Of a stretch of 64,000 nucleotides of DNA, positions 1-64,000 are shown piece by piece. The translations under genes were made by a program, and so were the position numbers. The DNA is from Mytilus edulis (taxonomy: Eukaryota), in the NCBI RefSeq assembly GCF_963676685.1, contig NC_092352.1, positions 80,972,001 to 81,036,000 on the forward strand, given 5' to 3'. Numbering within the stretch: position 1 is the first letter of the stretch; the number at the start of each line of letters is the position of its first letter. Under the pieces are notes generated by a model, which was not told the origin of the DNA, made no database searches, and was given only the letters and a program-made list of their open reading frames with translations.

Positions 1-331
1 TTCAGCCCTCTCCCTTGTTTAAGGAAGAAGTCCGTTATTTTTTGGGGGGTTAAATTCCATTATTTTCGCGTTTCTGTATACTATGAACATACGTATCCAC
101 GATATGGACAACACTCTGATTGGCTTTTTACTTTTTCTTTTTTGTAATCTATCATACGATTGGTTCTCAATGTTTAAACCGGTAGTCATGTCTGACAGAA
201 AAGTCGGTCTGATGACGGAATGAATATCCGAACGCCTTTATTTTCGTTTTTCTCCCAAAATAACCCAACTGAATAGTCAGAAGAATGGATGGCAAATGCG
301 ACTATGCCTTTAACCTATCGTACACAGAGGC

Positions 332-1214
332 CAGGACCGTAAATTACATAGAGGCATGTAGGCAGTTGCCTCCTATTGCGGGATCACTGACAAAAATTAA
401 TAATAAATGGGGAAAAAAAACCCACTGAAAAGAAAAAAAATGGTTAAGATCATGCATTTTTATAGCACTGGTTGTTAGTTAAAACAACAAGGTGGTTAAT
501 CATAATATTTGGATCTAAACGGTCGGTACCCAGCTCAACTCCGTTGCACACATAAAATTTCCCCACCAAATACTATTGCATCAGCATACATAGAATTGAC
601 AATGTTGGCAATATTGAATGCATATAAGTTCTAAAAAGATGGGATTTGTCCAGTCAGAAAAAATCACCTTAGCATTTGACAAAGCCAGAATAAAACTTTT
701 TTGTGTTTTCAAACATTGTTACGTTTTAATAATTTGAACTTGATAGATAAAATTATGAGTTATTGAGTATGCATTTTCATTTTAAAGTTTGAAAATTGTG
801 TCTTTGAAACGAAGTCAAAATTAATTCGATTTGGACAGCCAAATAAGCCGGATAAACCACAAAAATGACAAAAATTCAGCGGGCTTTGATTTTAAGTCTT
901 TGCAAAACTTTCCCTAAACTTAGGTAAAAATATCTTGTGAGAGTCATAAAGCAGGATAAAGTGAAAACACATTTTCTCTACCGGGACACGTAATCAAACT
1001 CTGGTTTATAACTATTTTTAATATATTCCAGGCGCATATTTATTCAAATGTAACAAAAAAATTAACAAGTCATGTATTCTTGGGAGGTACATTGCATACA
1101 AGGAAAAACCTGGAAAAATATCCTTTTCTGCATGGAATGGGTCCAAATATTTTTTGCCTCGCTCCGTTCGGCGATAATAAACTGCCTCCCCAGGGCAGGC
1201 AATTTACGGCCCTG
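332..1214. mobile_element. Non-autonomous hAT-like MITE with 5-bp TSD
   Basis: TIRs CAGGACCGTAAATT (332) and AATTTACGGCCCTG (1214); GAGGC on both flanks (327-331, 1215-1219); no coding capacity. Confidence 0.7.
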
Positions 1215-1242
1215 GAGGCATAATGATCACTTTATTGTGAGA

Positions 1243-1361
1243 GGAAGAGAAGCGACACACAACATGAGGTCTTCTCGTTTAACAGTGAGATCATTAGGAT
1301 AGGAGATACATGTAGGAGAAGCGACACACAGAATGAGGTCTACTCGTTTAATAGTATAGAT
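1243..1361 (-). mobile_element. Two tandem short fragments resembling Helitron 5' termini
   Basis: Direct repeat GAAGCGACACAC..ATGAGGTC..CTCGTTTAA..AGT..AGAT at about 1243-1291 and 1315-1361; the minus strand of copy 2 begins A|TCTATACTATTAAA, a Helitron-type 5'-TC end. Confidence 0.4.
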
Positions 1362-1741
1362 AGATAACACGAGAAACAAGCAAACACTACACTTGTTAAA
1401 CATGTATACCACCGAAGGTTGTTGCGTTAAAAAAATATTAAACAGGTATATTTAGTGAATACAACTATACCCGTAACGGATTTAACAATTATTTCAACAA
1501 AGTCAGATTTTTTTTAACATTAAAGCATCTACCTGATATTAAAGTAGCTTAACTTATTTAATATGTTTAAAATTCTAACATTTAACATAAATTTAATTCA
1601 AAATCTAATCGCAAAGACATATCGAAGTGCTCTTTATTTTACTTGTATGTTTTAAAGTAAAAATATTGAATAACGTAAAGCAATGCATGGGATTAATATA
1701 ACGCTGCATTAATAATAATTGCTTCTAAAATAATCACATAC

Positions 1742-2045
1742 TTGTCACTTGTTTGTCCACGGTAGCTTCGACAGTACTGCTGATCATTTCTACACCCTTA
1801 TTCACAAGTTTCTTCATTTCATCTCTCATTGCAATTTCTACACCTTTCTGAATTTCCTGTTGGATGTAAGCTTTAAGATGATTGTTCATATTAGTGATGT
1901 CCAAGTCTGCTTTCAATGTAGCTTTCATATCATCAATTAATGGCATGGTTATCACATGTTGACACTGGTTGCCGCTACATACATTGGCATAAGAGGAACA
2001 AACAAAACTGATCATAAAAACGTAAAAAAATACTGGACTTTCCAT
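1742..2045 (-). CDS. First coding exon of a secreted protein (signal peptide plus coiled coil); C1q-domain-containing or similar lectin-like gene, remainder not identified in window
   Basis: ATG at 2045 (MESPVFFYVFMISFVCSSYA, hydrophobic signal peptide), Cys motif, heptad-rich helix (MKATLKADLDITNMNNHLKAYIQQEIQKGV), phase-1 donor A|GTATGT at 1741; TATAAA about 65 nt upstream. C-terminal domain identity is inference. Confidence 0.7.
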
Positions 2046-2109
2046 TGTGAAATTATCAAGCAATCAAGAACACGTCAACTAACTTGAACTGGACTAGACA
2101 AATTATACC

Positions 2110-2115
2110 TTTATA
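2110..2115 (-). promoter_or_regulatory. Candidate TATA box of the secreted-protein gene
   Basis: TATAAA on the minus strand 65 nt upstream of the ATG at 2045. Confidence 0.45.
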
Positions 2116-2469
2116 TTTAAAACTGCTAATAACAAATTTGGGAAAGAGATACTTTAACTTCGTATCTAGTTTCCTCTTGATGATAATACTACTTGTAATA
2201 ATGACTTCTCTTTAAAAGGTTGACTAATTATGATCATTCACTAATCTACCTTGAGGGCCTTACAAAAAAAATCTTAACATACAGAACAAGTTCCACAAAT
2301 ATTACAATTTTTCACGCTTAATGATTGCCTGTAAAACAAGAAAAACAATAAAATGATTCATTTTACACAGACATTAAAAGACATTGATAGAGATTTGTCA
2401 CAGTCATATCAATTATAACCAAAAGTGAAAATAGTTGATTGTAAACGGTAAGCATGGTGAGAGATTAAA

Positions 2470-3140
2470 GATAAGGGAAAAAGCACAAACTCTAGTTAAG
2501 TCATCACCTAGGGGAATAAGTCAAAATCAAATAATGCCATGACAAAGAGATATGACTCAATCTCGTCATGGTCAAGGGAAAATAACTCCAACTTAAATTA
2601 TTTCATAGTCAAAGTAAATAACTTAAACTCAAATTACGTCATGACCAAAGGAAATATCTCAAACTCAAATTACGTCATGACCACAGGAAATAACTCATAG
2701 TCAAGGGAAATGACTTAAACTCAAATTATTTCATTGTCAAAGGAAATAACTTAAACGCAAATTACGTCATGACCAAAGGAAATATCTGAAATACAAATTA
2801 CGCCAATTCCAAAGGAAATATCTCAAACACAAATTACGTCATCGTCAAAGGGAATAACTCAAAATCATGTTACGTCATGATCAAAGGGAATAACTTAAAA
2901 TTATGTTATGTCATGGGTAATTTAAAAAAAAAAAAAATGAAACTCAAATAACATCATGGCCAAGGGCAATAATTCAAAAACAAACTACGTCATGGACAAG
3001 GGTGATTACTCAAAATTAAAAACGCCATGTTCAAAAGAAATACCTCAATTTAAATTTGATCATGACCAAGTGAAATGCCTCAAAGTCACGTAACGCCTTG
3101 GTCAAGGGAAATATATCTCAAACTCAAATTACGTCATAGC
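2470..3140. repeat. Degenerate 33-35-bp minisatellite
   Basis: Recurring unit like AACTCAAATTACGTCATGACCAAAGGAAATA; about 20 diverged units, with two or three more at about 3400-3490. Confidence 0.85.
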
Positions 3141-3643
3141 CCGGTATATTTGATGCGGTTTTTTTTATAGACACATATTCTTCCGTACTAGATACATTAT
3201 CTGAAATTGAACAACTTTTTTACTTTTACATTAATTATCTGTGTACATGTAGTACCTGTATATATTAAATAAGAATCGTAATTTTTTTAATACATGCATC
3301 TCAGTAAGTATATGCATATATTTGCGCAACAATCACATATCAGCTTGATGATTAAATTCCTAAAATATCTACCAAGGGGAGACATTTGAAATCACTTAAG
3401 TTGAAATTACATCCTAATCAAGGAAAACAACTCAAATTTGAATTACATCATGACCAAGGGAAGTAACCCAAATTCAAATTGCGTCATACAAAGATCTATT
3501 TATACTTGTTAACAACAGAAAAGAGTAAAAACATACATGTTTACAAAGTTACAACGCATACAATTTCACCCTGTATAACCCCGATACAGATGAAACCGGA
3601 CGTTGACGCGTTCGAATCGAACAAACCGTGTAACACAGAGTTC

Positions 3644-5694
3644 ATCTATTCTTCGGATATTTTGCTCCAATATATTCTTTGCCATAATACTCATTAGTTA
3701 CTAACAGATTTTTCAAATGTGTGACATTTTTATATACAAATATCAAAAAACGCACGGCGATATCAATGATAAAACGTGCTTGGTATTTTTAAATATTCAA
3801 AACTTAATGTTTCTCGTACCTCATAGTTTTTAAAACATACATTTTTGAAAATTTCATAGTATAAATTAACAAACTTATAAAGATCGCTTGTTTATGTTGT
3901 ATCTAGAAACAAAAAAATACACGTTTTAAAGTGTCTTTATTTTCATGTTGTGTACGCTTCGTTGTCGTTACACCTATTTATACTGTACGCTACGTTGACA
4001 CAATATTGCGTTTGTCAATGAATTTTGCATGTATTAAATTATGCTTTGGTATGACTATAAAACCAATATGCATGTATGAAAAAAATAATTTCCCACCATA
4101 ACATGCAGACAGCAACCCATAATATCCGTTATATTGTCGAAACACTCTTGGAGGAAATTTGTACATGTAAAAAAATCCTTATGTATACGAAAGTGTAAAT
4201 TGGTAGGAATAGTTACCAAAGGTAGGAAAATACAATAACTCGACAGATGCAAATATGGCTAAGCATACAGATACACACGTCCGATTTCTAATTTGATAGT
4301 ATTTTTGAAAGTTTTTACCATACGACATTTAATGTACGGTTAGGTGGTGGGTTGGGTGCCCGCTAACATGTTTAATTCCACCATATTCTGTATGTGCCTG
4401 TCAAAAGCCAGGAGCGTGTAATTCAGTGGTTCTATATTTTTTTGTTCACTGTTTTGTGCATTAATTGGACCGGTAGTTTTCTCGTATGAATTGTTTTACA
4501 TTTGTCATTTCGGTGTGTTTTATAGCTGACTATGCGGTATGGGCTTTGTTCATTGTCAAAGGCCGTACGGTGACCTATAGTTGTTCATTTTTGTTTCGTT
4601 TGGTCTCTTGCGAAGAGTTGTTTCAATACCACATTTTTTTTTATATAGACAGCAATCAAAAACAATCAATGGATTATAGGTTAAGCCTTTTGGCCTGAAT
4701 CTCAGAGGCGGGTCCTTGGGGTCATAGAATACAATAGAGTTACATTAAGGCTAAAGAATATGTGTATACAATAAACATGTAACTGATAGCCATCCATAAT
4801 AATACAGTTACTTTTATGTGAAGATATAAAGATGAAGAAATAATTCTTAATTATAACTGGTTTGCTTTTTTAATTATGTTTTTTTGTTTGTTTAATTTTT
4901 AAGGTATAAAGATTATGCTTAATTTCCTCGAATATTACAGTCTTTCTACTGAGGTGCCAAAATCTAAATGAATGGTCATTCTGGTTATTATAAGCACCTT
5001 AAAGTCTATACCCACCCATATGCATTTCATTCAAATTTTTACTTATTTCGGAGAAGACCAAAGGGACCATATTTATATTCCCCAGTTACCCTTGGCGTCA
5101 TGGGTAAATTATGCAGATGAGCAAAGCATCAATCATCAACCTAACCTTAGACATTTGCTGTGTTTCTTCTTTCATGTCTTAATAGTTATCAATAAAAATG
5201 AAACGTTTCGAAGTTGTTACTGAACAATACCTGGACCCTTTTATTTGTTTATGACACGCGTACGTAATGGCTGATAGTTAGTTACTTAACGTTCACTTGC
5301 AAATATGTCATGCATGTTCAGGATAAGCACAAAGTAGCAACACATACTACATGTAGGTCCTGGAAGGAGGCCTTCCGGAATTACGTTAGGGAAGTTTGGA
5401 CTGCCACTGGATAAAATGAGGTATATTGAATAAGGACACAAATGTTGCCTTTCAACAGGTCATTTATGGACCTCTCATAAAGTTTTTGCAGGGGTTCGTA
5501 CAGTGTAGTTAGCATAGTACTCTCTTTACACAAGACATTGGATCTTATATTCCCATTCGGACTGGACGTGACTGCGTACTTTTACATCCCACACAACTAA
5601 ACGGGTGTCCAACTTCGGTCAGGTTTTACTGCCGGTCGGAAAAAAACCAAGGTGAACATATCTAATAGTATATTTTCCAGTCATCCTTTACCAA
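3644..5694 (+). repeat. Left arm of a 2.05-kb inverted duplication
   Basis: Near-identical reverse complement of 6941-8987; mirror ORFs 4972-5223(+) and 7413-7664(-) differ by one residue. Confidence 0.95.
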
Positions 5695-6940
5695 ATTCTT
5701 TCATGAATAAAAAAAATTTGGCTACAATATAGAAAGTTATGCTGTACCGGTTAATCACTTTACATTATGACAATATATGCACACTTATGAGAACTCATAA
5801 TACCGTACATCTTCTCGATACTGTTTATATTTGGCATTGCACAAGTCCATGCGTTTTATTACGTCTTTACCTAAAAGCGTTGGATATATACTGATTAATA
5901 CTTTAGATACACGATTTACCTCTTAGTTGTAATTTGCTTTGAAATAACTATGAGTTACTCAAATTACTCCTTTGTCGATATTGTATATGGTTTTTCTGCC
6001 TTGTACCGACATTTTCAGTTGAGCCAATTGTAACTGTACAGTTTTTTTTATTATGTTGTGCTGTTGCACCAGTGTCCGAGGTTAAGGAGAGGGTTGGGGG
6101 CTCATGTGTTTGATCCTGCCGCATTTTTATTTTGTGTCGGTCCAACGTCAGGAGCCTGTAGTACATTGGTTATATAGATCTATCATTTTTTCTTCTTCTT
6201 TAATACATAATTCATAAGTTATAAAAATATCACCGTTAGTTTTATCGTTTTATTTTTTTTTATATCGGTTTTTTTTTAGCCGACTTTATGGTATAGGTTT
6301 TCCTCATTGTTAAATGTTGTACATTGGACTATAATAATTGCTTTATACACCCATTTCATTTAAACTTTGGTGGAAAGTTGTCTCACTGGTCACCAAATCA
6401 CATCTACAAAGCTTTATATATATATTTTTTTTTAATAAAGCAGTTGGAATGCCATCTATGGCATTCGGCAAATTAAGTCCAACGAGTTCCTATGTCTGCT
6501 TTCGTCTAGGCGAATTTGGACCAACATCGGCATTTGGAAGAGTCTCAAATTGTGAAAAGTAAGTCATTAAAGTTTTATTGACTGTACTATACTTTTTGAA
6601 ACTTTATTTCTACTGGAATATATTTATTAACTGTTCATTTCATCTGGAATAACGTTGAAAGTCCCAATTTTCAATAGAAGCATTCCTATCAGATGTCACG
6701 CTGGTTAAATATTGCAATTTTGGCTTTGGATGACAGATATCTTAAGTTAAACTACTTTGACTAAGTTAACAGATAAACATTTACAATAAAATACAGAAAA
6801 AGGGTCGCCAACACCATCTCGAATACCTTGACAAGAAAGTGATTTGTGACGGTTTTTGTCAACGAACTGTACAGTGATTATTTAAAAACGCACAACGAAC
6901 GCGACACATTTGATTGAACGAACAATACAGTAAGAGAAAA

Positions 6941-8987
6941 TTGGTAAAGGATGACTGGAAAATATACTATTAGATATGGTCACTTTGGTTTTTCTTCCGA
7001 CCGGCAGTAAAACCTGACCGAAGTTGGCCACCCGTTTAGTTTTGTGGGATGTAAAAGTACGCAGTCACGTCCAGGCCGAATGGGAATATAAGATCCAATG
7101 TCTTGTGTAAAGAGAGTACTATGCTAACTACACTGTACGAACCCCTGCCAAAACTTTATGAGAGGTCCATAAATGACCTGTTGAAAGGCAACATTTGTGT
7201 CCTTATTCAATATACCTCATTTTATCCAGTGGCAGTCCAAACTTCCCTAACGTAATTCCGGAAGGCCTCCTTCCAGGACCTACATGTAGTATGTGTTGCT
7301 ACTTTGTGCTTATCCTGAACATGCATGACATATTTGCAAGTGAACGTTAAGCTACTAACAATCAGCCATTACGTACGCGTGTCATAAACAAATAAAAGGG
7401 TCCAGGTATTGTTCAGTACCAACTTCGAAACGTTTCATTTTTATTGATAACTATTAAGACATGAAAGAAGAAACACAGCAAATGTCTAAGGTTAGGTTGA
7501 TGATTGATGCTTTGCTCATCTGCATAATTTACCCATGACGCCAAGGGTAACTGGGGAATATAAATATGGTCCCTTTGGTCTTCTCCGAAATAAGTAAAAA
7601 TTTGAATGAAATGCATATGGGTGGGTATAGACTTTAAGGTGCTTATAATAACCAGAATGACCATTCATTTAGACTTTGTCACCTCAGTAGAAAGACTGTA
7701 ATATTCGAGGAAATTAAGCATAATCTTTATACCTTAAAAATTAAACAAACAAAAAAACATAATTATAAAAGCAAACCAGTTATAATTAAGAATTATTTCT
7801 TCATCTTTATATCTTCACATAAAAGTAACTGTATTATTATGGATGGATATCAGTTACATGTTTATTGTATACACATATTCTTTAGCCTTAATGTAACTCT
7901 ATTGTATTCTATGACCCCAAGGACCCGCCTCTGAGATTCAGGCCAAAATGCTTAACCTATAATCCATTGATTGTTTTTGATTACTGTCTATATAAAAAAA
8001 ATGTGGTATTGAAACAACTCTTCGCAAGAGACCAAACGAAACAAAAATGAACAACTATTATAGGTCACCGTACGGCCTTTAACAATGAACAAAGCCCATA
8101 CCGCATAGTCAGCTATAAAACACACCGAAATGACAAATGTAAAACAATTCATACGAGAAAACTACCGGTTCAATTAATGCACAAAACAGTGAACAAAAAA
8201 ATATAGAACCACTGAATTACACGCTCCTGGCTTTTGACAGGCACATACAGAATATGGTGGAGTTAAACATGTTAGCGGGCACCCAACCCACCACCTAACT
8301 GTACATTAAATGTCGTATGGTAAAAACTTTCAAAAATGCTATCAAATTAGAAATCGGACGTGTGTATCTGTATGCTTAGCCATATTTGCATCTGGCGAGT
8401 TATTGTATTTTCCTACCTTTGATAACTATTCCTACCAATTTACACTTTCGTATACATAAGGATTTTTTACATGTACAAATTTCCTCCAAGAGTGTTTCGA
8501 CAATATAACGGATATTATGGGTTGCTGTCTGCATGTTATGGTGGGAAATTATTATTTTCATTCATGCATATTGGTTATAGTCATACCAAAGCATAATTTA
8601 ATACATGCAAAATTCATTGACAAACGCAATATTGTGTCAACGAAGCGTACAGTATAAAAAGGTGTAACGACAACGAAGCGTACACAACATGAAAATAAAG
8701 ACACTTTAAAACGTGTATTTTTTTGTTTCTAGATACGACATAAACAACCGATCTTTATAAGTTTGTTAATTTATACTATGAAATTTTCAAAAATGTATGT
8801 TTTAAAAACTATGAGATACGTGAAACATTAAGTTTTGAATATTTAAAAATATCAAGCGCGTTTTATCATTTATATCGCCGTGCGTTTTTTGATATTTGTA
8901 TATAAAAATGTCACACATTTGAAAAATCTGTTAGTAACTAATGAGTATCAAAGACTATATTGGAGCAAAAATATCCAAAGAATAGAT
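6941..8987 (-). repeat. Right arm of a 2.05-kb inverted duplication
   Basis: Reverse complement of 3644-5694 from TTGGTAAAGG (6941) to AATAGAT (8987), with scattered substitutions and small indels. Confidence 0.95.
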
Positions 8988-10097
8988 ATTGGATTTTCTT
9001 TAAAAGTATTAATTCCTTACTGTCTGAACTCAGTGTTACAGTAGAACTTTATTCTAGGGTTTCAATATTAACTATATTGTATAAACTGCACCTAACTATT
9101 CTTCTTTTGTATTTATTTTCACATTTCGCAATGATTAATTCAATTGGAAAACCCAGAATTCAAGTCGCGACAAATATTTTAAACTGAAATATTTGCCTTT
9201 TTTGCTGTGTAATTCCCTAAATGTATCAATTGGGTATTTCCCTTGACACAATATATTAAAATTGGATATTGTCTGGTTAAGTTTGAATGTACTGTTTATA
9301 TAGTAAGGCAGTATTTGGTCATACTAGAAGCATTTTCACTGTTAAAATTGTTCATCTAAGAAAAAAGAGGCCCTCTTGAGGCTAAATTTAGATAGAATTT
9401 ATACTCTCCTGTGTAAAGAATTGCTCATATTGTTGGCAATTCATGCAGCAAATATTTCAATAGTGCTTCATTTTGTAGTTTCTATCTTTTATTATATCAG
9501 GCATATATAATTTGTCATTTTGTACTGTTTGAAAGGACTTTTGTTTGAAATTAATACTCCCAAGGGACATAGTTCAGCTTTTTCATAGATTAATACAGGC
9601 AACAAAGGCAACTTTACAGCTGAGTATTTTGCAGATTTAATGTTTTAAGTGTCTAATATCCTTGTTTTTATCATCTCAAGACAGAATAACGGATTTTATA
9701 ACCAGCTCTGAAATTTTGAACCACAATATGGCATATACTAAAGCATGGAATGGAGATTAGTATGACAAATCTTGAATTTGTGCTTATGTTGTAAATTTTG
9801 GATAAAATGAACACATATTGAATGGAACTGTCATTTATATCTGTTTAAATGGAACTGTTTATTATTCTTTTTAAATAAGATAAGATATAGTTGGATACAG
9901 GTTGTTTATTAAGCCTTGTTATCGGAAAGAAGTAGAGAAAGTGGTAAATCAGCAAATAGGGGTGGGGACATAAAATGATCCATGTTTCTTTAAGTAATGG
10001 GGACATACAAGTATTTATTATAATCAAGGTTTCCACAATAACCCAGTATTGCATTGATGGTGTCATACGAATTCTTTATAGCTTTGTGTCACAGTAT

Positions 10098-10523
10098 AGG
10101 GAAAACGGTACTATTTCATTTTCCCAGCATTAGGTTGGCCTTAAGTGTACCCAAGACAGGTGAAGGAAGTCAACTTAGGAGGGCTGTGATTGGATGTAAG
10201 GGTACAATATATTTTCTTATTTATCTATGAATAACTACAGTGTGTAAATTTACAATATAAATTTTAAAACCTATTGAAATATTTTCTAGAGAATTATTCG
10301 AAAAGGCTTCCAAAATTTGGTGTAAAATGACGGTGAGCATGGATAACATAAACAAGCTCCGTTGGAAATTGGTCATGATACTATTTGGCTTCAATTTTTA
10401 AAATAGAGTAATAAAGTACTAACACCACAAAACTGTTTGATCCAGGTTTTATTATAAAAACTGGTAAATTTAGAAAATGTAAGTATTGTCGCCTATGGCA
10501 GAATAAATAGTACCGTTTTCCCT
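10098..10523. mobile_element. MITE with 19-bp TIRs
   Basis: AGGGAAAACGGTACTATTT at 10098 and its exact reverse complement ending at 10523; no clear TSD. Confidence 0.7.
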
Positions 10524-13008
10524 TTACGCGACGCCTATGATATATAATAATCAATTAATGAGTCAAATCTGGTTAAAATCGAAATCAATAAAAGTATGAA
10601 GGAAGTATCAATTGGTATTTAATGATGACAACCCATATTATGACCTGCCTAATTATTGTTACTTCAAATAATTCATTTTGTCGCCGTCATGTATTAGTTG
10701 ATCGCTAATGTGAAGTTATATGTACAAATTTGTAGGCCTATTCATCTATTAGACAGGAAGCAACACTTTATGTCAACCTAGTGCATTAATATATTCGTTA
10801 AATATTTTAACGTTATCTGGTGTTTGCTAATAGTATGATCGTTCATGACTATATAAAGTAATTTAGCTTGGGTATTTTTCATCTAAAGAGTTAAGCTGTG
10901 TCGAATGAAACGTGTTGCTGGGCGATTTCATTTGATCAAATGGAAAATCCTAATTTTTCTTCGTCAAGGTCCCCTTCAAAAAGTTTTTGGATATGTTTTT
11001 TTAACTCAATATATTTGAACAACGCAAACAAGAATATTTAGATAATCATATGTGCAAATGCTTCTGGAGCTGTTTCATATGCGTAATATTGTGTTCCTTA
11101 CTAGAAATGCTTCACCATGAAAAATAAAATTGTTGATTGATTGGTATCTGCTTTAATTTACACCACCTTATCGCAAAGACTATCGCGACGAGTGATAAAA
11201 TTTAGGACATATGGCATCATTGCCAATGAGATAACTATCAACCAAAGTTTAAATTTAGCGGATGTAAGCAGTTATAAAAAACAACACAAGTGCATTCTTT
11301 ATATATGCGTATGGCATACAAGCGATAGGTTTAGCTAGATTTAGAACCAGGCTTACTCCGATATTTTTTACTTACCGAAATGCTTGTACCAAGTCGGGAA
11401 TACAACAGTTTTTTCCATTCGTTTGATTTTTTTGAGCTTTTTATTTTGCCATTGATAAAGGACTTTCCGTTTAAAATTTCCTTGAAGTTTGGTATTTTTG
11501 TCATTTTACTTTTTACAGACAATTTAAAAGGGCTTAATTTATTAGATCAATACAAGTTAAAAAATTCTTATAAAAACATAGACGGGGGTTGGCCAAGGTA
11601 TTTATATAATTAATTAATTATCCTTCATAACAAAATATACACATATTAGTACAGATATGAGAGTACTCGCGGTTACTGACAACTAGTTCAAAGCCAATAT
11701 CAACTGATAAAATAATCATGTACTGGTATCTATAAATTCCATGTATCTATTCCATCATAAGAAATTCAAAAACATAGAACGTTTGACTACATAAAACGAA
11801 AAGAACCTAATCAAAACAGCCAAAACCAAAAATAAGTTTGAAGCTCCCTCAGGCAATTTGACCTTAATGGGATTTGGCTAATATTTTCAGGTCTCGTTTC
11901 CGCTCTTCATGTGTTGTGGTTCTTTTACATACATGCATTTCAAATATCTGGCGTCGAGCATTCCTGTAGCTGGTGAATGTAAGTATAAAAGCGATACACA
12001 CGCAACAAAGGTTTTGTTAATTAATTATGAAATTAGTAATATCAAGATTCACAATACATATCAATTCCAAAGACTCCAAATGCATAGGAATCATGAAGTT
12101 CGATAGGTTTCGAATTCGAAAGGTTTTCTGTAATCAAAAACTAATGTTAGATTTTCTGCACAATAGTAATAAGACTCGATAATTTTGCCGTGATACATAT
12201 TTAGTGTGTTCAAAAACCGACGAGCACTGAGGTATAGTGACCAGTAACTTTTTTTTTAAATAAGGTTAGTACCTATTTGGCCGATCAATTTAAAATCTAA
12301 AATGTTATTAAATGTATTAGTGTAGTTAAAAGTTGACTTTGACTAGGTATTTGGATTTCCAAATAGTACTTTTTTTTTTAACTATGCTGCAACTGGTGTT
12401 GCAATACGATGAACGATTGATGTTGGTTTTGAATCGGAGTATAAATAAGTCTTAGAATTAGTCTCAATCGAAAAGTACTACGTATCATCTAGTCAGTTTA
12501 AAACTACGCTTTATTTGTTATTTCAAGTGTGTAATGACTAAACATGTATCCACTTATATATCCTCTACTTTAAGTTTGTTTTGCTAAATACCATTGTTTT
12601 ATTATAGATCTATACGGTTTGTTATGAAATTTAGTAAAACTATTGAATACACTTGTAACCTCATGATTCATCTTCATGAACGTATATCATTATTTCATAA
12701 AATTTGAAGAGACGGACAGAATTATTTCCCCATTACGTAATAAATCCACGTCATTAAAACCTTTACATATTGATGCACTATAGTCGTATTCAATCTGTTG
12801 ACCAAGAAGTATACAATTTGAACCTGTTTATTAAATAAAGGGTAAACTATAGCTCGTAGAACAGTGTTCAAGCAATATCGTCAAATGAGCTAAGTTAAAC
12901 GCTTGCTTCATCTTCAATGTCTGTTCACATCACTGGCATCTATAACCACACTAATATTATCATTTTTATCTAATGATTTTATAAACGTAGAGAATTTCCA
13001 GCATTTTT

Positions 13009-14724
13009 TTAACGATTGATTTCAAACACATTACAAATTCCGTCGTTTAGATTTACAACAACCAATTGGTTAAACACTGAATTGAAATGAATAGCAGCCG
13101 GGTTATTCAAACTGTCTAACTCTGTCACAATTTCTCGCGAGTGTTTGCCATCCTCCGAGATCATCACAATATTGTTGGATTCAAAACCGGCTACAAACAT
13201 ATTACCATCATCCGCCAATGATATCCCACATGGTTTCTGGAGAATGTCATTCATAAATTCCCAAATTATATTCCCTGACAGATCACAACATATCACTTTG
13301 TTGGTATCCCATTTTGTGAAATACAGTTTTTCGTCTTTGTATGAAACATACAAAATTGCATCTCCTTGATTTTCCACGACTTTACTTTTCTTGCCTGCTC
13401 TATCAGTGATTAGGAAACCGAAATCTTTAATACGTGCAACAATTTTATAATCAGAGTGATGCGGGTCATATCCGATGGAGGTCGAAATACCATAGCTGGT
13501 GCTTGGAATGGATAATTTATGGCAAGTTGTTCCAGTTTCGGTGTTAACAAACTTAATTTTAGCTTTATTGGCCAGAGAGATGGCGACTTGGTTCTGAGAT
13601 TCATATGCCACATCTACAGGACTACCAATTACTGCTATTTCCTTTTTTAAATAACCATGGGGATCACATATAAGAAGCCTGTCATTGTTTTTGTCTGCTA
13701 TAGCAATATCTCCGGACGGAAGCATTGTACAACCAGTAAGACGTTGAGCATTCTTCCCTCCGGTAATATGAATTTGCCAATGTGTTTTTATTGAATATTG
13801 GTGCATGACATAACCGGGAGATCGAATAGCCTGGGCTTCTTTCTTTTTCAAAACTTCAAGCGACAAAATTATCGGTTTTTCTTCTATTGAGAGTTTCCCC
13901 AAAAGAGTTAAGTCACTTGTTATATAGAATATAGCAGGACTAATATCGAACTTGCATTCTGAATGTTTTAGTGTATCAGTTTGCAACAAATGTTCAATGA
14001 AACACTTATCTTCTTTTATAAACGATTCAATGTCCCGTAAACCAAGAAAGACCTGTAATTCTGAAGCATGGTTCTTCATGTTAATCAAATCATTTGAGGT
14101 CTGTTTGACTTTTACTGCTGCTTTCTCGAGATCTTCCATTAGTTTTTCTTTAACTGATAAACATTGGTTAAACTTACATGTCAGTTCATCAAGAATTTGT
14201 TTTTCAATCTTCTTTATGTGGTCATCAATTGTTTGCCGTAGTTCTTTAATTTCTTTCCGACATTTATGCATAGTCGCCGTGAGGGCCTCCATACTCTCGT
14301 CACACTCGGCAATAAGTAAATTGAAGTTTTTCCTTAACTCGTCAACAGTACTTTCAATGTCATTCATGAAGGCGGATGTTTTGACATTATGAATAACGGC
14401 AGAAAGGGGAAATAACTGGTCACAATCTTTATGTTTATCATGTAAACATTGCACACAACAGAGATCGTCATGAGCTGGACAGAAAAATTCGTATTTGCCA
14501 CTGTGCACATTACATTTGTCAGTAGCAGTCAGGATAAATGATGGTAAATTTTTGTAATCGTCTACCGATTGTGTTGTGTGGTTCTTGGACGACTTTGAGA
14601 TACTGTGGTGTTCGGTGCATTCGTGGCACAACAATTCATCACATTCGGAACACCAAATGATTGCAGTTTTTCTAGTACCACGTGATTCACATATATCACA
14701 AAATGACGTTGATGATGTAGCCAT
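13009..14724 (-). CDS. RING-less TRIM-like protein: two B-box zinc fingers, coiled coil, C-terminal NHL-like beta-propeller (571 aa)
   Basis: Uninterrupted ORF; B-box1 CDIC..WCSECDELLCHECTEHH..H, B-box2 CNVH..FFCPAHDDLCCVQC..H..C, helical middle region, NHL-type repeats (IAIADKNNDRLLI; PCGISLADDGNMFVAGFESNNIVMIS); candidate 5' UTR acceptor TATTACAG ending at 14748. Confidence 0.92.
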   Translation of the reverse strand: MATSSTSFCDICESRGTRKTAIIWCSECDELLCHECTEHHSISKSSKNHTTQSVDDYKNLPSFILTATDKCNVHSGKYEFFCPAHDDLCCVQCLHDKHKDCDQLFPLSAVIHNVKTSAFMNDIESTVDELRKNFNLLIAECDESMEALTATMHKCRKEIKELRQTIDDHIKKIEKQILDELTCKFNQCLSVKEKLMEDLEKAAVKVKQTSNDLINMKNHASELQVFLGLRDIESFIKEDKCFIEHLLQTDTLKHSECKFDISPAIFYITSDLTLLGKLSIEEKPIILSLEVLKKKEAQAIRSPGYVMHQYSIKTHWQIHITGGKNAQRLTGCTMLPSGDIAIADKNNDRLLICDPHGYLKKEIAVIGSPVDVAYESQNQVAISLANKAKIKFVNTETGTTCHKLSIPSTSYGISTSIGYDPHHSDYKIVARIKDFGFLITDRAGKKSKVVENQGDAILYVSYKDEKLYFTKWDTNKVICCDLSGNIIWEFMNDILQKPCGISLADDGNMFVAGFESNNIVMISEDGKHSREIVTELDSLNNPAAIHFNSVFNQLVVVNLNDGICNVFEINR

Positions 14725-15144
14725 GGTAAAAATATGCAGGAAAATATCTGTAATATCATATTAAATGCATTTACTCAATTATAGTTATTTTGAACTCCTT
14801 CCTCTAAGATTTTTCATGTGAAATTAAAAAAAAAAAGGAATTGGAATTTAATATTGATACTTAAATTCTGATATTAGTTAAGGAACAAAATAAGCTAAAA
14901 AGTATTGATAGGCTGAAGAATTCATTTTTCAGATATTTGATATTGAAAAAAAAAATGGAAGCATAAGACTTTTACCTTATATAGATATAAGAAGATTTGA
15001 TATGATTTCCAGTGAGACAACTCCCTATCCAAGTAACAAATTGTAAAAGTAAACAATTTTAGGTCAAAGTACGGTCTTCAACAACACGATCTTACAATAC
15101 GAGACTCAAATAATGCAAATGCTAAATACATGTATAAATAAATG

Positions 15145-15505
15145 ACTGCGGTATGGGCTTTGTTCATTGTTGAAGGCCATACGGTGACCTATTGTTGTTA
15201 ATTTCTGTGTCATTTTGGTCTCTAGTGGAAAGTTGTCTCATTGGCAATCATACCACATCTTCTTTTTTATATAATGCGTTTCATAAGTGTTTCTCTTTTC
15301 TCGTTTTTTTTATATAGATTAGACCGTTCGTTTTCCAGTTTAAACGGTTTTACACTAGCCATTTTTGGGGCTCTTTATAGCTTGCTGTCCAGTATGGGCA
15401 AAGGCCACGTGTTGAAGACGATTACCTATAATGATTTACTTGTACAAATTGTGACTTGAATGGAGAGTTGTCTCATTGGCAATCATACCACATCTTCTTA
15501 TATCT
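15145..15505 (+). repeat. Two partial tandem copies of the dominant interspersed repeat of this window
   Basis: GTATGGGCTTTG(T/C)TCATTGTTGAAGGCC...GTTGTCTCATTGGCAATCATACCACATCTTCTT; further copies at about 4400-4650, 16280-16490(-), 20705-20900, 46650-46860, 50870-51040(-), 51830-52025. Confidence 0.75.
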
Positions 15506-16490
15506 ATCTAACGACTGATTGAAGTCTTTAATCAAAAGGAAAGTGGGTGAGATGCGGCCAAATATTTTACCCTGTATCGTAAGGAAAAACCAAAGGAGTC
15601 TGAACATCTGACAAAATACCTGAACCTCAGCAGACCACATTGTTCAGTTTCAGTTCATGTACAAAATGTAAGAATCATACAAAGGGTTATGTACTTATAG
15701 TTATAAAAATACATAAATCATCACCACACTTTATGATGCTCAATAAAAATTATTATATCATGTATTCATGAACATATCTATGATTTCAGATTTTTTCGTT
15801 GTTGTTTTTTTTTTTAGATATTTTATGTCATTGTTTTCTTATCTTTATTCCTTGTTTCCTTCTTACTATCTATTATTAGTTTTCCAGCACAATATTATTT
15901 ATTCTCTCTATTAGTTTGCTAATGATTTTCCCGTCTGTCACTCCATCTGGACCTTAATTCATAAGAACATATTGTTTTTATTACACTAAACTGAGATTTG
16001 TAAAAAAGAAAGTATTAAACTTAAGACGAAAAAGAATGTAATGTGACCTTAAGCTATAAAAAAAAAACCCATCATATATAATTTAATAAACAGGATGCAA
16101 GTAACACAAGTACATTGTAAGATGATTGAATTAAATTATGTGAAAAGTAATACAATGGGAACATTACTTATGTCACCGGAAGAAACTGTTGTAACGATTG
16201 AATGATAATAAAGCCCGTTAAAACACGTATTTATTTAGTTCGTAAAAAGTAACATAGTACTATAAGAGGTTTATATTTATCAAAATAAGGAGGTGTGATA
16301 TGATTGCCAATGAGAAATCTCTTTACGAGAGACCTAGAAATCAATAACAACCTGAGGTTGCCGTACGACCTTCAACAATGAGTAAAACCTTTTTCTGCTT
16401 ATTAAGTAAGCTATAAAAGGCTCCCAAATGACCAATGTTAAGCGAGAAAACTATAACGGTCTGATTTATGTACAAAAAAATACGTAAAAC

Positions 16491-17215
16491 ATATTTATCA
16501 TATGTTTAGTAGTAAATACAGTAGTTTTGCATATGTGATAAATAGCCTGCTGTTTAATCCATATCGCGCAACTTTGATGCGCACCCTTTATCGCATACCC
16601 TTTATCACACCCCTACCCTTTATCGCATACCCTTTATCACACCCCTACTTTTTTTTTTTTTTTTTTTTTTTTACATAAAGTCAGTTTGATTTTTTTTTGG
16701 CTTAAGAAAAATTTTCCTCAAAATAGGTAAATTTTTTGAATGACGTCATTGTTTGGTATGTGACGTCACGAACGTCGAGTTTTCATATTGTATGTGACGT
16801 CACGAACGTCAAGTTTTCATATTTTTTGGCACACTAAATGCAACTATGAAAAATACAAAACACACAAATTAATACAATAATAAACAAAATATTTTTAAAA
16901 CAACAGCACGCAAATTGTAAGGTAACCCAGGTGCTTCGGATAAGTAATTGAGCAGTTCTTTTAAGGCCTTTGAAACAAGACAAAAGTAGAACTGAAGGTA
17001 ACCCAGTGCTATGGATCAGAAAACAGTTCATATAATATAATACTCTTCTGTTGAAATATATGATAAAGTGTATAATACATGGCAAAATCCGTATCACATG
17101 CCGTATCACCCTCGACCAATATCATCCCTCGGGCCTAAAGGCCCTTGGGCTGATATTGATGTCTCGGGATGATACGACATATGATACGGATTTTGCCATG
17201 TATTATTCTCTATAT
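16491..17215 (-). mobile_element. Non-autonomous Crypton-architecture element (terminal hairpin plus short inverted repeats)
   Basis: Hairpin 17072-17206; inverted repeat TTTATCATAT (16494) / ATATGATAAA (17058); ATAT at both ends; splits a host repeat that rejoins across it. Confidence 0.75.
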
Positions 17216-18117
17216 AATATACAGCAACAAATGACGTCCACTCAGTTACCGGCCCCTGGCTTGGGACAGGCACATACATAATGTGATGGCCTTAAACATG
17301 TAAGCAGGCGCCCAAACCTTCCCTTACGTGGGCAGTGGTGTGACAATATACCATATGAAACAACAACTGAAATATCTGTCAGTTCAATAATGTTGATTGA
17401 TTGATTATGGTGATTATTTTATTTTAACCCCTTTTAGACACTGCAGGCTAGGCATAGACGCCTATTTTTATTAAAAGAGAAATGATAGTTGGCATAACCG
17501 AGACATTAACCATTGGCAGGAAAATTAGCCTTCCTAGTCAAATAAGACACGAGTCGAACGCACTTGAAACGAGTAGGATTCGAACTCACAACACCAGAGT
17601 TGACAGGCAGATAGATGAACTACTAAGACCCCAACAACCACTATAACCCCTCGATACTTTCTTTTTTGTCATATTTTAAGATTTTGTAAAAACATGAATG
17701 ATGTGAAATGAAGTCAGAGGGACAGATCAAACAGTGATTGCATCCTAAATGATTAAAAACATATATTTGTATAGTGCTTGAAAAAGTAATTGATACAGAT
17801 ATTTCCAAATATTGTTTTCAGCGTTTTGGTTTTACAAATGTATATGTGTTACATCAACTGAATTAGATTTATTCAAATATTTAAGCAGTTGAACTTTATA
17901 TACAATTTGAAAAATAAATCAGAATAAATAGTTATGCATGTTAAAACACAGTAAAATACATACCTAGCGAATGATACAGGACGACAAATTCAGGAAGAAA
18001 TAAAAAATGATGTGTCAAAGCTTTTTGAAAGAGGAAATATAAATATCAAATAACAATATAACAAAGTCCAAATGACAAGTACTTATATCCTTCAGTATTT
18101 CCGTGTCATTTGTAAAT

Positions 18118-18119
<2 letters not shown>

Positions 18120-18148
<29 letters not shown>
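18120..18148. repeat. (TA)n microsatellite
   Basis: About 14 TA units. Confidence 0.95.
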
Positions 18149-18153
<5 letters not shown>

Positions 18154-18793
18154 TACATGTATGCATATTGAATGTAAGGTTAAAAGTTGTTTCAGAAATG
18201 ATGACATTCGAAACGGTTGCTTGTTTATGAGTGAGAAAATAGAGAATTAAAGAGACGTAGAAATAGGTTTACATATTTATAGTGGCAAATATTACATATC
18301 GCTGTTCGTATAACATAAGGCATGGATTGGTTGATGTTTAACGAATAGTGGCAAATATTTAATGTCACTGTTTGTTTAATATAAGGCATGATGAATATAT
18401 TGAAATTCAACGTATAGTGGCAAATATTACATGTTATTGATCTTCTGGTATAGAGAGTATATGCATATGATATACTTATACCACATCTTCCTAATATATC
18501 TATATAATATACATTGTATCTATATAAACACCGTCATTTGGTCTCTTGTAGGTAGTTGTGTCATTGGAAACATACCCCATCTTTTTATAATAACTCAGAC
18601 GCTGAATTTACCGGCCAACCTTCGTCTTAACTTTACCAGTCTCGTGTCAACTTAATAAGCAGTCAATTAAAATACAAATATTCAAGTCTTTGAATTCCAT
18701 CATTTAAACATGTTTCATTTGATATAGCCATGATGACGAACAACATAAAGGGTAAGACGCACAACTGGCCTAGTTCTCTTTCATATATGATTA

Positions 18794-19036
18794 GGAAAAG
18801 ACCACTTAACTTCAAAGGTATGGGGGTTATTTTTTTTCTCCTAAAAATATTATGATTCCCAATTTGAAGAAAACAGTATGTTTGCAACGCAAAATTTTTA
18901 ATCCAGATTTTACTATTATTTCAAAGTGTTAAATTTGATTGATAGCTTCGAATAAGGTATGGCTCTTAGCGCTAACAACATTTTTTTGTCTCAAAAAAAA
19001 AATAATCCCCAATTCCGAAGTTAAATGCTTGCTCTC
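18794..19036. mobile_element. Degenerate PIF/Harbinger-like MITE
   Basis: Imperfect TIRs (GGAAAAGACCACTTAACTTC / GAAGTTAAATGCTTGCTCTC) with TTA on both flanks. Confidence 0.55.
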
Positions 19037-21452
19037 TTATAACATGTATAATTAAAGAATATGAAGACACACACAAACAATATTAAATAATTATGAATTG
19101 TACAATATCATAGCTAAAGAAAAATTACAAATACCACCCCCCCCCCCAAAAAAAAACCAAACAAACAAACAAACAAAAAAACAACAACAACAACAAACAA
19201 AAACAGTCGTTCATTTTATATGGCTATATTCATATTAAAAAAAGTCATTATTATTAGTTATAGGTGAACATGGATGTCAGGGTGTTGTTAAAGTAGCATT
19301 TACAATACTTTCTCAAAACGTATGAGTCTCCATTTCAATCTTTGTCTTTTACACATAAGCCTTTTTAATGCACATATCACGTATATATGCGTTTGATGAA
19401 CAGAGCCCGAAGATTTTTCACGCGTTCCTTAAATTAGGAAAAAACCCGATGGCATTGGAACAATTACTTCAAAATTTTGTTCAGCGCCTTGGACGAAAAG
19501 ATGCACAGACTCGAACGCATTGTGTCCTTTGTCCGTCTAAGTCTAGGCATTTAACACAGTTACACGCAATCATCTATAAATAAACACCATTTTTTGTTTA
19601 CAAAACACCACTCGAACCTCAAACTTTTCGGGATTTGCCAAACAAAGTTATCACTTTGATATGATTTGAGTTACTTCTCTTTGGTCGTAGACCATCAATA
19701 TTGATGACTTTTATTAACTCGGAACAATTCAAGCCCCGATTTTCTCCCACACGTAGCCTTCGTAGATCAGCGGAATATATAACGACTGAATTATTCGGGT
19801 TAGATTTTAATGTAACCAGAAAACCCCTAAACATATTTTGCACTGCAAATAAAGCGAGGTGAAATCAACACTAGTATACATACTTGATTAGGGGTCAGGT
19901 CAAGGACCCCCCCGCACCTTGGCCCGGGGGGGGGGGGGGAGTTTCTTGTTGCATTGCAGACCCATAAGTGGCCTTTGGCTGTTGTCTGCTCTATGGTTGG
20001 GTTGTTGTCTCTTTGACATATTCCCCATTTCTATTCTCAAATTTATATAACATTGAAAATAAACTTATCAAAGAGAGTAAAAGATTTCGGTGATGATGAT
20101 AACGTGTTTTACGTTCAGTGACAAATATATCAGGACAAGAACATGTTAATTTGAAAATATTAAAATATTGACTGCTTTGTTCTAAACCAACATGCAAGTC
20201 CAAGTCAGGAACCTGTAATTCAGTGTTTGTCATTTGTTGATGCGTTACATATTTGTTGTTGGTTCATTTTTTTTGTACATAAATTATACCGTAAGATTTC
20301 TCGTTTGTTAGTATGTAGGCCGTACGGTAACTTATATTTTTTTAATTTCTGTGTCATTTTGTCTCTTGTTGAGAGTTGTCTCATCGACAATCATACTAAA
20401 TCTTCTTTTTTATATATACAACATGCAACATGCCATAGTTTCCAGGCCATACTATTTTTCTGAAGAAGTAAATTAAATGGCACTTTATTTTAATCGAATC
20501 CCGAATTTGCGATAATGTAATGTTTTTAACAGATGGGAACAAGCTATAGGTCATATACCCCAAGAGGACAATGCATGTATTTAAATATTGGTCTAAACGC
20601 ATTTCCGTTGACGTCTTATTGTACCCATGTACATCGTGTTCATATCAGAAAAGCACCAAGTACAATTTTACGTTTTTTGTTGGAAACCGACTTCATTTAC
20701 TGATATAAATAAGGCCGTTAGTTTTCTCGTTTGAATTGTTTCAAATTGTCTTATCGGGGCCTTTTATAGCTGACTATGTGGTATGGGTTTTGCTCATTGT
20801 TGAAGGTCGTATGGTGACCCATAGTTGTAAATGTGTGTGTCATTTTGGTCTCTTATGGACAGTTGTCTCATCGGCAATTATACCACATCTTCTTTTTTTA
20901 TATTAGGGTAAAGCCTTCAACCTCTGGGGTCTAACCTTCAACAACTCCTTAGTCATGATCCTATTGTTGAATCTCATATTATATATTTTTTAGTCGATGT
21001 TTTTTTAATAAATGGTGTATAGTGTTTTCTTCTGTTTTGCCGTTAAACCACAGTCCCAGGTGAGAGTAAAGCTGGCATATTCAAACCTGTGTAAATCAAC
21101 CAAATTATATAATATGTAACTGTCCCAAGCCGGGACTCTATAGTTCAGGGGTTGTCGTTGGTTTATGTTTGTTATTTAATTTCTTTTGTAAATTGTTTTG
21201 TTACATATAAGGCCGTACATTTTCTCAATTAAATAGTTTCATACTTATCATGTTTGGGACAGCCAAACGGTGTGAGTTTTTCTCATTGATGATAACCGTA
21301 AATAATATAATGGTTCTCGCTTGCCAGTCATGTTTTTTTTATCATACGCATACTAATGTATTGTTTAACTACAAAGTCACTAAAGAATAACATTGATTAA
21401 ATACTTTTAATTTTAATAGTTTCTACTTCAAAACAACACGCTACAATATATG

Positions 21453-21587
21453 TTATTCAGGTCGCAGACAGGGTATATAATGTGACATTCCCGGCTTAGG
21501 CTTTATATTTCCTGAGCCGGAGGCGAAGGAAATATAAAGCCTAAGCCGGGAATGTCACATTATATACCCTGTCTGCAACCTGAATAA
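21453..21587 (+). repeat. Terminal hairpin of the Crypton: 61-bp arms (one mismatch) and 13-nt structured loop
   Basis: 21453-21513 is the reverse complement of 21527-21587; loop GA-GCC-GGA-GGC-GA. Confidence 0.95.
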
Positions 21588-22294
21588 TACATATATTACG
21601 GATTACCCTTTCATGAATTTTCAAGTAATACTTTAATTTGTTGAATTAATACGGACATACAATACAAGTTTGTGTACAGTACTCCTCTTCAGTTCATTTT
21701 TAGTGTGTATCTCGATGAATAGATTTTTTTAACGCCAAATATAGTGTTGAAAACAGTATTTATTATGCAGATTTACTGTGTGAGAACAAGTAGTTTTTCT
21801 TACAGCTATGTACTTTGACCACATGAAATATTTATAAACCCATCCTTATATAGTATTTCCGCTTATGATACGTAAAATATTTTTTTTGGGTTAAAGTATA
21901 CATTGTACTTGACAATAGTAATACGATTCGGTCATATATTTAGTATTTGCTTTTCAAATAGCGTTCTTTAAATAAAAACCACATCATTGTAGAATACCCA
22001 TCGTTGTATACCCTGTTGGAGCCTCTGACATTCTTTTACTGTGTGATGTGAATTACGTCACGTGACATTGTGCATTGTGTAGTGTATTTGGAGAAAGGGG
22101 GAAACTATAATAAATAATTAAATACAGAATTTTAGGAGCTCACAAATTTTATAACATAATGTATATTATCAACAACAAATTGTAAACGTAAATAGAAGCT
22201 TTTAAATGAAACGAATTAACAGTTTTAATTATCTATAACATCTGTAAAATCCCTTTAGAACCCAACGTCAGAAAAGTTTTCCGGGCGCAAAAAT

Positions 22295-23608
22295 TTAACT
22301 CTTGTTGATGGTAATGTTCAAGTTTGTTATTGTACATCCCTGGATCATTGGAGCTTGTAGGAAAGGTCTAGGGTTGCTGACTGTAGTAAGTGCGTGATAT
22401 TCACAGAACAAGTCATTGACGTTGACACCTTCAAGATCTTGAATTATAGGGAAAGTTGTTGAAGTTGAAACAAGTTCGCTTGAAGTAGTTGAAACCGGCA
22501 TGAGTGCTGCAGTGTTTGTAGCTGGCATAACTGAAAGGGAAGACGGTTGTTGGCCACGAACAGAGTTTGTGATAATTTCACCCATTACTTGTTTCTCTCT
22601 GTTTGAAACACGTTGGTATACTGCAACAGAGGATGCGGATTTATGGCCTGTCACGGACATTATCTGTGCCATTGAACAATTTCTTCCGAGAATAGTTGCG
22701 CCTGTTGCTCTAATAGAGTGATTGGTGTATGTTGTGGACAGGCCTACTTTATTACTAAGTGTCGACAAGAAAGATGATAATGTGTCTTTTCCTATGGGAC
22801 GTTTTGTGTACCAGCATTCATCACTGGAGTTGAAACTTTCTTTTGGATATTGCCAAAGTCTATCAGAATCTGGATGCAACTTTGAAAGGTAGGTTTCAAA
22901 ATTTTTCACAGGACAATATTCAGGCATTTCAGGATCTTCAGGCATATGCCCAGACACTTTCTCATGATCGGATTCTCTCTGATTTTTTGTCATTTCATCT
23001 ACCTTTTTAAGAATATACTTTCGGCCAGTATTTGCGTAAGTTTTGACAACGAACGTTTCCTTTGTCATGGATTCCATATTTTCATTTGCTCTGCGGCAAA
23101 AATATAAACGAATGTTCATTTGAACACGGTTTGCTAGCCCAAATGGTGTACTTGGGTCCAAATAAATGCTATTATATAGCTTGGTAAGATCCTCAGATTC
23201 TATATCAGGGTAGTGAACAATGTCCCCTTTCCCAACTGATTTTATTTCTGCTTTGGCTGTTTTGAAACACTCATTTGCATCTGTAAACTCCGTGTTTTTG
23301 ATTAAATCAAATTTTTTCAAGAAGGGTGGACTTTTCAGATATCGATTTAATGCATGCCTTGTATTAATCAAAGTGGTAGATTTGTACATTTCCCCTTCTT
23401 TTGTGCGGGCATCCATATAAAAATGAGAAAGTGTTTCCGCAAGTCTGTTAATTTCAAAGCTTTCAAAGTTTGTGTCCATGTTTTTTTCCCGTAAATATGA
23501 GCGAAGTAAATTTGCTGCACCCTTATTTGCCTTGGTTGTGTTTACAGGAACCAAATTCTGTTTTTTTGCAATAACATCTTCTTCAGAATGAGAAGCAAAC
23601 CGCTTCAT
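22295..23608 (-). CDS. Crypton tyrosine recombinase (DUF3504 / KCTD1-ZMYM-related family), 437 aa
   Basis: Catalytic set intact: R in YFCRRANE, HxxR in TNHSIRAT, H in VTGHKS, Y in SVAVY; family motifs FYMDARTKEGEMYKSTTL, CPVKNFETYLSK, WYTKRPIGKDTL. Confidence 0.92.
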   Translation of the reverse strand: MKRFASHSEEDVIAKKQNLVPVNTTKANKGAANLLRSYLREKNMDTNFESFEINRLAETLSHFYMDARTKEGEMYKSTTLINTRHALNRYLKSPPFLKKFDLIKNTEFTDANECFKTAKAEIKSVGKGDIVHYPDIESEDLTKLYNSIYLDPSTPFGLANRVQMNIRLYFCRRANENMESMTKETFVVKTYANTGRKYILKKVDEMTKNQRESDHEKVSGHMPEDPEMPEYCPVKNFETYLSKLHPDSDRLWQYPKESFNSSDECWYTKRPIGKDTLSSFLSTLSNKVGLSTTYTNHSIRATGATILGRNCSMAQIMSVTGHKSASSVAVYQRVSNREKQVMGEIITNSVRGQQPSSLSVMPATNTAALMPVSTTSSELVSTSTTFPIIQDLEGVNVNDLFCEYHALTTVSNPRPFLQAPMIQGCTITNLNITINKS

Positions 23609-23798
23609 GTTGCCTTGTTTGATCTTGTTTTGTTTTGCAGACGATATTATGAGTGCGCATAAACGGAAATTATTAGTTTTGTTATTTTTTTTACAAATAA
23701 TTTTAATATAATTTTTTTTTCTGAAGTAGCTGATGCATAAATATAACTAAAATTTATATTTATTACAATGTAATTGACATGTTTATCGCTGAACCAAG

Positions 23799-24135
23799 TT
23801 TCAAGTTTTCAAGTTTTTTATTTCTCAAAGACCCCAACAGGGGTATGTGAACAATAACAAATACTACATAAGTATTCATAATATAACAAATAACAAAGTA
23901 TCAAAGTAATGCAGTGAACATTATAAACATTCATTAACATATATACATTTGAAAAAGTAATGCATTTAAAGGAAGACAGTAAACTTCAAATGGACATATT
24001 AATGGTTGAAACAATATTAGTTTAATTAACAACAGATAGTACAATTTTACAAAATTTTGCAATTTTAAGAACAACATTGTAAGAGTCAGAATTAAATAAT
24101 TCATAAAATTTGTCAGTATTATGATTGATAATAAG
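23799..24135 (-). mobile_element. 5'-truncated LINE 3' end (CR1/L2-group-like) nested in the Crypton upstream region
   Basis: Minus strand reads ..NHNTDKFYELFNSDSYNVVLKIAKFCKIVLSVVN-stop, then AT-rich UTR, AATAAA and a short (ACTTGAA)n tail. Confidence 0.5.
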
Positions 24136-24853
24136 ATTACAACCGTAAAATAATCAGCCATCTTTTTTATTTTTCTATTGAAAATTTTTGGGGTGCCAAT
24201 TGGGGCAAAACACGTCATATATACCCTGGCAGTTTCCTGAATATATACTGACATCTCCTAGCTGTTATCCAATCACAAAACTCGACACATTTGTAATCCG
24301 TAATATTTACTGTTATTACCGTTAGGAAAACATTCTAGTAAAATAACAAAGATAAATCTTTCTAATTGCTACTTATGTTGAGGGCTTTATGAAGATGTAA
24401 CACATGCCCTAGGCGACATCTATTTATTCTTACTGTGCTATAATTGTAGATACTACAAGCACCACAGCTTACACATGTTTTTAACTACCCCAGATGTTCT
24501 GAACTCTGTTGTCTCATTGGTACACATATCAACTTTACTTATTTATATCTAATTGAAAAATAACGACAAACATTAAGCGTTCCAAGACAAAACCCAGGTT
24601 CAGTGTTTGTCGTTTTTACATGTCATATTTGTTTTTCATCAATATTTTTGTAATTTATAATCTTTCAGTTTTCACAATTGCATTGTTTCTTTTTTAATTG
24701 CCGTGAGTGTCAATGGTCATATCTTTTATATTTAGTGTTTCATTTTTGTTTTATGTCGGGGCATTTTAGAACCGACTATAGGTATGGATGTTTCTTATTA
24801 TTGAAAGCCGTTCGGCGGCCTGTAATAATTATTACTTAAATCAACTTCATTCA

Positions 24854-25692
24854 CAGGGGCGGAGCTAGGTATTATGTCAACTATAGGCACAAATCGGCAG
24901 GGTTCTGGGTGCCGCTTAGTAAGGCTCCCATGAAGGAAAGCCCCCCGACGAAAAGAGGATTTTAGCATTTTTGTTCCATAATTTTGTGTACAAAAATATC
25001 AAATTTACTGGATGAAGGTCTGAATAATTGAAAATGTCATTGGATAAATGAGGTTCATTGGATAGGGACATACATTTTTACCAGCATACCCCTAAAAGTG
25101 TATTTAGCACGAGAGAGTGAGGCGAAAAGTTGTTTGGACTAATTTAAGCTTAAGGCCCACAGAGGCTTAAGGGAAACGATTTTCAAGTTTTTTTAACGAA
25201 AGTTTTAACTCAATTTGGGCAAAAATTGGTTAAACAAATCTAAAATGTCTGAACTTTTGTGAATAACTTTTAGATCCAGTTGCATACACAAAGTCAATGA
25301 TACATTTATTAAAAGTCAAGTCGACGTTTTTTTTTGTTTTTTTGTCAATAAAATCAGTTATACTCGCATCAACATCAACATTGAGGTGTCGGTTGAAGAT
25401 AAAAAATAGATTAGAAAGTCGCTCGTCTCCCATTGTTGATCTTAGGTAGGACTTGATGCGGCCTAGCATCGCACTGAAGGATCTTTCACTAGCTTGTTGC
25501 TGATGAAACGGGCATTGTCAATAAAATCCAAATACCGAAGGGTACGGTACTGATCGGCGTTGGTAACATAAGTAGATAATAATACGCATTAGAATTAAAA
25601 TGTGTAATTTTAACTTTTTTTTATTCCAAAAAGGGTACTAGTATATGATTGGAAAATTTATGTATGTCGAGCCTTAGGTAGCTACGCCCCTG
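24854..25692 (-). mobile_element. Internally deleted hAT element with 5-bp TSD and transposase dimerisation-domain remnant
   Basis: TIRs CAGGGGCGGAGCTA / TAGCTACGCCCCTG; ATTCA duplicated (24849-24853, 25693-25697); remnant MPVSS..ERSFSAM.GRIKSYLRSTMGDERLSNL at about 25410-25515; empty paralogous site at about 59850. Confidence 0.85.
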
Positions 25693-26747
25693 ATTCACGC
25701 TATGGAGTATAGTTTATAGCTTTGGCAATCATACCTCATTTCCTTATTTTGATATTTGATATTTTAGAAAATATACAAGAAACAAAAATAAAATATAATC
25801 TAGTTTGCCATGGAGACAATGGTTATATATTTTAATATTATATCAACACTCCCATGTTTATCGAGAAACACTTGATTTATGAACTTTATTTTATTTCATG
25901 TCTTGAAAAGATGAATTTTGTTCAACTTTGTTAATCATATTTAATGGTTAATAATGTCGGACATTGTACGATTAGAGTACATTTGAACTGGCTATTTGAG
26001 ATAGTTAAAGAACACTTTAGCTTAGTAGTATCTAGACTAAAGCCCAGTAAGAACAAAGGTGGTTTGTTTAAAAGCATGTGTTAAATCTCGATTAAGCCCT
26101 CAACATAAGTATAGCAATTATAAGAAATATATTTTTGTTAATATATTAAGAATCTTTAGTTCGCCATAGTACTAGTGGGTGCAACGTGTGTTTAGTAGAA
26201 ACTGTTAAAATATTTACTTATGTAATGAAACATTAAGTGATTGTGCAGTTAAACGATAATTTTATAGGGTTACTATATGGTTATTATGATATTTGACGTA
26301 CAAAAATAAAAGTGATGACATAATTTATTGGACAATTATATATTTATGGCGTTATGGTAGATTTATGATCGTTCTTCATAGATCGGCGCCATTTATCGAT
26401 CTTTTGCTATACTTTACAGTCGTAAATGCATTTACAAAATTTCCGAAGAACAACTATGATTGGCGACCGTGAATGCATTATCAGTCGTCAACTTAAAATG
26501 AACTCCGTGTTTCATGCACACATGAGTTTTCAGATCAGTACTTTAGAAGACAAACAACATTTAAATATTAGACGGTATTTTTTACAGTTGCTATCTTCTG
26601 ATGATTCTTATTATATGCAAAAAGTCGACTAGACATACATGTATTTTGAATGTATACAAATAAAAACATTCAAATGATTTGTAAAACAACCCGAAAGTAC
26701 AGAGACTAAATCAATGTATAGTATAATAGAGAGGTAGGGCAAAATTT

Positions 26748-27621
26748 GGGCATAGGACATCTGCACTTTTAAAAAAAAATGACATTTGAGCTTTTTACAT
26801 AGGACATTTGCGCGTTTACAATATTTGGTTTTTGTTACTATCCACCGCTTTTATTCGGGTTGGGACCGACAGGTTTGACCTGGTAGAATTTAACGTTTAA
26901 AAATCAACGCATAGCACATTTCATAGCACATTGATACATGTATAAGAGTTTATATACAGCTTAAACTAGTTAAAGTAAACATTCTAAAGACATAAAATAA
27001 ACACGTACAGTCATCACAGGTCAGTTTTCGCTTGATATCTGAAGCCCAAGGACTGAACGATTTAAGTTCTCGTTATTTGTTCTGACTGGTATTTTGCCCA
27101 TATTTTAAATAAATAATCAAGTTCTCTTTCTCAATTCTGCAGTGCATGTTCATCAATATAACGAATCTTAATGTAATTCACTAACTGTTATTAAATGAAA
27201 CTTTTGGACCATTTGTCGTAATAATGACAAATATAGGTTAAATTCAACTACGTACAAGTGAGAGGTTTAGCTAGCTATAAAATCAGGTTCAATCCACCAT
27301 TTTCTACATAAGAAAATGCATGTACCAAGTCAGGAATATGACAGTTATCCATTCGTTTGATGTGTTTGAACTTTTGATTTTGCCATTTGATAAGGGACTT
27401 TCCTTTGTGAATTTTCCTTGGAGTTCAGTATTTTTGTGATTTAACTTTTTACGTAATTTTACTTCTCATTTAAATTACAGGTGGATAACTATAGGTAAAA
27501 AGCGAAAATGTCCGGTCAACTTAATACAGGTGAATTAAAGTTAAAGCGCAAATGTCCATAGTGTTTGAAGCGCAAATGTCTTATCGTTTTACAGGTAAGA
27601 AAGCACAAACGTCCTGTATCC
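26748..27621. mobile_element. Degenerate MITE with inverted subterminal GGACATTTGCGC repeats (possibly MULE-like)
   Basis: Three GACAT(T/C)TG.(G/A)C motifs at 26755-26815 and inverted GCGCAAATGTC motifs at 27500-27615; no TSD found. Confidence 0.45.
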
Positions 27622-28204
27622 TTTGAAGTATAAAGTAAAATCACAAAAATACTGAACTTAGAGAAAAATATAATTTAGATATATTACACGATTATATAAT
27701 TATAAATGTCTTATCAAAATGTGTTATGTTTGTTTAGCTAAGATGGTGGATCGCTGTCGAATCGACATATACTTTTAGTCTAAAAATCCAAAGTTAAAAG
27801 TCATTATCGAGGCATAGTAGTGTACGTAAACCACACACAATTTGTTTCCAAATGAATGGTTGAAGTATAAATCTTTAATAAGTAAGCCACTAGACAATAA
27901 TTCAATCAGAGTAAATTATTTTTGACAACTTAATGTTTTGTGACAAACATGTATCCTCGTAAAGGACGAAAACAATTGAAAATGCATAAAGATCATACTT
28001 ATTTTTTATTATTTATTCATATACAATATTTTGCCGCCAATTTAATATCAAATTTACAAATGAAAATTCGGTTAAACAACAGTCTTTCTATGTTCATGCT
28101 TTCTGTGTACTACTTTTAACTGTTACACAACCCTAACCTTTTAAACATCTGTATATTGTTCTGTAGCATTCGTTCCATGCAATAAAATGCCTTGTCAAAC
28201 TGTC

Positions 28205-29162
28205 AAAATTTGGTCGTTGACGTGTACAACATATAAGCTTACGGAGACTTTGTCAGTATTTTGTCGATAGGAAGGTATACAAAATAGGATTGATACAACT
28301 GTTGGCATACGCTTAGATCTCCGAAGTTGCTTGAATACTATATATTAAAATGTAGTTATAAAAATTTCCAAAGGCGATAAACATATTCATGAGGTGATAT
28401 GAACAAATACAATCACTATAAGGAGTATCCTCTTTGCTACTCTCTTCATCAGCTTCATACGTGTGGCACGTTGACTGGTACCCAGAACAACTCCGTATAA
28501 AACTTGTTTAACTATTACACCATAAAAGACACATATCGAAATCTATTATAACACATATCCAAAAACAAGAAAATAAGACAACAATCTTCTGCCAAAGGTC
28601 ATGGACATACTGCATTCTGATGGTTCTGATTTACCAAACTCGTTTGTTTCAAAAATTACTGGAAGATAAGAACCAGATACAACAAGCCAAGTGATCAAAA
28701 CGACCAGGTTAACATTCCGTCTGGTTCTGAATTTCTTTGATGTGATTGGGTGAACTATTGCTAGATAGCAGTCTACAGACATCAGAACTAAGGTATACAC
28801 ACTAATCGTTGCGGAAACATACAAAAGATAGTTTGATAATTTGCATACAATGTCACCAAATACCCGACTGCCTTTGAAGTATGTTGTAACTATGAAAGGA
28901 ACATATACCATAATATATAAAAATTCAACAACGCCTAGGTTAACTATAAATATGCCTGTTGTATTCTCCTTCTGCCTTTGTGAACAAACAGCAATAATCA
29001 CGAACAGGTTCCCTAAACAGCCAACTTGTATGGTCAGTCCGTAAATAATAAGTAGGATAAGTTCAAGAATGCATTGAATTTCAACTTGAGTTTCAATTAG
29101 TGCAAGCTCTTCTGCAATTTCTGAAGCAGATATATGTTATATGACACTGTGAGGTTGGTCAT
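28205..29162 (-). pseudogene. Allatostatin-A/galanin receptor-like GPCR pseudogene (copy 1)
   Basis: Paralogous to 37545-38507; 2-bp insertion shortly after the ATG at 29162 shifts frame; DRY changed to DCY; stop at 28546 after GYVL; deletion in TM6; stop in TM7. Confidence 0.88.
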
Positions 29163-31011
29163 GTTTTAATGGTCTAATAGTTTGGTTAAATGGTCCTTCA
29201 ACCTTTGAAAGTAACCCTGAAAATAACAAGGATATATTATTAACAAGTCAAATAATCAAAGGAATCACGCTTCTTCCTCCGTCCATAGACATCTGGCAAA
29301 TAGTCAGTATAACACTAGAATTACATTTCTCAATTATCAAACCATATAAAGGGGTTAGACATACAAGGCTTATAATAAACTACCAATGTAAAATAGAGCG
29401 GCGGATGTTAGCAAAGCAAAATTTAATCTTGTAAGTCGATGATATACTGGCAACGCCATGGATAAATACAACAACAATCAAGAAGCAACATGAAACTACC
29501 AAAAATTCAAACAAATTAGGGTGTATATAATACAGCATAAAAAGCTAAAACTTGGCAATTAGAAACCATAAAAACAATGGTTGATCTGAAAGGCTCCGGA
29601 AGAGTAAGCAGATCGCTCCAGATCCACACGTGGTACCCGCCGTTAATTTGCACAACAAACGCAATTTACGCCAACAGCACACAAATTAAACAGTAGGCAG
29701 ACCAAGTTGATAGGGTACATTTTTATAATTATTCGAATAATGAGACCGGCAAAAGTCAGTCCGTTAGTTTTCCTGTTTGAATTGTTTTACATGTGTCATT
29801 TCGAGGCCTTTTGAGGCTTGCAGTTTGGTATGGATTGTGAAGATTGCTGAAGGCTGTATGATAACCTGTAAGTGAATTTTCTTTGTCAGTGAGTCTCTGG
29901 TGACGAGTTGTATCCTTGGAAATCGTACCGTATCGTCCTGTTTCTATATAAAGAACATTTTAAAAAATATAATGCTTTTTGTATTGAATTTTGAAATTAC
30001 AATCCTCATAAATGGAGATCTAGAAAACCCTAGGTGTCCTTACATTTTCAGACTAACTCACCACAAAATGATCTAACTATGTTTTGTTAAAGTAAAATGC
30101 ATTTATATATTTTTTAATATTTAATGTTATACTTGTATAATACTTTCTGCTGGCAGTTATTAATGAGATTTATTTACAAAATGGTTTAGCCATCTAACCT
30201 TAATGTGTATAATATGTAGATATGTTTTATTTGTTTTCAATCTTAATTCCATACAGAATGCATATGAACTGAGCTTAATACTTAGAACTTTAATCTTAAA
30301 CTAAGGCAGAGTGAACAATCTAATGAGTTTAGTAATGACAATACCTTGAACACTTTTCCACCATTGTGTTACCAAACTGCATGCAGATACTGAAAAAAGG
30401 ATGTCCAAATTCATGAGTTAAAAAACTGTAATACTATGGCCGAATACGAAAAATTACCAAACGATAACTAGCCATGAGAGTTAAAATACAATGAAAGTAA
30501 GCTATTAAAAGCAACCATACAGCCTTCAACAACGAATCGACCTACTTCGTAAAATCAGCTTTAAAGGGAAATCAGACTATTTATACTACTGATGATATTT
30601 TTTTGAAATTTTGAATGTTGATAGATCATATATACTTATTTCAATATTTTAGGCGGAAAAAAATTGGGTCACCGATGTTGTTTTTGAGATATGACGACGT
30701 CTAAAGGTAAAAAATCGCGTTATACCGAAACATAGAAATAGCGCTCTAAGTAACTAATTGAAGGCAAAATTATTGAAAAATGTTGTTTTACTGCTTTAAC
30801 ATAAACAGTCAATTTTAACTTTTACATTATACACATTCATTTCTCTCTGTTTCCTTATTTTTCAAGGACTTTGGATATTTCCCGCCAATTGTTAGTCATT
30901 ATAGATTTTTCTTGAAATAAAAAAAGAAATCTACTAATGTTTTTTCGTTCAAACTTCTGCATGAGTTGCAGCTTCAGGGAAGAATTTAAAAGCATGAATA
31001 ATAAAAATGAA

Positions 31012-31048
31012 ACGCGCGTTTCGTCTACAAAAGACTCATCAGTGACGC
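31012..31048 (-). ncRNA. Hammerhead ribozyme truncated at its cleavage site
   Basis: GCGUCA-CUGAUGA-GUC(UUUUGUA)GAC-GAAAC-GCGC-GU followed by unrelated flank. Confidence 0.8.
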
Positions 31049-31237
31049 TCGAATCCGAAAAAGTTAAAAAGGCCAAATAAAGTACGAAGTTGAAGAGCAT
31101 TGAGGACCAAAATTCCTAAAAGTTTTGCCAAATACAGTTAAGGTAATCTATACCTGAGGTAGAAAAGCCTTTGTATTTCAAAAAATTCAAAAATTTGTAA
31201 ACAGTTAATTTATAAATATAACCATATCCATGACAAT

Positions 31238-31712
31238 GGGCCATTCCAGTTAATATCTGCTAAAGGGGGGTGGATGGTCCTTTCTGAGGGGTGTAAAATT
31301 TATTCATCTTGGGGGTGAAATTTTGGGTTTTTTCATCTGACACGTACACTTATACGCAAAAATTTCTGAGGGTCTTACAGGAGTAAATAATTAAAAATAA
31401 TTACATCTTAGGGGTTACAAAAAATACCTATTTCAGATCTTAGGGGTGCTTTGGAATGAAGACAGTTTCGTATCATGCATTATCTGGTATTGTATTTAAA
31501 ATTCTGATGGGTGCAATCCTTGCAGTAAAAAATTCTGATAGGTCAATTTTTCCCATGAAAGCCCATCCACCCAATATGAACAGAAACTCTACATCTGATA
31601 GGTCTTAATTAATAGATCTGATAGGTAGTTTTTCATGATGTTTTTTTCTGATAGGTATGAAAAAAAATCTCCCCATCCATCCCCACCTGTCAGAAATTAA
31701 CTGGAATGGCCC
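31238..31712. mobile_element. PIF/Harbinger-like MITE nested in the ribozyme array
   Basis: 17-bp perfect TIR GGGCCATTCCAGTTAAT; 3-bp TSD AAT; the neighbouring unit shows the empty site GACAATTCATG at about 32075. Confidence 0.9.
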
Positions 31713-31847
31713 AATTCATGTCAGCACAAAAAGTGCTGACTACTGGGCTTGTGATACCCTCGGGGAAATAAATCTCCACCAGCAGTGGCATCGACCCAGT
31801 GGTTGTAAATAAACTTTTCATAGATACCAGGACTAAATTTAGTATAT

Positions 31848-31891
31848 ACGCCAGACGCGCGTTTCGTCTACAAAAGACTCATCAGTGACGC
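31848..31891 (-). ncRNA. Minimal type I hammerhead ribozyme, intact core
   Basis: Stem I GCGUCA/UGGCGU, core CUGAUGA, stem II GUC/GAC, GAAA, palindromic stem III AC-GCGC-GU, GUC cleavage triplet (cut between 31854 and 31853). Confidence 0.9.
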
Positions 31892-32212
31892 TCGCATTCG
31901 AAAAAGTTAAAAAGGCCAAATAAAGTACGAAGTCGAAGAGCATTGAGGACCAACATTCCTAAAAGTTTTGCCAAATACAGCTAAGGTAATCTATGCCTGA
32001 GGTAGAAAAGCCTTTGTATTTAAAAAAATTCAACTATTTGTAAACAGTAAATTTTTAAATATAACCATATCAATGACAATTCATGTCAGCACAAAAAGTG
32101 CTGACTACTGGGCTTGTCATACCCTCGGTGAAATAAATCTTCACCAGCAGTAGCATCGACCCAGTGGTTGTAAATAAACTCATCATAGATACCAGGACTA
32201 AATTTAGTATAT

Positions 32213-32256
32213 ACGCCAGACGCGCGTTTCGTCTACATAAGACTTATCAGTGACGC
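32213..32256 (-). ncRNA. Minimal hammerhead ribozyme with core mutation (CUGAUAA)
   Basis: Same fold as 31848-31891 but conserved G8 is A. Confidence 0.75.
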
Positions 32257-35200
32257 TCGAATCCGAAAAAGTTAAAAAAGCCAAATAAAGTACGAAGTCG
32301 AAGAGCATTGAGGACCAAAAACAGTACCGAGTCTGTTTATAAGATATGTAGGGTATGTCCAAAGTATTAACAACGAATATAAATGGATGTCGTGTTATAT
32401 GAATAAAATCAAAATTAAAATGTTCATGTTGTCTGTAAAATAGATATAAGTACCTATGATAAATGTATGAGTACAAGTGCCAATAAGACAACTCTCCGAA
32501 AAAGTATACGATAAAGCCACACATATATATAGTATCTAACTCAATAGAAGTAGTCATTTGTTAGAACATTAATTGATGAGTACTAGTGCCAATGGGACAA
32601 CTCTCTGTAAAAGTACATAATAAAGCCACCTATATTTGCTAACCTAACTAACAGAAATATTCATTTGTTAGAACATTTATTTATGTGTTAATGTGTTTGT
32701 AATCTTTCCTCATGAGCATTTAATCTGGTTTTCATAGAAAATGTCAGGATTATGATAAACAATCCATCCTATATGTTCTGTTTAACCTATGATCATATAG
32801 ATTTTCGTGATACTAAAACTACCATATATTTTGACAGTTTATCAATTAATTGTAAATTGTATAATTTATGACTCTCAAGATAATTGTCAAGTTTTATTAT
32901 GACATTCCAATATATGAATTTTAGAATGTAGCAGTTTAATTTGAGGAAGGCGAATAGTAAGTTAAGAACATGTGAAATTTGAGGTGACATATAAGTTTAA
33001 AATATTACCGTAAACAAGAAAACCAATTGAGTTATTGTTGCATTTTTTCTTTATCCATGTAACGTTTTGCATCTTAATGAAATATTAATGCTAATCAACT
33101 GCAAATGACCTTCTCTAAGGAAAAGTTATGTCGTGAAATTTGGTTACATATTGACCACACTGTCAATTCAAATATTCTTTTGAAAAAACAGCGAATTAAA
33201 CGATTTCTTTCTCGAAGATCGACAGCAAATTTTAACAATTTTTTTTTTTTGTCCTCACGTTTATCGAAAGACGATATATGACGTTGATAGGTAGCTTGTC
33301 GTATTTTTTTAACATTCAAAGTATAGCTCTTAACTTATTTCTGGTGACGTCTTATTGTACGTACTCAAGCACATGCACAATAGTTCTTTGTTTCAATAGA
33401 TGTTTGTTCTTTGACAGAATAATATCTCGGATGTTTTCAACGTTATGATCAGAACAACGATATTGGTTGTGTACTGTACAATTGTTGTTTTTGTCTGTAT
33501 TTGTTTTTCTGAGATGTAAACATTATCATAGTATTTTCATATAAACGGCTGATGCTAATCTTTTCAGTGTGACCTTATGGTTGATCGTACTGGCCTGGTT
33601 TTATTGTTCACAGCGACAGTAAAGTTTATAATCAAAAGGGAGTCCATTTGAGGATGTATAAATTCTCAGTTACATCCCTTCGAAATGAAGAGAAGGCAAA
33701 TTATTTCTGCCCTATCCAAAGTGCAACCATTTTACCACGATAGGTCTAAACTCTCCGTTAACTCATGAGTGATTTTTGTATTTTCGAGAACAATGGATTT
33801 TAATTTCCCAATAGAATATTGAAAATGTCAACATTTTATTAGCTATTGGTCTATTCAAGAGGGAAGCTCCCGTTGTCACTTATGAATGTAAGGTACACAG
33901 AGTTTGCTATGAAAGTACAATACATTTATAATGATATATGTCATATATTACAACTAAAATTGAGAATGGAAATGGGGAATATGCCAATGAGATAACAACC
34001 CGACCATAGAAAAAAACAACAGCAGAAGGTCACCAACAGGTCTTCAATGTAGCGAGAAATTCCCGCACCCGGAGGCGTCCTTCAGCTGGCCCCTAAACAA
34101 ATATATGCTAGTTCAGTGATAATGAACGCCATACTAATTTCCAAATTGTACACAAGAAACTAAAATTAAAAATAATACAAGACTAACAACTGCTTTATAT
34201 AATAATATATTTAGTGTTTGTGTGAATGTTTAGAACAAAATATAACGTTGATATGTAAGGGTGGATAAATTGTGAACAATGATTGTATTAGAACAAACCG
34301 TGAAGCTACATCTCATGGTAATATTTCTTATGCAGATATGTTACTGTTCTTATAAATGGTACATGGTATTTTAACTCCGAGTCTTTTCTCTAATAGTGTT
34401 AAGAATTGTATGTCTTGTTTACTGCATTCTTAAATATTGTTGGCAAACTTTCGAAACATTATTCTCAATTTCGCTATACTAGAAACATTATTCTGATCAT
34501 CATATATCCAAGTCATCGACTTCTATGCAAAAATCACAAAGTACCTATGGTTTGTTTTCGGTTAGAAACGGACTTAAGGTATAACATACAATCGCTTGGA
34601 GTCTTCAAAATAAAAGTATTACAGATTTAAGTGGTTGTCGCTTATTGTTGAATTTCATATAATATTGTTCATGATTTGTAGTTGTTCTTTTGTTACGCAA
34701 CAGTGCAATGTTAGGGGATCCCGGAGGACTGGCGCCTTTAAACCTCTCCCAAGTCACAAGCCTGTAGTTTAGTGGTTGTCGTTGGTTCATGTCTGTATTA
34801 TATGTTTTTTGTAAATTATTTTGTTATAAATAAAGCAGTACATGTTCTTAATTGAATAGTTTTGTACTTTTCATGTTGGTAACTTTTACAGCCGACTAAA
34901 CGGTATGGGTTGTTCTAATTTTTAAAGGCTGTAAATAATATAATGGTCTAATGAATGTGGTTAATGCTTGCCATTCACGTATTTTTGTATGTTATATACG
35001 CATAAAAATGATGTGTTAATTAACTGCAAAGTAATTTATAGTATTACGTTACGTAAATACTGTAGTAGTTTCTACTGAAAAACAAAACGTTACAATTACT
35101 TTTATTACCGTGAGTAAAACATTCCAGTAATATAACAAGGATATATCTTTCATAATTGCTACTTATGTTGAGGGCTTTATCAAGATGTAACCCATGCCGA

Positions 35201-36578
35201 AGGTGATATTTCTGGAAATAACCTGGATACTACGAACAACACAGCTATATCATGCACCAACTACCACAGATATTCTGAACTCTGTTGTCTCATTGGCACA
35301 CATACCATTTCTACTTATTTATATCTAATTGTACAGTAACGACAAATATTAAAGCAATAGGATCCTTTATACGATGTTATCCTTAGTCAGTTTCTCCATA
35401 TCAAACTAGATTGATAGTTTAAGAAAATCAAATGGTTATAAAAAAAAAAAGATTTAACCGTGTAAAACTCCACATGTAGAATGTAGGCTATAGTCGGCAT
35501 GAGGAGACGGCTTCTTTGCAACCCCCTCCGAAAAAACCGGGGAAAATAGAAACAATAAAAAAAGACCAATGTTAGCAAGTATAAGATTTTATTTCACTTA
35601 AATACATATTAAGACAGAAATAACGGACTGCACGAAAAACTATAACAAGATGAACGCATTCATTTTTTTTTGCAAAGGCGTTATCAATTTGTAATCACCA
35701 AGTTTGGATACCCCGTTTCTATATAACGCCTTATTTGCTCGAAAGAGTATGTTATCTAGAGCAACATGTGAATAGTGTTTGAAATTTCACTTGAATTTTA
35801 AAGCAACATTAAACACTAGAAAAATTGTATGTTATAAGTGAAATAATTTGTTTATGATTTGATTTATTAAACGAACGTGCAGTAGAGGGTTTGCACTTTC
35901 GATATGAATAGGAAGATGAGCTATGAGTGTCAATGAAAATATTCTCCGTCTAAGTCGCAATGTAGAAAAAGTAAACAATTATAGGTCAAAGCGTTCCAAG
36001 ACGTCCAAGACAAGTACTAGTGTAGTACTAGTGGTTGCAACGTGTGTTAAAGTAGAAACTATTAAAGTATTTACTTATGTAATAAAATATTTAGTGACTT
36101 TGCAGTTAAACAACAATTATATGGTTACTGCATGGATATTATGCACATTTAACGTACTAAAACACTAAACGTGGTAACCTAATGTATTAGACCATTACAT
36201 ATTTACGGTGTTATGGTCGTTCTTTATAGATCGGCGCCATTAATCAATCATTTACTATACTTTAAAGTCATAAAATGCATTTACAAAATATTCGAAGAAT
36301 ATCTATGATTGACGACCTTCAATGCATTAAAAGCCGTTAACTTACAATGGACTCCGCGTTTCATGCACACATGAGTTTTCAGATCAGTTCTTAAGAATAA
36401 AAACAGCAATTAGATATCAAACGTTAGAACTTTTTTACTATTAACGATTGTTATCTTCTATTGGTTTTTATCATCTGCAAAAAGTCGACTCGAGATTGTC
36501 TTGAATATATAAAAATAAAGACATTCGAATGCGTGCTTTTCAAGATAAATGTTTCTTAAAAGTCAGTGGCTATTTTGT

Positions 36579-37054
36579 CTCTTAGCGGCTATGTAACCGG
36601 CTCCTGCAAAATAGCGATTTATGTAAGAGTTTGGCTATTTTTCTGATCTTTAATAAAAATGCAGTACAGTTATACAACTAAATCGTTTTCAAAGTATTCC
36701 AACAACTGATTTAGCTCTTCGTATTAGTCGAACTAAGCGTTTAATTTAAGTTTGTATGATAACAAGTTGTCGTCCTCATATTTTAGAACGCGAATGTTCA
36801 ACAGAAATTAACGCATGTACATGTAATTTAATGATTACAGTTTACCTAAAAGTGAATAAACCAGACCCCTAAGGCAAGGTGAAGACTAACTTAAAGGTAA
36901 TTGACATCTAGCCACATATGCCATTTAAGTAGTTTCAATAAAAGATGTATCGCATACAGTCTGATTAAAACAATATGAAATAAAACCGAAAAATAGCAAA
37001 ACTCTATATAAATCGCTATTTTGACAGAGCCGGCAAATCAATAGCGTCAATGAG
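36579..37054. mobile_element. MITE with about 65-bp imperfect TIRs
   Basis: CCGGCTC.TGCAAAATAGCGATTTAT...GAGTTTGGCTATTTTTC mirrored at 36987-37034; absent from the paralogous units; ends uncertain. Confidence 0.6.
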
Positions 37055-37544
37055 AATGTTTTGCCGGAGCCTGTTTTGTTTTTTAAACTGAGATGGTGGG
37101 TTGCTGTCTAATCGACATATACTTTAGTCTAAAGATCCACAATTTAAGTCATTATCGCGGTATAGCAGTTTACGTGAACCACACATCCTTTTTTCCATAG
37201 AAATGGTTGAAGTTTAAAAAAATAAGTCAATAGACAAAAAATCATTTAGAATGATTTGTTATTAATAACTAAATGTTTTGTGACAAACATTCATCCTCGT
37301 AAAGGACGAAAACATTTGAAAGGTGCCTAAAGATGATACATTATTTTTTTATTAGATATATATATACAATATTTTGCCGCCAATTTAATATCAACATATA
37401 TAAGCATTCGGTTTTACAAAATTCATTCCAATTCTCATGTTTTTTCTGTACAAATATATGCTGTTACGTGAACCTATCTTCTGAAACATCTATTTTGCTT
37501 ATTTATCATTCGCTCCATGCAAAAATATTGCAGTGTCTAAAATG

Positions 37545-38507
37545 CTAAATGTTTGAATTATTTTGTCGTGCACGTTTACAACACAGAAGTTTACGAACAC
37601 TTTGTCTGTATTTTGTTGAGAGAAAGGTATACAAAATAGGATTTATACAACTGTTGGCATACGATAAGAGCTCCGAAGTTGCCAGAATGCTATATATTAA
37701 AATGTAGTTATAAAATTTTTCAAAGGCGATAAACATATTTATGAGGTGATATGGTAACCAACAAATAGCAAAAACAATCACAACAACAAGTATCCTCTTT
37801 GCTACTCTCTTCATTGGCTTCCTATTTGTAGCACTTCGACTAGTGCCCGGAACAACTCCATACAAAATTTGTTTAAGTATTACACCATAGAAGACACATA
37901 TCAATAATAATGGAAGCGCATATCCAAAAACCAGAAAACACACCGTCAATCTTCTGAAGGAGGTCATAGACATACTACATTCTGATGGTTCTGATTCATC
38001 AAACAATACCGGAATATAAGAAACAGATATAACAAGACAAGTAAGAAATAAGATCTGGTTAGCATTCTGTCTGGTTCTGAATTTCTTAGATGTAATTGGA
38101 TGAACTATTGCTAGATAGCGGTCTAGAGACATCAGAACTAGGATATACACACTAATCGTTCCGGAAACATGTAAAATATAGTGTGACAGTTTGCACACTA
38201 TTTGACCAAATACCCAACTGCCTATGACGCGTGTTGTAACTATGATAGGAACATATACCATGATGAATAAAAAATCAACAATGGCTAGGTTAACAATTAA
38301 TATGTCCGTTGTATTCCGCTTCTGTCTTTGTGAACAAACAGCAATGATCACGAACAGGTTTCCTAAACAGCCGACTGGAAAAGTCATTCCGTGTATTATT
38401 GGTATGATAAAACTTAAAATGCGTTGAAATTCTTGAATTTCAATAAGTATAAGCTCTTCTGCAATGTATGCAGCAGACATGTTATATGACACTGTAAAGT
38501 TTGTCAT
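37545..38507 (-). CDS. Class A GPCR, allatostatin-A/galanin receptor-like, intronless CDS, 320 aa (copy 2, intact)
   Basis: Seven hydrophobic segments; GN (TM1), NLAIVD (TM2), WVFGQIVCK, LVLMSLDRYLAIVHP, CWLP, NSCINPILY, C-terminal CC; N-glycosylation sequons NFT and NMS; 5' UTR acceptor TTTTTTCAG at about 38562. Confidence 0.92.
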   Translation of the reverse strand: MTNFTVSYNMSAAYIAEELILIEIQEFQRILSFIIPIIHGMTFPVGCLGNLFVIIAVCSQRQKRNTTDILIVNLAIVDFLFIMVYVPIIVTTRVIGSWVFGQIVCKLSHYILHVSGTISVYILVLMSLDRYLAIVHPITSKKFRTRQNANQILFLTCLVISVSYIPVLFDESEPSECSMSMTSFRRLTVCFLVFGYALPLLLICVFYGVILKQILYGVVPGTSRSATNRKPMKRVAKRILVVVIVFAICWLPYHLINMFIAFEKFYNYILIYSILATSELLSYANSCINPILYTFLSTKYRQSVRKLLCCKRARQNNSNI

Positions 38508-41048
38508 GTTTTATTGGTCTGATATTGTGGTTCAATGCTCCTTCAACCTTTGAAACTAACCCTGAAAAAAATAAGGATATATCATTAACAAGTCAAACTA
38601 ATCAAAGGAACCAAGCTTCTTTCTATGACGTAGGATAACTGGAAAATAATTAGTTTAATCGAATAGCATTTCTCAAATATCAAGACAATATAAAGCCTTA
38701 TAATAAACTATCAAAGTACAAAAGAGCGGCAGAAGTTAGCAATTAGAAATTAAATCTTGTAAGTTGATGACATACTGACAACGCCATGGCAAAAAACAAT
38801 AACAACCAACAAGCAACATGAAACTCCCAAAAATACCAACAAAAAACACCAAAACAAACAAAGGTATACAAAAAATAAAAAAAAAAACAGCCCCCCCCCT
38901 AAAAAAAAATAAAAATTGACAATTAGAACCTTATAAAAGCAAGGATTGATCTGATGTGCTACAGAAGAGTAATTAGATCGCTCCAATTCCTCACGTGGTA
39001 CCCGCACTGAAAATGCGTAACACACGCAATTCAAGCCAATAGTACCCAAATTAACAGTAGACAGACCAAGTACAATGTAGATAGGGTACGTGTTGAAGTT
39101 TATTATAGCAACGTGAGACGTAGACACTGAAATACGTATTATAAGTATACTTTATATACAAAAATGTATTTAGTGTAAATATTTATTCATTACTTTATTC
39201 ATTTCATTTAATTCATTTTTTATTAACTTAGATTTGTTATTAAGTCATTTTATTCTTTCGCATACTGAGACCAGCAAAAATCAGTCCGTTAGTTTTCTTA
39301 ATTGACTTGTTTTACATTTGTCCGTTCTAGGCCCTTTGAACTTGCTGTTGCGGTTTAGATTTTTTTAAATATTGTTGAAGGCCGTTTTGTAACCTAAAAG
39401 TACATTTTTCTTTTGCAGTTGGTGTCTGGTGAAGAGTTGTGTTGCTGGCAATCATACCGTATCGTCCCATTTTATATATAACGAATATTCTGGACATATA
39501 CAGAATTTGCCCGCTTTAACATCATCAATTGCATTTTGTAATTACAAGCATACCCCAGTTATCTTAACGTTTTTCTTACTAACTTACCACATAATGATAA
39601 AAATACGCTGCAGTGGTTATGAATTGTGTATTGAATTGAAAAAACTATTTCCATAAATAATATAATCATGCAATTAGTCGATTATCATAAAAATGTACGC
39701 GTTTTCAAAGGATTTAAATAAAGGCAACAGTAGTATACCGCTGTTCAAACTCGTAAATCGATGGACAAAAACAAGATCGGGGTAACAAGCTAAACCTGAG
39801 GGAAACGCATTAAATATAGGAGGAGAACAACGACACAACATTAAAATGTAACACACACAGAAACGGACTTAGCATTAGACTTACATGACTAAATCCGATA
39901 AGAATAACAAATATAACATTTAAACCAAATACATGAATTTGGGATAGAAAAGTACCGTGACACGTCATAAATATGAATTCACACTCAAATATAAGAGAAA
40001 ACAAACGACACAACGTTAAAATGTAACACACACAGAAATGAACTATAACATAACAATGGCCATATTCCTGACTTGATGCAGGACATTTTTAAAAAGAAGC
40101 ACTAAAACATTTATATTGTGTTTTGTCGACATTTGGAAGAAATCAACTAGACTAAGTACTAGATTTTGAGATAAAGCACTAATTACAATGAGATCTGTGT
40201 TTCGTATCCATTTGTTTATTATGATTTCATTAAAATCAATAATCGTATCCTCATCTCTTTAACGAAAAAAAATAAAGTACAAGAATTTCCTTTATACAAT
40301 TTAAAGAAACAAATATAAGATATAAATAATAAAAATGAAAAATCCATACTTTTTTGCATATTGCGAAATACGATACAAAAAATCAAAACTGTATTAAGTA
40401 TAAAGAATAAAAAAGAATAAAAAAAAATTTACACGACATTCATACAAATCGGCGAGTAAATACGCCTGTATTCAATTTTGAAATGATTTTAATCAAAGAA
40501 ATTTATCTCCTTCTTGCAAAGCTGTGACTCCTTGTCGTGATTTGTTTATAATGTTCGTTTGTATATGGCTTTTGATTTTCAAATATTTAAGAGTAAGATT
40601 GAAAAAAATGTAACTGCCTGTTAGGCCTTATGAGTTTCATAAATTAATAAAACAATATATATAAATTCAAATTTGTTCTTTGGCGTTGCATAATCCAGCT
40701 ATATCTAAGGGAGGGGGTTTCTTACCCCGGATAAGGGTGGTCCAACTATATGTCCCTATCTATATGCATTGATCGTCAAAAAAGAGGGTTCTAATAACCA
40801 GAGCCCCCTTTGGATTCGCCACTGTTCTGAACAGATAGTGGTATCTGGGTTTTTAATACATGGGATTATATTGCAAGTAGTTGGGTTTTACAATTTCTTA
40901 ATTATACTTTCTTTTATTCAGCTGCCTCAAAAAAAAACCATGTTTTATTCAAATTTAAGTAAAATGCATTTAAATACATGTTACAATGCTCAAACTAATG
41001 ATTGTAGTAATTGCCATACTTTTGATACTTTACCACCATTTGGTTACC

Positions 41049-42349
41049 AAAAGAGGGACGAAAGATACCAAAGGGACAGTCAAACTCATAAATCTAAAAC
41101 AAACTGACAACGCCATGGCTAAAAATAAAAAAGACAAACAGAAAAACAATAGTACACACGACACAACATAGAAAACTAAAGAATAAACAACACGAACCCC
41201 ACCAAAAACTAGGGGTGATCTCAGGTGCTCCGGAAGAGTAAGCAGATCCTGCTCCACATGTGGCACCCATCGTGTTGCTTATGTGATTACAAATCCGGTA
41301 AATAGTCTAATTCGGTAGGTCATATTCATGAAAGGGAAGGGGATTGTAGTTACGACGTAAGGAACATATCCGATATCATTTGTAAAACGGTTATTCCATA
41401 ACGGTCAACCAACTCGTGATGGCGTCCGTAAAATTTACGAAGGGATGATTTCAACTTCACTATTTGGAACTCTTGGTTCTTGGCTCTTGTGAGCAGTAAA
41501 CCTCTATCAAGAAAATCATGATAGGAAATGCAAGCACGGGAATATCGTATCAATTGGGAGATATATACCCCGTATGCAGGTGCTGCTGGAATGTTGCTAC
41601 TTAGAAATGGAAAGTTCACAATTGGAAAGCTGAAATCATCTCTTTTGTCATAAAGTTTTGTTTTCAACCTACCCTCATTGTCAATTTCTAGATGTAAGTC
41701 AAGATATGAAGCCGACTTAACTGTATCTGTAGTATCCTTTATCTCTAGTTCGATTGGATAGATGCGTTCCACATAGTCACCAAATTTTGAATTGTTTAGT
41801 GAAAGAACATCATCTATATAGCGGAAAGTAGAGTTAAAGGATATAGCTAACTTCTTATCTTCCTTCCTAAGAAGTTCCTGCATGAAGTCAGCCTCATAAT
41901 AATAAAGAAACAAGTCGGCGAGTAGAGGGGCACAGTTTGTTCCCATTGGAATGCCGACAGTCTGTTGAAAAACACGTCCTCCGAACGTAACAAATATGTT
42001 GTCAATCAAGAAATCAAGCTTCTTGATAATATCAGTTTCAGAGAATTTTTTGTTTGAATCAGAGTGATTCTTTACAAAGTAGGATTTATCCCTCCCTAAG
42101 ACAAGATATTTGTATCTACGTTGGCCATTCTTTTTTATGAAGCAAAGTAATATCAACTCTTTCAATTTGTCTTTTAGTTTGGAATGTGGAATACTTGTGT
42201 ACAGGGTAGAAAAGACAAATGTTTTAATACTGTTACAAGATGAAAGAGAGTTAGATGGTATGTACTCTAAAAGATCTTTGGAATTTTTAAGTATCCACAT
42301 CTGATTCACGCCACCTCTAGAATAGGCAGTTTCACAATAACTTTGAAGC
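41049..42349 (-). mobile_element. 5'-truncated Penelope-like retroelement (RT region plus 3' UTR)
   Basis: Partial RT ORF followed by a 300-bp UTR that recurs at 45004-45224, 48580-48879 and about 62270-62470. Confidence 0.85.
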
Positions 42350-42351
42350 AA
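41350..42351 (-). CDS. Partial Penelope-like reverse transcriptase (N-terminally truncated, probably non-functional)
   Basis: Motifs FSTLYTSIP, FQQTVGIPMGTNCAPLLADLFL, RYIDD, SYLDL, TKLYDK; the first catalytic Asp motif reads TFVF; no true start; no C-terminal GIY-YIG. Confidence 0.8.
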   Translation of the reverse strand: MLQSYCETAYSRGGVNQMWILKNSKDLLEYIPSNSLSSCNSIKTFVFSTLYTSIPHSKLKDKLKELILLCFIKKNGQRRYKYLVLGRDKSYFVKNHSDSNKKFSETDIIKKLDFLIDNIFVTFGGRVFQQTVGIPMGTNCAPLLADLFLYYYEADFMQELLRKEDKKLAISFNSTFRYIDDVLSLNNSKFGDYVERIYPIELEIKDTTDTVKSASYLDLHLEIDNEGRLKTKLYDKRDDFSFPIVNFPFLSSNIPAAPAYGVYISQLIRYSRACISYHDFLDRGLLLTRAKNQEFQIVKLKSSLRKFYGRHHELVDRYGITVLQMISDMFLTS

Positions 42352-42893
42352 ATTTTCGAAAAACAGATATGTCAGCCTTTGATGAGCTGCAATCTACAGG
42401 CACATGCAAAATATTGCTGGGTTGAATATGTTTATGATCGTTTAATCCTTCCAAACCTGGGACAATGATGTAACTCAGCCCAAAGTTAGAACAATCTGTA
42501 AAAGTAAGTCGGTTTGGTGTTATTTAAAAAATCGATAAGAGGCAAGAGCCCCCCCCCCCCAAAAAAAAAAACCCCCAAACAAATGAAACCAACAAACAAA
42601 CAATTAACATAAAACAATAAAGAACAACACCCAAAATCAGAGTACTCCAAGTTACTCAAAGACAGAAACTATTTCAAATACAACTACTAGTCTTAGATCA
42701 TTTTCGTCTCGACTTATATGGTAATTTTAATAAATTTTCTGTTTACAAAACTTTGAATTTTTAAAAAAACTAAGGATTGTCTTACCCTAGGAGTAGATTA
42801 CCTTAGCCGTATTTGGCACAACTTTTTGGAATTTTGGATCCTCAATGCTCTTCAACTTTGTATTTATTTGGCTTTTTAACTATTTTGATATGA

Positions 42894-42937
42894 GCGTCAC
42901 TGATGAGTCTTATGTAGACGAAACGCGCGTCTGGCGT
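42894..42937 (+). ncRNA. Minimal type I hammerhead ribozyme, intact core, in a solo retrozyme-like fragment (about 42725-42970)
   Basis: GCGTCA CTGATGA GTC TTATGTA GAC GAAAC GCGC GTC TGGCGT; predicted cut after 42931. Confidence 0.9.
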
Positions 42938-44379
42938 ATAAAATTATAATCCTGGTACTTTTGATAACTACTTACGTATCAATCAGTACACACCCAACAG
43001 ATTTAGTAATAGTCGATATAAATAGTCTGATAAATGCACGCGACCTTGAGCAATAGCAAATTATAATACAACAGTTTCGAGTTGTTTATTTATTCATTAT
43101 TATAAATTATGTACAGTTGTCCAAAGTATAAACAACGAATTTGAATGGATGTCGTGTCGTGTAGTTTTGAATAAAATTAAAATCAAGTTTTTCATTATGT
43201 CTATAAAATAGATATGAGAAGATGTGGAACAAGTATAATCACCAATGAGACAAATCACCGTCAAAGTATATAACAAAGCCACCTATATATGCTAACCTAA
43301 TTAACATGTTCTAATCGTTAGAACATTAATGTATGTGTTAATTTGTTTTAAATCTATTCCCATGAGCATTTAATTTGGTTTACATGGTATGACGATGAAA
43401 ATGTTTGGATCAAGATAAACAATCCCTCGTATATGTTTGGTATTGGTCTACGATCATAGATATTTTCTTGGTACTAAAACCACCTATTATTCTGACAGTT
43501 TGTCAATTAATCTTAAATTGTATATAAGTCTCAAGATAATTGTCAAGTTTTATTATGACATTCCAGTAAAGGAATTGTAGAATGTAGAAGTCTGCATATT
43601 CATAATACAATGAGGAAGACAACTATGAGAAATTATAGTTTTTGTTGACGTTAACACCGTACTTTCTCTGATGTCAGACTGTTTATGACAGTATTTATCC
43701 ATGTAACGTGCCTCTAAATAAAATGATAGTAAGCTGCAAATTACATTCTTCAAGGAGCTGTTATGTCGTGAAATGGTTACTGAATCCAAATTACACAATT
43801 CAAATATTCATCTATCTATGTTAATTTGTATTTTTTCTTTTAAAAAAATCCACCGAATGAAACGAGCTCTTTTTCGAAGATCGACAACAAAAATTTAGGA
43901 AATATGTATTTGTTCCCAAGTTTGACGAAAGACTATGTATGATGTTGAGAGGTAACCGTCGTAGCTTGTTGTGTTTCTAGAAGAGAAACAGACACACCAA
44001 AGAGATATTAAAACTATAGTGGCAGAATGCAGCCATGAAAGAAAAAAAACCTATGTAGTTCCCTCCAGCTTCCAAGTCGTTTCCTCCAAATGCTATGTCA
44101 TTCTAACAAGAAAGTTATCTTGTTCCCTCAAGATAGTATGTAATGTGACATAAAATACGAAAACATTTGAAACGTGCATAAAGATCATACATTATTGGAT
44201 ATTTGTAAACAATATGTTGCAGCCAAATAATATCAAATTTACAAATAAAGCATTCGGTTATACAAAAGTCATTCAATACTCATGGTTTCTCTACTAGTAA
44301 TAGTTAATAAACAACCTTATCCTCTTAAACATTGGTTTTACTTTCCAAATCATTTGTTCCATTTAAAACATTGCAGTGT

Positions 44380-45541
44380 CTAAGTGTTTAAATTATTTGG
44401 TCGAGGACGTTTACAACACAAAAGTTTACGAAGGCTTTGTCTGTATTTTGTTGAGAGAAAGATATACAAAATAGGATTTATACAACTGTTGACATACGCT
44501 AAGATCTCCGAAGTTGCGAGAATACTATATTTCCAAATATAGTTATAAAAATACCAAATGCTGTAAACATACTTATGAGGTGAAGCGGTAACCAACACAT
44601 AGCAACTACAATCACTATAACGAGTATCCTCTTTGCTACTCTCTTCATTCGCTTCATACGTATAGCACTTCGATTAATGCCCGGAACAACTCCGTATAAT
44701 TGTTGTTTGAGTATCAAACCATAGAAGAAAAATATTGATAATAACGGAGCCACATATCCCAAAACAAAAAAACAAGCCTTTAATCTTCTGCTAAAGGTCA
44801 CGGGCATACTGCATGCTGATCGACTGTTCAAAGTAAATATTCTGTTTCAAAACTTACGGGAAGATAAGAACCAAATAAAACAGGCCAAGTGAGAAAAACG
44901 ATTAGGTCAACATTCTGTCTGTTTCTGAATTTCTTGGATGTGATTGGGTGAACTATTGCTAGATAGCGGTCTAGAGGCATCAGAACTAAGGTATAAACGC
45001 TAAAACAGGGACGAAAGATACCAAAAGGACAGTCAAACTCATAAATGTAAAACAAACTGACAACGCCATGGCTAAAAATGAAAAAAGACAACAAAAAAAC
45101 AGCACACATGACACAACATAGAAAACTAAAGAATAAACAACACGAAACCCCCCCCCCCCCAAAAAAAAAAAACCCCAACAAAAAACAAACAAAAAACAAA
45201 ACTAGGGGTGATCTCAGGTGCTCTTAATCGTTGCGGACACATACAAATACGCAGCTGCCTATGACGCGTGTTGTAACTATGAAAGGAACATATACCATGA
45301 TAAATAAAAAATCTACAATGGCTAGGTTAACAACTAATATGTCTGTTGTATTCTACCTTTGTCTTTGTGAACAAACAGCAATGATGACGAACATATTCCC
45401 CAAACAGCCGACTGGAACAGTAATTCCATAAATAATAGGTACCATAAAACTAAGAATGTGTTGAAATTCAATTAGTGCAAACTTTTCTGCAATTTTTGCA
45501 TCCGACATGCATATGTTATATGACATTGTGAAGTTGGTCAT
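44380..45541 (-). pseudogene. Allatostatin-A/galanin receptor-like GPCR pseudogene (copy 3)
   Basis: Stop at 45353 after QRQR; about 35-bp deletion removing the TM3 cysteine; retroelement insertion 45004-45224; further frameshifts near 44830 and 44520. Confidence 0.9.
45004..45224 (-). mobile_element. Penelope-like 3' UTR fragment inserted in GPCR copy 3
   Basis: Matches 41053-41230; TAA on both flanks; absent from the other three GPCR copies. Confidence 0.85.
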
Positions 45542-48332
45542 GTTTTATTGGTCAAATAGTTTGGTTAAATGCTCCTTCAACTTTTGAATATAAAGTGGCT
45601 TAGGATAAACTACAAATGTACAAAAGAGCAGCAGACGTTAGCAAAGGGAAATATAATCTTGTAAGTCGACGACAACGCCAAGACAAAAAAAAACCAATAA
45701 AAAAAACCAACAACCAAACCGCAAAATGAACCGACCATAATACAAACATATAAAAAATATAACATAAAAAACTTAAACTGGGCACTTAGCATCAAGTACA
45801 AAAAATGGTTGATCTGATGTGCTCCGGAAGAGTCAACAGAGCGTTCCTGACCACTTAATGCCACTGTAAGTGAAAATGCACAACAAACGCAAGTTACGCT
45901 AAAAGCACTCAAATTAAACAGTTGGTAAACCAGGTCGATAGAGCGCATTCTTATCAATTTAGATCTGTTATTAATTGATTTAGTTATTTGCATAATAAGA
46001 CCTGCAAAACAAATTCCATTAGTTTTCTTGTTGGAATTGTTTTACATTGGTCATTTCGTGGCGTTTTGAAGCTTACAGTTTGGTATCGATTTTGAAAACT
46101 GTTGAAGTCTGGAATGGTAACCTGTAAGTGTTTGTTTTTGTCAGTGGGTTTCTCGTAATGAGTTAAGTCCGTCGCAATTATACCGTATCGACCTATTTCT
46201 TTATAAATCTTTAAATATAATGAATAAAGATAACCTTAGCATAATAAATTGAAATTTGTAATTACAATATTTATAAATGGAGTTCTAGCAAACCACAGTT
46301 ATCTTAACGTTTTTTTCAAACTAACTTACCACAGAATGATCCAATTACGCAGCAGTTGTTATGAATTGTGTATTGAGATAAAATAATAATTTCCCAAAAA
46401 AAAAAAATTAATCATGCAATTAGTCGATTATAAAAATTATGTGCGAGTTTCAATGACATTTTAAAAGGATTTAGCATTTTTGTCTACATATGACACATCA
46501 GTGACGCTCAGATCAAAATAGTTATAAAGCCGAACAAGTTCAGAGTTGAAGAGCATTGAGGACCCACAATTAGTATAAAAAAAAGACTTGAGATGGACCC
46601 ATTTAGGGTTGTAGCTTACAAACTAGTTTAAATCCGACACCTTCTATATGTCTTTGTCCCAAGTCAGGAGCCTGTAATTCAGTAGTTGTCGTTTTTTCTT
46701 TTTATACATTAGGCCGTTACTAATATTCCTTGAATTGTTTGACATTTATCATTCGTGGACTACTATAGCTGACTATGCGGTATGGGTTTTCTCATTGTCG
46801 AAGGCCGTACGGTGATCCATAACAAATGTGAATTGCGATGTAATTTGGTCTTCTTTTTTTATGTACAGATAAATTCATAATTTATCACTATCATTATTTT
46901 AAAATGTAGTATATTGCAATATTTGAGTTGTCATAATGATACCTACTTTCAAACACTGATTAGGAACTTTCCGTTTGTAATATGTGTGTGATTTTACTTC
47001 TTAAAACCATATACATGTATTGTATTCTTTCTATAATTCCGTATCCAATCAATTTAATTTAACTGTTTTTAATATACAATTAAAGAATAAAGTGGCATAT
47101 ATATTGTATATGTACTCATATCTTAAGCTAGGTCAAACCAAAAACCATGCAATTAAAAATATAAATTAGTCCCGGGGAATTTTTAATCATAATCAAACCG
47201 CTAAAATAATTATATATACAGTACCTTCCTCACTCAAAGCTGTGGCTCCTTGTAGGGACTTGACTATACTTAAGGTTTAATGTTGGTTTGTAAAGAAGCA
47301 AACGACTGGCACTGAGGGGAGGAGGTTTGAACAGCCAGCATGAACGGTTGGCTTGTGTAGGCAAATATGTCAATATCTAAATTCAACACATTACAGTCAT
47401 AATAAATGAATTATTAACAACGTGTGCATCTTTTAAGAGTTTGGAAGTGTTTAAGGATAATAAAATATATTAAATGCTTGCCAATTTGATAAAATTCATT
47501 ATTTTGCTGTAGTCAATATACGCATGTGCAAACAACAGTTATTGGATTTAGAGCATGGGTTTATTTACAAAGCAAAAGAAGCACGTCATATTAGAATATT
47601 ACTTTTATACGTTTGATACCTTTGCTAGAACACTCTATGGTACCGTACCACCAACCTAGTAGCTCGAACTCCGGTACTTGTATGAAAATATTGTAAAAAT
47701 TGGGATTTTGTTTGATTGCGTTTAAAAATTAGAATGGAAATGGTATTAACACCGCGAGAGCATCCCACACCCTGAGACGGGCTTCAGCAAGTCCCTTAAC
47801 AAAATGTATACTAATTCAATGCAAATTGGACGTCTCACTTAACTCCAAAACATATAAATGAAATAAAATTAAAAAAAAAACACACACGACTAACAAAAAC
47901 CAGAAGCTTCTGACTTGGGACAGGAGCTTAATGCTTGTATCAAATTTTGAAAATGATTCTTATTTTTAGGAATAAGTGATATTAATTGTCACAATGCGAA
48001 ACAGATGAAGCACAAATAATGATAAGATTGAAAAATGTAACTCTATGTAAGGCCTTATGAGTTTCGTAAATTAACCTTGAATATAAATTCAAATTTGTAC
48101 TTTGGCTCTTCGTGATCAGTAGACAGAACAGATGTTAAAACTAGGTTTTTAAAACATATTGGAACATGCTGCTATTGAGAATTGAAATAGGGAATGTGTC
48201 AAAGAGACAAAAGAGCAGAAAAAAGTCAAAGGACACCAATGGGTGTTCAACACAGCGAGAAAACACAGTACCCAGAGGCCGTAAAGTGTACAAATTTAAA
48301 ATGGATGTAGTTCATTTTTTATATACTTAATT

Positions 48333-48879
48333 AACATTCCAGCAGCACCTGCATACGGGGTATATATCTCCCAATTGATACAATATTCCCGTGCTTGCAT
48401 TTCCTATCATGATTTTCTTGATAGAGGGTTGCTGCTCACAATGAAGCTATTAAACCAAGAGTTCCAAATGGTGAAGTTGAAATCATCCCTTCGTAAATTT
48501 TACGGACGCCATCACGAGTTGGTTGACCGTTATGGAATAACCGTTTCACAAATGATATCGGATATTTTCCTTTCATCGTAACTACAAGCCCCTTCCCTTT
48601 CATGAATGTGACCTACCGAATTAGACTATTTACCGGATTTGTTATCACATAAGCAACTCGACGGGTGCCACATGTGGAGCAGGATCTGCTTACCCTTCCG
48701 GAGCACCTGAGATCACCCCTAGTTTTTTGATGGGATTCGTGTTGTTTATTCTTTAGTTTTCTATGTTGTGTCATGTGTGCTGTTGTTTGTTTGTCTTTTT
48801 TAATTTTTGCCATGGCGTTGTCAGTTTGTTTTAGATTTATGAGTTTAACTGTCCCTTTGGTATCTTTCGTCCCTCTTTT
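48333..48879 (+). mobile_element. Penelope-like element 3' fragment
   Basis: Near-identical reverse complement of 41049-41596; encodes the RT C-terminus (YSRACISYHDFLDRG..FYGRHHELVDRY). Confidence 0.88.
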
Positions 48880-51800
48880 ATGCTTTCTTTTTCTTTCGGC
48901 CTCAAAAGAAAACATGTTTTGTTCAAATTGTAGTAAAATGCATTTATATGTTTTAACATTTATGTTATGCTTCAATAATACCTTATGCTGACAGTTATTA
49001 ATGCGATTTCTTTCCAGAATGGTTTAACGATCTAACTGTTATGTATATAATATGTAGATATGTGTTATTTGTTTTCCAATCTTAATTCCATACAGAGTGC
49101 AGATGCATCCCAATGAACTGAGCTCAGTACTTAGACCTTTAATGTAAAAGTAAATCAGAGTGCTCACACACATGATTGTAGCAATAGACATACTTATAAT
49201 ACTTTTCGACCATATTATTTCCAAACAGTATCCAGACTTAGGTATGAATCAGTACACATCCAACAGATTTAGTAAAGACGTCCCAAATAGTCTGATAAAT
49301 GCAAGCGACCTTGGGTACTGTAAAATTATGTTAAAACAGTATTGAGTCTGTTTATTAGATACATGTTGTAAATAGAGTTGCCCAACGTATAAACAACAAA
49401 TTTGCATGGATGTCGTTTAATATGAGTTAGAATAAAAAGTAAAATCACAAAAATACTGAACTTAGAGGAAGATCAATTGGGAAAGTCCATAATCACATGG
49501 CAAAATCAAATAACAAAACGCATCAAAAACGAATGGACAAAAACTGTCATATTCCTGACTTGGTACAGGCATTTTCAAATGTAGAAAATGATGGATTAAA
49601 CCTGGTTCTATAGCGATAACCCTCTCACTTTAATGACAGTCTCATCAATTTACGATATTTTTCATTTTGTCTATAAAACAGATATAAGAAGATATGGAAC
49701 ATGTATAAGTGCAAATGAGTCAACTCTCCGTAAAAGTACATGATTAAGCCACCTATATACATGTATTCTAACCTAACTAAAAAAAGTAGTCAATTTGTTA
49801 GAACATTAATTTAGTGTTATAAGCATTTACTCTGGTTTACATGGTAGGACTACCTTATATTCAGTAAGTTTATTAATTAATTTTCTATTGTATATAACTC
49901 TCAAGATAATTGTCAAGTTTTATTATGACATTCCAATAAATGAATTTCAGAATTTAGTAGTCTGCATATAAATTATACAGTGTAATCTGAGTAAGACTAA
50001 TAGCTACTTTATGACTATGAGAAATGTAAGATCACGTAGAAGTTTAAACTATTACAGGAAACATGAAAACCAATTGACTTTTTGTTTATATCTTAATTGT
50101 TGACTTTGTCTTTGTCTTCATATAGACACAGTTAAGACAGACTGTTTTTTGATATATTTATTCATGTCAATTTTTGTATCAGAATGAAATCTTAACTACC
50201 CTCAAAATACAATTTCTATGTAGAAGTTATGTCCTGAATATTGATTGCATGCATATTCCAAATTGTACAAATAAAATATTTTATACATGTACATTGTATT
50301 GGGAATTTGTATTTTTATCGTTTGAGAAATCCCCTGAACTAAAATATTTCCTTCTAGAAGGTCGACAGCAAAATTTGTATTTTGCCTCATGTTCCCGAAA
50401 CTCTATGTATTATGTTATGAGATAACCTGCTGTGTTTCTAGAAGAAGAAAACTATACCAAAAAGGACATTAAAAGTCATATAAACTTGTGGATGTCGTAC
50501 TTTATACTTAGTTTGTTATAACGTAAGCAATACAACAGGTGCCACATCGAGAGAAGGATCTACATACCATTCAGTAGCATCTGATATCAATACCAGTTTT
50601 TGGTGGGATGTTTGTTGCTCTAGGCTCAGTCTTTAGTTTCTATGTTTTATTTTGTGCACAAATATCACACTTTATTCATTTATAGTATTCAGGTATAATT
50701 TCAAAGTTCAATGTACGTGAAAATAAAACTATTTCATGTTTTTAAGAAGTGATGAATTTCCAGTCCAATTGTTAATAAGTTTGAAAAGAATGTACAATTA
50801 CTAAACTCATACTACGTTGCACTATGTTTCATAATACTAAAATTACGTCATGCATGAACACATTCATAGATATAAGAAGATGTGGTATGAGTGCCAATGA
50901 GACAACTCTCTCCCCAAGTCACAACTTTTAAAAGTAAACCATTATAGGTCAAAGTGCGTTCTTCATCACAGAGCCTTGGCTCATACTGATCAGCTATCTA
51001 TAAAGAGCCTAAAAATGACTAGTATAAAACTATCCAAACAGGAATGTCTGAAAGTACACTACAAAAACTTTCTTCTCCTTCCTTACAGAAAAATCATGAA
51101 CAAATACATACAGGCTTTCATTATTCATAGTATTTTGTCAAAAGAAAAAAAGGATGACAACGTCTTCGAATTATTGACGCTTAGTTTCTAAACCAATATA
51201 TGAGCATTTCAATATATTTGTTTTGAAAACCATGAGTACAACGTTTAATATCTCCAGTATATTTATATCAGTTTTTTTTATATCATGTGAAATCTGTATT
51301 CAAAATGTCATGGAGCATCATTTTTTAAGTGATTCAGTTTGTTCCGAGGTCATCCCCTGGAGTGCTTTGTTTTCTATTTTTTATTATTTGTCAATTTTAC
51401 ATTATCGACGAACAATTTGATCATATATCTTACATCTGTAACATTAAGTGTTTTTTTTAAAGATGATTGCTTCATATGTTTAACAGAAAAACACAATTAA
51501 TATCGATATTCAGTGGTGTCCGAAGAATGTGCGATTTCTGTTTATGATTGATAGATAGAAGAAGATGTATGAGTGCCAATGAGACAACTCTCCATCCAAG
51601 TCACAACTAGTAAACGTAAACCATTATATATACATGTTTACTACACGAACCAATTTGCATTTATACCCAATGGGTGAACACATTGATCAAGCTGCAAAAA
51701 TAGAAACCATTTAAACGCTCAACAGATAAGACTTACGTTATTCCTTTTTTGTTTGTTCTAAAATGTCGAAATGGAATGTAAATCAAAAGTGAGCAAAAGA

Positions 51801-53107
51801 TGCCAAAGAGACATCTGAACTTTTTTATATAGATAAGACAGCTTGTTTTCCCGTTTGAATGTTTTTACACTAGTAATTGTTGGGCCCTTTATAGCTTGAT
51901 GTTCGGTGTGAGCATAGGCCCCTTTGTTAAAGACCGTACCATGACCTATGATGGTTTACTTTTATAAAATGTAACTTTGATGGAGAGTTGTCTCATTGCG
52001 ACTCACACCATATCTTCCTATATCTATCATAAGTCGAAAATAAACCGACAACGCCATGGCTACAATAAACAAAACAAAAAAAAAAAACACCAACAGACTG
52101 AGTCTAAAAATCCACAGCATAGAAAACGAAAGACTAAGCAACATGAACCCCACCATAAAACAGGGGGTGGACTGGTCCGTAATAAAGACGTCATAATAAA
52201 ATTTACTCTATTTTCCTCATCACTGTGAAAGGATTTTTTTTTGTTGTGTAAGAATATTCCCATCCAATATTTTAAATATTTCATTTTGGATAAGAGAGTT
52301 TGGCGTTGGGAATATTTTTGAATTCGCATGTCCACTCACCTCTTACTTCATATCTTTGATCTGCGAGCTAGTCGAGTTTGATGAAAAGATGCAAAGATGT
52401 AAACACATTGTGCCCTTTGACTGTCTGCGGCTATGGTTTAAACACAGCTACAAGCAAGCATCAATAACGTTATACATTAATACCGTATCAAAGAAATTTT
52501 GCATTTACTGAAGAAAGTTCAAATCTCAGTCATGACCTACAGCTGTCTAAAATGCAATGTATGCTGATTCGAATGAAGCTGTAAAACATATAATAAACAC
52601 GATTACCGGTCTCAAAACACTACTTGAGCCTCAAACCATTCGGAATCTGACAAAACAGTTAATACTTTGATATAATATTAGTTACTTCTCTTTGGTTGTA
52701 GATCATAATGCAGATGACTTCTTTCTGAAGACTAATCACTGCATATTAAGCGACGTGAAAACAATGAATAACAGAAACAATATACCCCAGAGAGTAAAAT
52801 AGGTCTGTTGTGATGATAACATGTTGACTTACGTTTAGCGACAAATGTTTCATGCATTTCAGGTAGAGAACATGTTAATTCGATATGAAAATATTGACTG
52901 CTTTGTTCAAAGTACTATAAAAACGCGCAACATTCTATAGTTCACAAATGACCGTTCTTAGGCCGACATGCCTTGCTGCCAAGCCATGTTAATTTTAGAA
53001 TAAGTAATGGAACTATATCTAAATCGAATCCCTAAATTGCGATGAATTTTATCAACATATGGAAGCAATCTACGTATTATATATCCCAAGAGGATAAATC
53101 ATTTATA

Positions 53108-54041
53108 TATAATAATAATAGTGCATTGACTTGACAGATCAACGATATAAAGATGAGGCTTAGAAAGGGAGAAATGCGAAGCTCTGCCGAGCTTTTTCCC
53201 CGTTTCTGGTCGAATCCTTATATCGTTGATCTGTCAAGTCAATGCACTATTATTGTCTTTATACTAAAATCTAGAAAAAAAAATCAATTGTAGTTTAATG
53301 TGTAAATGCTATTTATTTGATTTAAATATTTAGAAACTTCGCCTTCGAAAAGGCCTCATACCGGTAGCAGGAGGAGAAATATACAACGCAATCAAATGTA
53401 CAATTACGTGAATTGAAACCCGCAATCGATGGTGAACGAATTCGATTGATTATTGATTAAAATATTAAAAAAAGGGTAAATTATTTATAGGTTTCCAACA
53501 AAAAATATTAACCAGTCGAATATATGTTTTACCAAAAATTATAAAAGAAATAAATTTGAGTCATTCCACGCTTCATTGCATACATTGGAAACAAGAACAG
53601 GTCGATGAGGTCGTATGAAGTATTAAATATATTTTCTTCAACTTCTATTTTACATATTCATGAGGAAAAGTGATATCGGGTCAGTGACTGTATATGACCT
53701 ATACAATATTAGGTCAATGTCAGAAAAATATCAACTTTTTTAATGAGGTTGAGAAACTAAGGAAGGGCGAAGTTCTACCGAGCCCGTGCCCAATTTTGCG
53801 CCGAGTTTTTATACTGCAACTTAAATAAATAAATTAATAGCTATTTAAATTGTAACACAAGTTTAAAACTTATTTTCATCCCTTTATGAACCTCTGACTG
53901 TGGAAAAAGTGTTCCATGATGAAATTGACATTGCACAAAATATAGCTGTGTTACTATATTTAGGAAATAAATAAATATGTATAAACAGAAATATACAGTC
54001 AACGCATTTTGAATGCTCAAATACAACGAGTGCAGTATAAA
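53108..54041 (+). mobile_element. Non-autonomous Crypton-architecture element
   Basis: Hairpin 53114-53254 followed by TTTATACT (53258), inverted as AGTATAAA (54034-54041); an internal echo of the hairpin tip and repeat at 53745-53818; ends approximate. Confidence 0.7.
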
Positions 54042-54449
54042 TCCCAATTAGCTCACCACGAAACAGTGATCAACATTGAAAGTTCGTGTTTTTTCTTATT
54101 TATTGTACCCCTGCACATTCATAATACGTCTTATTGTACCCATGTACATGCATAATACGTCTTATTGTACCCATGCACATGCATAATACGTCTTATAGTA
54201 CCCATGCACACGCATAATACGTCTTATTGTACCCATGCACCTGCACAATACGTCTTGTTGTATCCATGCACATGCATAATACGTCTTAATGTACCCATGT
54301 ACATGCAAAATACATCTTATTGTACCCATGGACATGCATAATACGTCTTATTGTACTATGCACATGCATAATACATCTTATTGTAACCATGCACATGCAT
54401 AATACGTCTTATTGTACCCATGCACATGCATAATGCGTCTTATTGTACC

Positions 54450-55041
54450 TGTTCCTGACCATATGAGTATTTGAACCATACGCGTATGGTCATGACCATA
54501 TGGTTATTTACTCATATGGTCCGACCATACGCGTATGGTCCGACCGTACGCGTATGGTCGGGGTAATTTACACTCTGTTACAGTTTACTTTTAATAATTC
54601 TAAACTCCTCATATGGTATGACCGTTCTTTAAAAAGACGCTATCATATAGGTCATTTTATTATATACCGTGTGGAAGTAAATGTCACCCCAAGCCTACAT
54701 GCAAGAACGTAATTAGCGATGAAAACTAACTATGGCATCAATATTTAATTTTTACGTAGGATTTGAATTATAAAATAATAGATTGTCATGTAACCATCAT
54801 TGATTTTTATCGGTTTTTTTTTAGATAAAGTTTTTGTATTATTGAAACTTTCATAATGTAATTTAAAACAAATACCTATATCATTGTATATGGTCAAATA
54901 CTCATATGGTCCGGCCCGTTAAAACCAAACGAGTATTATACTCATTTGGTCCGACCATACGCGTATGGTCGGACCATATGAGTATACGCATATGGTCATG
55001 ACCATACGCGTATGGTCCAAATACTCATATGGTCCGGAACA
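54450..55041. mobile_element. Ginger-like MITE (TGT..ACA ends, 4-bp TSD)
   Basis: About 95-bp TIRs starting TGTTCC and ending GGAACA; TACC duplicated (54446-54449, 55042-55045); minisatellite phase is restored on removal. Confidence 0.8.
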
Positions 55042-55211
55042 TACCAATGCACATGGATAATACGCCTTATTGTACCCATGCAAATGCATAATACGTCTTA
55101 TTGTACACATGCACATGCATAATACGTCTTATTGTACCCATACACATGCATAATACGTCTTATTGTACCCATGCACATGCATAATACGTCTTATTGTACC
55201 CATGCACATGC

Positions 55212-55510
55212 ATAATATAGGGTTATTGCATGAATATTGGGGAATATTGTCCCGAGTAGAATTTTATATTGCACGAGCTTGCGAGTGCAATATATGTTCT
55301 ACGAGGAACAATATTCCCCAATATTCATGCAATAACCCTTTTATTGTATAGCAATATAATATTTGAAAGTAAAAATTGGTTGAAACTAATATTTTGTCAT
55401 TGATGAGGTCATGAATTTTGAAGATTTATTGCACTAGTGCAATAATAGAATTTATTGCACGCTAACTTTTGGTTACTTTCTGTTGGAAATATTATATTAC
55501 TATACAATAA
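55212..55510 (+). mobile_element. Non-autonomous Crypton-architecture element
   Basis: Hairpin 55219-55339; 24-bp inverted repeats 55341-55364 / 55487-55510 (one mismatch); ATAATA direct repeat (55212-55217 and 56264-56269 once the nested insert is removed). Confidence 0.8.
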
Positions 55511-56261
55511 AGGCAACAGTAGTATACCGCTGTTCAAAACTCATAAATCCATGGACAAAAAACAAAATCGGGGTAACAAAAACTAAAACCGAGGGAAACG
55601 CATTAAATATAAGAGGAGAACAACGACATAACACCGAAACGTAACACACACAGAAACGGACCAAGCATCAGACAAAACACCACGAGAATAACAAATATAA
55701 CATGAAAACCAAATACATGAATTGGGATAGACAAGTACCGTGCACGTCTTATCTCACTTTCTCAAAAATAAGAGAAAACACAAACGACTCAACGTTAAAA
55801 TGCAACACACACAGAAACGAACAATAATATAACAATGGCCATCTTCCTGACTTGGTACAGGACACTTTTAAAGGGGAATAAAAGTGGTGGGTTGAACCTG
55901 GTTTTGTGGCATGCCAAACCTCGCACTTTAATGGCAAAGTTAAATATAACATTGAAATGACAACATAATATTACAGGACTACAATACAAATTAATAGAAC
56001 ATATTAGACAAAGAAAAACATGATTAATAGATAACAAAAAGCATCAGGTTTAAAATTCAATACGCCAAAAACGCGTCTTGTCCACACAAGACTTACAAGT
56101 GACGCCCAGATATAAAAGATCGAAAGTGAAAAAAGTACAAAGTTGTACAACACTGAAGATCAAAAGTTGAAAAGGTTTCGCCAAATACGGCATTGTTTTT
56201 ATGCCCGGGATAAGAACATTCTTATTATATAGAACAATTCATGCTATTGCAAACAGTAAAT
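55511..56261 (-). mobile_element. Non-autonomous retroposed element with decayed hammerhead region
   Basis: CAATAA on both flanks; 55511-55870 matches 39720-40090; 56040-56260 is similar to the retrozyme units. Confidence 0.65.
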
Positions 56262-56396
56262 CAATAATACGTCTTATTGTATTCATGCACATGCATAATA
56301 CGTCTTATTGTACCCATGCACATGCATAATGCGTCTTATTGTACCTATGCACATGCATAATGCGTCTTATTGTACCCATGCACATGCATAATACGT

Positions 56397-56769
56397 CTTA
56401 TCGTCCTTCCCTCTGCATATATCACCCTGCTCTGTTGCTCCGTAATTCTCGTATCAAGACTTCAAAACGAGACCAGGCATTATCAGCGACGTCACAATGT
56501 GAGAGGAGAAGTTATCAGCGACGTCACAATGCGAGAGGAGACGTTATCAAGCTTGCTTTTGTCAAGCGTAAAACTGTCTTAGGGAGAAATTTAAAGAAAC
56601 GACCAGTAATAGAACGATAAAAAGATAATCGGGTTTTCTTCGTATAGATATCGTAAATGATCAGCCGCTCGACACAATGTGAAACTTAAAAAAAAAAAGG
56701 TTCACATTGTAGCTCGCGGCTGATATTGTACGATTTCAATGTGTAGAAAACCCGATAATCTATACTTAT
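56397..56769 (-). mobile_element. Non-autonomous Crypton-architecture element
   Basis: Imperfect hairpin 56623-56761; inverted repeat TTATCGTCCT (56398) / AGAACGATAA (56611); CTTAT at both ends, and removing one copy restores the exact minisatellite unit. Confidence 0.8.
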
Positions 56770-58965
56770 TGTACCCATGGACATGCATAATACATCTTAT
56801 TGTACCCATTCACATGCATAATACATCTTATTGTACCCATGCACATGTATAATACGACTTATTGTATCCATGCACATGCATAATACGTCTTATTGTATAC
56901 ATGCACATGCATAATACGTCTTATTGTACCCACACACATGCATAATACATCTTACTGTACCCATGCACATGCATAATAGTACTTTGTTTTAATAGATGTT
57001 TGTTCTTTGTTGGAATATCTGTGATCGAGACAACGACATTGGTTGCTTACTGTACAATTGTTGTTTTCGTCTGTATGGTTTATTTTAGATGTAGACATTA
57101 TCATATATTTTTTTAATAAATGGCATATGGTATTGCGTGAGTAGGGCTTGCCTTCTGCATTCTGAAATACTTTTTGCAGACTTTCTCAATTTCCCTCGCA
57201 TTTTCAAATACTTTTGGCAGACTTTCTCTATATTCCCCGCATTTTTCGATATTATATTAACATTTCTTCTCATCCTCATATATCATATACATCGAGTTCT
57301 TTTCAGGAAAGCACCAATTACCTATTTTAAGTTTATTCTTGGAAACCGACTAAGGGTATAACCTACAACCGCTTGGGGTCTAACCTTTAACAACTCCTTA
57401 CTCATGAACCTATGTTTGAGTGGTTGTCGTTTATTGTTGAATATCATTAAGGAAAGGAATACAATTTCCGGTGACGTTTTATTGTGCCCATGTACATCGT
57501 GTTTATGCCAGAAAAGCACCAAGTACAATTTTACGGATATTGTTGGAAACCGACTTTGTGTATAGCCTACAACCACTTGGATATAACCTTCAACAACTCC
57601 CTAGTCATCAGTCTATATTTGAGTGATCATCGTTTATTGTTGAATCTCATATAATACTTTTTGTAGTTAATGGTGACTGTGTAGTTTTTTCTTTTGTTTT
57701 GCCGTTATACCACAGTTTTAGGTTAAGGGAAAGGTGACGTCTTCAAACCTATGCAAATCAACCAAATTGTATATGTTACTGTCCCAAGTCAGGACCCTAT
57801 AGTTCAGGGGTTGTCGTTGGTTTTTGATTGTAATTTAAGTTTTTGTAAATTGTTTTGTTATATTTAATTTAAGGCCGCAAATTTTCTCAATTAAAGTGTT
57901 TTGTACTTTTCCTGTAAGGGACTTTTACAGCCGATTATACGGTATAATTTTTTCTCATTGCTGAAGGCTGTAAATAACATAATGGTCTAATGAATGTGGT
58001 TCCTGCTTGTCATTTATGTATTGTGGTACGTTATATACGTATAATAGTCATGTATTGTTTAACTGTAAAGTCTTTTATAATATTACATTACGTAAATACT
58101 GTAATAGTTTCTACTAAAAAACAACACGCTTTAATGACTGTTATTACCGTGAGGAAAACATTCTATTACAATAACTAGGATATGTCTTTCATACTTGCTA
58201 CTTGTGTTGGGGGCATTATCAAGATGTAACACATACCATAGGCGACATCCCTTTAATCTAACTGTGCTATAATCTAAATACTACAACCAACTACAAGTGT
58301 GCATTAGCTACAAAAGATATTCTGAACCCAGTCTGTTCAAATGTACTATTTTGTTTCATTGACACGCATTTCACATCTTCGTATTTATATCTAGCCGTAC
58401 AATTACGACAGACATGAATTAAGTAGAACAAACGACTGCTTTCCAAAATATGAAATCATAACATAATGGGTGTAAAATTTTGATAAACAGAACAAACATC
58501 ACTACCTTAAAATACCTGTGTTATATTATTTATATATGTTATTTTTTCTCCAATTCATCCTAGATTGATAATTTACCGTGCAGTACTCCACATGTAGGAT
58601 GTACACTATGTTTGGCATGCGTAGGTAGCTTCATAGCAAAAATAAAACCCAACCAATAAACAAAACAGACCAAGGTATGCAAGTACAATGCATAAGATTT
58701 TATTTAGAAAACAGAATGGATTGCGCGGAAAACCAAAATAAAATAAGAGCATTTGTTTTGATAAGACGTTGTTCTTTTCTAATAGTCTAACTTACGAGTT
58801 TGGATATCCCTTTGCTATCTAAAACCTGTTTTTTTTTCGAAAGAGAATGTAAAAGAAACAATAATGGTAGAAATTCACATGAACTTTAAAGTAATATTAA
58901 GAAGAGTTGAAAATACACCACAAAAAATTTATATTAGATTGTTTTTATAATTTGTTTATCTTTAA

Positions 58966-59427
58966 AGGGGCACTAACTGTCAAATTCATGTTCACCGATT
59001 CTAATCAAATTCTCATATTTGATTTATAACAATGTAAAACATTTATCCAATTATTAAAAGTCTAAATAAAACAATAAAAAGGAACAGGCATGAAAATACG
59101 TACCTTCGTTTCGTGTGTATTTGAGTCTAGACGCTATCTAATTATTTATCGAGTTGACCTCTAAAATCATTCGATGACCATATAAACGGTGTAAACATAA
59201 ATATAGATATAAATAGATTAGCAAAAACGTACTGTTGAATTATTCTAGGTTGAGTTATTCACTTGCAAATGAATAATTCATCAGCAATGTTTATTTACTT
59301 ATTTTGACACAATTGAACCTTATTGGCTACTAAAAAGGAATTATCATTTCACTATTTTTATTTCATTACTGATTGAGCCAAACGCATAATATATTAGGTT
59401 TTTCATATATCTCGTGGCTAGTGCCCT
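58966..59427. mobile_element. Kolobok-like MITE
   Basis: TTAA|AGGGGCACTA ... TAGTGCCCT|TTAA; absent from the paralogous site at about 35868. Confidence 0.75.
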
Positions 59428-61156
59428 TTAACAAAGGTGAAGTGGAGGATTTGTGTCTTTGATAAAATAGGAAGATGATATAGGAGTGCTAATGAAAGTT
59501 CTTATGAAAGGTCGTAATGTATAAAAAGTAAACAAATATAGATCAAAGCGTTCGAAGACAAAAGTCTGTAGTTCAGTGTTTGTCGTTTTTTAATGTCTGT
59601 CATAATTGTTTTTCATAAATTGTTTTGTTATCAATTAGGCCGAGAGTTTTTGTTGCGCAGCCTTTGAAAGTCGATGTTTCATACCTTATATATTTATCTT
59701 TTGTAAATTGTTTGGTTATAATTTAGGCCTTTAATTTTTCCTATTGAATTGTTCATTTTTTTCGGGGCCTATTAGAGCCGATTATATAGTATGGATTTTT
59801 TATCGTTGAAGGCCGTTTTTTGGACTATAATTATTTACATCAACTTGATTTACACTTTGGTATAAATTCTATATCTTTGGCAATCATACTAAATTCCCTT
59901 TGTCTGTATATTTTTTTTTTTAGAAATGTAAAAGAAAACAAAATAAAATATAATGTAGGTTGACATGTTGACACGGAGACAATGGTTACATATTTTAATA
60001 TTATATCAATATTATCATGCTAAAAAATGAACCTTTTTGTTAAATCAAGAAACATTTGATTTCTAAACTTTATTTCATTTCACATTTTGAAAGATGAATT
60101 TGTTCAACTTTGTTAATCATGTGTAATCGTTAACTATGTTGGAAATTGTACGAGTAAAGTACATTTGAACTGGCTATCTGCGATAGTCAAAGAACACGTT
60201 ATCTTAGTAGTATCTATATTAAAGTTCAGTAAAACAAAGAGGTTTTGCTAACGACATGTGTTAAATCACGATTAAGCCCTCAACATAAGGAGCAATTATG
60301 AGATATATATTTGTGTTAATATATTTAGAATCTATAGTTCGCCATTGTACTAGTGGTTGCAACGTGTGTTTGAGGGGTAGACCTTGGTTCAGGGAGATAA
60401 CTCTTTAAATTAGTGTAGCCTTTGTAAAAGTCAAGTTCATCAATGTATTTCAAGCATTTACCTGAAACAGATTGAAAATAATCTATGTAGCCTAGAAGTT
60501 TAGAATATTTTTTTTTGAAAATTGTTGACACAATTATACTGATGATTTTAAGAGTTATTTCCCTTAACCTAAGTCTACCTCCTTAAGTAGAAACTATTAA
60601 AGTATTTACTAATGTAATAAAATATTAAGTGACATCTTTCCATATCTATTGAGTAAGGACTCTCTGTTTTGAATTTTCCTCGGAGGTCAGTATTCATGTG
60701 ATTTAATGTTTTTTTTTAAAGAATACACGATTAGAGAAGTAAAGATGTCTATCAACATGTGTTTTGTTTATTTAGCTAAGATGATGGTTTTTCTCTAATA
60801 AATATATACTATATACTTTTAAATTTATAATCACAGTTTAAGTCATTATTGCGGTATAATAGAATACGTGAACCACACATGATTTTTTTCAAAGCAGTGG
60901 TTGAAGTTTAAACTTTGATAAGTCAATAGACAATAATTCCATAAGAGTGATTTATTATTGATAACTAAATGTTATGACATAGATTTATCCTCGTAAAGGA
61001 TAAAACAATTGAAAAGTGCATGAAGACCATACAATGTTTTTTTATTAGATATTCACATACCATATTGTGACGCAAATTTACAGATAAAGCATTCGGTTAT
61101 ACAAAATTCAATCCATACTCATGCTTTCACTATACCAAATTAGCTGATATACAACG

Positions 61157-62158
61157 CTATATTCTAAACATCTTTTTATCTTTCCGTATCGTTAACTCCT
61201 TGCAAAATTTTAAATTATTTGGTCGTTCACGTTTACAACACAGGAGTTTACGAAGACTTTGTTTGTATTTTGTTGAGAGAAAGGTATACAAAATAGGATT
61301 TATTCCACTTTTGGCAAACGCCAAGAACAACGACGTTGCTACAATACTAGATATTCAAATTTAGTTATAAAAATCTCCAAATAAGACAAGCATAGTCATG
61401 AGGTGATATGGTAACCAACACATAGCAAATGCAATTACTACAACGAGTATCCTCTTTGCTACTCTCTTCATCGGCTTCATACGTGTGGCACTTCGCCTAG
61501 TGCCTGGAGTAACTCCGTACAGTATTTGTTTAAGTATTAAACCATAAAAGACACTTATCAATAATAATGGAAGCACGTATGCAAAAACCAGAAAACATGC
61601 CAACAATCTTCTGCCAAAGGTCATAGACATACCGCATCCTGACAGTTCTGATTCACCAATCTTATTTGTTTCAAAAATTACCGGAAGATAAGAACCAGAT
61701 ACAACAAGCCAAATGATAAAAACAACCAGGTTAACATTCTGTCTGTTTCTGAATTGCTTTGATGTGATTGGATGCACTATTGCTAGATAGCGGTCTAGAG
61801 ACATCAGAACTAGGGTATACACGCTAATCGTTGAGGAAACATACAAGATATAGTTTGATAGTTTGCAAACAAAGTCACCCAATACCCATCTGCCTTTGTT
61901 GTATGTTGTATCTATGAAAGAAACATATACCATAATAAATAAAAAATCTACAACGGCTAGGTTAACAATAAATATGTCTGTTGTATTCCGCTTCTGTCTT
62001 TGTGAACACACAGGAATGATCACGAGCAGGGTTCCTAAACAGCCAACTGGAATGGTCAGTCCACAAATTATAGGCAGGATAAAACCAAGAATGCTTTGAC
62101 ATTCAAATAGTGCAATGTCTGCAGCAGACAAGTTATATGTCATTGTAAAGTTGGTCAT
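61157..62158 (-). pseudogene. Allatostatin-A/galanin receptor-like GPCR (copy 4), truncated by two in-frame stops before TM7
   Basis: Open for 265 aa to FYN-TAA (61361), TGA two codons later, then in-frame TM7 (INPILYTFLSTKY) to TAG at 61157. Confidence 0.85.
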
Positions 62159-63885
62159 GGTTTATACGTCAAATATTTTGGTTAAATGCTCCTTCGACCA
62201 ATAAAACTGTTACATTCTCCTTCAACGTTGTAACTAACCCTAAAATAATAAGGAAATTTATGACTATATGCCTTCACTTCCGGAGCAACTGAGATCACCT
62301 ATTGTCTTTGGTGGGGTTCGTGTTGCTTAGTCTATAGTTTTCTATGTTGTGTGTTGTGAACTTTTATTTGTCTGATTGTCTTTTTCCTTTTTAGACTGGG
62401 CGTTGTCAGTATATTTTCGATCTATCTATGAGTTTGACCATCCCTCTGGTGTCTTTTGTCCCTCTTTTAGTAACCAGCCAAACTAATCAAAGAAACCAAA
62501 CTTCTTTCTCTGTCAAGCATAACTGGCAAATATTCACTTGACCAATATAATGACATTTCTCAATTATCAAGGTCATTTAAAGTGGTCAGAGATACAAGCT
62601 TAGAACAAACTACATATGTACAAAAGGTATCAAAATGGAAATCTTTAAAGTCGATTACATCTCGACAACGCCTTGACAAAAACAACAACAACTACAAAAA
62701 AAAACACAACATGAAACGACAAAAAAAGCTCAACAAACAAAGGTATACAAAATACAGCATAAGAAACTTAAACTGCTTTTATAACCCCATAACACGAAGG
62801 GATTGATCTGATATCCTCCAGAAGAGTAAGCAAATAGCACTAGATCCACACGTGGTATTCGTATTGAAGATGTGAAACAAACGCATTTTACGCCAACAGC
62901 CCTCAAATTTAACAGTAGATTGACCAAGTCGATAGGGTACATTTTTATCAACTTAGATTTGTAGTGATTCATTCAATTATTTTTGCATAATAAGACCGGA
63001 AAACAAAGTCCGTTTGTTTTCCTGTTTAAATTGTTTTACATTTATCACTTCGAGGCATTTTGAAGCTTACTGTACGGTATGGATTTTGATCATTGTTGAA
63101 GGCCGTATGGTTACTTGTTAGTGCTTTTTCTCTGGCAGTGGGTCTCTGGTGATGATTGGTGCCCTTTGGCAACTATACCGTATCGTCCTATTACCAGATA
63201 AGTGTATAAGGAAAATTTTAAAAATATAAAGAATAAATATATATCAAAAGATGAGGTATGAGTGTTAATGAGACAACTCTCCGTCCGCTTTAACATTATC
63301 AATTGAATTTTGTAAAAACAATCTTTATAAATGGAGTTCCAGCAAATTCTAGTTAACTTAACGTTTTTAAGTTTAACTTACCACAAAATGATCCAATTAC
63401 GCAGCAGTGGTTATGAATTGTGTAATGAATTAAAATAATTGTTTCCAAAAAAGTAATAATCATGCAATTAGTCAGAGTCATCTGCGAGTTTTAATGGCTT
63501 AAAAACATTAGATTCTGGCATGTGACATTCATATTTTGTGACGGCGTTTTAAACAAAGCAAGTAGTGCAAGATGTTGAGATACAGCACTGATTACCACGA
63601 GATATGTGTTTCGCATCCATTTGTTTATTAAAAATTTATCTAATTCTATAATATTGCTCTTTCCTCTAAAATGAAAAAAAAGACCAAACATCTTTTAATA
63701 GCTGCCAAAATTTCGATTATACAGTGAAAATGAACAAATATGTAATTTAAATTAAATACGAACAATTTACAAATATATAAATTACAAATTGTAATAATAT
63801 GATACAAAAAAAAAATGAGTTTGACAAAATATAGTAACAAAATAAAGAAAAAGTCTTTAATAACATTAACGGTACCAATTCTCCT

Positions 63886-63929
63886 GCACCAGATGCGCAT
63901 TTCGACAATACATGTCTGTTCAGTGATGC
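63886..63929 (-). ncRNA. Hammerhead-like motif of a second family, core-mutated
   Basis: GCAUCA-CUGAACA-GACA(UGUAU)UGUC-GAAAU-GCGC-AUC-UGGUGC; all three stems pair but G8 is C. Confidence 0.65.
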
Positions 63930-64000
63930 TCGTGGTCAAAATATTTGAAATCTAAAGCTTATATAAAAGATGAAGAACTATAATTCCAAAGGTCCAAAAA

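What the first reader, a model, noticed from the sequence alone, without database searches (positions are those of the whole stretch)
31012..32320. Retrozyme-like tandem array of 365-nt hammerhead units
Seen: head-to-tail near-identical non-coding units, each with a minimal type I hammerhead whose stem III is the palindrome ACGCGCGU. Established: such minimal hammerheads act as dimers in tandem transcripts, and animal non-LTR retrozymes yield small circular RNAs thought to be copied by Penelope-like RTs. Inference: source or product of a 365-nt circRNA. In this copy only the middle ribozyme is complete and unmutated.
Basis: partly seen in the sequence, partly recalled or inferred. Interest (0 to 1): 0.7.

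Follow-up and report, generated by a model that had tools for sequence, protein, structure and literature searches.

The report
Broken mussel retrozyme with Naiad signal
This is a damaged copy of a very common repeat, likely the known mussel 'retrozyme' whose RNA is predicted to cut itself into small circles, and its family shares a folded RNA signal and a fixed end point with Naiad jumping genes, which therefore likely supply the enzyme that copies it.

Summary
Real, but not a clean array. Its 3' tail and about 540 bp of flank are missing. The hammerhead core occurs 10,429 times in this genome, and size, copy number and host type fit the published mussel non-LTR retrozyme (sequence identity not checkable). 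The family is abundant in one RNA run; no read was assignable to this copy. Family-level result: retrozyme copies end a few bases before a 62-nt hairpin that also opens two active Naiad Penelope-like families, whose copies end at the same spot (59/73, 25/32 and 12/16 retrozyme groups; 27/27 Naiads). Seven hairpin pairs show compensatory change. Naiad reverse transcriptase likely binds this hairpin and starts just upstream of it. I did not find this link in print, but this scan noted it before on other DNA. Not in the notes I saw: all 12 copies of one Naiad family carry a decayed retrozyme body with a dead hammerhead in the 3' UTR.

The parts
31011..32320 (-). Retrozyme array remnant (365-nt subfamily): 5'-truncated stub, one intact unit, one MITE-interrupted unit; usual 45-50-nt 3' tail absent
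32219..32320 (-). 5'-truncated stub (monomer positions 266-365), joined directly to host DNA that continues in paralogs
32213..32256 (-). Hammerhead 3: core mutated (CUGAUAA), GUC site and stem I intact; predicted cut between 32219 and 32218
31854..32218 (-). Intact 365-nt unit, cut site to cut site; the predicted monomer or circle (circular fold -87.6 kcal/mol, z -2.6 against 60 shuffles)
32105..32167 (-). Naiad-type hairpin of the intact unit; three pairs broken
31848..31891 (-). Hammerhead 2: complete type I motif; predicted cut between 31854 and 31853
31740..31802 (-). Naiad-type hairpin of the interrupted unit, commonest family sequence, fully paired
31238..31712 (.). 475-bp MITE with GGGCC... 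terminal inverted repeats and a 3-bp AAT target duplication; Pangu-like (PHIS) by its ends; at least 40 full-length copies at 94-97%
31011..31048 (-). Hammerhead 1: intact core, but GUU and no 3' strand of stem I; the array ends here
30560..31007 (.). Older interspersed repeat, cut off at 31007; paralog L154 continues for about 540 bp that the window lacks
41049..42393 (-). 5'-truncated Naiad (reverse transcriptase frame 42393-41353 and 3' UTR), 96-97% identical to intact 1000-aa copies elsewhere
42716..42969 (+). Solo fragment of the 355-nt retrozyme subfamily with a complete hammerhead and the usual 3' end

Best explanation
This is a damaged genomic insertion of a non-LTR retrozyme, a non-coding repeat whose RNA is predicted to cut itself at hammerheads into unit-length pieces that likely circularise, and which was likely copied into place by the reverse transcriptase of a Naiad Penelope-like element. 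Shown here: the anatomy, the family size, expression of the family, a hairpin shared with two Naiad families, and a common 3' end just upstream of that hairpin. Shown in print for mussel retrozymes of this size: self-cleavage, circles, ligation by RtcB in vitro. Inferred: Naiad protein binds the hairpin, nicks DNA and starts cDNA 1-7 nt upstream of the hairpin (about 45 nt past the cut site); it then copies back across the cut or ligation joint and, on a circle, goes round more than once, giving arrays with a fixed 3' end and ragged 5' ends. At this locus it copied at least 2.3 units. Later a MITE entered one unit, and a deletion likely removed the tail with about 540 bp of flank. The copy is most likely a passenger now, though dimer folding could still release the 365-nt unit if it is transcribed.
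For: Fixed 3' end within -6 to +3 nt of the hairpin in 59 of 73 hammerhead groups from a position-ordered sample and 25 of 32 from best-hit loci; 12 of 16 at -3 or -4 in a third family. Naiad-1: 15 of 15 long-frame copies end 1-7 nt before the hairpin (read by eye); Naiad-2: 12 of 12 end 1-6 nt before it. Hairpin over 6 sequences: 97.8% of cells paired, 7 pairs changed on both sides, 0 of 500 shuffles as high, slid controls 0-2 pairs. For Naiad-1 the hairpin is the only similarity to the retrozyme. Hammerhead covariation across families, including the palindrome ACGCGCGT to ATGCGCAT. 5' ends do not pile up at the cut site (39 against 23 at a control position), so copying runs through the joint. 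Units of one array are closer to each other than to any other locus in 9 of 12 arrays. Internal initiation producing the genomic 'tail' is shown for another Penelope-like enzyme (PMC11167929). Family RNA: 4,423 of 8,710,588 reads in run X24.
Against: No biochemistry. The circle cannot be told from an uncut multimer by these data, and in PMC11167929 uncut RNA was the main substrate and ribozyme mutants still inserted. Naiads make tandem copies with no canonical hammerhead (3370-bp and 4555-bp periods), so tandem arrays do not need a circle. This array itself lacks the fixed 3' end, and its two units (5.2% apart) are no closer than their nearest relatives elsewhere (4.1%). The covariation rests on six related sequences, five families; shuffles ignore relatedness. 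Only two Naiad families were examined, so the actual helper may be a third element. No target duplications above control (6 of 80 against 3 of 80 at 7 nt or more). No read is assignable to this copy.
Confidence: 0.72

Rival explanations
1. Naiad is the helper, but the template is a linear uncut multimer or a monomer that the enzyme jumps along, as Naiad must do for its own tandem copies; the circles are a by-product.
For: Naiads form tandems without a canonical hammerhead; uncut RNA was the main substrate for the anole enzyme; absence of a 5' pile-up at the cut site fits uncut RNA as well as circles.
Against: Circles are 75-95% of mussel retrozyme RNA (PMC7229834). With initiation upstream of a hairpin, a daughter of a linear array has fewer hammerheads than its source (inference), yet arrays of 8 or more units exist. 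The joint is exact in 10,429 cores, which argues against sloppy jumps.
Confidence: 0.15
2. The unit is the terminal repeat of an autonomous hammerhead-bearing Penelope-like element, and arrays grow by DNA-level duplication, as argued for Xenopus.
For: All 12 Naiad-2 copies hold a 70%-identical decayed retrozyme body in the 3' UTR; bioRxiv 10.64898/2026.07.22.740005 proposes origin from pLTRs and unequal crossover; within-array similarity also fits local duplication.
Against: No canonical-order hammerhead in 15 Naiad-1 or 12 Naiad-2 long-frame loci; reverse-transcriptase fragments near 60 sampled loci show no constant spacing or strand; arrays keep the fixed 3' end and a truncated 5' end, as solo copies do. 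This rival may still describe the origin.
Confidence: 0.08
3. This copy was primed at the 3' end of a ribozyme-cut linear RNA, which is why it stops at the cut site.
For: The array ends one base before the cut site; weak 3'-end priming was seen in vitro.
Against: 3' ends at the cut site are not enriched genome-wide (24 against 36 at a control position), and paralog L154 shows about 540 bp of flank missing at the same junction, as expected from a later deletion.
Confidence: 0.05

Closest known systems
Mytilus galloprovincialis non-LTR retrozymes (Cervera and de la Pena 2020, PMC7229834; seen: passages, parts 2 and 4 of 6, section 14; supplement unreadable)
   Same: Type I hammerhead in non-coding, low-GC tandem units of 350-365 nt (paper: 350-390), thousands of copies (10,429 here, about 5,000 there), more than one related ribozyme family, abundant RNA.
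   Different: Sequence identity could not be checked. The paper names no helper, no fixed 3' end and no shared motif; the 2020 review says the repeats show no conserved motif pointing to the helper (PMC7761336). This copy is MITE-interrupted and lacks its tail.
Naiad Penelope-like elements (Craig et al. 2021, PMC8557442; seen: passages, supplement rows)
   Same: The partner elements have an N-terminal GIY-YIG domain, CxC and DKA motifs, a 1000-aa frame, 3.4-4.6-kb units, partial tandems and no canonical hammerhead. They share the hairpin and the 3' end with the retrozyme.
   Different: The retrozyme codes for nothing and carries an intact hammerhead. The passages I read describe no 5' hairpin and no Naiad-dependent retrozyme; they note only that retrozymes may exploit autonomous elements.
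Poseidon element of Anolis carolinensis, PAc (Frangieh et al. 2024, PMC11167929; seen: parts 1-2 of 4)
   Same: Reverse transcription starts inside the RNA downstream of the hammerhead, and genomic ends mark the start sites.
   Different: [quoted passage not shown]
Xenopus retrozymes as derivatives of Penelope-like terminal repeats (bioRxiv 10.64898/2026.07.22.740005; seen: parts 1 and 3 of 5, passages)
   Same: Sequence link between retrozymes and Penelope-like elements.
   Different: Vertebrate focus, no mention of mussel in the main text, link through hammerhead-bearing pLTRs; here the link is a hairpin shared with elements that lack a working canonical hammerhead.
Pangu group of PHIS DNA transposons (PMC4482050; seen: passages)
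   Same: The 475-bp insert has GG-starting inverted repeats and 3-bp ANT target duplications (AAT or ATT in 9 of 9 copies parsed, of 15 fetched).
   Different: No transposase; assignment rests on the ends only.

Membership tests
Metazoan non-LTR retrozyme | Type I hammerhead in each repeat unit | tested here: met
   Three motifs here, one complete; covariation across families, 4 pairs changed on both sides, 0 of 500 shuffles
Metazoan non-LTR retrozyme | Tandem units of about 150-450 bp, GC under 50%, non-coding, dispersed copies | tested here: met
   365-nt unit; no long frame; 135 matches from 40 scored of 2,862 candidates on many contigs
Metazoan non-LTR retrozyme | Two consecutive complete hammerheads ('active' by the 2026 preprint's rule) | tested here: not met
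   Only hammerhead 2 is complete in this copy; other arrays of the family meet it. This lowers 'active copy', not family membership.
Metazoan non-LTR retrozyme | Self-cleavage of the RNA | not testable with these tools
   Predicted folds only
Metazoan non-LTR retrozyme | Expressed as unit-length circular RNA | tested here: inconclusive
   Family reads abundant in X24; circles cannot be told from tandem transcripts; no read fits this copy wholly
Published M. galloprovincialis retrozyme family | Sequence match to the cloned repeats (GenBank MN642551-MN642576, supplementary figures) | not testable with these tools
   Supplement too large to read; motif search in full texts found nothing
Naiad (for the partner elements) | GIY-YIG domain N-terminal to the reverse transcriptase | tested here: met
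   Pfam GIY-YIG at residues 130-223 and RVT_1 at 640-853, both below curated cut-offs; VVYG/YVGET at 130/143
Naiad (for the partner elements) | CxC and DKA motifs | tested here: met
   C.C at 426 and DKA at 553 in Naiad-1; both visible in Naiad-2
Naiad (for the partner elements) | No canonical hammerhead | tested here: met
   None by my canonical-order pattern in 15 + 12 loci; permuted hammerheads were not tested
Naiad-mobilised non-autonomous element | Same insertion end and shared cis-element as the autonomous partner | tested here: met
   (family level; this copy has lost its end)
Naiad-mobilised non-autonomous element | Reverse transcription by Naiad protein | not testable with these tools
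   Needs purified protein

The most novel reading that the evidence does not exclude
Mussel retrozymes are ribozyme-made RNA circles that parasitise Naiad through one 62-nt hairpin that fixes the start of reverse transcription; the circle replaces the strand jump that Naiad needs for itself. The hammerhead module has also sat inside a Naiad 3' UTR (Naiad-2), where it died separately in two sublineages, so retrozymes either budded from a hammerhead-bearing Naiad or were captured by one.
Probability: 0.55. Interest if true: 0.7.

Novelty: new member of a known kind. Interest (0 to 1): 0.5.

Why it matters
The copy itself is one of more than ten thousand and probably inert. The family result matters more: the helper of animal retrozymes has been a guess, and the 2020 review says no motif points to it. 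A named enzyme with many intact copies, a 62-nt covarying hairpin and a start site predicted to within a few bases make the rolling-circle model of retrozyme spread directly testable, and give a defined cis-signal for the Naiad clade, which dominates bivalve genomes.

Tried and rejected
Rfam at gathering thresholds: no hit in the window. Tandem Repeats Finder: array not reported. The 42.9-kb hammerhead as the terminal repeat of the adjacent Naiad: rejected, since full-length Naiad-1 has no such segment and the two are separated by about 320 bp. Recurrent 5' truncation points seen: partly duplicated loci, and the position-ordered sample is spread; dropped. Pile-up of 5' ends at the cut site: 39 against 23 at a control position, about 85 against 62 after my correction for flank composition; of 20 such loci read, 16 are true ends and 4 are mutated hammerheads; at most a weak excess. 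3' ends at the cut site: not enriched. Target duplications: not above control. Run search: no RNA holder listed among indexed rows; contig runs X1, X3, X8 are only guessed to be RNA and are not used as evidence. Read ends at the cut site: none listed in X24, uninformative for a fragmented library. One search used too short a gap and its zero means nothing. One search used a mis-registered structure; one search is the correct count. Literature searches for the Naiad link and for the motifs found no paper stating it; subscription journals and the supplements of PMC7229834 and the preprint were not seen and may bear on this.

Full report
Observation. The minus strand of 31011-32320 carries three type I hammerhead motifs with the palindrome ACGCGCGT at 31012, 31855 and 32220. 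Spacings are 843 and 365 nt. The 843 is a 365-nt unit plus a 475-bp element with terminal inverted repeats and a duplicated AAT; that element has at least 40 full-length copies at 94-97% and ends like the Pangu group (PMC4482050 passages). The array is therefore a 102-nt stub, one intact unit and one interrupted unit. Only hammerhead 2 is complete; hammerhead 3 has a core change and hammerhead 1 stops one base short of its cut site. A full descriptor matches twice in the window and never in 100 shuffles. Rfam and Tandem Repeats Finder miss it.

Family. The genome is 1.37 Gb with 14 large contigs and holds 10,429 exact copies of the 35-nt core. Units of about 365 and 355 nt share that core; a third family of 350 nt has 1,757 exact copies of a 29-nt marker and a diverged hammerhead with palindrome ATGCGCAT. 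Four hammerhead pairs change on both sides across five sequences, 0 of 500 shuffles as high; nearly all of that signal comes from the third family. This fits the mussel retrozymes of PMC7229834: about 5,000 motifs, 350-390-bp repeats, cleavage at about 0.1 per min, mostly circular RNA, ligated by RtcB in vitro. The supplement was unreadable, so identity with that family and the mussel host are inferred. In raw RNA run X24, 4,423 of 8,710,588 reads lie on 631 bases of the array at 88% or more, most only in part because they come from the 355-nt subfamily. At 99%, 127 reads lie on it, all only in part, none on the flanks or the MITE interior. The family is expressed; this copy is not shown to be.

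Fixed 3' end. I fetched 60 stretches covering the first 77 of the 100 listed core matches and dropped one duplicate (L052). Of 73 hammerhead groups, 59 end within -6 to +3 nt of a motif that starts 44-50 nt past the cut site, 10 end elsewhere and 4 could not be placed; a few groups are local duplicates. In 24 best-hit loci (the window's own and five overlapping loci dropped from 30), 25 of 32 groups do the same, and some misses are locus edges. In the third family 12 of 16 end at -3 or -4, three at -10 and one at +126. 5' ends are scattered; median length of the 59 is 233 nt and 43 are solo. This is the pattern of target-primed reverse transcription from a fixed internal start.

The partner. 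A Naiad reverse-transcriptase fragment lies at 41353-42393, with many intact relatives at 96-97%. Full-length copies have a 1000-aa frame with N-terminal GIY-YIG, CxC and DKA motifs, the marks given in PMC8557442, and no canonical hammerhead. Their only similarity to the retrozyme is about 70 nt at 77%, directly before the start codon, and it is the motif above. All 15 copies end 1-7 nt before the place where that motif would follow. A second Naiad family, 63% identical in protein, has a diverged version of the motif, and 12 of 12 copies end 1-6 nt before it. The motif folds into one long bulged hairpin in all five families: 97.8% of cells pair, 7 of 23 pairs change on both sides, 0 of 500 shuffles reach that, and slid controls give 0-2. 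The sequences are few and related, so this is support, not a probability.

Mechanism. For the anole Poseidon enzyme, reverse transcription starts inside the RNA and genomic ends mark the start sites (PMC11167929). By inference, Naiad protein binds the hairpin and starts just upstream of it. On a cut linear monomer that gives only 45 nt, so longer copies need a circle, an uncut RNA or a jump. 5' ends at the cut site are at most slightly in excess (39 against 23) and the joint is exact in thousands of copies. A linear array yields daughters with fewer hammerheads (inference), yet long arrays exist, and units within an array are closer to each other than to other loci in 9 of 12 arrays. This favours the circle. 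Against: Naiads make tandems without a hammerhead, uncut RNA was the main substrate in vitro, local duplication also explains within-array likeness, and the window's own array is one of the three exceptions.

This locus. The 5' end at 32320 joins host DNA seen in paralogs. The 3' end lacks the tail; paralog L154, 330 kb away, has about 540 bp between the two flanks that the window lacks, including the rest of an older repeat cut at 31007. 3' ends at the cut site are not enriched genome-wide (24 against 36), so a later deletion is the simplest account. Could it still make a 365-nt RNA? The minimum-energy co-fold of hammerheads 3 and 2 is the double hammerhead, and that of 2 and 1 puts core 1 on site 2; intact cores on intact sites score -21.4 kcal/mol against -6.7 for the monomer fold of hammerhead 2 (different constructs, no joining penalty in the first). 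Both sites bounding the intact unit could thus be cut. But the MITE widens one spacing, and all three unpaired cells of the hairpin table belong to this unit, so it would likely be a poor template.

Origin clue. All 12 Naiad-2 copies carry in the 3' UTR a segment about 70% identical to 210-280 nt of the retrozyme body, including a hammerhead with ruined core and cut site, ruined differently in two sublineages. Window 56037-56261 is a piece of that UTR. Either a retrozyme cDNA was captured or retrozymes budded from a hammerhead-bearing Naiad; I cannot give the direction.

What is known. The class is published. The review PMC7761336 says no conserved motif identifies the helper; the 2026 preprint links vertebrate retrozymes to pLTRs and does not mention mussels in its main text. 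Searches found no paper stating the Naiad hairpin link. This scan's earlier notes do state it, on this and other genomes; I reached it before reading them, and they are not independent support. A word search for the decayed UTR copy returned no note. One note reports permuted hammerheads in Naiads; I did not test that, so 'no hammerhead' means no canonical-order one.

Verdict. A real but damaged copy of a known kind of element; interest lies in the family-level helper signal. Interest 0.5.

Noticed in passing
L198:3396-3680 and the same segment in L199-L209; window 56037-56261: Naiad-2 3' UTR holds a decayed retrozyme body with a dead hammerhead, decayed differently in two sublineages; one sublineage also has a partial second copy about 230 bp upstream.
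   Followed up: partly
L131:75-1713: About 20 perfect 83-bp tandem copies of the Naiad-1 hairpin plus start codon directly upstream of an intact Naiad frame; a hairpin-only array without a ribozyme.
   Followed up: no
L173-L197 (G000 C1): Third retrozyme family, 350-bp period, arrays of 13 or more units, hammerhead CUGAAGA with AUC site and palindrome ATGCGCAT.
   Followed up: partly
window 27685-29972, 37072-39704, 44151-46455, 60724-63496: Four diverged tandem paralogs of a rhodopsin-family receptor gene on the minus strand, some broken; the array lies about 1.9 kb upstream of one.
   Followed up: no
window 42970 and 32318, paralog 49236-49447: Two independent retrozyme insertions of different subfamilies sit about 100 bp apart in homologous positions of paralogous segments.
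   Followed up: partly
window 22298-23746: 483-aa frame with DUF3504 and tyrosine-recombinase matches, Crypton-like by recalled knowledge.
   Followed up: no
window 13012-14760: 583-aa single-exon B-box, coiled-coil protein, TRIM-like.
   Followed up: no
window 3644-5697 and 6938-8987: 2-kb inverted duplication at 97.5% identity.
   Followed up: no
window 54100-56978: 31-bp minisatellite blocks interleaved with palindromic segments.
   Followed up: no
L170-L172 (G000 C8:58725492-58726208): A 342-bp-period array in which every unit lacks the 3' strand of stem I: the same deletion was amplified with a ribozyme that should be dead, which suggests arrays can grow without cleavage.
   Followed up: no
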